Shown: positions 1-64,000 of the stretch, one piece after another
How the letters are laid out: each line of letters begins with the position of its first letter
Numbering within the stretch: position 1 is the first letter of the stretch
Assembly: GCA_964036045.1 (NCBI GenBank)
Contig: OZ038378.1
Location: forward strand, 99,448,001-99,512,000
DNA: 64,000 nt
DNA from: Eutreptiella sp. 'Long Island Sound 2002'
Taxonomy: Eukaryota; Protista; Euglenida
Direction: 5' to 3'
Position numbers and translations under genes: made by a program
The notes under the pieces: model-generated
What the model was told of the DNA's origin: nothing
Database searches by the model: none
The model's input: the letters and a program-made list of their open reading frames with translations, nothing else

Positions 1-140
1 AAACACTTGTTTGGGCATCCCAAATGGTCCACGATCCTTTTGCAAAAATGTGTTTTTGACCTATTTTTGGCCCATTTTTGGTCCCAAAACGGCCCATTTT
101 CAAGGCATTTTGGGATTTTCCATTGGGCCCAAACGCGCGA
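1..140 (+). mobile_element. Internal fragment (162-bp subrepeat) of the TA-associated TIR element family seen at 26.6-31.4 kb
   Basis: cacttgtttgggcatcccaaatggtcc...cccattttcaaggcattttgggattttccat closely matches 26930-27060 and 30505-30630. Confidence 0.85.
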
Positions 141-196
141 CTTTCGGACAAGCACCGCATTGTGAAGGGCTGCGGAGGGGGGATGCATAGGGGTAC

Positions 197-352
197 CTGG
201 ATGCCCACACCCTCTTTGATGCCCCGCTCCCGCATGATGAACTTGAACTGGTCGTAGATAACCAGCCCCACCGGCTGCAGCATCGCAGACCGCTGCATGG
301 ACGCCGCCATGCCCCGCCACAACCCCCGCACACCCTCCTCCTGTGCAATCAC
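197..352 (-). CDS. Mitochondrial carrier (SLC25, UCP-like), third visible exon; gene continues beyond the window start
   Basis: Acceptor tttcatcttttgtAG, then VIAQEEGVRGLWRGMAASMQRSAMLQPVGLVIYDQFKFIMRERGIKEGVGIQ (EGxxGLWRG carrier motif). Phase 0 matches the upstream donor. Donor is GTACCC; an alternative GTGTG donor lies 14 nt upstream. Confidence 0.9.
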
Positions 353-1041
353 CTACAAAAGATGAAACATGAATCAGAGTCACACATGCGCTGCGAAAGG
401 AGCAGCACACGTGTTTCGAGCTTTGTGCATCACAGTGCACTGCTTTGTGAATGATGGTGCTCTGCTTCCCATTTCCTTCTGCAGTGTTTCATTCGTCTCT
501 TGGGCAGCGACCTGTGTGTCACGGTGCAGCGCTTCATGTACCACCGTGCGCTTTTTGTATTGCCATGCACTGCTTCGCGAACGCACTGCACCATGATGCA
601 GAAAGCACTGCAGTACGGTCCAAAGAAGACAACACTACACTACAACACACACATTTCACCAATATCCACATTGATTGTTGCCACCATTTGTAGGACACAT
701 GCGGACTATTCCCAGGCGGGGGCAAACCTGGAACAGAGGTCACGAATGACTCGAAAATCAGGGTGTGCTAGACCTTCCGCATGAGGTGGGTAATCACACA
801 CACTTGTGCCATCGTCGTGCTGTGATGCATATCTCTCTGTTCCGTGCTTTGTACATCAAATTGCAGTGGTTTGGTTCGGGTATCACAGCCTAGGACAGCA
901 CAGTGCCATGCCTTTCCCATGATAAGGCTGGCAGCTGGATTGAGCAGTGGATATCACCAGGCACAAGTCGAACTCCCTGTCATGGGCTCACATCTGATTG
1001 CAGAGGACAAGACCAAACCCCAACAGCAGTACCAAGCACAC

Positions 1042-1208
1042 CTGGAATGCATGGCTCGGGCTGTGGTAGCGCGGCGTGAGGCCGAGCCGCAGGTCACCCT
1101 GCATGCGAATCTTGATGACGTCGGCAGGTGTAGAGATGATCTGACCGATGACACCAGCCGACACGCCTGCAGTGATCTTTTTCCAGATTTTGTTGTCAAT
1201 ATCTCCCC
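1042..1208 (-). CDS. Mitochondrial carrier (SLC25, UCP-like), second exon
   Basis: cacacAG|GG GGA GAT... encodes GDIDNKIWKKITAGVSAGVIGQIISTPADVIKIRMQGDLRLGLTPRYHSPSHAFQ, with the PxDxxKxRxQ signature. Donor CAG|GTGTGC. Confidence 0.93.
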
Positions 1209-1229
1209 CTGTGTGATTTGGAGAGGGTG

Positions 1230-1490
1230 GTGTGTGTTTTTGTGCGTGTGTGTGTGTGTGTGTGTGTGTGGGTGTGGGTGTGGGTGTGGGTGTGGGTGTG
1301 GGTGTGGGTGTGGGTGTGGGTGTGGGTGTGGGTGGGCGTGCGTGCGTGCGTGCATGCGTGCGTGCGTGTGTGCGCGTGTGCATGTGCGTGTGCGTGTGCG
1401 TGTGTGTGTGCGTGTTGTGTGCGTGTGTATGTGCGTGTGCGTGTGCATGTGTCTGTGTCTGTGTGTGTGTGTGTCTGTGTGTGTGTGTGT

Positions 1491-1567
<77 letters not shown>

Positions 1568-1592
1568 CATGTGCATGTGTGCATCGCGTGTG
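1230..1592. repeat. Compound microsatellite (GT)n/(GTGTGG)n/(GCGT)n
   Basis: Directly visible. Confidence 0.97.
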
Positions 1593-1999
1593 TCTGCCAA
1601 TTGCCAATTGCCACACTGTGGCAGTTCTTGGATTCCCATGGCAGTGCACTTCCCCCCGCCGCAGTTCAGGGCTTCGGGTTTTTTTTTTAACAAATTGCAA
1701 GTTCAAAAATAAGTACAGGTGCCGGAAGTGCCTGGGTGAGCAAACAGGAATCAGCTCCCAGCTGTTGCCCCATGGTTTCCCTGTAGAGGTTGGATTCAGT
1801 TCGTCTGGATCCCCCACTCGTTGGAGTCCCAGTGTGCCTTCGGGCATTTGTGCAGTGAGCAGAGTGGATGTTCAAACAATGTGGGGTCCCATTCTTCCCT
1901 AGGCTGTTTGTGGTGCAAGAACAAGTTATGGCGCATAGTTTTTGTTGCTGTGCTGTAGTAGTCTAGCATAGTCGGGTTTGTGTCCTGTGATGTGTTTTC

Positions 2000-3100
2000 C
2001 CTCTGCCATGTGTTTTCCCTCAGTATCCACTCGAACTGTTGGAGCAGCAGCTAGTGCACATGTTTGCAGTGTGTTTTTGTGTCTGTCTGCAATAGCATGT
2101 GTGGGCTGTGCACCTACAGTCGGGGCGCAGTGTGTGTTTGGCCATAGTGGCCATGCACGACTTGTTTTGTGTTTTGGCACGTGCGGTGTGTTGCTTCGTA
2201 CAGTGTGTGCAGCCGGTTTTGCAAGTGCCATCGGTGCATTTGGTCTTGGTGTTGGCTGGTTATCAAGACATGATATGCCCGTTTGGCCTCTGCAGCTTGT
2301 GCACATGTCATCTTCCTGCCATTGTGTCTTCTAACAAGCAGGCATACTAGAAGGCCTTAGTGTCCACACCGAGGTGGTTTCTACTATGGTGTTCCTCCAT
2401 GTAAGTATAGTAGCGAGACCAACATGCATTGAAGTCATGCACGAGGCGCGGCCGTTTTGCACATTTTGGTGAACCATTGTACTGCATTGGCTTGCCGTGC
2501 CTCTTGCAACCATGTGTCCACATCGATGTGTGGTTATGTTGCCTGGGATTCTCTTTTCAGTTTGTAACCACGTGTGAGCCACGTCGGCCTGGTAGTTCTA
2601 CCATTGTACCCACTCAGTCCAGAAAAAAAAACGGACCAGGTTGGGGAGAAGGCCATGTGCATCTGCACGGAGCCCCTATGCTATTGACCACAATGTCAGA
2701 AGGTGTTCCTTGGGTGCTCCCAGGCCCCACAACCATGGTTAGGTGTTTGGATATTACGTTTTGGTAGCCAGGGTCACAGTACTTTGGGTTCTTTACTACA
2801 CCCTTGCATGGTTTTGGTGCAGTTTTGACTACTCTTTGGTTGCCCAGGATGATTGTCCCCGTCTTGTGCCATTTCCGAGGTTAGGGCACAAGCCATAGTT
2901 TTTGCACTTACGTAGGAGATACCCCCGCCTGCGTGTCTATGCCGTTTGGAGCCATCGGTACACCACCGTGTGGTGGTTGGCTCACATGTGTAGTGGATGG
3001 TTACCCTGAGTATGGCTTGCTATTGGGGACTTCGGATGCGGCTTGGTGTGTTTCATCTTGTGTGGGTTCATCTGGTGGCAGGGAAGCCATAAACACCCGT
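2000..3100 (-). pseudogene. Decayed retroelement remnant with an RNase H-like N-terminal motif and a possible degenerate zinc knuckle
   Basis: Minus frame RWCTDGSKRHRHAGGGISY near 2900-2965 fits the RNase H xTDGS...G.G motif. GCGAWEHPRNTF*HC lies near 2690-2740. Many stops and frameshifts. Confidence 0.5.
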
Positions 3101-3454
3101 CAACAAGGGTCTTGACGGGTTGACGGGCACATCCATGAAAGCTAGCGAAGTTTTTTTTGTTTTTTCTTTATTTTTTTGGTTTCATTTGGCACATACCAAT
3201 GGCAAAAGCCTTTTGAGGTTATTTGATAGAAAACTTGGGGTGGGGCGGGGGGGCGGCTTGACTCCACTTTGAAGGTTTCATACATATTGTGGCATGCTTT
3301 CTATTTTGGTGTTGTTACTTTATTGAGAAACCTTGTTCATTGCTGCACGTTGTGTAATTGTTGTTATTGTTCATCGTTTTTTTTGTTTGCCCGTTGTCAT
3401 TCATTTCCTGCATGGTCTTCTATTATGTTATTTCTTGATGCACTCTACATCAAG

Positions 3455-3910
3455 AATGGTTGTTGTTGCATGGTTCTTTTTACTTCCCATTGGCTCTCCA
3501 TGGTTGCTGTTATTCCCTGCTGCGCTTAGGATGGTTGCTGTTATTTCCTGAGAACATGTGGACGGTTGTTGGTTTTTCCTGATTACTCTGGATGGTTGTT
3601 GGTATTTCTTGGTGGGCTCTAGATGGTTGTTGTTATTTCCTAATGGGCTCTGCATGGTTGCTTATTTCCTAACGGGCTCTGAATGGTTGTTGTTAGTAGC
3701 TGTTGCGCTGCGGATGGCTGCCGTAATTTCCTAAAGGGCTCTAGATGGTTGTGGCTATTTCCCGATGGGCTCTGAATGGTTGTTGTTATTTCCTAATGGC
3801 CTGTGGGTGGCTGCTGTAATTTCCTGATGGGCTCTGGGTGGATGTTGTTATTTGCTGTTGAGCTTTGGATGGTTGCTGTTATTACTTCGTGGGCGTTGAA
3901 TGGTTGCTAT
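3455..3910. repeat. Diverged ~31-bp tandem repeat, ~14 copies
   Basis: Unit about atggttgttgttatttcctaatgggctctag. Confidence 0.9.
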
Positions 3911-4238
3911 GCAGCTCTCAATAGCCTCAGCTTCGATGCATCAGATCGGAGCGGCAATTGCATGCGCAACAATTACGAACGAGCCTTTGGAATGGTAGGA
4001 AGGTGTAACCGTACCGCCAGCTAGCTGTAGGGCCTTAACAACCGCAAGTATGTGGGCAGGTGGGCTGCCACGCTTCGCCATGCAATATACCAAGTGGAAT
4101 AGGCCAGCAATGGCACTGGCGATGCGGCTATAACAATAGTAGAGGCACCGCCACCTTCCCACAATGCCAAGGACTTGCAATGAACGCCGCAGTTCGCATG
4201 GTCTATCACTGTTTGGATGAACGACTGTGCATTGCCAA

Positions 4239-4673
4239 TCAGCCAGGTTTAAGGCACACTAGGTTGGGGGTACTCTTTGCATGCCAGGCACCACATAACA
4301 CCCTTTGTGTACTACAACCATGGGCGGCCAACCTGCCATTGGGGTTTGAAATAGCGCTTGAACTTCTTGTAGGGCTGATGTGAGACCACTTCGGCCGGGG
4401 AGTGCATGTTTTGCACACCACTTCCACACGAAAGGCCACATGCACTACACATGTGGTATGCACTCCGTGAATGCATGTCTTGCATGACCGCATGCCCCCC
4501 TTGGGAGGTTCATCGCACACATGGCACACACATTTGAAGCAGCGGCCACACTGCATGCACAAGGCGTGCACCTTGCAGGTACAATTGGTGCATGTGGTGA
4601 TGTCCCCGTGCACTTTGTCGCCACAACAAGCACATGTGGGTAGCAGAGATGTCGGGCTGAAGAAGAACAACAT
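4239..4673 (-). pseudogene. ORF fragment with two tandem PHD-type zinc fingers
   Basis: CACCGDKVHGDITTCTNCTCKVHALC..C and CHVCDEPPKGGMRSCKTCIHGVHTTC(x11)CKTC show C4HC3 spacing. Frameshifted relative to the upstream ORF 4445-4921. Confidence 0.65.
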
Positions 4674-7600
4674 CGCTGCCGGTGAAAGCGAGAGGCGGAG
4701 GCCGTGGGGGATGGAAGGGTCGGCCTTGGGATCGTCAAAGGAGAACTCCCGACCCTTGGCCGTGCCGCCTTTGTTAGCAGCCTAGGTGACCTGAGTATGA
4801 AAATTGTTTCCGTGCCATTGGTCTTCAAGTGAGTGAGCGCATCGGCAACGGAGTTTAGGCGCACCCATTTGCCCGCATCTGCGCGCCGTATCCAAAGTGG
4901 ACAAATAAGAAGGGGGTACAATGAGAGAGAAAGAGGTGATGATTACAGTAGTCTTGCAATGGGCACCACCCCTTGACAACCTTTCCTCTAGGCCCTAAAA
5001 CCCACACCCCTGATGAAGTATCCCGGCGCCGTCCCCGTTCCCCTTTGGCAAACGGAATCCTCAACCCAAGAGCCTTCATTCCTTGAGCCCTTGAAGAACC
5101 ATGCCACAACCCTTATCCCCAACTTTTGCTCAAGAAGATTGCCACAACCCTGGACCCCTCTTCATGCCTTGAGAGCCCTCTAAATGACTATCTGCACAAC
5201 CCTGTTGCAGCCATGACCCGACAGCTCGAGTTAACCAGCAACCCCGCACCCTTGCCAATGCATTTGATAGGCATGCTCGTTGGAGTTCCTTTAGTGCTGT
5301 CTTTTGGGTGCTATTCTCTCGGTTGCTCCATTAGTTCTATCTATTTGGACACCACTTCCATTGTTTGTTGTCCCCATGCAACGAGGATGCTTGCAACTCA
5401 TGCAAACCCTTCTACATAAGTTGTGCCGCAGACAAGGTAAAACATACATTTTGTGTGACAAAAAGGGTGCAATGATGGGCAACAAGAGGTGCAATACACA
5501 TATACCTGTAGAAAACATCCAAACAACACAAAAAAGCAGAAAAAAATAGAAAAACAGCACAAATGGGGCGAAAACAGCAAACCAAACAAAATAAACGAAA
5601 AAACACGTTTATTTTCATTTGACCCGCTGACGGGACGGGCAATTATGTGTAGCCTGTCTAGTGGTGGCTTATAGTATCGTAGTCGGTGTGTAGCAAGTTC
5701 TATCCATTGTGCAAGATGCTGGGTCCTTCCCCAAGCTCTCACAATCTAATGACCCGTCACACAAGCGTCAGTGAACTTTGGAAAAGGAGATGCGGTGTCC
5801 TACCTTGCCGGTGAGGGGTCGCACGGCGTCATGGTATTTATATTGCCAAGCAGTCAATTGGTGGTTGATTTGGCCCTCCTTACGTGATTCATTTGTCCAA
5901 GTGTGACCACCATGTGATGAAGGACAACACAAATGCTCCAAGCCTAGGCCGCCCTCCAGCACATCACTCATGATGCAGCGTGCCTTCATCCTCGTTTCGA
6001 TGATAGTGTCTCTCTGGTATTGTAACATGATGCCATCCCAATGTGCCATGTGTTGTGGATTGCCTAGGAACAGTCCCGAAAAATACATCTCGGGATGAGT
6101 ACCGTGTTCATGACGATCGTCTCCTCAAAACAATTCAGTGATAGGGTCTTGTATGCGGAGAGATCATGTCGGGGCTTTGGAGTTAGGCCGCCATCATTCT
6201 CCACGTGTTGTCTTGGTATGTGGGCCGGGCGAGCGTGTGGGGAAGAGGTTAGGACGCATGGCTTTACCGTGAGGTCTTGGCGCTATTAGGAGATCGTTCC
6301 AGGCGCGGAGTGCTAGCCCCATCGGTAGTAGTCAGTTGGTGGTTCATTTGGCTCTCCTTACGTGCATAATTTGTCCTAGTATGAACCACCATGTGATGAA
6401 GGACAACACAAATGCTCCAAGCCTACACCGCCCTCTTGCACATCCGTGATGATGCCGCATTGCTTCATCCTAGTTTCGATGCCAAGGTGTCTCGCTAGTA
6501 TTGTAACATGATGCCATCCCATTGCGCCATGTGTTGTTGATTGCCTATGAACAATCCCTATAAATACACCTCGGGATGAGTACCGAGTTCATGACGGTCG
6601 TCTTCTCAAAGCAATTCACTGATGGGGTTTTGTATGCAGAGAGATCATGTCAGGGCTTTGAACTTGGGCCGTCACCATTTTCCACGTGTTTCCTTTGTAC
6701 GTGGGCTCGGCGAGTATGTGGGGAAATAGGTTGGGACACGTGGTTTTGCTCTAAGGTCTTGGCCCTACTAGGAGATGGCTCCGGGCTCATAGTGCAGGCC
6801 CCATCGTCGGCAGTCAGTTGGTGGTTGAGTTGGCCCTCCTTACGTGCATCATTTGTCCTAATACGACCCACCATGTGATGAAGGAGAACACAAACGCTGG
6901 AACCCTAGAACCCGCCTGCACATCTGTCATGATGTATTGTTGGTTCATCATCGTTTCGATGCCAGGGTGGCTCTGTAGTATTGTAACATGATGCCATTCC
7001 ATTGCAATGTGCGTTGTTGATTCCCCAAAAATAGTCTCCATAAATCCATCTGGGGATGAGTACCGTGTTCATGACAGTCGTCTTCTCAAAGCAATTCACC
7101 GATAGGGTCTTATATCCGGACAGATCATGTCAGGCTATTGGAGTTGGGCCGTCACCATTTTCCGCATTTGGCTTTGAATGTGGGCTGGGCAATTACATTG
7201 GGAAATAGGTTAGGACACGTGCTTTGAATGTAAGGTCTTGGTCCTACGAAGGAGATGGCTCTGGGCGCGTAGTGGTGGCTCCATCGGTGGCAGTCAGTTG
7301 GTGGTTGATTTGGACCTCCCTACCTGCATCTTTTGTCCTGGTGTGACCCGCGATATGATGAAGGACAACAAACATGCTCCAAGCCTAGGCCGCCCTGCTA
7401 CACATCCATCATGATGTAGTGTTGCTTCATCCGGGTTTCGATAACAGGGTGTCTCGCTAGTATGGTAACATGATGCCATTCCATTGCACCATGCGTTTTC
7501 GATTGCCCAGGAACAGTCCCTACAAATCAATCTCGGGATGACTACCATGTTCATCACGTTTGTCTTCTCACAGCAATTCATTGATAGGGTGTGGTATGCG

Positions 7601-8849
7601 GACACATCATGTCAGGCCTTTCGAGTTGGGCTATCAACATTTTCCGCGTGATGTGTTCGGATGTTGGCTGAGCGAGTATGTGGGGAAATAGGTTAGGACA
7701 CGTGGTTTTATTGTAAGGACTGGCCCCTACAAGGAGATTGTTCCGAGCACGTAGTGCTGGCCCCATCGGTGGCAATCAGTTGGTCGTTCATTTGGACCTC
7801 CTTAATTTGATCAAGACGGTCGTCCTCTCAAAGCAATTCCGTGATAGGGTCTTGTATGGGGACAAATGATGCCAAGCCTTTGGAGTTGGGCCGTCACCAT
7901 TTTCCACCTGCTGTCTTTGTATGTGGGCTGGCCGAGTATGTGGGGAAATAGGTTGGGACACACGGTTTTACCGTGAGGTTTTGCCGTTTTGCCCCTACCA
8001 CAAGATGGTTCCAAGCGCGTAGTATTGGCCGCATCGGTGGCAGTGAGGAGGTTGATTTGGCCCTCCTTACGTGCATCATTTGTACTAATGTCACCCACCA
8101 TGTAATGAAGGACAACACAAATGCTCCAAGCCTAGGCCGCCCTCCGGCACATCTGTCATGATGCACTGTTGCTTCATCATGGTTTCGATACCAGGGTGTC
8201 TCTCTAGTATTGCAACATGGTGCTATCCCATTGCGCCATGCAAAGTCAATTGCCTAGGAACATTCCCTATATATCCATCTCGGGATGAGTACCATGTTCA
8301 AGACGGTCGTCTTCTCAAAACGATTCCGTGATAGGGTCTTCGATGCGAACAGATGATGTCAAGCCTTTGGAGTTGGGCCTTAACAATTTTCCTCGTGCTG
8401 TCTTTGTACCTGGGCTGGGCAAGTATGTGGGAATATATGTTGCGACAAGTTGTTTTTACCGTAAGGTGTGGGCCCTACTACGAGATGGTTCCGGGCGCGT
8501 AGTGCTGGCCCATTGGTGACGGTCCGTTGGTGGTTGATTTGGCCCTCCTTACGTGCATCTTTTGCCCTAGTATGATCCACCATGTTGTCAACGACAACGC
8601 ACATGCTCCAAGCCTAGCCCCCCGTCGTGCAGATCCGTCATGATGCACTCCTGCTTCATCATAGTTTCCATAGCAGGGTTTCTCTCTAGTATTGTAACAT
8701 GATGCCATCCCATTGCGTTGTGCGTTGTTGATTGCCCAGGAACAATCCCTATAAATCCATCTAGGGATGAGCACCGAGTTCATGATGGTTGTCTTCTCAA
8801 AGCAATTTAGTGATGGGGTCTTGCATGCGAAGGGGTGATGCCAAACCTT

Positions 8850-11800
8850 TGGAACTGGGCCTTGACAATTTTCCGCATGTTGTCTTTGTATGTTGGCTGG
8901 GCCAGTATGTGGCGAAATGGGTAAGGAAACCTGGTTTTACTGTAAGGTCTTGGCCCTACCACGTGATGGTTCCGAGCTAATAGTGCTGGCCCCATCGGTG
9001 GCAATCAGTTGGTGGTTCATTTGGACCTCCTTACCTGCATCTTTTGTCCTCCTACCACCCACCATGTGATGAAGGGGAACAAAAAAGCCCCAAGCCTAGG
9101 CCGCCCTCCTGCACATGCGTCATGGATGGAGTGTTGCTTCATCATGGTTTCAATACCGGGGGTTCTCTCTAGCATTGTAACGTGATGCTATCCCATTGCA
9201 CCAAACATTGTCCATTGTGTAGGAGAAGTTCCTATAAATCCATCTCAGGATAAGTACCTTTTTCATGACGGTTGTCTTCTCAAAGCAATTCACTCATAGG
9301 GTCCGTGTATGCCGAGAAATCATGTTAGGCCGTTGGACACATGTTACCGTGGTGCTCGTCCTTCATCCTACATTTTTGGGTACATTAAAACCAGGGAATT
9401 TGCCTACAATATTTTCAAAATTACCTGCAAAAATTGCGTGTCATTTTCCCCGGAATCTGCCTTGCGGCGGTGCTTGCTGCCATTCCAGTAAAAACGTACC
9501 CATAGCCTACACGAACTGCAGGTATTTTTACAGGCACATTTGCCGGGTCATCCTGAAGGCAAAGCCTACACGAACTGCAGGCAATTTCACAGGCACATTT
9601 GACGGGTCATCCCGAAGGCAAAGGGTACACGAACTGCAGGTAATTTGATAGGCACATTTGACGCGTTATCCTGAAGCCAAAGCCTACACGAACTGCAGGC
9701 AATTTCACAGGCATTATGGCATGGGAACGTCCTTAAACTTACAGGTACAGGTTTCCAGCAACGAGCATGCATAATCGTGGGTTTTGAACGTGTGCAAATG
9801 CACCTAGGGTACACGGGTGATTTTCAAACCTACGGAAGCAAGAAAGCATGGTATGAAAATTATGTAGGACGAGCACTACGGTGACATGTGACTTGGGCCG
9901 TCACCATCTTCCGCGTGTCGTCTTTGTATGTTGGCTAGGCGAGTATGTGGGAAAATAGTTTAGGACACGTGGTTTTGCTGTGTGGTCCTGGCCCTACAAG
10001 GAGATGGTTCCGACCGCATAGTGCCAGACCCATAGGTAGCGGTCAGTTGGTGGTTGATTTGGCCCTCCTTACGTGCACCAGTCGTACTATTACGACCCAC
10101 CATGTGATGAAGAACAACACAAATGCTCCAAGCCTAGGCCGCCCTCCTAGAGATCCGTCATGATGCAGTATTGCTTCATCATGGTTTCGATGTTGGGGTG
10201 TCTCTCTAGTATTGTAACTTCAGGCGATCCCATTGTGTTGTGCGTTGTTGAATGCCCAGGAACGATCCCTATAAATCCATCTCGGGATGAGTACCGAATT
10301 CATGATGGTTGTCTTCTCAATGCAATTTAGCGATAGGGTCTTGCATGCGGAGGGGGGATGTCAAACCTTTGGAAGTAGGCCTTCACCAATTTTCGCAAGT
10401 TGTCTTCGTATGTTGGCTGGGCGAGTATGTGGCGAAATGGGTTAGGAAACCTAGTTTTACTGTAAGGTCTTCGCCCTACCAGGTGATGGTTCCGAGAGCA
10501 TAGTGCTGACCCCATCGGTGGCAATCAGTTGGTGGTTCATTTGGACCCCCTTACCTGCATCTTTTGTCCTGCTACCACCCACCATGTGATGAAGGGGAAC
10601 AAAAAAGCTCCAAGCCTAGGCCGCCCTCCTGCACATGCGTCATGATGGAGTGTTGCTTCATCATGGTTTGGATACCAGGGGTTCTCTCTAGCATTGTAAC
10701 GTGATGCTATCCCATTGCACCAAGCATTGTCCATTGTGTAGGAGAAGTCCTTGTAAATCCATCTCGGGATAGGTACCTTTTTCACGACGGTTGTCTTCTC
10801 AAAGCAATTCACTCATAGGGTCCTTGTATGCCGAGAAATCATGTTAGGCCGTTGGACACATGTTACCGTGGTGCTCGTCCTTCATCCTACATATTTGGGT
10901 ACATGAAAACGACGAAATTTGCCTGCAATATTTTCAAAATTACCTGCAAAAATTGCGTGTCGTTTTCCCCGGAATCTGCCTTGCGGTGGTGCTTGCTGCC
11001 ACTCCAATAAAAACGCACCCATAGCCTACACCAACTGCACGTATTTTTATAGGCACATTTGCCGGGTCATCCTGAAGGCAAAGGGTACACCAACTGCGGG
11101 TAATTTTATAGGCACATTTGACGGGTCATCCTGAAGCCAACGCCTACACGAACTGCAGGCAATTTCACAGGCATTATGGCATGGGAACGTCCTGAAACTT
11201 ACGGGTGCAAGTTTCCGGCAACGAGCATGCATAATTGTGGGTTTTTAACGTGTGCAAATGCACCTAGGGTACACGGGTGATTTTCAAACCTACGGAAGCA
11301 AGAAAGCATGGTATGAAAATTATGTAGGACGAGCACTACGGTGACATGTGACTTGGGCCGTCACCATTTTCCGCGTGTCGTCTTTGTATGTTGGCTGGGC
11401 GAGTATGTGGGAAAATAGTTTAGGACACGTGGTTTTGCTGTGTGGTCTTGGCCCTACAAGGAGATGGTTGAGAGCGCGCAGTGCCAGCCCCATAGGTAGC
11501 GGTCAGTTGGTGGTTGATTTGGCCCTCCTTACGTGCACCATTTGTACTATTACGACCCACCATGTGATGAAGGACAACACAACTGCTTCAAGCCTAGGCC
11601 GCCCTCCTAGAGATCCGTCATGATGTAGTATTGATTCATCCTGGTTTCGATGTTGGGGTGTCTCTCTAGTATTGTAATTTCATGCGACCCCATTGTGTTG
11701 TGCGTTGTTGAATGCCCAGGGACGATCCCTATAAGTCCATCTCGGGATGAGTACCGAATTCATGATGGTTGTCCTCTCAAAGTAATTTAGCGATAGGGTC

Positions 11801-14800
11801 TTGCATGCGGAGGGGGGATGTCCAACCTTTGGAACTAGCCGTTCACCATTTTTCGCAAGTTGTCTTCGTATGTTGGCTGGGCGAGTATGTGGCGAAATGG
11901 GTTAGAAAACCTGGTTTTGCTGTAAGGTCTTGGCCCTACCAAGTGATGGTTCCGAGCGCATAGTGCTGGCCCCATCGGTGGCAATCAGTCGGTGGTTCAT
12001 TTGGACCTCCTTACCTGCATCTTTTGTCCTCGTACCACCCACCGTGTGATGAAGGGCAACAAAAAAGCTCCAAGCCTAGGCCGCCCTCCTGCACATGCGT
12101 CATGATGGAGTGTTGCTTCATCATGGTTTCAACACCAGGGGTTCTCTCTAGCATTGTAACGTGATGCTATCACATTGCACCAAGCATTGTCCATTGTGTA
12201 GGAGAAGTCCCTATAAATCCATCTCAGGATAAGTACCTTTTTCACGACGGTTGTCTTCTCAAAGCAATTCACTCATAGGGTCCTTGTATGCCGAGAAATC
12301 ATGTTAGGCCGTTGGACACATGTTACCGTCGTGCTCGTCCTTCATCCTACATATTTGGGTAGTTTAGAACCAGGAAATTTGCCTACATTTTTCAAAAGTA
12401 CCTGCAAAAATTGCGTGTCATTTTCCCGGCAAACTACCTCGCGACGGTGCTTGCTGCCTGTCAAGTAAAAACATACCCATAGCCTACACGAACTGCAGGT
12501 ATTTTTACAGGCACGTTTGCCGGGTCATCTTGAAGGCAAAGCCTACACGAACTGCAGGTAATTTTACAGACACATTTGACAGGTCATCATGGAGGCAGAA
12601 GAGTACACGAACTACATATAATTTTACAGGCACATTTGACGTGTCATCCTGAAGGCAAAGCCTACACCGACTGCGGGTAATTTTATAGGCACATTTGACG
12701 GGTCATCCCGAAGTCAAGGCCTACACGAATTGCAGGCAATTTCACAGGCAGTATGGCATGGGAACGTCCCGAAACTTTCAGGTGTAGGTTCCCGGCAACG
12801 AGCATGCATAATCGTGGGTTTTTGACGTGTGCAAATGCACCTAGGGTACACGGGTGATTTTCAAACCTACGGAAGCAAAAAAGCATGGTATGAAAATTAT
12901 GTAGGACGAGCACTACGGTGACATGTGACTTGGGCCGTCACCATTTTCGGCGTGTCTTCTTTGTATGTTGGTTGGGCGAGTATGTGGGAAAATAGTTTAA
13001 GACACGTGGTTTTGCTGTGTGGTCCTGGCCCTACGAGGAGATGGTTACGTGCCTGCCCCATAGGTAGTGGTCATTTGGTGGTTGATTTGGCCCTTACTAC
13101 GTGCACCGTTTGTACTATTACGACCCACCATGTGATGAAGGACAACGCAAATGCTCCAAGCCTAGGCCACCCTCCTAAACATCCGTCATGATGCAGTATT
13201 GCTTCGTCATTGGTTTGATGTTGGGGTGTCTCTCTAGTATTGTAACTTCATGCGATCCCATTGTGCTGTGCGTTGTTGATTGCCCAGGAACACTGCCTAG
13301 AAATCCATCTCGGGATGAGTACCGAATTCATGATGGTTGTCTTCTCAAAGCAATTTAGTGATAGGGTCTTGCATGCGAAGGAGTGATGTCAAACCTTTGG
13401 AACTGGGCCTTCACCATTTTCCGCAAGTTGTTGTCGTATGTTGGCTGGGCGAGTATGTGGCGAAACAGGTTAGGACACGTGGTTTTACTGTAAGGTCTTG
13501 GCCCTACTAGGTGATGGTTCCAAGCGCATAGTGTTGACCCCATCGGTGGCAATCAGTCGGTGGTTCACTTGTACCTCCTTACTTGCAACTTTTGTCCTCC
13601 TACCACCCACCATGTGATGAAGGGGAACAAAAAAGCTCCAAGCCTAGGCCGCCCTCCTGCACATGCGTCATGATGGAGTGTTGCTTCATCATGGTTTCAA
13701 TAACAGGGGTTCTCTCTAGCATTGTAACGTGATGCTATCCCATTGCACCAAGGATTGTCCATTGCGTAGGAGAAGTACCTATAAATCCACCTCGGGATAA
13801 GTACCTTTTTCATGACGGTTGTCTTCTCAAAGCAATTCACTCATAGGGTCCTTGTATGCCGGGAAATCATGTTGGGCCGTTGAACACATGTTACCGTGGT
13901 GTTCGTCCTTCATCCTACATATTTGGGTACATTAAAACCACGAAATTTGCCTACAATATTTTCAAAATTACCTGCAAAAATTGCGTGTCGTTTTCCCCGG
14001 AATCTGCCTTGCGGTGGTGCTTGCTGCCACTCCAATAAAAACGCACCCATAGCCTACACGAACTGCACGTATTTTTATAGGCACATTTGCAGGCTCAACC
14101 TAAAGGCAAAGCCTACACGAACTGCAAACAATTGCACAGGCACATTTGACCGGTCATGCTGAAGGCAAAGGGTACACCGACCGCGGGTAATTTATAGGCA
14201 AATTTGACGGGTCATCCTGAAGGCAAAGCCTACACGAACTGCAGGCAATTTCACAGGCGCATTTGACAGGTCATCCTGAAGGCAAAGCCTACACCGACTG
14301 CGGGTAATTTTATAAGCACATTTGACGGGTCATCCTGAAGCCAAAGCCTACACGAACTGCAGACAATTTCACAGGCATTATGGCATGGGAACGTCCCGAA
14401 ACTTACAGGTGCGGGTTTCCGGCAACGAGCATGCATAATCGTGGGTTTTTAACGTGTGCAAATGCACCTAGGGTACACGGGTGATTTTCAAACCTACGGA
14501 GGCAAGAAAGCATGGTATGAAAATAATGTAGGACGAGCACTACGGTGACATGTGACTTGGGCCGTCACCATTTTCCGCGTGTCATCTTTGTATGTTGGCT
14601 GGGCGAGTATGTGGGAAAATAGTTTAGGACACGTGGTTTTGCTGTGTGGTCTTGGCCCTACAAGGAGATGGTTCCGACCGCGTAGTGCCAGCCCCATAGG
14701 TAGCGGTCAGTTGGTGGTTGATTTGGCCCTCCTTACGTGCACCATTTGTACTATTACAACCCACCATGTGATGAAGAACAACACAAATGCTCCAAGCCGA

Positions 14801-17800
14801 GGCCGCCCTCCTAGAGATCCGTCATGATGTAGTATTGATTCATCCTGGTTTCCATGTTGGGGTGTCTCTCTAGTATTGTAACTTCAGGCGATCCCATTGT
14901 GTTGTGCGTTGTTGAATGCCCAGGAACGATCCCTATAAATCCATCTCGGGATGAGTACCGAATTCATGATGGTTGTCTTCTCAAAGCAATTTAGCGATAG
15001 GGTCTTGCATGCAGGGGGGGGTGTCAAACCTTTGGAACTAGGCCTTCCCCATTTTCCGCAAGTTGTCTTCGTATGTTGGCTGGGCGAGTATGTGGCGAAA
15101 CAGGTTAGGACACGTGGTTTTACTGTAAGGTCTTGGCCCTACCACGTGATGGTTCCAAGCGCATAGTGTTGACCCCATCGGTGGCAATCAGTTGGTGGTT
15201 CATTTGTACCTCCTTACCTGCATCTTTTGTCCTCCTACCACCCACCATGCGATGAAGGGGAACAAAAAAGCTCCAAGCCTAGGCCGCCCTCCTGCACATG
15301 CGTCATGATGGAGTGTTGCTTCATCATGGTTTCAATACCAGGGATTCTCTCTAGCATTGTAATGTGATGCTATCCCATTGCACCAAGGATTGTCCATTGC
15401 GTAGGAGAAGTCCCTATAAATCCATCTCGGGATAAGTACCTTTTTCATGACGGTCGTCTTCTCAAAGCAATTCACTCATAGGGTCCTTGTATGCCGAGAA
15501 ATCATGTTAGGCCGTTGTACACATGTTACCGTGGTGCTCGTCCTTCATCCTACATATTTGGGTACATTAAACCCACGAAATTTGCCTACAATATTTTCAA
15601 AATTACCTGCAAAAATTGCGTGTCGTTTTCCCCGGAATCTGCCTTGCGCTGGTGCTTGCTGCCACTCCAATAAAAACGCACCCATAGCCTACACGAACTG
15701 CACGTATTTTTACGGGCACATTTGCCGGCTCAACCTAAAGGCAAAGCCTACACGAACTGCAGGTATTATCACAGGCACATTTGACCGGTCATGCTGAAGG
15801 CAAAGGGTACACCGATTGCGGGTAATTTTATAGGCACATTTGACGGGTCATCCTGAAGGCAAAGCCTACACGAACTGCAGGCAATTTCGCAGGCACATTT
15901 GACGGGTCATCCTGAAGGCAAAGCCTACACCAACTGCGGGTAATTTGATAGGCACATTTGACGGGTCATCCCGAAGGCAAAGCCTACACGAATTGCAGGC
16001 AATTTCACAGGCATTATGGCATGGGAACGTCCTGAAACTTACAGGTGCAGGTTTCCGGCAACGAGCATGCATAATCGTGGGTTTTTAACGTGTGCAAATG
16101 CACCTAGGGTACACGGGTGATTTTCAAACCTACGGAAGCAAGAAAGCATGGTATGAAAGGTATGTAGGACGAGCACTACGGTGACATGTGACTTGGGCCG
16201 TCACCATTTTCGGCGTGTCGTCCTTGTATGTTGGCTAGGCGAGTATGTGGGAAAATAGTTTAGGACACGTGGTTTTGCTGTGTGGTCTTGGCCCTACAAG
16301 GAGATGGTTCCGAGCGCGCAGTGCCGGCCCCATAGGTAGCGGTCAGTTTGTGGTTGATTTGGCCCTCCTTACGTGCACCATTTGTACTATTACGACCCAC
16401 CATGTGATGAAGAACAACACCAATGCTCCAAGCCTAGGCCGCCCTCCTAGAGATCCGTCATAATGTAGTATTGATTCATCCTGGTTTCCATGTTGGGGTG
16501 TCTCTCTAGTATTGTAACTTCAGGCGATCCCATTCTGTTGTGCGTTGTTGAATGCCCAGGAACGATCCCTATAAATCCATCTCGGGATGAGTACCGAATT
16601 CATGATGGTTGTCTTCTCAAAGCAATTTAGCGATAGGGTCTTGCATGCGGAGGGGGGATGTCAAACCTTTGGAACTAGGCCTTCACCATTTTCCGCAAGT
16701 TGTCTTCGTATGTTGGCTGGGCGAGTATGTGGCGAAATGGGTTAGGAAACCTGGTTTTACTGTAAGGTCTTGGCCCTACCAAGTGATGCTTCCGAGCTAA
16801 TAGTGCTGGCCCCATCGGTGGCAATCAATTGGTGGTTCATTTGTACCTCCTTACCTGCATCTTTTGTCCTCGTACCACCCACCATGTGATGAAGGGGAAC
16901 AAAAAAGCTCCAAGCCTAGGCCGCCCTCCTGCACATGCGTCATGATGGAGTGTTGCTTCATCATGGTTTCAATACCAGGGGTTCTTTCTAGCATTGTAAC
17001 GTGATGCTATCCCATTGCACCAAGCATTGTCCATTGTGTAGGAGAAGTCCCTATAAATCCATCTCGGGATAAGTACCTTTTTCACGACGGTTGTCTTCTC
17101 AAAGCAATTCACTCATAGGGTCCTTGTATGCCGAGAAATCATGTTAGGCCGTTGGACACATGTTACCGTGGTGCTCGTCCTTCATCCTACATATTTGGGT
17201 ACATCAAAAACACGAAATTTGCCTACAATATTTTCAAAATTACCTGCAAAAATTGCGTGTCGTTTTCCCCGGAATCTGCCTTGCGGTGGTGTTTGCTGCC
17301 ACTCCAATAAAAACGCACCGATAGCGTACACGAACTGCAGGTATTTTTACAGGCACATTTGCCGGGTCATCCTGAAGGCAAAGGGTACACGAACTGCACG
17401 TAATTTCACAGGCACATTTGACGGGTCATGCTGAAGGCAAAGCCTACACCGACCGCGAGTAATTTTATAGGCACATTTGACGGGTCATCCTCCAGGCAAA
17501 GCCTACACGAACTGCAGGCAATTTCACAGACATTATGGCATGGGAACGTCCTGAAACTTACAGGTGCGGGTCTCCGGCAACGTGCATGCATAATCCTGCG
17601 TTTTTAACGTGTGCAAATGCACCTAGGGTACACGGGTGATTTTCAAACCTACGGAAGCAAGAAAGCATGGTATGAAAATTATGTAGGACGAGCACTACGG
17701 TGACATGTGACTTGGGCCGTCACCATTTTCCGCGTGTTGTCTTTGTATGTTGGCTGGGCGAGTATGTGGGAAAATAGTTTAGGACACGTGGTTTTGCTGT

Positions 17801-20800
17801 GTGGTCTTGGCCCTACAAGGAGATGGTTCAGAGCGCGTAGTGCCAGCCCCATAGGTAGGGGTCAGTTGGTGGTTGATTTGGCCCTCCTTACGTGCACCAT
17901 TTGTACTATCACGACCCACCATGTGATGAAGAACAACACAAATGCTCCAAGCCTAGGCCGCCCTCCTAGAGATCCGTCATAATGTAGTATTGCTTCATCC
18001 TGGTTTCGATGTTGGGGTGTCTCTCTAGTAATGTAACTTCATGCGATCCCATTGTGTTGTGCGTTGTTGAATGCCCATGAACGAGGCCTATAAATCCATC
18101 TCGGGATGAGTACCGAATTCATGATGGTTGTCTTCTCAATGGAATTTAGCGATAGGGTCTGGCATGCGGAGGGGGGATGTCAAACCTTTGGAACTAGGCC
18201 TTCACCATTTTCCGCAAGTTGTCGTCGTATGTTGGCTAGGCGAGTATGTGGCGAAATGGGTTAGGAAACCTGGTTTTACTGTAAGGTCTTGGCCCTACCA
18301 GGTGATGGTTCCGAGCGCATAGTGCTGGCCCCTTCGGTGGCAATCAGTTGGTGGTTGATTTGGACCTCCTTACTTACATTTTTCGTCCTCCTACCACGCA
18401 CCATGTGATGAAGGGGAACAAAAAAGCTCCAAGCTTAGGCCGCCCTCCTGCACATGCGTCATGATGGAGTGTTGCTTCATCATGGTTTCAATACCAGGGG
18501 GTCTCTCTAGCATTGTAACGTGATGCTATCACATTGCACCAAGCATTGTCCATTGTGTAGGAGAAGTCCCTATAAATCCATCTCGGGATAAATACCTTTT
18601 TCACGACGGTTGTCTTCTCAAAGCAATTCACTCATAGGGTCCTTGTATGCCGAGAAATCATGTTAGGCCGTTGGACACATGTTACCGTGGTGTTCGTCCT
18701 TCATCCTACATATTTGGGTACATTAAAACCACGAAATTTGCCTACAATATTTTCAAAATTACCTGCAAAAATTGCGTGTCGTTTTCCCCGGAATCTGCCC
18801 TGCGCTGGTGCTTGCTGCAACTCCAATAAAAACGCACCCATAGCCCACACGAACTGCAGGTATTTTTACAGGCACATTTGCCGGGTTATCCTGAAGGCAA
18901 AGGGTACACGAACTGCACGTAATTTTATAGGCACATTTGACGGGTCGTCTTGAAGGCAAAGCCTACACAAACTGCAGGCAATTTCACAGGCATTATGGCA
19001 TGGGAACGTCCTGAAACTTACAGGTGCGGGTCTCCGGCAACGTGCATGCATAATCGTGGGGTTTTAACGTGTGCAAATGCACCTAGGGTACACGGGTGAT
19101 TTTCAAACCTAAGGAAGCAAGAAAGCATGGTATGAAAACAATGTAGGACGAGCACTACGGTGACATGTGACTTGGGCCATCACCATTTTCCGCGTGTCGT
19201 CCTTGTATGTTGGCTGGGCGAGTATGTGGAAAAATACTTTAGGACACGTGGTTTCGCTGTGTGGTCCTGGCTCTACAAGGAGATGGTTCCGAGCGCGTAG
19301 TGCCGGCCCCATAGGTAGCGGTCAGTTGGTGGTTGATTTGGCCCTTCTTACGTGCACCATTTGTACTAGAACAACACAAATGCTCCAAGCCTAGGCCGCC
19401 CTCCTAGAGATCTATCATGATGTTGTATTGCTTCATCTTGGTTTCGATGTTGGGGTGTCTCTCTAGTATTGTAATTTCATGCGACCCCATTGTGTTGTGC
19501 GTTGTTGAATGCCCAGGAACGATCCCTATAAATCCCTCTCGCGATGAGTACCGAGTTCATGATGGTTGTCTTCTCAAAGCAATTCAGTGATAGGATCTTG
19601 CATGCGAAGGGGGGATGTCAAACCTTTGGAACCGGGCCTTCACCATTTTTCGAAAGTTGTCGTCGTATGTTGGCTGGGCGAGTATGTGGCGAAACAGGTT
19701 AGGACACGTGGTTTCACTGTAAGGTCTTGGCCCTACCAAGTGATGGTTCCAAGCGCATAGTGCTGGCCCCATCATTGGCAATCAGTGGGTGGTTCATTTG
19801 TACCTCCTTACCTGCATCTTCCGTCCTCATACCACCCACCATGTGATGAAGGGGAACAAAAAAGCTCCAAGCTTAGGCCGCCCTCCTGCACATGCGTCAT
19901 GATGGAGTGTTGCTTCATCATGGTTTGGATACCAGGGGTTCTCTCTAGCATTGTAACGTGATGCTATCCCATTGCACCAAGCATTGTCCATTGCGTAGGA
20001 GAAGTCCATATAAATCCATCTTGGGATAAGTACCTTTTTCATGACGGTTGTTTTCTCAAAGCAATTCACTCATAGGGTCCTTGTATGCGGAGAAATCATG
20101 TTAGGCCATTGGACACATGTTACCGTGGTGCTCGTCCTTCATTCTACATATTTGGGTACATTAAAAGCACGAAATTTGCCTGCAATGTTTTCGAAATTAC
20201 GTGAAAAATTGCATGTCGTTTTCCCCGGAATCTGCCTTGCGCTGGTGCTTGCTGCCAGTCCAGTAAAAACGTACCCATAGCCTACACGAACTGCAGGTAA
20301 ATTTACAGGCACATTTGCCGGGTCATCCTGAAGGCAAAGGGGACACGAACTGCAGGTAATTTCACAGGCATTATGGCATGGGAACGTCGTGAAACTTACA
20401 GGTGCAGGTTTCTGGCAACGAGCATGCATAATCGCGGGTTTTTAACGTGTGCAAATGCACCTGGGGTACACGGGTGATTTTCAAACCTACGGAAGCAAGA
20501 AAGCATGGTATGAAAATTATGTAGGACGAGCACTACGGTGACATGTGACTTGGGCCGTCACCATTTTACGCGTGTCGTCTTTGTATGTTGGCTGGGCGAG
20601 TATGTGGGAAAATAGTTTAGGACACGTGGCTTTGCTGTTTGGTCTTGGCCCTACAAGGAGATGGTTCAGAGCGCGTAGTGCCAGCCCCATAGGTAGGGGT
20701 CAGTTGGTGGTTGATTTGGCCCTCCTTACGTGCACCATTTGTACTATCACGACCCACCATGTGATGAAGAACAACACAAATGCTCCAAGCCTAGGCCGCC

Positions 20801-23760
20801 CTCCTAGAGATCTGTCATGATGTAGTAATGCTTCATCCTGGTTTCGATGTTGGGGTGTCTCTCTAGTAATGTAACTTCATGCGATCCCATTGTGTTGTGC
20901 GTTGTTGAATGCCCATGAACGAGGCCTATAAATCCATCTCGGCATGAGTACCGAATTCATGATGGTTGTCTTCTCAATGGAATTTAGCGATAGGGTCTTG
21001 CATGCGGAGGGGGGATGTCAAACCTTTGGAACTAGGCCTTCACCATTTTCCGCAAGTTGTCGTCGTATGTTGGCTAGGCGAGTATGTGGCGAAATGGGTT
21101 AGGAAACCTGGTTTTACTGTAAGGTCTTGGCCCTACCAGGTGATGGTTCCGAGCGCATAGTGCTGGCCCCATCGGTGGCAATCAGTTGGTGGTTGATTTG
21201 GACCTCCTTACTTACATTTTTCGTCCTCCTACCACGCACCATGTGATGAAGGGGAACAAAAAAGCTCCAAGCCTAGGCCGCCCTCCTGCACATGCGTCAT
21301 GATGGAGTGTTGCTTCATCATGGTTTCAATACTAGGGGGTCTCTCTAGCATTGTAACGTGATGCTATCCCATTGCACCAAGCATTGTCCATTGTGTAGGA
21401 GAAGTCCAGATAATTCCATCTCGGGATGAATACCTTTTTCACGACGGTTGTCTTCTCAAAGCAATTCACTCATAGGGTCCTTGTATGCCGAGAAATCATG
21501 TTAGGCCGTTGCACACATGTTACCGTGGTGTTCGTCCTTCATCCTACATATTTGGGTACATTAAAACCACGAAATTTGCCTACAATATTTTCAAAATTAC
21601 CTGCAAAAATTGCGTGTCGTTTTCCCCGGAATCTGCCTTGCGCTGGTGCTTGCTGCAACTCCAATAAAAACGCACCCATGGCCCACACGAATTGCACGTA
21701 TTTTTACAGGCACATTTGCCGGGTTATCCTGAAGGCAAAGGGTACACGAACTGCACGTAATTTTATAGGCACATTTGACGGGTCATCCTGAAGGCAATGC
21801 CTACAAAAAGTGCACGCAATTTCACAGGCATTATGGCATGGGAACGTCCTGAAACTTACAGATGCGGTTCTCCGGCAACGTGCATGCATAATCGTGGGTT
21901 TTTAACATGTGCAAATGCACCTAGGGTCCACGGGTGATTTTCAAACCTAAGGAAGCAAGAAAGCATGGTATGAAAACAATGTAGGACGAGCACTACGGTG
22001 ACATGTGACTTGGGCCGTCACCATTTTCCGCGTGTCGTCCTTGTATGTTGGCTGGGCGAGTATGTGGAAAAATAGTTTAGGACACGTGGTTTTGCTGTGT
22101 GGTCCTGGCTCTACAAGGAGATGGTTCCGAGCGCGTAGTGCCGGCCCCATAGGTAGCGGTCAGTTGGTGGTTGATTTGGCCCTCCTTACGTGCACCATTT
22201 GTACTAGAACAACACAAATGCTCCAAGCCTAGGCCGCCCTCCTAGAGATCTGTCATGATGTTGTATTGCTTCATCTTGGTTTCGATGTTGGGGTGTCTCT
22301 CTAGTTTTGTAATTTCATGCGACCCCATTGTGTTGTGCGTTGTTGAACGCCCAGGAACGATCCCTATAAATCCCTCTCGCGATGAGTACCGAGTTCATGA
22401 TGGTTGTCTTCTCAAAGCAATTCAGTGATAGGGTCTTGCATGCGAAGGGGGGGTGTCAAACCTTTGGAACCGGGCCTTCACCATTTTTCGAAAGTTGTCG
22501 TCGTATGTTGGCTGGGCGAGTATGTGGCGAAACAGGTTAGGACACGTGGTTTCACTGTAAGGTCTTGGCCCTACCAAGTGATGGTTCCAAGCGCATAGTG
22601 CTGGCCCCATCAGTGGCAATCAGTGGGTGGTTCATTTGTACCTCCTTACCTGCATCTTCCGTCCTCGTACCACCCACCATGTGATGAAGGGGAACAAAAA
22701 AGCTCCAAGCTTAGGCCGCCCTCCTGCACATGCGTCATGATGGAGTGTTGCTTCATCATGGTTTGGATACCAGGGGTTCTCTCTAGCATTGTAACGTGAT
22801 GCTATCCCATTGCACCAAGCATTGTCCATTGCGTAGGAGAAGTCCATATAAATCCATCTTGGGATAAGTACCTTTTTCATGACGGTTGTTTTCTCAAAGC
22901 AATTCACTCATAGGGTCCTTGTATGCGGAGAAATCATGTTAGGCCATTGGACACATGTTACCGTGGTGCTCGTCCTTCATCCTACATATTTGGGTACATT
23001 AAAAGCACGAAATTTGCCTGCAATGTTTTCGAAATTACCTGAAAAATTGCGTGTCGTTTTCCCCGGAATCTGCCTTGCGCTGGTGCTTGCTGCCAGTCCA
23101 GTAAAAACGTACCCATAGCCTACACGAACTGCAGGGAATTTTACAGGCACATTTGCCGGGTCATCCTGAAGGCAAAGGGGACACGAACTGCAGGTAATTT
23201 CACAGGCATCAGGGCATGGGAACGTCCTGAAACTTACAGGTGCAGGTTGCTGGCAACGAGCATGCATAATCGCGGGTTTTTAACGTGTGCAAATGCACCT
23301 GGGGTACACGGGTGATTTTCAAACCTACGGAAGCAAGAAAGCATGTTATGAAAATAATGTAGGACGAGCACTACGGTGACATGTGACTTGGGCCGTCACC
23401 ATTTTACGCGTGTCGTCTTTGTATGTTGGCTGGGCGAGTATGTGGGAAAATAGTTTAGGACACGTGGTTTTGCTGTGTGGTCCTGGCCCTACAAGGAGAT
23501 GGTTCAGAGCGCGTAGTGCCGGCCCCATAGGTAGGGGTCAGTTGTTGGTTGATTTGGCCCTTACCGCGTGCACCATTTGTACTATTACGACCCACCATGT
23601 GATGAAGGAGAACACAAATGCTCCAAGCCTAGGCCGCCCTCCTAAACATCCGTCATGATGCAGTATCGCTTCATCATGGTTTCAATGTTGGGGTGTCTCT
23701 CTAGTATTGTAACTTCATGCGATCCCATTGTGCTTTGCGTTGTTGATTGCCTAAGAACAC
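8850..23760. repeat. Higher-order repeat, 10 units of 1400-1637 bp, each two 481-bp monomers plus one MITE
   Basis: MITE starts at 9339, 10858, 12318, 13886, 15521, 17158, 18677, 20115, 21515 and 22953 (spacings 1519, 1460, 1568, 1635, 1637, 1519, 1438, 1400, 1438). Confidence 0.95.
9339..9889. mobile_element. Non-autonomous TIR element (MITE) inserted in the satellite monomer; first of 10 copies
   Basis: 28-bp TIRs acatgttaccgtggtgctcgtccttcat / atgtaggacgagcactacggtgacatgt (3 mismatches). GAC lies on both sides, and the empty site reads ttggacttggg at ~24350. An internal 59-bp tandem repeat is present. Confidence 0.85.
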
Positions 23761-26049
23761 CCCCTATAAATCCATCTTGGGATGAGTACCGAGTTCATGA
23801 TGGTTGTCTTCTCAAAGCAATTTAGTGATAGGGTCTCGGGTGCTGAGGGATAATGTCAAATCTTTGGACCGGGGCCGTCACCATTTGACGCGTGTTGACT
23901 TTGTATGTGGGCACGGCTAGTATGTGGGAAAATGGGTTAGAACACGTGGTTTTACCGTGAGGTCTTGGCCCGACAAGATGATGGTTCCGAGCGCGTAGTG
24001 TTGGCCCCATCGGTGGCAGTCAATCAGTGGTTCATTTGGCCGTCCTTACGTGCATGACTTGTCCCAGTACGACCCACCGTGTGATGAAGGGGAGCACAAA
24101 TGTTCCAAACCTAGGCCGCCCATTTTACACATCCGTCATGATGCAGTGTTGCTTCATCGTCGTTTCAATGCCGGGGGTGTCTCTCTAGTATTGTAACTTC
24201 TTGCGATCCCATTGTGCCAGGTGTTGTTGATTGCCTAGGAACAACCCCTGCAAATCCATCTCGGGATGATTATCGAGTTCATGACGGTTGTCTTGTCAAA
24301 GCAATTCAGTAATAGGGTCTTGTATGTCGAGAGATCATGCCACGCCTTTGGACTTGGGCAGTCACCATTTTACGCGTGTTGACTTCCTTTGTGGGCCGGG
24401 CGAGTAGGTGGGAAAATAGGTTAGCACACATGGTTTTGCTGTAAGGTCTTGGTCCTACGAGGAGATGGTTCCGGGCGCGCAGTGTTGGCCGCATCGGTGG
24501 CAGTTAGTGGGTGGTTGATTTGAACCTCCTTACGTGCATCTTTTGTCCTGGTGTGACCCACGATGTGGTGAAGGACAACACGAATGCTCCCAACATCTTC
24601 CCCCCCCCCCTACATGTCCGTCATGACGCAGTGTCGCTTCATCTTGGCTTCGATGCCAGGGTGTCCCTCTAGTATTGCAACATGATCCTATCCCATTGCG
24701 CCATGCGTTGTCGATTGCCGACGAATAGTCCCTACAAATCCGTATCCGGATGAGTACCGTGTTCATGACAGTTGTCTCCCAAAGCAACTGAGTGATACGG
24801 TCTTGTATGTGGACAAAACATGTGAGGCCTTTGGAGTTGGGCCGTCATCATTTTCCACGTGCTGTCTTTGTATGTGGGCTGGGCGGGTATGTGGAGAAGG
24901 AAGGTTTGGACACGTGGTTTTGGCGTAACGTCTTGGCCCAACCAAGAGATGGTACCGGGGGCATAGTGTTGGCCCCATCGGGAGCACGCCGCGGACGGTT
25001 GATTTGGCCCCGCTTACGTGCATCATTTGTCCTAGTGTGACCCAGTATGTGATGAAGGACAACACAAATGCTCCAAGCCTAGGCCACCGTCCTGCAAATC
25101 CTTCATGATGCAGTGTCGCTTCATCCCAGTATCGATGCCAGGGTGTCTCTCTAGTATTGTGACATGATGCCATCCTATTGCGCCATGCGTTGTCGATTGC
25201 CTAAGAACTGTCCCTATCAATCCATCCCGGGATGAGCACCGTAGTCATGACGGTGGTCTTCTCAAAGCGTTTCGGTCATAGGGTTCTCTATGCGGACAGA
25301 TCATATTAGGCCTTTGGAGTTGGGTCGTCAGCATTTCGCGCGTCTTCTCTTTGTATGTGGGCTAGGCGAGTATGTGGGGAAATATGTTAGGACACGTGGT
25401 TTTACTGCAAGGTCTGGGCCCTACCACGAGATGGGGACGAGCGCCTAGTGCTGGCCCCAGAGGTAGCCATCACTGCGTGGTCGATTTGGCCCTCTTTACG
25501 TGCATCATTTGTCCTAGTGGACCTTCCATATGATGAAGGGGGACACAAATGCTCCAAGCCTAGGCCGCCTTTTGCACATCCTTTATGATGCCGTGTTGCT
25601 TTAGCCTAGTTTCGATGCTGGGGTATCTTTCTAGCATTTTAACATGAAGCCATCCCAATGCGCCACGCGTTGTCCATTGCCTACGCCAGCAACCTGCTAG
25701 AAATCCAATAGTGGTGTAACGGTTTTGTTCTAACGTTCCAATTGGAACAGTCAGAACACTTCGAGTGTCCACTTGTGTACCCTTGGGGGTGTTCCCCCCC
25801 CTTTTTTTGGGGGGGGGGGGGCTTTGAGGGCCAAAAATAGTTGCTACGAAGTCCAGAAGGACTTTTTTTTCAAAAAAATGAATTTCTTCCACTTATTGGG
25901 TAGAAAGTTTGTTGAGTTCTAATTGTGTTCTAGCGCTTTTGGGAGCACCGCCGTTAGAACGCCGTTAGAACAATCTTATTGGAACATGAGTAGAACACTT
26001 TTGGCAAAGGCACACAGCACAAAACATTTGGTAATTTTTTTCACTAAAC

Positions 26050-26490
26050 AGGAGTCACATGCGGTGCCACTTGTGAATGGAAAGTCGTGCGTGCTCAAGG
26101 GCCCAACAGGCGCCCCGAGGCTACCCCCAGTCCCTTGCGCTTGTCCCTGCCCTGGCCCGTGCCCTTGACCCTTCCCCTGCCCTGGACCCTGCCCCTTGCG
26201 CGCCGCTGTCCAACTCCATGTCCGGAGGCGGCGGGCTGGGGGCAGGGGGCTCTCCCCCATCCCCACCTTTGGCCCCATCCCCATCCCCACCCTCATCCCC
26301 GTTGTCCCCGTCCTACCCGTCATCCCCGTTGTCCCCGTCCTCCCGGTTCCCCAACCCCGCCGAACAGAGGTAGGCCTCCGCCTCGTCCTTGGTCTTGAAC
26401 AACAAGGCCGATGGAACCGCATGCATGGCCTTGCTCTTCCTCTTCTTACCTTCTCCTTCTTCACCCACTCCTCCACCTCCACGTACCAGT
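26050..26490 (-). pseudogene. Low-complexity acidic/Gly-rich ORF fragment
   Basis: GEEGEGKKRKSKAMHAVPSALLFKTKDEAEAYLCSAGLGNREDGDNGDDG*DGDNGDEGG..., with an in-frame TAG at 26313-26315. Confidence 0.35.
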
Positions 26491-26601
26491 CCCCCTCACC
26501 AACCCATCATCCCACCTCTCCACAACCACTCCCTCACTCACATTCCATTCCTCATCCGACCCCCCCACGGCACCCACCGAGTTTCCCCTCCATATATATA
26601 G

Positions 26602-26638
<37 letters not shown>

Positions 26639-26656
26639 GTCTATATATTCTCCAAT

Positions 26657-27816
26657 CTACACCCCTCCACCACACGGCTCTAAGGTACGTGCGAAGGGCA
26701 CAACGTGGTGCATACATGTGGTCGAAGGGGCTAAACTTAGTCAAAACCGGGTCAAAATGGGATAAGAACACTTGTCCGAGCGTCCCAAATGGTTCGGGAT
26801 CACTTGTGGAAAAACGCGTTTACGACCAAGTTTTGACCCAGTTTTGGTTCCAAAAGGACCCTTTTTCAAGGCATTTTGGGATTTTCCATGGGTCAAAATG
26901 CGTCACCACGGGCTCAAAAACGGCTAAACCCACTTGTTTGAGCATCCCAAATGGTCCAGGATCACTTTTGGAAAAATGTGTTTTTGACCCATTTTCGACC
27001 CATTTTGGGTCCCAAAACGGCCCATTTTCAAGGCATTTTGGGATTTTCCATGGCCCAAAACGCGCCACCACCGGCTCAAAACGGGCTAAAAACACTTGTT
27101 CGAGCAACGAAGTGGTCTGAGAAAATTTTTGAAAAAAAATCTTTTTTTCGCCCCGGGGACCCTGGTGGACCCACCATGGGCCCCTGCCGTGCGCGGGCCG
27201 GGCTGCCCTCCAATTCCACCAAGTGACCACTGGTACGGGGGTGTAGGCGTCTCGTTGGGCGTTCCGAGGCTTGGAAACCACAAAAAGTGGGGGGTTGCGG
27301 ATGGACTAGGGGTCCTCGGAATTCGGTTTTGAGCCACGTAGCTCAAGATACGGCCCGTCCTTGGTTTCGGGGTGTTGGTGCACATTGCGCAGATTTAGGG
27401 GCTTTTTGGCGCCTTTTTGGGCCGTTTCTCCGACATATCGTGGAGTTGAAGGGCACTAGAGGGCTCCTTCACACGCTGAAGTCAAGCCGCACGTGAGTTG
27501 TAGCCAGTGTTTCCCTTCGTTTGGGCGTTTCGCCCGGGTTCGGGGGCCTTTTTGGGCGAAAAATGGCTACCTTTGGCCCAAAACTGCGCAGTTTTGGGAG
27601 GGCACCTCCCGACTTGGCGCCACCGCCCCGGGCCGCCACCGGTGAATTTCCAGCTGAAAACTTGGATTCGGCAAGGCCACCACCTAGGCTCTAGGATGGC
27701 TGAAGTAAAGTCAAGCGCGAGGTGATGGGAAGGGGCAATAGCCAAAACAAAACGGTGACGTGCTTGTTGTTGTTGCTTGTTGCTTGTTAACTAAATTTAA
27801 GGGGAGAGGGGTGTAG
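26657..27816 (+). mobile_element. Non-autonomous TIR element family A in (TA)n, copy 1
   Basis: Left end ctacacccctcc, right end ggggagaggggtgtag followed by TA. Internal 162-bp subrepeats; (TA)n on both sides. Confidence 0.85.
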
Positions 27817-27829
27817 TATATATATATAT

Positions 27830-28432
27830 GGCCCATACGCAGATTTCCCCCCCCCCACACCCTGGGCCAACCGATGCACTATGGGGCAAAGGTTAGGGAC
27901 CCCTCCCCCCTATTTTGGGGTCGGGAAACACAAAAAAAACATGTTTTAGAAGTAAATCGGATGGTTATTAGTGGGTATTTGCCCTTAAAAAGGGCTAAAA
28001 TGGCTAAAATTGGGGTATGACATCATTGCTAGTAGGATCCTAACCAGAGTACTAAACATAGGTACAATTATGGTCCAAACCCCTAATATTAGCACCAAAT
28101 ACCCCCAATAATAGTTTGAGGGACATTGAAAATGGCCAAGAGTATGTTAAAAACGCCAAATTACTATATCATTGGGTGTATTTAGGGGTGGTGTGGATTT
28201 TTTTGGATTTCGTGGTTATTTTTAGTACTCTGGTTATCATCCTAATAGCAGTGATGTCATACCCTATTTTTAGCCCAAAAACCTTGTATAGAGCCCTCCC
28301 ACTGTCCCATCCGACCCCGAAACCCATTTTTTTGTGTTTTTTGAGCTCAAAATATGGGGGAGGGGTCCCTTGTCCTGCCCCAAGTCGCACACTAGGGTCC
28401 AGGGTGGGGGGGGGGGGATCGGCGTATAGGCC
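27830..28432. mobile_element. 603-bp MITE with long (~250 bp) imperfect TIRs, AT-flanked
   Basis: at|GGCCCATACGC...GCGTATAGGCC|at. Internal inverted blocks include gggtatgacatcattgctagtagg / cctaatagcagtgatgtcataccc and gggacccctccccc / gggggaggggtccc. Confidence 0.88.
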
Positions 28433-28434
28433 AT

Positions 28435-28500
<66 letters not shown>

Positions 28501-29134
28501 CTACACCCCTCTCCCCTTAAATTTAGCCAACAACAAGCAACAAGCAACAACAACAACAACAACACGTCTCCTTGCCGTTTTGGTCATTGCTCCGTCCCAA
28601 CGCTTCGGATCATTTGCCCATGTAGCCATCTTGGAGCCTAGGTGGTGGCCTTGCCAAATCCACGTTTTGAGCCAAAAACTCACCGGTGGCGGCCCGGGGC
28701 GGGGGCGCCAAGTCGGGAGGTGCCCTCCCAAATCTGCGCAGTTTTGGGCCAAAAACAGCCATTTTCCGCCCAAAACAGCCCCCAAACCCGGCCGAAATGC
28801 CCAAACGAAGGGAAACGGCTGCTACACTGCACGTACGGCTTGACTTCGCCGTGTCAAAGAGCCCTCTAGTGCCCTTCAGCTCCACGATATGTCCCAGAAA
28901 CGGCCCAAAAAGGCGCCAAAAAGCTTCAAAATCTGCGCAATGTGCACCAACACCCCGAAACCAAGCACAGGGCGTATCTTGGGCTACGTGGCTCAAATCC
29001 GAATTCCGAGGGCACCTAGTCCACCCGCAACCCCCCACTTTTTGTGGTTTCCAAGCCTCAGAATCGCCCAACGAGCCACCTAGACCCCCGTACCAGTGGT
29101 CACTTGGTGTAGCCGGAGGGCCGGCCAGCCCACG
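28501..29134 (-). mobile_element. Family A element, inverted copy truncated by (TA)n and the gap
   Basis: Begins ctacacccctctccccttaaatttagc, the reverse complement of the family A right end. Confidence 0.88.
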
Positions 29135-29144
29135 TATATATATA

Positions 29145-29344
29145 NNNNNNNNNNNNNNNNNNNNNNNNNNNNNNNNNNNNNNNNNNNNNNNNNNNNNNNN
29201 NNNNNNNNNNNNNNNNNNNNNNNNNNNNNNNNNNNNNNNNNNNNNNNNNNNNNNNNNNNNNNNNNNNNNNNNNNNNNNNNNNNNNNNNNNNNNNNNNNNN
29301 NNNNNNNNNNNNNNNNNNNNNNNNNNNNNNNNNNNNNNNNNNNN
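29145..29344. other. Assembly gap, 200 N
   Basis: Directly visible; true size unknown. Confidence 1.
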
Positions 29345-30099
29345 GACGGGCTCAGAAATGGCCCAAAAAGACTTGTTTGAGCATCCCAAGTGGTCTAGGA
29401 ACAACTTTGGAAAAAATGATTTTTTTCGCCCTGGGGACCCTGGTGGACCCACCGTTGGCCCCCACTGTGCGTGGGCTGGCCGGCCCTCCGGCTGCACCAA
29501 GTGACCACTGGTACGGGGGTCTACGTGTCTCGTTGGGCGATTCTGAGGCTTGGAAACCATAAAAAGTGGGGGGTTGCGGGTGGACTAGGTGCCCTCGGAA
29601 TTCGGATTTGAGCCACGTAGCCCAAGATACGGCCCGTTCTTGGTTTTGGGGTGCTGGTGCACATTGCGCAGTTTCTAGGGCTTTTTGGCGCCTTTTTGGG
29701 CCGTTTCTCGGACATATCGTGGAGTTAGAGGGCACCAAAGGTCCCTTGGTCACGAGAAAGTCAAGCCGCACGTGCAGTGTAGCAGCCGTTTGCCTTCGTT
29801 TGGCTGTTTTGAACCCTTACTAGGGCTGTTTTGGGCGAAAAATGGCTGTTTTTGGCCCAAAACTGCGCAGGTTTGGGAGGGCACCTCTCGACTTGGCGCC
29901 ACCGCCCCGGGCCGCCACCGGTGAGTTTTTGGCTCAAAACTTGGATTTGGCAAGGCCACCACCTAGGCTCTAGGATGGCTAAAGTAGAGTCAAGCTCGAG
30001 GCGATGGGAAGGTGCAGTGGCCAAAACGAAATGGTGACGTGTTGTTGTTGTTGTTGTTGCTTGTTGCTTGTTAGCTAAATTTAAGGGGAGAGGGTGTAG
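29345..30099 (+). mobile_element. Family A element, partial copy
   Basis: Collinear with 27050-27816; ends gggtgtag|TA followed by (TA)n. Confidence 0.88.
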
Positions 30100-30193
<94 letters not shown>

Positions 30194-30214
30194 ATGTATA
30201 TATATCCTCCAATA

Positions 30215-31400
30215 TACACCCCTCTCCCCAACTCAAGGTGGCTCCACCATACGGCTCTAAGGTACATGCGAAGGGCACAATGTGGTGCATACATGTGGTG
30301 GAAGGGGCAAAACTTGGTCAAAACGGAGTCGTAATGTGCTAAAAACACTTGTTTGAGCATGACAAATGGTGCGGGATCACTTGTGGAAAAACACGTTTTT
30401 GACCCATTTTTGACCAATTTTTGGTCCCAAAACGACCCATTTTCAAGGCATTTTGGGATTTTCCATGGTCCTAAACGCATAAACTCGTGCTCTAAATGGG
30501 CTAAAATCACTTGTTTGAGCATCATAAATGGCCCAGGATCACTTTCGGAAAAATGTGTTTTTGACCCAGTTTCGGCCAATTTTTGGTCTTGAAACAGCCC
30601 ATTTTCAAGGCATTTGGGGATTTTCCGTGGCCCAAAACGCGCCACCACGGGCTAAAAACGGGCTAAAAACACGTGTTTCAGCATCCCAAGTGGTCTGGGA
30701 ACAACTTTGAAAAAAATCCTTTTTTTGCCCCGGGGACCCTGGTGGACCCACCGTGGGCCCCCGCCGTGCGCAGGCCCGGCTACCCTCCCCGGCTGTACCA
30801 AGTGACCAGTGGTACGGGGGTCTAGCCGTCCGTTTGGGCGATTTTGAGTGGTGGAAACCACAAAAAGTGGGGGGTTGCGGGTCCACTAGGTGCCCTCAGA
30901 ATTCAGTTTTGAGCCACGTAGCCCAAGATACGGCCCGTGCTTGGTTTCGGGGTGTTGGTGCACATTACGCGGTTTTTGGGGCTTTTTGGCGCCTTTTTGG
31001 GCCGTTTCTCGGACCTATCGTGGAGTTGAAGGGGACTAGAGGGCTCTTTGACGCAGCGAAGTCAAGCCGCACGTGGGCTGCAGCCACCATTTCCCTTGGT
31101 TTGGGCGTTTCGCCCGGGTTTGAGGGCTATTTTGGGCGAAAAATGGCTACCTTTGGCCCAAAACTGCGCAGTTTTGGGAGGGCACCTCCCGAGTTGGCGC
31201 CGCCGCCCCGGGCCGCCACCAGTGAGTTTCTGGCTGAAAACTTGGATTTGGCAAGACCACCACCTAGGCTCTAGGATGGCTAAAGTAGAGTCAAGCCCGA
31301 GGCGATTGGAAGGGACAATGGCGAAAACGGAACGGTGACGTGCTTGTTGCTTGTTGTTGCTTGATGCTTGTTAGCTAAATTTAAGGGGAGAGGGGTGTAG
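30215..31400 (+). mobile_element. Family A element, full-length copy
   Basis: tacacccctctcccc...ggggagaggggtgtag|TA, with 162-bp subrepeats near 30343, 30505 and 30667. Confidence 0.88.
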
Positions 31401-31412
31401 TAAGATATATAT

Positions 31413-32685
31413 GGGTGTTGGAGTGGGGGGGGGGGTCTAAACCCCAAACTAGCGCCATTTTGCCGTTTTGCCACCATGGAGCCAAATAGGTGTCACCTAG
31501 GGGGGGGGGGGGCATGTGTATACTTTTTGAAAAGCCCTTGGAAAGGTCGTTGTAACGCAACATTTGGTAAACTCACCAATATGTAAACGTTACTGCCCCG
31601 AGGCGAAAAAAATTTGAGGTTTTACTGCTGGTCGAAATTTGCGCAGAACGAGCGCGACTGCTGTTTGCCGTGGCGGACAATTTGTGCCCGGTGGTGGTTC
31701 CGTAGGGGGGAGTATGTGGTACCTTTTTGAAAAGCTCTCGCCTACGGCTCCCCAATGGGGTAGAAACCAGCCTCGTGGTGCAGCAAGGTTTGAACTAGTA
31801 ACGGCAACATTGAAATTTTGGGAGCAATGCACGCCCCCATATGTATGTCCCTACCCATGCACACATGAACACAACACGGGCTCTTCATTTGTTGCGGCTT
31901 TGAATCCTGGGAGGTGGCCCGGAGAAAGGCGATCTCTGGGACACGCTCCTCCTTCGAGTAGGCGGTATAGAGTGATCGGAGGTTGATGTTCGTTTGCCGA
32001 AGCCTTGGGGACCCGGGGGAACGCGAGAGTCCCCAACGGGAGGCAGGTGAGGCACAACTACTCACTGTCACCACGCTCAGAGCAGGACTCAAGACGCTTG
32101 GTGACTCCGGTGCAGCGGCTCGGCGACGCTTCTTCGGAGTGACAACGTCCGGTGGCGCAAGAGAGGTGACAACATGGGCAGATTTAGAAGGGGATGCCAT
32201 GATAGCTAGCGAAACGGGGACAAAATGGTGTGTATGTGCAAGGTGGTGTGACAGCAGGTAGGACACGGCAGTTCTCCTAAGTTCAGCCAGCCAAAGCCCC
32301 GGGACCGCCTCTACGCATCCCATCCCCTTGTGAAACCCTCCTTTTTGAATTCAGCAACCCCAAAATAGGGGGGGGGGGGTGGAAATAGGTCGAAGAGGCT
32401 AAACACATGGTAGACCAACATGACATGGCTATACACGTTGCAGTGTGAGGTCTGGCAGCAGACCGTGGAAAATTTTGACAAAAACCGACCTGGCATTTGG
32501 ACATATCGTTGAGTTGGGGCTCAACCAAGCGCTCTTTGAAAAGCCCTTTTTATGCTGATTCCGAAAAGTATACACATCCCCCCCCCCCCCCCCCTACGGA
32601 ACGATATTTTTGAGAAATCGGCCCAAATGTCGCTAGTTTGGGGTTTCTGGGTACTTAAAACCCCCCCCCCCCCAGTCCAACACCC
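31413..32685 (-). mobile_element. TIR DNA element (~130-bp imperfect TIRs, AT flanks) with a remnant ORF
   Basis: atat|GGGTGTTGGAGTGGGG...CCCCAGTCCAACACCC|atat, with further inverted blocks (ccccaaactagcg; atgtgtatacttt). ORF 31742-32323 has a TPKKRRR basic motif. Confidence 0.8.
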
Positions 32686-33014
32686 ATATATATGGTTAAC
32701 GTGTTAATTTCTTGCGGGGTATCAAGAAATTGGGTCTTAACTTGGGTCACTGGGGAGTGGCTTGAACTTATGGCAGCTATGTCCACACATGCAGCTACTG
32801 CCGCGGGTGACCCCGAAAGTACACACGGTACAATGGGAAGAAAGACGCCCAAAATCCGTGATCTTCCTAGGTAGTGGAGATAGACTACGAGGGCCTCTAC
32901 GGGTTGCAGTATGAAATTCCAAAACACAGAGAGGATGGGGTAACATGGGTGCAACACATCATGAACAATGTACAATTGCAACGATCAGACCTTGGACGAA
33001 GTATTTCATCCTAA

Positions 33015-33421
33015 GGCGGGAAGAAAATTGCTCTGCGGGGGGGGGGGGGTGACACGGAGGCCCATTTTCCCAACCCCCACCCCCTCCCTCCTTGGCCGCC
33101 GTGACCGGAAGGGGGGTTCAGGGCGGGGGCGCCCGACCTGCCGTGCCGGGGAGGGGGGTCAACCCAACATCTATGGCTCAAAATGATAGCCACGTCGCGC
33201 TGATCATTTTGACTACTCAAATGTGGGTGGGGGAATTATTGGTGGAAAAAACTTTTTGGGGCCAAAATTTGTGTTCCTGCGCCTTTGGCGCCAACATCCG
33301 TTCTTATACAAAACAAAGGGCCCGACACGGAACCCCATTTCTCCAACCCCCCCCCCCTCCTTGGGCGGGCGTCCAGGTCACCCCCCCCCCCCCCCCCCCG
33401 CAGAGCAATTTTCAGGTCGCC
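33015..33421. mobile_element. 407-bp MITE with TAA target duplication (PIF/Harbinger, Tourist-like)
   Basis: TAA|GGCG...GAAAATTGCTCTGCGGGG(n)TGAC and GTCA(C)nGCAGAGCAATTTTC...CGCC|TAA. Confidence 0.85.
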
Positions 33422-33854
33422 TAACTTGGAGCCTTTTGCCCATTACATTGGTGCAGGTAACGAGACACATACCGCCGCGCCATCGCCCAAATACTACGGG
33501 GGATGAAATCAAACAAACCAGTCCATATGTTGAGTAATGTGACCGCGAATGAAAACGTTTGCACCTCGTGAATTAGCTACCCGAGGGACATCATGCACTC
33601 CCACAGACTATTATGCAACGGCACACTCACCATTTTCGTGCAGTGGACAGAGACTGCCGGAAAGGATACGGTAGGGGTTGTGGCATCCTTCTCCGGTGGT
33701 TGGTTCAGCCGTTACCCTGAATCGAACATGTGGAGTGACGGAAGATGCATCTATACATCTCTAGAATACCAATATGCCATTGTCGTCACTGTAGGTGCAG
33801 GGCAATGCAGCGGTGTTGAAGTAGCCCTTTAAGCAGGAGATACAGACGTCCAGG

Positions 33855-34462
33855 CTTTTGGCGTGCCCCGGTCCCCGAGTTTGGGATGCGGACGCCCACG
33901 CTGCAATGCTGCGCATTGAGTTGGAGATAGGGCGTCCCACTCTTTGGTGCGGCCCTTTGAGTTGGAGATATTGTCTACTCCGCTTTTGGTGTGGCCCCTT
34001 GAGTTGGGGATACAGAGTCCCACGCTTCGGCGTGGCCCCTTGAGTTGGGGTTACAGACTCCCTCGCTTCGATGTGGCACCAAGGGTTGGGGCTACAGACT
34101 CCCAGGCTTTGGTGTGGCCCCTTGAGTTGCGGATACGGACTCCTCCGCTTGTGGAGTGGCACCTTGAGTTGGGGATACGGACTCCCACATTTCGATGTGG
34201 CCCCATGAGATGGAGATACTTACTCCAAGGCTTCAGTGGTGCCCCTTGAGTTTCAGATACGAACTCCCACGCTTCGGTGTTGCCCATTGGGTTGGAGATA
34301 GGGAGTCCCAGTCTTCGTCGTGGCCCCTTGAGTCGGAGATACGGTGTACTGCGCTTTTGGTGTGGCCCATTGAGTTGGGGACACAGAGTGCCACGCTTGT
34401 GATGTGGCCCCTTGAGGTGGGGATACCGACTCCCACGTTTCGGTGGGGCCCCTTGAGCTCTG
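33855..34462. repeat. Diverged 41-bp minisatellite, ~15 copies
   Basis: gtggccccttgagttggggatacagagtcccacgcttcg recurs at 33991, 34032, 34073 and onward. Confidence 0.92.
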
Positions 34463-35395
34463 AGGGCATGTGCATCACGAACACACGCCCTTCCCAGCTT
34501 GGGCCTGTGCGGCTCCGGGGGTGGGTCCCCGCCGGAGTCATCAAGCCACTCAACGTCGTCCTCATGCCCGCTGGCCCGGTGTCGCTCCATCTTGTTCGTG
34601 TGATCGCGGGGCTGCGGGTGGTGGTGGGTCTCCACCGGTTGGTTGGAGTGCTGCGCCATTGCATGGGTGTTGTCGTAGGGTTGCCGCCATTGGTCACCCC
34701 GGGGGCGCCATGGTTTCTTGGGTGTTCTTGTCAGAGTGGTGGGGTTGCTTATCGGCGCCTGGGGTGGGTTCAGGAGCCCTGTTGAGGGCAATGTAATCGC
34801 GGAGGAGGTAGGCCTCACGTGAAGCCAAGATTGTACTGTGTGGGGTTCGGGCGCCGTGTGTGCACCAGGGGTGCCCCGCGTGGCGAGTGGGGCGTGGCCA
34901 TTTGCTGCCGAGGGCCGACAACAACCGGGGAACAAATGGGTAAGGTTTGTCAAGGGCCGTGGATGAGGCTGCGCCGCGCTCTTGGAGTGCCCCGCGTGAT
35001 GAGCGAGGCGTGACCCTTTGCCCAGCGGCCAGTGGGGACGGTCCGTTGAGGGCCGGGGGTGTGCATTTCGCATGGCATGGCCGGCCAATATGCAGAGTTG
35101 CCGGGAGTCCTGTGAGCTTTCAGATCGGCCCCCAAATCCAAATCCAAATCCAGCGACCCCCCCCCCCCACAAACCCACCCCCAACCCCCCCCCTCCCTCC
35201 CCCGCCCTTCCGCCAATCCCCCACCCCAAGTTTTGTAAAATAGCCGAAGGCGGGACCAGGTCTACACAAAAAGCAAAAATTACCAAAGGCCAAAACACCC
35301 CAATTTTTGGTTTTTTTTTGGTATTTTTTAGTACCGTAGCAAAGGGGATGCTGCTTATCCCTGCCACAATGCATAACAACGCAAAGGGATAAACC

Positions 35396-35590
35396 AACTT
35401 GGGCACATTCAGCCTCCGACAGAATCCTCTTGCAACGCCTTTTTTTCGTTTGAAAATACTCACCATTTTTCTGGAAATACTTGAGCCACCCATAAATTGT
35501 TTGGTAGCTCAGGCTGTGCTCCTTTTCATCACCCTTTTGATGTTGCTGCACAAGCCGAAGACCCCATGTTGCTGTGCCCAGTGAGTCCCT
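35396..35590 (-). pseudogene. Helix-turn-helix remnant of a pogo/Tc1-mariner-type transposase (Brinker-like DNA-binding domain)
   Basis: WAQQHG [frameshift] QQHQKGDEKEHSLSYQTIYGWLKYFQKNGEYFQTKKRRCKRILSEAECAQV. Confidence 0.5.
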
Positions 35591-35841
35591 GTTTTGAAAA
35601 ACTGATCATTCCAATTGTGCTGGGGAGGTGACAGTCGAGGCTGGTCCACATGCATCCACCATAATACCGGGAACAACATGACGGTCCACATACGGACATA
35701 CAAGAAACAGGGGCCCACAATGAAACAAAAAACCAATTACCAAAATGACCTAGATTTTATGGTGATCTTTTGGGTCACATTTTATTTGGTTAATATTTGC
35801 CTTGGGTAAATTTTTCACGGCCACCCACTCGTAGAGGCTAG

Positions 35842-36035
35842 GCAACTATGAGGGCGCCTGAATAATTATGGGGGCGGTTTAGCATTTATGAGGGCACGTC
35901 GGCATTAATGCGGGCAGGTTGGCATTTATGAGGGCCCATTGGCAATTGTGAGGGAGCATCAGCATCTATGAGGGTGGTTGGCGCTTATGAGGGCGGGTCG
36001 GTGTTTATGAGGGCGGCTCGGCAATAATGAGGGGA
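35842..36035. repeat. ~20-bp tandem repeat (ggcatttatgagggc core), ~10 copies
   Basis: Directly visible. Confidence 0.88.
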
Positions 36036-36628
36036 CCCCCCAGGGCACAGTAAAATTGAGGGAAGGCTGGCCACCTGCCACATGTCTACACTGGAGGCCC
36101 TCCTGTGCACTCCCAGAGCTGGGTGCACCAACAAGTCGCCCCCAGCCGTTGGTGAGAGAGCGGGGTGCCAGCAAAGCCGGATGAAGGACCAACTGTGAGT
36201 GTGAGACCTCAACCCCAGCAAGCTGTGTGTGCGCTGGGCCGGCGTGCACGAGGGCAATGTTCTGGTGCTTACTGCCGGAGTATGTCCTCTAGACAGACAC
36301 AAACACAGGCAGGCCTTCAAAGTGCCATGAAGGCGGTAGGAAATGGGCAGGGGTTCCAGAAATGGGATGTAGCCGTAATGGTTACGAAGCAGACATTGGT
36401 TTGTTCCATCATACGTAATACGCCAACTGCAAGGAGTGCACCAACACCAAACAAAATGCCGGCATGTCATCTTTAAACCCCCAAACCGAGCGTCTAGACC
36501 TGCTGTAACAAAAACGACGAAAAAAGGTGTCCCTCATGGGAATTCTCATGGGAAGAGGGTGGGGTAGGGGAAGATTGTGCGCCTTGGGACATGTTGAGCA
36601 CGAGGCCGGGGCATGGGGAGAGGCGGAC

Positions 36629-36965
36629 CGAGCCCCCGCTTCACGACGTCGTACACCACGTAATTGCAGCCCGTCTGGATGAACTGCCGCACCAACGCGG
36701 GCCGCAGGCCAGCATACAGCCCTGCGGATCCCTGGAGTTGGTAGACGTCACGGAAATGGTGCATCATGCCGGGCCGCTCCTGACCCGACTGCGTGCACAG
36801 CTGCATCCGTGTCTTGATGGTGTCCATGGGGTACGACATGGTCTCGCCGATGCACGACGAACTCGCCGCAAGCACGAATCGCACGGCGGATGAGATCACG
36901 TCATTTTGCATGAGGTAGGCAGGGCTGGCGGTTGGGCGGCGATTGACAGAGTGAGTGGCCGCCAT
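36629..36965 (-). CDS. Mitochondrial carrier (SLC25, uncoupling-protein/oxoglutarate-carrier-like), first coding exon
   Basis: ...RFVLAASSSCIGETMSYPMDTIKTRMQL...QGSAGLYAGLRPALVRQFIQTGCNYVVYDVVKRGL, with the PxDxxKxRxQ signature. 337 nt (112 codons + 1). The start could instead be the downstream MQND. Confidence 0.92.
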
Positions 36966-39750
36966 GGATCTATCAACTGAACAAGCGGGGGACCAGGAAG
37001 CAGTGCAAGCACCTTTGTGGGACTACACCGTCCAAAAAAAAAAAAGGAGAGAGATCAAAGACAGTGGCATTGGCGTTGCCCTCCTTGCTCTCTTTTCTGG
37101 ACATGCTTCATTGGAAAGCATCAATAAATTTGAGAGGGAATAACATGTCCAGTGATCGCAAGAAATCAACATGCGGAAAATACACCGAACACCTGTGTGA
37201 AGGCCCCTTCCAAATGCCCCTAAATTTAAGGTCACCCAAACTACCCTAGCTAAAGACAAATGCAAGCTACCTTCCCCTCACAGAAGACATCATGCAAAAT
37301 GCGGAAAGCCACACACATATCTTCTTTTCTGTTCAATTGTCAACTAAGTACAAAATCAGAATGCTCCAGAGTGGCGGCATTTGAAAGCTCACTCACCCTG
37401 CCAGCCCCTCTCTTGGCCTTTGTTTTTGCGACTATGATTGTGTGATATGGTGCTATGCCATCTTAACATCTGCGTCCGCCTTCTTCCCGTTGCTTGTCCT
37501 TCTCTGTTGAAAGGCCCACAAGTCCGGGATGGTTTACACAGGGAAGTTGTAGCGAGAGGAGCCGGTTGCTTGGCCAAGAAGTGCCAAAGCCTCGTATGTG
37601 TCCACCTCATCCTCACTTGAACCAGGGGGCAAAGTGGCTTGCAGGAGGGAATCCATCTCACCCTCCGGTTTCTATCTTACTCTATGGCACGAGTGTGCAC
37701 CCCTTGTCTCTCGTTGTCAGGCGAAGATGGCACCTTCAATAGCACGGCATGCAAAAGAAGATGCGCAACCACTTGTTTCTGAAAGCAAGGTATCAATGGC
37801 GTACACAAAGCAACACGATTGCAAGGAAGCAATGCGGGCGATTAGTTTTCCCATCCGGCCATGTCGGGGGTTAGTAGCAAAGGCTAGTAATCTTCCCTTT
37901 ACACTGGTGAGGACAGAATTGCTCGGTACAACAAAATGAAATCAAGTGTAGCATCACTCTTTGCAAAGTGAGAGGAGAGGAATAGCACAAAAAACTTGCA
38001 AACATTGAAGGAGCACGCTCCGAGCCTCAATCACGCATACTCATGAGCAGTGGTGCGGCCTCGTATAGGGCATTCGACTGTGGTCAGGCAAAAACAAGGG
38101 AGTCCGTCACCCCAACTCCAGGGCCCGCACCAAAGTGTGGGAGTCCATGGTGGAGATGAGCAAAAAAGTGTGAAAAGGGGTGGAAATGGGTGAAAGTGGG
38201 TGAAAATCCAAAAATGCCATATCCCCAATGTGGAAGAAGCATCAAAACCTGCGCTAGGGGCAACAATGGCGCCCCTAGTATCACAAAGTATGGGTCACTA
38301 GTACGGCTAGACGCCCAAATAGTTGCACTGTGCGTGACTGCATTTAAATCGCCCCCTCAGCAGACCAAATTAGCACCAAACTAATCACAAAAACCCTTGC
38401 ATTTCATTTTCTAAAAAAAATTCAGTGCGGCAATTCATAAACTAAAATCTTGACATATTTTTAGACAGACACCCACTCATTCACTCATTGCCCTTTCACC
38501 AACTTGCATGCTTTTCTTCTATCCTCTGTCCTTAAACTATTGCAGAAAACCTGCCACAGTAAAAGAAAAACAGACAGAAACCAATGCACGCCCAGAGATG
38601 CAACAAATGGCTGAAGGCAACGGTGGCCGCCCGTTCAATGGTCATCCATTCAATCCCACAAAAAAAAGAGGAATCAACACAGAGCGATTTGCTCTCGTCA
38701 TGTGGGTGACTGTGTGGTACCCATGTCTACATTCAAAACCAAGGAACATGGGGGGTGCCCACGTGCAATCCTTGACCCTGACACCCTTTAAACATTTTGG
38801 CCCCTTGAAGCGGGGGATGGGGGGGGGGACCAAAAATAACCACTTTCTTTGAACCACCGTGGTATCCAGACAATATTCACACCCACGCAACCTGTGCAGC
38901 CACCTCCTAGTCTACTAACGCCAAAAGCAACCTTGCCTCCCTGTCGTTTCTCATAAACCTTGCTATGAATAAAGTGGCGGGGATGCGGTGGCTTGCGGGG
39001 TTAGCATACAACAACAGAGGTCTGCACTCTCCCCCCTCACCACTGTCACGGTGGTCGTAGCCGCCCACCTCCTACCAAGGGGGCCCATTGATAGTACAGA
39101 AACCTCTTTGGCATGGCCCGCACCAAAGAGGGTGCCCCACAGGGTGCCCAAGCCTATGAGGCTATTTCGACCCTTTCGCGTTTCGCATCACCATCTCAGG
39201 GGGTGAGGTGGTCGTTTCGCGTCGTTTCACATTTCGCACCTACTTCTCCGTGTGACGGCCTTTCGAGCCTCTTCTAGGCCAATGCAACTCAGGAGTCTCT
39301 TATGGCTATGGCGGGTGAGGACTACTTCCCCACGCCATTGTGTGTGGCCGACTAGACCTATGGGGTGTCCCACAGTCTGGGGGTCATATACCAGCTTGAT
39401 CATAATGGTTTTGCCCGACTTTTGCCCCCTTTTTGGTTTTGATACGATGTGACGTGCGTCAAACGGCATTCGTCACACCCGAACTGAGGGGGTATAGGGA
39501 GTGATACACCATCTCCCACAAAAAGTGCTCCATAGTAAGGGGGGCTCACATTAGGATACCTTACTATGCACCCCCTTACTGTGGGACACCCCATACCGTG
39601 CATGCCACTAAAGGGTTGGAACAAATATATTCAACATTCAAGTATCATGCATACAAAGAGATCTCACTCTAAATCAAAGGAATCGGGGCGGATTGGCGTG
39701 GCTTGGGCCTCATTCACCCTCTCTTGGTAAGGCTGCTCTAGCATCATTCT

Positions 39751-40530
39751 CTAAGGACCCGGTTGTCCACCGGTTGAATTTTCTCCTCCGGTGGGCACCA
39801 ATGAAGCTCCCGACGCTTGCGGCATTGCTCTTGGTTCTTCTTCGATCACAATAGCTTTCGACCTTGATGGCAACCCAATACCGGAGCCTTTTTCCGGACT
39901 TTGATTTACCAACATGGTGTTCATGGAGAGTCTCGGAATGTAGGGCAACTCACGTGGATCAACCTTCGGTGCCCCATACGGAGGTTTCATAGGCCTGTGA
40001 GATGCCGGCTGCCCTTGAGAGAGCCCATGTTCAACATGATCACGTTCAAGTTCAGGTTCATGTTCTGGTTCCCGTCTTGGTGTCGATGATGGTCTCGTCA
40101 TTCGCCGACCTTCAACTTGCACCAATTTTTTTCCGGTACCCTCCATAGCTTCAACACATCAATAGTTTCTTGTTGATATGGAACCAACCTCGTGACCTGC
40201 AGCTCATACTTGGCCACAGCGTTCCGGATTTCCTCCACGGTGCTCAAGAACTCGGTTCCATCGTCGATCATGGCAGACAAGTCCTCTTTGAGCTTCTCAA
40301 TCCGCGCGATGACCCAATCCATTCCCACCATGTGGTTCACTGGTGACCCCCTCAAGATCTCCACATGATCACAATGACAATGACCATCACACTTAGGAGT
40401 TGCCCTATCTTGGGTGTCCTCCATGGGGTCATCTCCTTATCCTCCTCCATCATTTCCCAATGATTGTCCTCCATGTACCCTCAGGTCCTCCATGGGGTCA
40501 CCTTGTCCTCCTCCACCATTTCCCGACGGC
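39751..40530 (-). pseudogene. Decayed gag-like/coiled-coil ORF
   Basis: Coherent frames (WVIARIEKLKEDLSAMIDDGTEFLSTVEEIRNAVAKYELQV...) joined by a frameshift and one TAA; no diagnostic motif. Confidence 0.35.
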
Positions 40531-40535
40531 TGCAG

Positions 40536-42196
40536 GGCCGGGGGTCAGGGGTATTGCCGCTCTACTTACGTACCCGAGCACGACACCTCGGCCTGCACCC
40601 GATGTTGCAACAGTTGGGGCCGTGGCCGCTCTGAGGCCTTGGAAGTCTCCCACCCCGGAGTCTCCAAGTCTTTTTTGGGCCACGGAAAAATGGGGAAAAT
40701 GGGGGAACACGGGGGAAAATGGGGAGAAATAGGTGAAAATGGGGGGAAATGGGGGAAAACGGGGGGAAACGGGGGGGGGAATGGGGGGAAATGCGGGGGT
40801 ATGGGATGCCAGAGCACGCTTGTTCGCCACTGTTACTTCTTTGACGACAGACATGATTGCAACACAAGCATTCGGTAGGCGGTGCATTCAAAGCGAAGAA
40901 GCGTTTTGCCGTCTCGTGTACCATACACAATTCGTACTTGCTCATGGTGGTGGAAGTACACCATTGAAACAAAAGGAGACATGGGCCTTGTGTGTTCCCT
41001 CCGCCATACTCTGCTGCTTGTTGGAACGAACACGTTTCCAAACTGAAACCGAGCGTTCTACGTCACAAGAAGTGTGGAGAATGGCCAGGATGGACCGTGC
41101 AATGCGGTACATTGTGGGTAGGCACACAGCCATGCCTTCCCACGACTATAGCACGTCAAATTGTGGGGTGCAGGGTGCAACGGAAACACCGAGTTGGTAG
41201 TAGGCGTTCTTTCTCGTTCCAAAATCGTCCCGCCGGCTTCTTCACGTTTCCCCAAAACCACCACGGGCAGAATCCGATCGACGTTTGCAAACTTGGGTTC
41301 ACGGGCCCCACTATACTTGGCTGTCAGATGCATCCCCAAACTAGAAGCTTTTTCCCATTCGCCCTTCAGCTTCTTCGAGCATTGAGCATCAGATAGCCAG
41401 CCACGTTTGACTCTTGTTTCATCATGAACAACACACCCTCATGAGGCCAAAAAGCCTCAGGGTCCGTTTGTGTGAAAAATCTGAAGCACAGGTGGAATGG
41501 TACAAAAGAACCAAAAGCAAAACCAAAGGACAACATTATCAAAATTGCTGGAAAAATGGATGGAAAAATGGATGAAAAACGGGACGTTCGAAGAAAAACG
41601 GAAGAAAAATGGTCGGAAAAGTGGCAAAAAAAAAAGGCACTTTTCTTTACCAAAGTTCGGTCTCCGGTTTCCGGAGTGCAAAAATGGGGGGAAATTGAGG
41701 TCTCCGGGGGTCTCCGGAAAATTGGAGCCTTCATAGGGTTGCGCTCTCCTCGGCTCATCCTCGGATGGCAGATACATCTCATACCTGTTGGAATCTGCAA
41801 ACCGCAAGAGTCTCGGCGGGCTTGCACTTGTGTCAATTGCCGCCCCTTTGTCCTTCCGTGGGCTTGGTTTCCGGTACTTCCGCTTCTACCCGCTGCCACT
41901 TGAGATTTAACCGTCCGTATCCGACCACGCATACCACGAAGTCGGCACGGCTGGTTACAGCGGTTGTCACAGCATTTGATGAGGTGTGCATGGTGCACTT
42001 CCTCAATATCCACTTCACGTCCGGGAATCATGTCACTCCGAGTGTCCACGCTCCTTCAGGCTTCCCGCGGCGCCTGTGATCTCGGGTGGGGCTCATAAAG
42101 ACCCGAGACCCGAGGCACGTGTCGCTAGGGAGTGGGATGGGCGCAGCGCATCCATTACTCGTCTCCCGCCGATTCCGCCTTTGTCCCCGCTCCCTA
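40536..42196 (-). mobile_element. Internally deleted hAT transposon
   Basis: 40942-41133 reads PTMYRIARSILAILHTSCDVERSVSVWKRVRSNKQQSMAEGTHKAHVSFCFNG, a hAT C-terminal dimerization motif. Candidate ends are cagggccggggtc and gtccccgctcccta. Subterminal aaatgggg repeats. The candidate TSD matches only 5/8, so the ends are tentative. Confidence 0.7.
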
Positions 42197-43189
42197 GAGA
42201 GCTCAGGTCACCTCTGCTACCATCAAGGCGGTCAGGACTTTTACCCTCACTTGGTTGTCCTTGGGAGGATCTTGCACCCTGAATCTTTGCCCTATCAAAC
42301 ACTCCCAACGTCTTCGACCTTTGAATTGCCTCCATTGCCCCTTGCAAAATATTGCGGTTTCCCGCACTAAAATTATCGTTGAAAAGGCCCTGAGGTCCCA
42401 ACAAGACGAACATAAGAAGAAGTCGGGATACACTTGGATTAGATGAACACTTGGGCCGGTGTGACTTGTAAAGCAGAGCGGTGCCGAAGTATTCGCACAC
42501 CGCCCACGGGCTTATGCTCAATTCATGGAGAGGGAAGAGAAGAGTGAAAAGAGCCGGGAAAGAAGCACTACAATTGCAACATACAATTGGAGCATTAATT
42601 CAATTAAATAGACAATCCACTTTCATGGCAAAGACGAGAATCCCAAGAATCAATCTAGATACCATGCACATTCGAACTATGTGTTCCGTTATGGACATAT
42701 GACGCCATGCTAGCACAACCTCAATTCAACAGCTTGAGAAAACACATTGGCTCATGGGAGATCAAGCATGACACAATGACATCAATAAGGTCCATATGGT
42801 GTATGACAAAGCACAAGAAAAATCATATACACCACAATGGCATCATTGGGTTCCTCGTGAAGCCTGGCCACACAGAGTCCATCCTCAACTCCGCCCACAA
42901 GATGACAAAATGGAATTGAGAAACCTAAGTTCCAAACATGAGAAATGTTCTCGACATGGAGTGTGAGCACAAAGTAATGCATGGCAACATACATGACATG
43001 TCCACCCTCATGAGTCACCAATGAAGATGTACGAAGAGCTTGCCATAAAGAACACCAATTATGCATCATGCACAGAACAACCGAGCAAAAGCACCCGTGG
43101 CAACACGCCCAACCGTCGTCAGGTGGACTTGCACGATACAAGAAGAAGTGCCACCTGGACCTTTCTAGAAAAAGTGCGTGACAAATCAG

Positions 43190-44038
43190 CTACCACATCA
43201 TGTACCACCAGAGTTTGACAAATGCAAGGGTGCACTGAAAAACAGGGCTTCGAGACACAGGGGAAAAATCATTGTACAGTGAGACTTCAATAGCATCACG
43301 TGAACGAAAGGAGGAACCGCCTTGTAGGGATAGGGTGTGAAAATGCAACCGGAGTTTGTCGAAGATTATCGGGGCAATCCAAACCTTGTCGTATTTACCT
43401 GCATTCCAAAGTGTGCACATGAGGGTGTAGGATGTACAACAGCATGCAATGAGATACAGTGTTGGAAGAAAGAAAGCAATACATCGCCATATTTCAATGG
43501 GGATACAACACACGACGTCGGGGGGCACCGAAGGGAAAATCACCGGCAGTGAGTATGGGCTGAAATTAGATTCTGTGAAAGTTGCAAGGATAGTGGTGTC
43601 GATTGAGTTCAAGAAACGCTCAAGTTCGGTGGTGGATGGGTTCGTATCGAAAATGTTTTTGCCAACGGAAAATGGTGGGTTGGTTGTGTGGAGAAGTCCC
43701 CATTTGTTAGCACAACGAAGCAACAGATTCTTCCATTGACCCTTGGTACACGTTTGAACATAAAGGTTGTTCCGGTGACAACATTCCAAATGGGAACAGT
43801 TTTGGTCCGTAACATTTCCTACGGGAACACAACCGGAACAAGCAATAGGGACCAAATAACCTGGTGTATCGCCATAATTTTCGAAACTTGCAAATGATGT
43901 TTTCCGTCCTTTTCTTGCGTGCTGAGCGTGTTCGGGGCTTGTCTGTGTCGTTACGGCCTGGCTGACATATTGTGTGGGATTAGGGTGAACTTCCACTAGG
44001 TGCATGCATTTTGAACTTTTGACACCCGTCTTCAACAC
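43190..44038 (-). pseudogene. ORF with an F-box-like motif in a dispersed repeat (copy 1)
   Basis: CCIPIEIWRCIAFFLPTLYLIACCCTSYTLMCTL fits the F-box LPxEIWxxIxxxL pattern. Confidence 0.55.
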
Positions 44039-45064
44039 TGTTGGTATTCTTGGTGCAAAGTCATAGTTCGATGACTTTCCAAAAGTGACATTTGGGTTTT
44101 CCGTTTCACTTGTCTATGGTTGTTGTGCCCCGTGCTTCTTTTTACCAGCTGGTCACACAACAAATGCTATGTAGTTTCAAAGGTAGCTTCCCCCGGGAGT
44201 ATGCACTTCAAAATGTTGGCATCTGTGTTTAATCTATATAGATCACCGTGCCTATGAAACATACACAATCCATAATTTCCGAAATGTGCAAATGATGTTT
44301 CCCAACTATTTCTTGCGTGTTTAGCATGTTAGCGGCTTGTTTTTGTCATTGGGGCCTTGCTTGCATGTTGTGTGGGGCTAGGGCCAACCTCCACTAGGTG
44401 CATGCATTCTAAACTTTTGTCACCCATCTTTGTCAGTGGCTCTTTTTGCCTATCCACATCAAGATTTCCACCATTTATCCATGGTTGGGACACATGCTTT
44501 TTTTCTGCTAGTGTGTCCCATTGCCGTGCCTAGTATTTCTTTTTGCTATTTGCGTCCATATGCGCATATTGCTTGGTAAACGGGAATCTCCAGGACGGCT
44601 ATGGTCAATTGTGCTCCACAGTTGCTACTGTTCTTGGTTTGTATGAACGTATCCCGCTCCCAAGTTGGGAAACCTTCATTCCTCCTATGTTTTTGCCCTG
44701 TAAATGCGCCTATAGCCAACTTTTGTTGTTTGGTGTCTGTAGATCTGTCGTTGGAGGCTAGAGGTTGCCCCCACTACATGTATGGGTTTCAGACTTTTGG
44801 CAACCTTTGTTCCGGTTGAGTTCCAGTAAGTTGTTCCAGCGATGTTCCGGTGGCGTTCAAGCCAATTGTTTGAACTACCGCCAGAACATGTTGGTTCCAA
44901 CAAATTGCAAATTTTCTTCTTTAGTAGATCCAACAAGCCCCCACCCCTCTCTTGGGGTGCGGTAGTGTGGTTGGTGTGTGGTGCATTGCTAAGTGGCTGG
45001 GATAGTCGGTTGGTTGGTCAGTGGGTTGCTTGGCCCCCAAGGTTAGGCTCCCCCCCACACACAC

Positions 45065-48000
45065 ACCACACATACAAAGACGATGATGAAGGCACCTCGA
45101 CACACCCATCCCCTCCCACACCCGTCCCTCCTTCCTCCTTCCTCTATCCTCCCCTTCCCCTAGCGGTTAAGGTTAGGGGGGGTATGCCCTTTTCTTTTTG
45201 CAGGTTCTTTACTTGTGTTATGTGTGTTTCCTTCGTTGCATACAACAAGTATGAAGAGTACTTAAAGCGTCCGCAGGTATGTTGACCTTCACCTTCCTGC
45301 TGTGTGCGGGTGTATGTGGTGGGTGTGTAGGTGGATCAGTGGATTGGTTGGTTGGTGTATTGTGATGTTTTTGGGTGTGAGCACTGTGTTTGTGTGTGTG
45401 TGTGTGTGTGTGTCCTTTTTCTTGCCCAAATCAATCTCCCCCAGCAGCCCCCTCCCCCCCCCTTGCGCATGCCGTGCGTCCTCACTGTGCTCGCAAGGGC
45501 TGGGGTGGCTATGATGTGCTCTATTGTACAATGATGTGTTGCCTCTGTTGTGTTGCAGCGTGCTGTGTTGCTAGTGCAACCCACTGTTGTGCGATGTGGG
45601 CGGTGGGCGCTGGGCGGTGGTATGTGGTTGGTGGTCTTTGGTCTGTGGTCTGTGGTCGGTGGACTTTGGTCTCTGGTTGGTGGTCGGTGATCTATAGTTT
45701 GTGGCTGGTGGTCCGTGGTCTATGGTTTGTGGTCTGTCGTCGGTGGTCTCTAGTCTATGCGTGGTGGTTTCTGGCAAGTGGCTTGTGGGTGGTGGTCTGT
45801 GGTTGGCAACCCGAAAAAAAAATTGTTCCGGCGACATTCCGGTAACTTGTTCTGGCGGCGTTCCGGCGGCCACTAGAACGCCGCCGGAACGTCGCCGGAA
45901 CAAGTTGCCGGAACGTCGCCGGAACAAAGTGTTGGCGGGACACGCTGACAATATTCCACACACCACCAACCAGAGACCACCAACCACAGACCATAAACTA
46001 CAAACTACACACCACAGACCACCAACCAAAGAATACTAGCCACAGAGCAACACTCCACGGGCCACAGACCAGAGACCACATACCACGGACCACAGACCAC
46101 AGTCCAGAGACCACAGACCCCCAACAACAGAGCACCAACCAAAGACCACCAGCCACAGACCGCAGACCAGAGACCACACACCACCAGCGAGAAACCACAA
46201 ACCACAGGCCACTGACCACTGACCACTGACCACCATCCATAGACAACCGGCCAAAGCCACAGACCACCTACGAGAGATCACAGAGCACATACCATTGACC
46301 ACTGACCACTGACTACCAACCACAGACCACCAACCACAGGCCACCAACCACAGACCACGATCCACAGACCACCAACCACACACCACCAACCACGAGACCA
46401 CCAACCACCGACCACCGACCACAGAATACAGACCACCAGCGAGAGACCACAAACCATGGGCCACTAACCACTGACCACTTACCACCATCCATACACAACC
46501 GGCCACAGACCACAGACCACTATCAGAGATCGCAGGCCACATACCATTGACCACTGACGACGGACCACCAACCACCGACCACTGACCACAGATCACAGAC
46601 CACCAACCACAAACCACTGACCACCAACCACAGACCACATACCGCCAACCACAGACCACCAGCCACAGACCACAGACCACAGACCACCGCCCACAGACCA
46701 CAGACCACAGCCCACAGGCCACAAACAACAGACCACAGCCCCATAGCCAAAGACCACAGACCACCGGCCACACACCATAGACCACCAACCATAGACCACT
46801 GACCACTGGCCACTGACCACTGACCACGGACCACTGACCACTGACAACAGACCCCCCACCACGGACCACCAACTACAGACCAGCAACAACAGACCGCAGA
46901 CAACCTTCCCGCTAGTAATAAGGGCCACTGAGGCGAGAAAAACAGTTCGGCGGCCTCCCCGAGAACTTGTTCCGGCGGCGTTCTCATGTCCTGTTCTGGC
47001 AACATTCCACTCTGGAACACAAAAAGACACCAGAACGCTGCGAGAACGTCATCGGAACAAGTTATCTGAACGTCGCCGGAACAACCAAAAAACCTGTGTA
47101 CCACCAACCACAGGCCACCAACCACGAGACCACCAACCACCGACCACCGACCACAGAATACAGACCACCAGCGAGAGACCACAAACCATAGGCCACTAAC
47201 CACTGACCACTTACCACCATCCATAGACAACCGGCCACAGACCACAGACCACTATCAGAGATCGCAGGCCACATACCATTGACCACTGACGACAGACCAC
47301 CAACCACCGACCACTGACTGCAGATCACAGACCACCAACCACAAACCACTGACCACCAACCACAAACCACTGACCACAGACCACAGACCACCAGCCACAG
47401 ACCACAGACCACAGACCACCGCCCACAGACCACAGCCCACAGGCCACAAACAACAGACCACAGCCCCATAGCCAGAGACCACAGACCACCGGCAACACAC
47501 CACAGACCACAAACCATAGACCACTGACCACTGGCCACTGACCACTGACCACGGACCACTGACCACTGACCACTGACAACAGACCCCCCACCACGGACCA
47601 CCGACCAAAGACCACAGACGATAGACCACAGACCACCAACCAGACCAGCAACAGCAGACCGCAGACAACTTTCCCGCTAGTAATAAGGGCCACTGAGGCG
47701 AGAAAAACAGTTTGGCGGCCTCAACCAAAAAACCTGTGTACCACCAACCACGGACCACCAACCACAGACCACAGACCACAGTCCACTGACCGCTGACCAC
47801 GAACCATTGACCAAAAACCACAGACCACAGACCACAGACCACAGACCACCAACCATACACCAAAGACCAGAGACCACAGACCATAGACCATAAACCACCA
47901 ACCACAGATCACAGCCCACAGCCCACAGCCCAAGGCCCAAAGCCCGACGCCCACCGCCCACATCACACAACACTGGGTGGCACTAGTAACACAACACACT

Positions 48001-48495
48001 GCCACACACCACAGCACAACAAAACACAAGCAAAACATCATTGTACAATAGAGCACAGCATAGCCACCCTAGCCCTTGCGAGCACAGTGAGGACGCACGG
48101 CATGTGCAAGGGGGGGAAGGCGGCTGCTGGGGGAGATTGATTTGGGCAAGAAAAAGGACACACACACACACACATAAACACAGTGCTCACACCCAAAAAC
48201 ATCACAATACACCAACCAACCAATCCACTGATCCACCTACATACCTACCACATACACCCACACACAGCAGGAAGGTGAAGGTCAACATACCTGCAGACGG
48301 TTTAAGTACTCTTCATAATTGTATGCAACGAAGGAAACACACATAACACATGTAAAGAACCTGCAAAAAGAAAAGGGCATACTCTCCCTAACCTTAACTG
48401 CTAGGGGGAGGGGAGGATAGAGGAAGGAGGAAGGAGGGACGGGTGTGGGAGGGGATGGGTGTGTGGAGGTGCCTTCATCATCGTCTTTGTGTGTG
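45065..48495. repeat. Large imperfect inverted repeat (fold-back) centred at ~45875; the right arm is expanded by GTGGTCT/AGACCAC-type repeats
   Basis: 45068-45600 is the reverse complement of about 47950-48493. Central hairpin 45823-45870 / 45880-45927 (48 bp, 4 mismatches, 9-nt loop). Confidence 0.9.
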
Positions 48496-49043
48496 CGTAT
48501 GTGACGGGATGGGGGGTGGCACCCACGGCTAACAGGGACAAAAGTCCGGGGGTAGAGGCGCAAGGTGACGGTGTGGTGGTTAGGGATTGAGAAGGGGCGA
48601 GTAGTGGGGCCGGTGGGAAACGTTCCATGGTGCTCTTTGACCCCATGAGGAACAAAGACTACTGGGCGAAGGACCCGCAATGAGACCAACCCCATGCGCC
48701 ATCGCCGGCACCTTGACCTACAATGTATGTTCCACTTACCCTTTATCCGCCCTTTCATCTTTGTGTCCCTTGCGTGCTCTGGTTGTGTTCCGTTACCTTG
48801 TTCTGGCGGTGTTCCGGTGGTGTTCTGGCAAAAACTGTTTTTAAAATGCAAATATTTTTCGCATGATAACACGGAATACGACAAATCTGAAAGTACCAGC
48901 GGGGTGCCCCTAGGCTACCAAACAACATATTTTCATAGCATGAATGGGTGTGCTTTGTTGGGGGGTAAATCAACTTCTAACTCTTCTTGCTCCAGCCATT
49001 TTTGTTGGAACACTGGAACCATTTCCCAGAACTACCTTTGCGT

Positions 49044-52000
49044 TCACGCGCGTGCCAAGGGAGACGGCTTGTATTTCAAGTGCAAACTCAGAATAAGCAT
49101 ACTGAAACCCCGGAAGACCGCGTGATGGTTCAAGCGAAGGCGCTGAATTTTGTCTACTGAATTAGGCACCATGGAGCGGAGCATAGGGGACACCTTCGTG
49201 GCCCATTCGTCGAGCCGGTGTGATTGTGTTGCGGGTGAACGGGCTGTAGTGGTAAGCTGTGGCTGTCTGACTAATATTGGTCCCCAACCGCGGGTGCGGT
49301 TCAGGTCCACTTGTAGAAGAGTGATATGTTTTCCACTCTGTTCAAATTGAGCTTTCAAAAGGGTGGTTTCTTCAATATGGAGGCAAAGGAACTAGGAGAT
49401 TAGGGGGATGAACTTGGCAAGGTTGGCGGCAACAAGTGGATGCATGGAGTTGAGGTACTCTGAGAACTTTTGACCCATTGGTTTGGGCGGGAGGGTGCGC
49501 TGGAACGCACGGGTCCTACTCGGGACCCAGACAGCCCATTCCGCACATATGTAATATAGAGTGTTGTCTCTATAACGCAGGGGGAGGGGGTGATGGCACG
49601 GGGTTGGCTTGCCAAACTCGTAAGCTAGCAGGAAAAGTCCGATGGGGATTTAGGATTACGTCGGATGTCGAAACCTTTTTGAAACTAATCAACGAAGTAT
49701 TTCGAGTAAGCAGATGCAAGAATGGGGAGGGGGCTTAACCGTCGTTTTTTCAAAGTTCTATGGCAAGAGTTGGGGTGTTGGCCGAAATGGGAGTGTTATT
49801 GTGTTAGATCGATGATGGAGGCGGATCGGTTTTGCGACAATTTTAGGCATACTGCCTGGATATATGTAATAAAGGTCTTCATGTCAAACATGGTGGGGTG
49901 GCACAGAGAGGAGGGTAAAGAGGCATAAGCTGAATGCGACGTGAGGATGGTTTGTACCTGTCACTGTGAGACGGGTGGTAGGAGCACGCACATGTGAAAG
50001 TGTTGGCATGTACCGGGTGCATCGTGGCCCCGAGGGACCGGTGTGGTGCCTTTGTACTGGGGAAATATCCAGAAGTTGTAGATAAAGGGTCACTGCACAC
50101 GTGGAAATGGACGTGGAATGTGTGTACCAGCGTACGGTACCATTCATCACAAAGGGATAGCGGTGCAGAATGTTGGGTTTGGTATGAGCCAATTGTAGGT
50201 ATGGGTTTTCAACAAAATTACAGATGTCTTCAAAAGTCACTCCAGGCCAAGTATGGATGGACTGCATTGTAGTCTAGTGTGACCATGCACACCGTAGGCC
50301 TTTAGACCTCTGGATTCCATCACGTAGGTTCACAAACAAAGGCGTTTGATTGTTTCATAGGGGAGCATACAGAAAATGGGGAACTCATAAATGTACGATC
50401 TATCTATTTAACCGTCAACTTCACGTTGTTGCTGCTGGTTATAGACAAGAGCTTTAGCAAGTTCCTGAGGGGTGTTTTCTAGCGCACCCAAATCTTCACG
50501 GAGGCTTGACTTGTAATTACCTAAGGGGAAAGGGGAGGTAGAGCCACAGAAACAAGCGGAGACCGCCACTTTAGCCAGCGTACTGCAGCACGGAGGCTAA
50601 CAGGAGGCCCAAGGTGTCTTGATCGAGCTTTGTTGTGTCCGGAAATGGTAGTGCAATTTCCATGGATAGGTACCATGAATTCAGAGGGCTGCTGCAGCGG
50701 ATCAGTTCGTTCGCTGTGTGGGCGATGTCAGAGGCTTGCTCAATTTTCTCAAAAATGAGGTTCTATTGTACCCGGGCCTTCTTGCTAAGCGCATCGCCTT
50801 TAAAATGAGCGAACATCAAATTTGGACGCGACATGTTTTGAGTTTTCGATTTAGTCAAAGTGCAGACCACTGCAATACTAGAGACATTTAGCAAAACTGC
50901 AAAGAACTCAACGTCTTTTACTAGCTTTGGCAGAAAACCAGAAAGGCAGAAAGGAAATCGCGCGCAGCAGCTAGAAATTTATCATCAATGAACACTCCAT
51001 CGTATTCGACATCATCATCTTGGTTCATTTCACTTTCATTTTCGCAATCGTCGTCATCGGATACCCGGCCATCGGAAACGGGTTTGAGCTTATTTTTCAC
51101 GGGTGTTCTCTTGCCCATGGGGAGCTGGTGAATCTCATGAATTCTGGAGTCCGTTTCGTCAAGTTTTTTCTCAAAATTGTCGAGACTCTTGTTAGTATCT
51201 TTCACCTCGGATGATAGCTTATTGAAACCAGCCGCCGGAAGTGTCGCGCTTCCACTCCGGCTGCTCGCAAAAGTGCTTGCAGCCGGGCCGCGACATAGAA
51301 GAGTGTGCGGCAACGGGCTGGGTGATCCGGTGAGGGATGCTGAAACCGAGAATTGTGCGACTTTGGGCTTTGTTCCGCGAGCTCGATGCTTTTAAATAGG
51401 GGCAGTCCAGTATTTATCGTTCCATTGCTGGAGAAAATAACACGCGCACCATGGTGAATGGCTTGTATGTTCGTGATTCCTGGGCATACAGAACATAACA
51501 CGTCCAGTTCCGATTGGATCAGTTGGCGAGGCCAGTCAGTGAGTTCAATCAAAACGGTGCTTTCACGTCGCAGCGGAAATTTTGAATCAAAGAAGGTGAG
51601 GCTAGATGGAGCAGGACCAATTGTTAGCCGTGATGAAGCACGCGAGGACAAAGACGTGATAGAACCAGCGCAACTTGAGCGCGACGACACCGAACTTCCG
51701 CCCGAGCGTTTCTCGTACCTTTTCTTCTTCCGCAGATGTGCTTCTTCGGAAGATTTTTGTGCTTAGAAATTTTCGGGTTGGGACATGGTTTCTTTGTATG
51801 GCCACGACCACCGCATTTTCAGCTTGTCACTTTTGACCATTTTCCAACAGTATCCAGTCTCTTGAATTTTTCGCATAGGCGTGCTTTGAGTTGAGGCGTG
51901 AGTAGATTCGGGTGTAGCACTGTGCACTTTTTGGAGTCATGGTTGCCCCAACCATGGTAACTGCATAGCTTGCCCAAATACACATCGGGGACGGCCTGAA

Positions 52001-52055
52001 TAGATGGCATATCGAAATGGAGGCCGGATATATTTGTTTTCTTGCAGTAGTGCAC
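49044..52055 (-). mobile_element. Decayed retroelement-like ORF region: two zinc knuckles, an RRM-like segment, an acidic stretch and a long unassigned ORF
   Basis: CSYHGWGNHDSKKC (CHHC) and VT(S)*KCGGRGHTKKPC (degenerate CCHC) at 51780-51970. STVLIELTDWPRQLIQSELDVLCSVCPGITNIQAIHHGARVIFSS follows. Broken frames continue to ~49044. Confidence 0.55.
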
Positions 52056-52084
52056 AGGGGTGTATATGTTTATTCACTTGATAG

Positions 52085-52600
52085 TGATGAAGACGGGGTA
52101 ACGACGAGATCACTGAAGCTCTTGTGTGGTGAGCACAAAACAGCCGAGCAAAAGCACCCGTAGCAACACGCCCAACTGTCGTCACGTGGACTTGCACAAC
52201 ACAAGAAGAAGTGGCACACGGACCCTTCTGGAAAAGGCGTATGACAAATCATGTGGGACATCATGTACCACTAGAATTCGACAAATGCAAGGGGAAAACA
52301 GGGCTTGAGGACACAGGAGAAATTTATTGTACACTCGGACTTCAATAGCATCACGCGAACGAAAGGGGGAATCGCCTTGTAGGGATAGAGTGTGAAAATG
52401 CAACCGGTATTTGTCAAAAAGGGCAAAAGAGAGGACGGGCTAAAATGTTCAATCCAAACCTTGTCATATGTACCTGCATTCCAAAGTGTGCACATGAGGG
52501 TGTAAAATGTACAACAACATGCAATGAGAGAAGGCGTTGGAAAAGAGAAAGCAGTAGATCGCCACACTTCAATGGGGAGAGTGACCTCACGACACTGGTA
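52085..52600 (-). repeat. Second, same-orientation copy of the F-box-bearing repeat (matches ~43022-43520)
   Basis: ccgagcaaaagcacccgt(g/a)gcaacacgcccaac...gtggacttgcac is shared; LPIEVWRSTAFSFPTPSLIACCCTFYTLMCTLWNAG. Confidence 0.88.
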
Positions 52601-52676
52601 AGCAATATCTGACACCTACGATCTTGGTGGCGCAGTCCCTCACCTCTCGCACAAACGGCGCAGGAAAGAATCACAT

Positions 52677-53813
52677 GTGGCCTGCGGCATGAGTGGGGGA
52701 AGCGAAAAAAGCATGATGTTCCGGTATGAAATGGCACATCTCCGCGAACTAAGCCTCAACGACTTGATGGCATTGCGCACAAAATGTGGGTGGTGGTTGA
52801 AGCACATTGAATTGGAGATCGAGGAGCGGCGGCAGGAGCAGCAGGACATCTTTGACCGTAAAGAGCCTGAAAGGGCAGCGGAGGCAGTGAGGCGCCGTGC
52901 CCTCATGGCACAATTATATCCCCGGGAGGCGTGTGACCCAAGTAGCCCAACGGACAACGGGGACTGGTGCGTAGCACGCGAAACCTCACCGTGCTTATGC
53001 CCCCCAGCCCAAACACCTGATTCCATCCCAGAGCCCGCACTCAAGACGGAGGACGGCCGGAACATCCAAGAGCCCCCACTCAAGATGGACGACAATCCGG
53101 ACATCTAGCAGCCACCGCTCGCCATGGAGGATGACGTGAACGTCCAGCAGCCCCCCCCCAATACGGAGCCTGAAATTATGCGGATGTGCCCGAACTGCCG
53201 GATGCAGTGGAATGTGAACGGGGCCCTGGAGCTGTGCACCCAGTGCCCCAATACCGAGCTGATCAACGTGGAGTGGCTGCGCCGGAGTGACCATATGCAC
53301 ACATGCTTCGGTCCATAGCAAGTATGTGTCATGGTTGTGTGTGCCGCTTCCTTTAGTTGTTCCTTTGCATAATTGTGTGTGTGCTTTTTTTTTCCAGATG
53401 CGGAATGCACCCGCCACAGAAGCGAACGGTGCCACAACAGAGGCAAAAGATCAATAAGAGAAGGAGGAAGAACAGAGAGTATGTGTCCGGGTCGTCACTG
53501 TCGCCCCCTTTGGTTGTTCCTTTGCAAAATTGTGTGTTTGCATGTTTTCAGGGGTACGCCGCAAAAGGAGCCGTAGAACGGGATGCACCAGCCACAGAAG
53601 CTGAGGGTACTGCAACGGAGGAGGAACATAAAGAATGCGTCTTGCTCGCCATTGCTGCTTGCTTTAGATGTTCCGTTGTGCAATTGTGTTTGTGCATGAT
53701 GTTAGGGGTAAACGGCAGAAGGAGCTGCAACAAAGGCAGAAACTAGGGCAGAACGGGCTGAAGAAGAGAAGGGGGAAGCACGGACGGATGCGGATAGCAA
53801 AGAGAAAGCACAC
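52677..53813 (+). pseudogene. Multi-exon pseudogene (coiled-coil, CxxC pairs, E/A-rich exons) with tandemly duplicated exon-intron units
   Basis: Introns 53322-53397 and 53479-53551 are GTATGT...CAG and resemble each other. The spliced frame is continuous but has TAG/TAG/TAA stops. Confidence 0.55.
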
Positions 53814-54068
53814 GTAGGTCCTATTTGTTGTGTGTGCATGAACGGGGGTACACCTGTACCAGGGGGAGGAGGCGAAAATTTTTTTTCAACCGCGACACTT
53901 GTCCCCCCCCCCAAACCCATGTACAAAACTTTCTACCCGCGGGGGACTTTTTCTACCCTAACCGCCCATTATCACCGCTGGGCCCAGAGACCCCCCACCA
54001 AAGCCCCCCCCCCCCCCCCCGCTTCCCCCCCCCCCCTTTGGCCCCCCCACCCCCACCCCACCCACCTT

Positions 54069-55688
54069 GCTCCGCCGCCTCCACAGAATTTTTGTGGAGG
54101 CTGCCCCGCCTACCATGCCCAGGCGTGGCCAATCACATGCCCCCGATCCCAGGGCAGACTCCCGGAGCGCCGGGTTCCAAGCACAAAAGCACCAACTGTC
54201 GAATGGATTGCTCACATGTATATGCACAGAAGCACATTGATCTTTTTACACCATCGCTCTCTCAAAGAGAAGAGATTACGGCCCCGGCTTAATGTGCAAA
54301 AGCGTAGAAGAAAATTGCACCCTTCGGAACTGCGTCGCACTCCTTACTCGCACGCACAACGCTTGTGACTTGCATCCTTCACACACTGCGCAGGGGCGCC
54401 AACACACCCGTTTTTGTTGAATGCCTGTCCCGTCAAGTGGTCAAAGCAGCCTTGATTCTTGGCACACGTGCTGGCCTTGAGCACAACACCTAGGGGCCTA
54501 CAGAAAAATGGCATGGACAACACATTTGTTTTTTGCCTGTCTTCAACGCCATCCAGAGATGCGCTGCCCGAGATGTGGGAATTCTCAACTTCAGGGTTAG
54601 TGTCTTGGCGTTGCTCCACAACATCTTGATACCTACACAAAAGTCGCGAGCAAAACACACCTTTTTTTGGTCTGTCTTCAGCGCCATCCACAGGTGCGCG
54701 GCCCGTGATGTGGCCATTGTCAACTTGAGGGTCAAGGTCTTGGTGTTCCTCCGAAAAATTTTGATACCTGCAGAAGAGTGGCCAGCAAAACACACCTGTT
54801 TTTTGCCTATCTTCAGCACCATCCACAGATGCGCTCTCCATGATGCGGCCGTTCTCAACTTGAGGGTCATGGTCTTCTTGTTGCTCCACAAATTCTTGAT
54901 ACGTCCACAGCAGTGGAACGTATGACGGGGCGCCAACACACCTGTTTTTTTGAATGCCTTTCTTCAGCGCCATGCGAAGATGCAGGCTAGTGGTCGTGCA
55001 CGCTCTTTGATTGGCGCACAGTCTTGCCGCAGTAGCATCCGCTTTTCGTCTGAATTTTGTCTTGATACCTGCAGAGAAATCGCATGCACAACACACCTGT
55101 GTTTTGCCTGTCTTTGGTGCCATTCAGATGTGCACTAGCCACGTCCTGCTTGTTGCCTTGCCAACAGGCAAATTTGCTTGGGCACTTCTTCACGCATTCG
55201 CCTTGATACCTGCAGAGAAATCGCATGCACAACACACCTGTTTTTTCCCTGTCTTCACCGCCATTCAGATACGCACTGGCCATATCCTGCTTGTTGCTTG
55301 GCCCAATCGCAGATCAGCTTGGGCACTCCTTCACGCATGCGCCTTGAAACCTGCAGAAAAATCGCATGCACAACACACCTGTTTTTTGCCTGTCTTCAGC
55401 ACCTTCCAGATATGCACTGTTCACATCCTGCTTGTTGTGTTGCCCACTGGCAGATCAGCTTGGGCACTCCTTCGCGCACATCCTTTGTCCACAACATCTT
55501 GATATCCGCAGACACCTTTCGGAGCAAACATGGACGATATGCACGACAAGCACCCCACTCCTCGCCCCGGCTCCGCCACCTCCACAGAAATTGCAGTGAA
55601 TTCCTGTGAAGGCTGCGCCTGCTACCATGGCCACGCGTGGCCAATCACATGACCCTGATCGCGAGGCAAGCGAGCGCTAGGTTCCCAA
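54069..55688. repeat. Element bounded by ~115-bp direct repeats (54069-54180, 55570-55688) enclosing 135- and 141-bp tandem units
   Basis: Both ends share gctccgcc.cctccacagaa...ctaccatg.cca.gcgtggccaatcacatg. Internal units recur at 141-bp spacing (about 55085, 55226, 55367) and then 135-bp spacing. Confidence 0.75.
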
Positions 55689-56126
55689 CCCCCCAGCCTG
55701 CCACCGTTCCCCTTGCCCCCTTCCCTCTGGCCCCTCTGTCCACCATCTTCTCCACCCGCTGTCGTTGACAACGGGCCTGCCCCCTGCCTCCCGTCCTGGC
55801 CTCCTCCCTCAGCTATGGGTATAAAGTCTGAAGTCTGAAGTCTGATTTGGCATCTCGTGTCAAGGACATAAAACAGAACACATCTCAGCAAAAGTCCGAT
55901 AAAAGTGTGGTACCCGCCCCCTCCCTTCCTTCCTTCCTGTCACAAAGGGACAAGGAAAAGTCTGGCACTCCCCCTCCCCCAACAGAGCCACCCATCACAA
56001 AAAAAACCATCATGAAAATTGAAAGTTGGGAAGAATGGGAGTCCATGCAACACAGGGGAACACCCCCCCCCAAAAGAAAAAAAGGGTGGAAAATGGGGCA
56101 TTGGGGAAAATGGGAGGCCGGGAAAA

Positions 56127-56313
56127 ATATTCCACTGAGGTGGTGTACCCCCCCCCCTGTGGAGTAATATTCCATTGAGGTGGTGTACCTCCCCCTCTAG
56201 ATAAATATTCCACTGAAGTGGTGTACCCCCCCCCCCTGTGGATAAATATTCCACTGAGGTGGTGTACACCCCCCCTCTGGATAGATATTCCACTGAGGTG
56301 GTGCACCCCCCTG
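56127..56313. repeat. 38-41-bp tandem repeat, 5 copies
   Basis: atattccactgaggtggtgtac(c)n at 56127, 56167, 56205, 56246 and 56285. Confidence 0.95.
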
Positions 56314-57037
56314 CTATGCGCCAATTCCTATGGGGGTCTGGACCCCCAAAATAATTGACCCGACCCTATGCGTCAATTCCTAGGGGGGTCTAGACCCCCA
56401 AAATAATTGACGCGACCTTATGTGTCAATTCCTAGGGGGGTCCAGACCCCCAAAATAATTGACGCGACCCTATGCGCCAATTCCTACGGGGGTCTGGACC
56501 CCCAAAATAATTGACGCGACCCTATGCGTCAATTCCTAAGGGGGGTCTAGACCCCCAAAATAATTGACGCGACCCTATGCGCCAATTTCTATGGGGGTCT
56601 AGACCCCCAAAATAATTGACGCGACCCTATGCGTCAATTCCTACGGGGGTCTAGACCCCAAAAATAATTGATGCGACCCTATGCGTCAATTCCTAGGGGG
56701 GTCTAGACCCCCAAAATAATTGACGCGACCCTATGCATCAATTCGTATGGGGGTCTAGACCCCCAAAAAAATTGACGCGACCCAATGCGTCAATTCCTAG
56801 GGGGGTCTAGACCCCCCAAAAAATTGACGCGATCCTATGCGTCAATTCCTAGGGGGGTCTAGACCCCCAAAATAATTGACGCGACCCTATGCGCCAATTT
56901 CTATAGGGGTCTAGACCCCCAAAATAATTGACGCGACCCTATGCGTCAATTCCTACGGGGGTCTGGACCCCCAAAAAAAATTGACGCGACCCTATGTGTC
57001 AATTCCTAGGGGGGTCTAGACCCCCAAAATAATTGAC
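56314..57037. repeat. 52-bp palindromic tandem repeat, ~14 copies
   Basis: ctatgcgtcaattcctaggggggtctagacccccaaaataattgacgcgacc. Confidence 0.97.
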
Positions 57038-57051
57038 ACACACACATGGGT

Positions 57052-60000
57052 CAAAAAATTCACGGAGGGGTCAAATAATTCACGGAGGGGGCAAATAATT
57101 CACGGAGGGGGGTAAATAATTCACGGAGGGGTCAAATAATTCACGGAGGGGGGTAAATAATTCACGGAGAGGTCAAATAATTCACGGAGGGGGGTAAATA
57201 ATTCACGCAGGGGGGTAAACAATTCACGGAGGGGTAAAATAATTCACGGAGGGGGGTAAACAATTCACGGAGGGGTGAAATAATTCACGGAGGGGGGTAA
57301 ACAATTCACGGAGGGGTCAAATAATTCACGGAGGGGGGTAAATAATTCACGGAGGGGTAAAATAATTCACGGAGGGGGGTAAATAATTCACGGAGGGGTA
57401 AAAAAATTCACGGAGGGGGGTAAATAATTCACGGAGGGGTAAAATAATTCACGGAGGGGGGTAAACAATTCACGGAGGGGGGTAAATAATTCACAGAGGG
57501 GTGAAATAATTCACGGAGGAAGGTAAATAATTCACGGAGGGGTCAAATAATTCACGGAGGGGGGTAAACAATTCACGGAGGGGTGAAATAATTCACGGAG
57601 GGGGGTAAACAATTCACGGGGGGGTCAAATAATTCACGGAGGGGGGTAAATAATTCACGGAGGGGTCAAATAATTCACGGAGGGGGGTAAACAATTCACG
57701 GAGGGGTGAAATAATTCACGGAGGGGGGTAAACAATTCACGGAGGGGTGAAATAATTCACGGAGGGGGGTAAACAATTCACGGAGGGGTCAAATACGTCA
57801 CGGAGGGGGGTAAATAATTCACGGAGAGGTAAAATAATTCACGGAGCGGGGTATATAATTCACGGAGGGGTCAAAAAATTCACGGAGGGGGGTAAATAAT
57901 TCACGGAGGGGTAAAATAATTCACGGAGGGGGGTAAATAATTCACGGAGGGGTCAAATAATTCACGGAGGGGGGTAAACAATTCACGGAGGGGTAAAAAA
58001 ATTCACGGAGGGGGGTAAACAATTCACGGAGGGGTGAAATAATTCACGGAGGGGGGTAAACAATTCACGGAGGGGTAAAATAATTCACGGAGGGGGGTAA
58101 ATAATTCACGGAGGGGTCAAATAATTCACGGAGGGGGGTAAACAATTCACGGAGGGGTAAAATAATTCACGGAGGGGGGTAAACAATTCACGGAGGGGTA
58201 AAATAATTCACGGAGGGAGGTAAATAATTCACGGAGGGGTAAAATAATTCACGGAGGGGGGTAAACAATTCACGGAGGGGTAAAATAATTCACGGAGGGG
58301 GGTAAACAATTCACAGAGAGGTAAAATAATTCACGGAGGGGGGTAAACAATTCACGGAGGGGTAAAATAATTCACGGAGGGGTGAAATAATTCGCGGAGA
58401 GGTAAAATAATTCACGGAGGGGTGAAATAATTCACGGAGGGGGGTAAACAATTCACGGAGGGGTAAAATAATTCACGGAGGAGGGTAAATAATTCACGGA
58501 GGGGTAAAATAATTCACGGAGGGGGGTAAATAATTCACGGAGGGGTGAAATAATTCACGGAGGGGGGTAAACAATTCACGGAGGGGTGAAATAATTCACG
58601 GAGGGGGGTAAACAATTCACGGAGGGGTAAAATAATTCACGGAGGGGGGTAAATAATTCACGGAGGGGTAAAATAATTCACGGAGGGGGGTAAATAATTC
58701 ACGGAGGGGTCAAATAATTCACGGAGGGGGGTAAATAATTCACGGAGGGGTGAAATAATTCACGGAGGGGGGTAAATAATTCACGGAGGGGTCAAATAAT
58801 TCACGGAGGGGGGTAAACAATTCACGGAGGGGTAAAATAATTCACGGAGGGGGGTAAACAATTCACGGAGGGGTAAAATAATTCACGGAGGGAGGTAAAT
58901 AATTCACGGAGGGGTACAATAATTCACGGAGGGGGGTAAACAATTCACGGAGGGGTAAAATAATTCACGGAGGGGGGTGAATAATTCACGGAGGGGTCAA
59001 ATAATTCACGGAGGGGGGTAAATAATTCACGGAGGGGTAAAATAATTCACGGAGGGGGGTAAACAATTCACGGAGGGGTGAAATAATTCACGGAGGGGGG
59101 TAAACAATTCACGGAGGGGTAAAATAATTCACGGAGGGGGGTAAATAATTCACGGAGGGGTAAAATAATTCACGGAGGGGGGTAAATAATTCACGGAGGG
59201 GTGAAATAATTCACGGAGGGGGGTAAACAATTCACGGAGGGGTGAAATAATTCACGGAGGGGGGTAAACAATTCACGGAGGGGTAAAATAATTCACGGAG
59301 GGGGGTAAATAATTCACGGAGGGGTAAAATAATTCACGGAGGGGGGTAAATAATTCACGGAGGGGTGAAATAATTCACGGAGGGGGGTAAATAATTCACG
59401 GAGGGGTCAAATAATTCACGGAGGGGGGTAAACAATTCACGGAGGGGTAAAATAATTCACGGAGGGGGGTAAACAATTCACGGAGGGGTAAAATAATTCA
59501 CGGAGGGAGGTAAATAATTCACGGAGGGGTACAATAATTCACGGAGGGGGGTAAACAATTCACGGAGGGGTAAAATAATTCACGGAGGGGGGTAAACAAT
59601 TCACAGAGAGGTAAAATAATTCACGGAGGGGGGTAAACAATTCACGGAGGGGTAAAATAATTCACGGAGGGGTGAAATAATTCGCGGAGAGGTAAAATAA
59701 TTCACGGAGGGGGTGAATAATTCACGGAGGGGTCAAATAATTCACGGAGGGGGGTAAACGAATCACGGAGGGGTAAAATAATTCACGGAGGGGGGTAAAC
59801 AATTCACAGAGGGGTAAAATAATTCACGGAGGGGGGTAAATAATTCACGGAGGGGTAAAATAATTCACGGAGGGGGGTAAACAATTCACGGAGGGGTGAA
59901 ATAATTCACGGAGGGGGGTAAACAATTCACGGAGGGGTAAAATAATTCACGGAGGGGGGTAAATAATTCACGGAGGGGTAAAATAATTCACGGAGGGGGG

Positions 60001-63000
60001 TAAATAATTCACGGAGGGGTAAAATAATTCACGGAGGGGGGTAAACAATTCACGGAGGGGTGAAATAATTCACGGAGGGGGGTAAACAATTCACGGAGGG
60101 GTAAAATAATTCACGGAGGGGGGTAAATAATTCACGGAGGGGTAAAATAATTCACGGAGGGGGGTAAATAATTCACGGAGGGGTGAAATAATTCACGGAG
60201 GGGGGTAAACAATTCACGGAGGGGTAAAATAATTCACGGAGGGGGGTAAATAATTCACGGAGGGGTCAAATAATTCACGGAGGGGGGTAAACAATTCACG
60301 GAGGGGTGAAATAATTCACGGAGGGGGGTAAACAATTCACGGAGGGGTAAAAAAATTCACGGAGGGGGGTAAATAATTCACGGAGGGGTGAAATAATTCA
60401 CGGAGGGGGGTAAACGAATCACGGAGGGGTGAAATAATTCACGGAGGGGGGTAAACAATTCACGGAGGGGTAAAATAATTCACGGAGGGGGGTAAATAAT
60501 TCACGGAGGGGTAAAATAATTCACGGAGGGGGGTAAACAATTCACGGAGGGGTAAAATAATTCACGGAGGGGGGTAAACAATTCACAGAGGGGTAAAAAA
60601 ATTCACGGAGGGGGGTAAACAATTCACGGAGGGGTAAAATAATTCACGGAGGGGTGAAATAATTCGCGAAGAGGTAAAATAATTCATGGAGGGGGGTAAA
60701 GAATTCACGGAGGGGTCAAATAATTCACGGAGGGGGGTAAACAATTCACGGAGGGGTAAAATAATTCACGGAGGGGGGTAAACAATTCACAGAGGGGTAA
60801 AATAATTCACGGAGGGGGGTAAATAATTCACGGAGGGGTAAAATAATTCACGGAGGGGGGTAAACAATTCATGGAGGGGTGAAATAATTCACGGAGGGGG
60901 GTAAACAATTCACGGAGGGGTAAAATAATTCACGGAGGGGGGTAAATAATTCACGGAGGGGTAAAATAATTCACGGAGGGGGGTAAATAATTCACGGAGG
61001 CGTGAAATAATTCACGGAGGGGGGTAAACAATTCACGGAGGGGTGAAATAATTCACGGAGGGGGGTAAACAATTCACGGAGGGGTCAAATAATTCACGGA
61101 GGGGGGTAAACAATTCACGGAGGGGTCAAATAATTCACGGAGGGGGGTAAACAATTCACGGAGGGGTGAAATAATTCACGGAGGGGGGTAAACAATTCAC
61201 GGAGGGGTGAAATAATTCACGGAGGGGGGTAAATAATTCACGGAGGGGTCGTATAATTCACGGAGGGGGGTAAACAATTCACGGAGGGGTGAAATAATTC
61301 ACGGAGGGGGGTAAACAATTCACGGAGGGGTAAAATAATTCACGGAGGGGGGTAAATAATTCACGGAGGGGTAAAATAATTCACGGAGGGGGGTAAACAA
61401 TTCACGGAGGGGTAAAATAATTCTCGGAGGGGGGTAAATAATTCACGGAGGGGTAAAATAATTCACGGAGGGGGGTAAATAATTCACGGAGGGGTGAAAT
61501 AATTCACGGAGGGGGGTAAACAATTCACGGAGGGGTAAAAAAATTCACGGAGGGGGGTAAATAATTCACGGAGGGGTAAAATAATTCACGGAGGGGGGTA
61601 AACAATTCACGGAGGGGTCAAATAATTCACGGAGGGGGGTAAACAATTCACGGGGGGGTAAAATAATTCACGGAGGGGGGTAAACAATTCACGGAGGGGT
61701 GAAATAATTCACGGAGGGGGGTAAACAATTCACGGAGGGGTAAAATAATTCACGGAGGGGGGTAAATAATTCACGGAGAGGTAAAATAATTCACGGAGGG
61801 GGGTAAACGATTCACGGAGGGGTGAAATAATTCACGGAGGGGGGTAAACAATTCACGGAGGGGTAAAAAAATTCACGGAGGGGGGTAAATAATTCACGGA
61901 GGGGTAAAATAATTCACGGAGGGGGGTAAATAATTCACGGAGGGGTCAAATAATTCACGGAGGGGGGTAAAGAATTCACGGAGGGGTGAAATAATTCACG
62001 GAGGGGGGTAAACAATTCACGGAGGGGTGAAATAATTCACGGAGGGGGGTAAACAATTCACGGAGGGGTAAAATACGTCACGGAGGGGGGTAAAAAATTC
62101 ACGGAGAGGTAAAATAATTCACGGAGGGGGGTAAATAATTCACGGAGGGGTCAAAAAATTCACGGAGGGGGGTAAACAATTCACGGAGGGGTAAAATAAT
62201 TCAGGGAGGGGGGTAAATAATTCACGGAGGGGTAAAATAATTCACGGAGGGGGGTAAATAATTCACGGAGGGGTGAAATAATTCACGGAGGGGTAAAATA
62301 ATTCACGGAGGGGGGTAAATAATTCACGGAGGGGTGAAATAATTCACGGAGGGGGGTAAACAATTCACGGAGGGGTAAAATAATTCACGGAGGGGGGTAA
62401 ATAATTCACAGAGGGGTCAAAAAATTCACGGAGGGGGGTAAACAATTCACGGAGGGGTGAAATAATTCACGGAGGGGGGTAAACAATTCACGGAGGGGTT
62501 AAATAATTCACGGAGGGGGGTAAACAATTCACGGAGGGGTAAAATAATTCACGGAGGGGGGTAAACAATTCACGGAGGGGTGAAATAATTCACGGAGGGG
62601 GGTAAACAATTCACGGAGGGGTCAAATAATTCACGGAGGGGGGTAAACAATTCACGGAGGGGTGAAATAATTCACGGAGGGGGGTAAACAATTCACGGAG
62701 GGGTAAAATAATTCACGGAGGGGGGTAAATAATTCACAGAGGGGTCAAAAAATTCACGGAGGGGGGTAAACAATTCACGGAGGGGTGAAATAATTCACGG
62801 AGGGGGGTAAACAATTCACGGAGGGGTTAAATAATTCACGGAGGGGGGTAAACAATTCACGGAGGGGTAAAATAATTCACGGAGGGGGGTAAACAATTCA
62901 CGGAGGGGTGAAATAATTCACGGAGGGGGGTAAACAATTCACGGAGGGGTCAAATAATTCACGGAGGGCGGTAAATAATTCACGGAGGGGTCAAATAATT

Positions 63001-64000
63001 CACGGAGGGGGGTAAACAATTCACGGAGGGGTGAAATAATTCACGGAGGGGGGTAAACAATTCACGGAGGGGTGAAATAATTCACGGAGGGGGGTAAACA
63101 ATTCACGGAGAGGTCAAATAATTCACGGAGGGGGGTAAATAATTCACGGAGGGGTCAAATAATTCACGGAGGGGGGTAAACAATTCACGGAGGGGTAAAA
63201 TAATTCACGGAGGGGGGTAAATAATTCACGGAGGGGTGAAATAATTCACGGAGGGGGGTAAACAATTCACGGAGGGGTGAAATAATTCACGGAGGGGGGT
63301 AAACAATTCACGGAGGGGTAAAAAAATTCACGGAGGGGGGTAAATAATTCACGGAGGGGTAAAATAATTCACGGAGGGGGGTAAATAATTCACGGAGGGG
63401 TGAAATAATTCACGGAGGGGGGTAAATAATTCACGGAGGGGTGAAATAATTCACGGAGGGGGGTAAATAATTCACGGAGGGGTAAAATAATTCACGGAGG
63501 GGGGTAAATAATTCACGGAGGGGTGAAACAATTCACGGAGGGGGGTAAACAATTCACGGAGGGGTAAAATAATTCACGGAGAGGGGTAAATAATTCACGG
63601 AGGGGTAAAATAATTCACGGAGGGGGTAAACAATTCACGGAGGGGTGAAATAATTCACGGAGGGGGGTAAACAATTCACGGAGGGGTAAAATAATTCACG
63701 GAGGGGGGTAAATAATTCACGGAGGGGTAAAATAATTCACGGAGGGGGGTAAATTATTCACGGAGGGGTCAAACAATTCACGGAGGGGGGTAAACAATTC
63801 ACGGAGGGGTCAAATAATTCACGGAGGGGTGAAATAATTCACGGAGGGGGGTAAACAATTCACGGAGGGGTAAAATAATTCACGGAGGGGGGTAAATAAT
63901 TCACGGAGAGGTAAAATAATTCACGGAGGGGGGTAAATAATTCATGGAGGGGTCAAATAATTCACAGAGGGGGGTAAACAATTCACGGAGGGGTAAAATA
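57052..64000. repeat. Homogeneous 20/21-bp satellite arranged as a 41-bp dimer, running past the window end
   Basis: Alternating ggaggggt(a/c/g)aaataattcac (20) and ggaggggggtaaa(c/t)aattcac (21). Confidence 0.98.

Follow-up and report, generated by a model that had tools for sequence, protein, structure and literature searches.

A ten-unit higher-order repeat in a euglenid tandem array, probably derived from one MITE insertion co-amplified with two monomers

In this study, we analyzed a window of 64,000 nucleotides (the whole stretch of DNA considered here) from the genome of Eutreptiella sp. 'Long Island Sound 2002' and characterized a tandem array in which a miniature inverted-repeat element (MITE) is part of a higher-order repeat (HOR). 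A single insertion followed by co-amplification of the block of MITE, monomer A, and monomer B is the best explanation, and we consider it highly probable because the monomers form clades, the array elements group together, the components are equally diverged and share a genealogy, and the arrangement occurs at a single locus. These lines also support the sequence-only reading of the window, which had proposed one insertion and then amplification of the whole unit.

Organization of the array

The 483-bp tandem array occupies 5853-25707 of the window (~20 kb; C1:99,453,850-99,473,707 of the genome) and consists of related head-to-tail monomers of 480-488 bp (Table 1). Ten tandem units of a B monomer, the MITE, and an A monomer recur in it with periods of 1400-1637 bp, and the spacers between the elements (944-966 bp) correspond to two monomers, A and B. 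The higher-order domain is bordered on both sides by monomers that lack the element and have approximately 79% mutual identity. Near the right end of the domain, two 2,838-bp blocks of two units each are 98.06% identical (55 mismatches, no gaps). The ends of all ten copies of the TIR element could be mapped, in agreement with the ten copies counted previously. The limits first given for this structure, 9339-23384, describe the same object and fall one base short at each end of 9338-23385.

Table 1 Features of the 483-bp array and its higher-order domain (window coordinates)
Feature	Start	End	Strand	Remarks
Old left-flank monomers	5853	8853	+	without element; internal deletion or phase break near 7800-7884
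Higher-order domain	8854	23868	+	ten units B/MITE/A, B0 through A10
MITE copy 1	9338	9890	+	553 bp; 3 full 59-bp motifs
Dimer A1 + B1	9891	10856	+	A1 9891-10373; B1 10374-10856
MITE copy 2	10857	11350	+	494 bp; 2 motifs
Dimer A2 + B2	11351	12316	+	split 11833/11834
MITE copy 3	12317	12927	+	611 bp; 4 motifs; most diverged copy
Dimer A3 + B3	12928	13884	+	A3 474 bp, shorter by 9 bp; split 13401/13402
MITE copy 4	13885	14554	+	670 bp; 5 motifs
Dimer A4 + B4	14555	15519	+	split 15036/15037
MITE copy 5	15520	16190	+	671 bp; 5 motifs
Dimer A5 + B5	16191	17156	+	split 16673/16674
MITE copy 6	17157	17709	+	553 bp; 3 motifs
Two-unit block, first copy (A6 B6 MITE7 A7 B7 MITE8)	17710	20547	+	2,838 bp
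MITE copy 7	18676	19169	+	494 bp; sister of copy 9
MITE copy 8	20114	20547	+	434 bp; sister of copy 10
Two-unit block, second copy (A8 B8 MITE9 A9 B9 MITE10)	20548	23385	+	2,838 bp
MITE copy 9	21514	22007	+	494 bp; sister of copy 7
MITE copy 10	22952	23385	+	434 bp; sister of copy 8
A10, last A-clade monomer	23386	23868	+	right edge of higher-order domain
Old right-flank monomers	23869	25707	+	without element

A search of the 2.28-Gb genome placed all 483-bp monomer matches at this locus; elsewhere, only a 77-bp piece of the monomer was matched (73-81% identity). The HOR was likewise sought at other loci, and the junction between B and the MITE was found at this locus only. The tandem array that the sequence-only reading had called a satellite is real, but it is confined to these ~20 kb of the genome and does not correspond to classical satellite DNA, which is abundant and long and usually occupies many loci or heterochromatin. 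No ORF of at least 150 aa was found in 4921-25976, no tRNA or Rfam match in the array, and no Pfam match for the ORFs elsewhere in the window.

The copy number and order of the units are taken from the assembly alone. Repeat copies expanded or mis-joined by an assembler would be identical, and hence the distinctness of every unit (0.4-11% difference per component, with five element length classes) counts against an assembly artefact. Assemblies are prone to errors in tandem arrays, and a gap of 200 N is located at 29145-29344, 3.4 kb past the right end of the array; the array itself contains no N, and we regard an artefact as extremely unlikely.

The element, its family, and the target-site duplication

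The MITE copies in the array are 434-671 bp long, and the variation is due solely to the presence of 1-5 copies of a 59-bp minisatellite that forms the interior of the element, which has no coding capacity. The TIR begins with CACATGTYACCGT, and approximately 25 of its 27 positions match between the two ends. The junctions are the same in all ten copies (ccgttgga before CACATG at the left end and acttgggcc after CATGTG at the right), and the insertion is located at the identical site in every unit, as had been noted. Similar sequences without the element are present at the A-to-B junctions and in the flanks.

The element is dispersed, with at least 206 candidate places. Its TIR gave 282 matches on more than 15 chromosomes compared to none in a reversed-pattern control, and the family comprises approximately 140 copies on many chromosomes. 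The dispersed copies have a likeness of 93.3%, and the flanks of 21 of them show no mutual relation. The element is a true MITE: it is short and non-coding, has TIRs and a target-site duplication, and is dispersed at unrelated sites. A possible second MITE-bearing array at C6:62.10 Mb proved to be a solo 27-bp TIR match within a 3.2-kb duplication. Five longer members of the family were considered as the autonomous partner and rejected, as none encodes a transposase: L075 (6.2 kb), L076 (5 kb), and L077 (13 kb) contain 63-bp and 85-bp satellites, and the minisatellite of L022 and L025 is interrupted by unrelated sequence (730 and 357 bp, respectively). We also rejected a non-conventional euglenid intron, the signature of which is 5'-N3-CDG ... 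CH'G-N5-6/R (PMC12501133). The element starts with CAC-ATG and ends with GAC-ATGTG or TGA-CATGTG, and it has neither CDG at +4..+6 nor CHG at -8 or -9.

The insertion duplicates 1 bp and not 3 bp. The GAC duplication described in the sequence-only reading has to be replaced by a single base because the element itself supplies the G and C, as conserved bases of its CAC...GTG ends. A single base outside CAC...GTG is repeated in 20 of the 21 dispersed copies, and agreement at the other flank offsets of these copies (-2 and -3 versus +2 and +3) is at chance level. Two empty-site comparisons, each against six uninterrupted paralogous host repeats, indicated that exactly one base had been duplicated (A at the dispersed copy L060 and C at L003). 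The CACATG...CATGTG termini are conserved in the dispersed copies, seven of which carry single-base variants. In the empty-site comparison inside the array, the junction length differs among the monomers (TTGGAGTT, TTGGACTT, and TTGGAACT). Transposon types with a 3-bp duplication (CACTA/EnSpm, PIF/Harbinger, and Zator) were rejected since the flanks agree at chance level and the empty sites gain 1 bp. A literature search for wording on 1-bp target-site duplications gave no match, and this duplication is the less ordinary point of the locus.

Genealogies and the origin of the higher-order domain

The mean identities within the three components of the unit are similar (93.2% for A-A, 93.9% for B-B, and 94.0% for the element arms), compared to 76.4% for A-B and 79.0% among the flank monomers. 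In the monomer tree, the A monomers (n=10) and the B monomers (n=10) form separate HOR-specific clades with supports of 100/99 and 100/100, respectively, confirming that each unit contains two distinguishable monomers (76% identity), while the eight flanking monomers are placed on long separate branches (0.10-0.14 vs 0.00-0.05 within the A and B clades). In the element tree, the ten array copies are grouped on one side of a branch with a support of 95/96, apart from the 12 dispersed copies sampled. This grouping, which the sequence-only reading had anticipated, is not formally established as a clade because the tree is unrooted, and the separating branch is short (0.0025 + 0.017). The array elements also share four private diagnostic columns. 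The distance matrices of A and B are correlated (Mantel test, r 0.64, p 0.0002), as are those of A and the left-hand MITE (r 0.79, p 0.002), whereas the shifted controls show no correlation (r 0.06, 0.09, and -0.18). A3, the neighbor of MITE copy 3, is likewise the most diverged of its kind.

These genealogies bear on the possibility that the element prefers the exact junction and entered each A/B dimer separately in ten independent insertions. Some site preference does exist, since the targets of the family weakly favor C at -3 and G at +3, each of which is present in 14 of the 21 copies. However, the insertion site in the array lacks this pattern (g at -3 and t at +3), and no element is present at the comparable junctions of the flanks or at any A-to-B boundary. 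The grouping and private characters of the array elements and the match between their genealogy and that of the adjoining monomers also count against independent insertions, which would leave the A and B clades unexplained. This explanation has almost no probability left and is already close to refuted.

We propose the following course of events for a single insertion with co-amplification. The 483-bp array would have been old and its monomers already diverged when a non-autonomous cut-and-paste MITE entered it a single time, at a junction between monomers, with duplication of one base pair. The segment [MITE + monomer A + monomer B] was then probably duplicated when monomers at a distance of two units paired out of register and were exchanged; an equivalent outcome would be expected from replication-template switching and from exchange that involved sister chromatids or homologues. 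The two resulting near-identical blocks of 1.4-1.6 kb would have recombined far more readily than the old monomers with 79% identity, and ten units of the block presumably accumulated in the central part of the array. Slippage probably changed the number of 59-bp repeats in individual elements afterwards (1 to 5), and small deletions probably arose in A3 and in A7 and A9. The two-unit block of 2,838 bp was duplicated once more at a later time. We infer that insertion preceded amplification and that the unit was amplified by unequal exchange, although exchange, gene conversion, and replication slippage are indistinguishable from one sequence.

Gene conversion could also have homogenized an existing dimeric array from one element-bearing dimer, leaving the copy number unchanged. 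Identical clades and an equal concordance of the components would be expected under this process, and older types resembling A and B are hinted at among the flank monomers, with supports of 82-89%. Nevertheless, the flank monomers show no regular A-like/B-like alternation, and duplication of the unit is more economical than the transfer by conversion of a 434-671-bp insertion to nine sites that lacked it. The exact 2,838-bp tandem block is a duplication, and therefore duplication operates at this locus. We consider gene conversion to be unlikely as the origin of the domain.

The element marks the amplified unit, and a causal role in amplification is without support here. Such a role would follow if breaks at the element ends, caused by aborted excision or aberrant transposition, had been repaired from a misaligned sister chromatid, so that the element itself caused the HOR. 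We regard this as very unlikely: excision footprints are absent, no unit boundary coincides with an element end, any point of the unit can be taken as the phase of the young 2,838-bp duplication, and ordinary unequal exchange suffices for the structure. On the other side, the similar values of the dispersed (93.3%) and array (94.0%) copies suggest that the family was mobile around the time of amplification, and the genome contains RAG1-fold transposase genes with reading frames uninterrupted by stops over ~849 aa.

Possible relation to RAG1/Transib-fold transposases and comparison with known composite repeats

A separate 6.9-kb element has CACATGT termini, and its first eight bases (CACATGTC) are the same as in the MITE. 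It likewise makes a 1-bp duplication, and its TIR departs from that of the MITE beyond base 10. Its protein has a D, D, C(2)C, H(4)H, E layout with conserved motifs, and the predicted structure matched RAG1, BbRAGL, and HzTransib with a Foldseek probability of 1.00. The model was built from a 55-sequence alignment (pLDDT 80; an alignment of 8 sequences gave pLDDT 33), and it indicates that this transposase has a RAG1/Transib-like fold. The transposase sequence had no Pfam match and no significant sequence match in the PDB (the sole match had an E value of 1.2), and a word-index protein search returned relatives solely from the same or very similar species. Among the transposase places and TIRs listed, no transposase is located within 10 kb of a MITE-type TIR.

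The CMCT clade includes EnSpm/CACTA, Mirage, Chapaev, and Transib, with RAG1 as a derivative, and is characterized by 5'-CA..TG-3' termini, 2-5-bp duplications, and a DDE transposase with C(2)C and H(3-4)H motifs (PMC12730594). The MITE shares the CA..TG termini, here as CAC...GTG, but differs from the clade in its 1-bp duplication. We tentatively suggest, at somewhat less than even probability, that the MITE belongs to a euglenid RAG1/Transib-fold (CMCT) lineage with CACATGT termini and a 1-bp duplication on integration. If so, a RAG1-type enzyme would join the ends to target phosphates staggered by one nucleotide at a loosely palindromic C-N-x-N-G site. A link between the 1-bp duplication and the RAG1-fold transposases here would widen the known target-joining geometry of this enzyme family.

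Transposon-bearing higher-order or composite repeats have already been described (PMC5932611; bioRxiv 10.1101/2021.07.12.451456; PMC12628747). The formation of HORs by unequal exchange that incorporates transposon insertions goes back to the theory of Stephan 1989, as far as it is cited in McGurk & Barbash 2018 (PMC5932611), who reported that deletions and TE insertions may form HORs in the Drosophila R1 array. In both cases, a multimer bearing a structural variant becomes the repeat unit, with a homogenized core and diverged edges. The Drosophila case was deduced from junction copy numbers and not from assembled units. In the euglenid studied here, by contrast, the complete history of a MITE-bearing array can be followed in a single assembled locus of 20 kb. 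Most human composite elements (Hoyt et al., bioRxiv 10.1101/2021.07.12.451456) are of greater size, and they often occupy several loci, in contrast to the single 15-kb domain here, which has kept pre-insertion monomers on both sides.

The locus thus presents four stages side by side in 20 kb, namely diverged monomers, a marker insertion, tenfold amplification, and a younger two-unit duplication. It is a compact natural record of HOR formation, in which subsequent changes can additionally be traced by the minisatellite of the element. Tandem amplification supplied 10 of the roughly 140 family copies (~7%), in line with the multiplication of the MITE without transposition that had been suggested from the sequence. 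Rates of unequal exchange in a euglenid could be tested at this small locus; the repeat biology of euglenids is almost unstudied.

Streeck reportedly described in 1981 the bovine satellites 1.711a and 1.711b, in which a mobile-element-like insertion interrupts the repeat and was then co-amplified. These satellites occupy millions of bases genome-wide, in contrast to the ten units at one locus here. The unit of satellite 1.711b is ~2.6 kb (PMC7644632). MITEs that contain tandem repeats are also known, such as DTC84 of the clam Donax trunculus (PMC3879986), and transitions from MITE to satellite have been reviewed (PMC12628747). The present MITE resembles the DTC84 type in that arms with the TIRs enclose a central array of short repeats in tandem. 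The satellite of the known cases arises from the element, whereas here the element is a passenger in an unrelated satellite. Long members of the family in this genome carry kilobases of the 63-bp and 85-bp satellites.

Host array and composite unit

The window spans C1:99,448,001–99,512,000. Tandem Repeats Finder and BLAST delimited an array of tandem repeats, approximately 483 bp in period, at window positions 5853–25707, in which no ORF of at least 150 aa, tRNA, or Rfam match was found. When two monomers were used as queries against the assembly (2.28 Gb, 2317 contigs), the match was confined to the array locus, with just a 77-bp piece (73–81% identity) found elsewhere. The host repeat is therefore a single-locus array of approximately 20 kb, not a genome-wide satellite. 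A phase break in its left flank (window 7799–7884), where a monomer runs to position 177 and the piece after it picks up at approximately position 411, is an internal deletion of approximately 233 bp.

Exact-word searches located ten MITE copies in the array (E1–E10; see the table), and the window contains no further copy or fragment outside it. Their ends are inverted repeats matching at approximately 25 of 27 positions, and their lengths (434, 494, 553, 611, and 670/671 bp) differ because the internal 59-bp repeat is present in one to five full copies. The inter-element spacers of 944–966 bp each consist of an A monomer of 461–483 bp and a B monomer of 483 bp. The flanks are identical at 10/10 copies except for single-base changes in the adjoining monomer sequence, in agreement with the sequence-only reading, which placed the insertion at the same site in every unit.

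Coordinates of the array MITE copies (window positions) and of related genomic places (C, chromosome)
Feature	Location	Remarks
MITE copy 1	9338-9890	
MITE copy 2	10857-11350	
MITE copy 3	12317-12927	
MITE copy 4	13885-14554	
MITE copy 5	15520-16190	
MITE copy 6	17157-17709	
MITE copy 7	18676-19169	
MITE copy 8	20114-20547	
MITE copy 9	21514-22007	
MITE copy 10	22952-23385	
Long family member L075	C4:44,645,585-44,651,758	
Long family member L076	C1:77,824,993-77,829,986	
Long family member L077	C2:141,838,381 onward	114 copies of 63-bp unit
L060 flanks	C8:46,509,093-46,509,292	MITE inside dispersed repeat family, 2,337 candidate places
L003 flanks	C4:51,437,656-51,437,815	MITE inside dispersed repeat family, 41 candidate places
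6.9-kb element	C1:196,751,133-196,758,061	Ends read directly (L093/L095/L094, C1:196,750,984-196,758,211)
RAG1-fold transposase place	C2:115,273,024-115,274,877	Example
RAG1-fold transposase place	C2:192,643,138	Example
RAG1-fold transposase place	C4:62,496,049	Example

Single insertion and amplification of the unit

A maximum likelihood tree of 28 monomers (10 A, 10 B, and 8 flanking) recovered the ten A monomers as a group with 100/99 support and the ten B monomers as a second group with 100/100 support, the two unit-specific clades expected by the sequence-only reading, with the eight flanking monomers on separate long branches. The mean identities were 93.2% (A–A), 93.9% (B–B), 76.4% (A–B), and 79.0% (flank–flank). 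In a tree of the MITE arms, excluding the minisatellite, a 95/96 branch separates the ten array copies from 12 dispersed copies, and four diagnostic columns are common to all array copies, as anticipated for an element inserted once. The arms within the array are 94.0% alike, on par with the A and B monomers. Mantel tests gave r = 0.64 (p = 0.0002) for A versus B, r = 0.79 (p = 0.002) for A versus its left-hand MITE, and 0.27–0.42 for B versus either adjoining MITE; shifted controls gave 0.06, 0.09, and −0.18. A, B, and the MITE have a common genealogy, and the claim that two distinguishable monomers and the MITE were amplified together holds.

A genome-wide search found the junction between B and the element only at the array locus, and similar junction sequences that carry no element occur at each A-to-B boundary and in the flanks. 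Together with the clades, the grouping of the array MITEs, and the linked genealogies, these junctions make independent site-specific insertions at each unit very unlikely. The unit of element, A, and B was copied as a whole. Six sister pairs are strongly supported (A6/A8, B6/B8, E7/E9, A7/A9, B7/B9, and E8/E10), and the blocks at 17710–20547 and 20548–23385 (2838 bp each) align without gaps at 98.06% identity (55 mismatches), indicating a more recent duplication of a two-unit block. The greatest divergence is shared by E3 and A3.

An ordinary unequal-exchange model is sufficient for this pattern. Monomers two units apart, 79% identical, that exchanged out of register would first duplicate the element-bearing dimer, and the resulting near-identical blocks of 1.4–1.6 kb would recombine preferentially, expanding the array interior and leaving diverged monomers at both edges. 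Gene conversion is a rival source of the array pattern, as are transposase-induced breaks; nothing requires the element as a driver of amplification. Assembly error is a further rival. The array structure was read from one assembly of one strain.

Among known systems, the classical example is provided by bovine satellites 1.711a and 1.711b. Unequal exchange is expected to order deletions and transposable element insertions into higher-order repeats, as inferred for the Drosophila R1 array (McGurk & Barbash, PMC5932611). In the human genome, tandemly arrayed composite units of transposable elements and satellites have components "evolving as a single unit" (Hoyt et al., bioRxiv 10.1101/2021.07.12.451456), and composite satellite monomers with transposable element parts have been reviewed (PMC12628747). 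The array therefore adds a clear new example, from a euglenid, to a process already known.

Dispersed MITE family, target site, and candidate transposase

At least 206 candidate places for the MITE, at 83–91% identity, are distributed over many chromosomes. Searched genome-wide with two mismatches allowed at most, a 25-base TIR pattern gave 282 matches versus 0 in the control, corresponding to approximately 140 elements, 10 of them in the array. Among 21 dispersed copies, the 400-bp flanking sequences are mutually unrelated, and the MITE is a real mobile family. Its termini depart from the non-conventional intron code of euglenids (PMC12501133). Long members (L075, L076, and L077) reach 5–13 kb because kilobases of 63-bp and 85-bp satellite, with no gene, fill their interior; the family acts as a satellite carrier. 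Separately, C6:62,093,000–62,102,999 holds a 3.2-kb unit repeated at least three times, the two copies read being 98% identical. This unit includes a 27-base stretch identical to the MITE right TIR, with the rest of the MITE and any long ORF absent.

The sequence-only reading had proposed a 3-bp GAC duplication (GAC/ACATGT...ACATGT/GAC), which was not upheld. The termini CAC...GTG are conserved in the 21 dispersed copies, so the C and G of "GAC" are part of the element. In 20/21 copies the single bases directly outside the two termini match, while the remaining offsets agree at chance (3–9/21). C occupies position −3 in 14/21 copies and G position +3, also in 14/21, which suggests a loosely palindromic target, C-N-x-N-G. 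Two MITE insertions, L060 and L003, are suited to empty-site tests because their host repeats have many paralogues. Six uninterrupted paralogues of L060 read ...tttgcca/catcatt... and the filled site ...gcca[CAC..GTG]acatcg...; six of L003 read ...ggaccac/gtctctc... and the filled site ...gaccac[CAC..GTG]cgtctctc.... Exactly one base is gained beyond the element in each. The target duplication, counted in the 21 dispersed copies and these two loci, measures 1 bp rather than 3 bp. The insertion site within the array (...ttgga[...]acttggg...) is compatible with a duplicated A; sister-monomer junctions vary in length and therefore cannot decide it.

A 6.9-kb element starts with CACATGTCGC and ends with GCGACATGTG, and shares its first 8 bases with the MITE right-end TIR CACATGTC (left-end TIR, CACATGTT). 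It has the same base on both flanks (c/.../c), 94-bp internal repeats, and a RAG1/Transib-fold transposase ORF broken by a stop. Its 496-aa ORF has no Pfam match and no PDB sequence match. A language-model search with this ORF retrieved RAG1 clusters (score 0.94), and a library-wide HMMER search found 198 relatives, 55 of which were used for an AlphaFold model (pLDDT 80.3, pTM 0.75). Foldseek returned 47 PDB matches with E ≤ 0.001; those listed comprise RAG1, amphioxus RAG-like (BbRAGL), and Helicoverpa Transib (probability 0.99–1.00, 465–650 alignment columns), with TM-scores of just 0.24–0.42, as expected for a flexible, multi-domain protein. The family keeps D-G, A-D-H-H, C-x2-C, H-x4-H, and E in that order, matching the motif layout given for the EnSpm/Mirage/Chapaev/Transib clade, which has CA..TG termini and 2–5-bp duplications (PMC12730594).

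The protein family has 2114 candidate places in the genome. At least 17 copies of one sub-family (37% identity to the query) are free of stops across the matched segment, with open frames of approximately 849 aa, so this sub-family may still be active. Among the places and TIRs listed, no transposase place lies within 10 kb of a MITE TIR. From the 8 terminal bases and the shared 1-bp flank identity, we infer that the MITE may belong, as a non-autonomous element, to this CAC-terminus, RAG1-fold group.

Other repeats in the window and genome

A 24-base word from the Euglena gracilis spliced leader occurs 5458 times genome-wide versus 0 for the reversed control, spread over both strands of chromosome 1 with no single cluster. 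Two 162-bp tandem repeats of one family (26746–27106 and 30333–30693, 2.2 copies each) lie on either side of a 200-N assembly gap (29145–29344). A degenerate 7-bp repeat, CCACAGA, is present in approximately 280 copies at 45956–47932 and faces its complement (GTGGTCT-type) at 45595–45768, forming a fold-back. A 52-bp satellite (56314–57037, 13.9 copies) is directly followed, to the window end at 64000 and beyond, by approximately 170 copies of a 41-bp satellite (93% matches) with a strong G-over-C skew.
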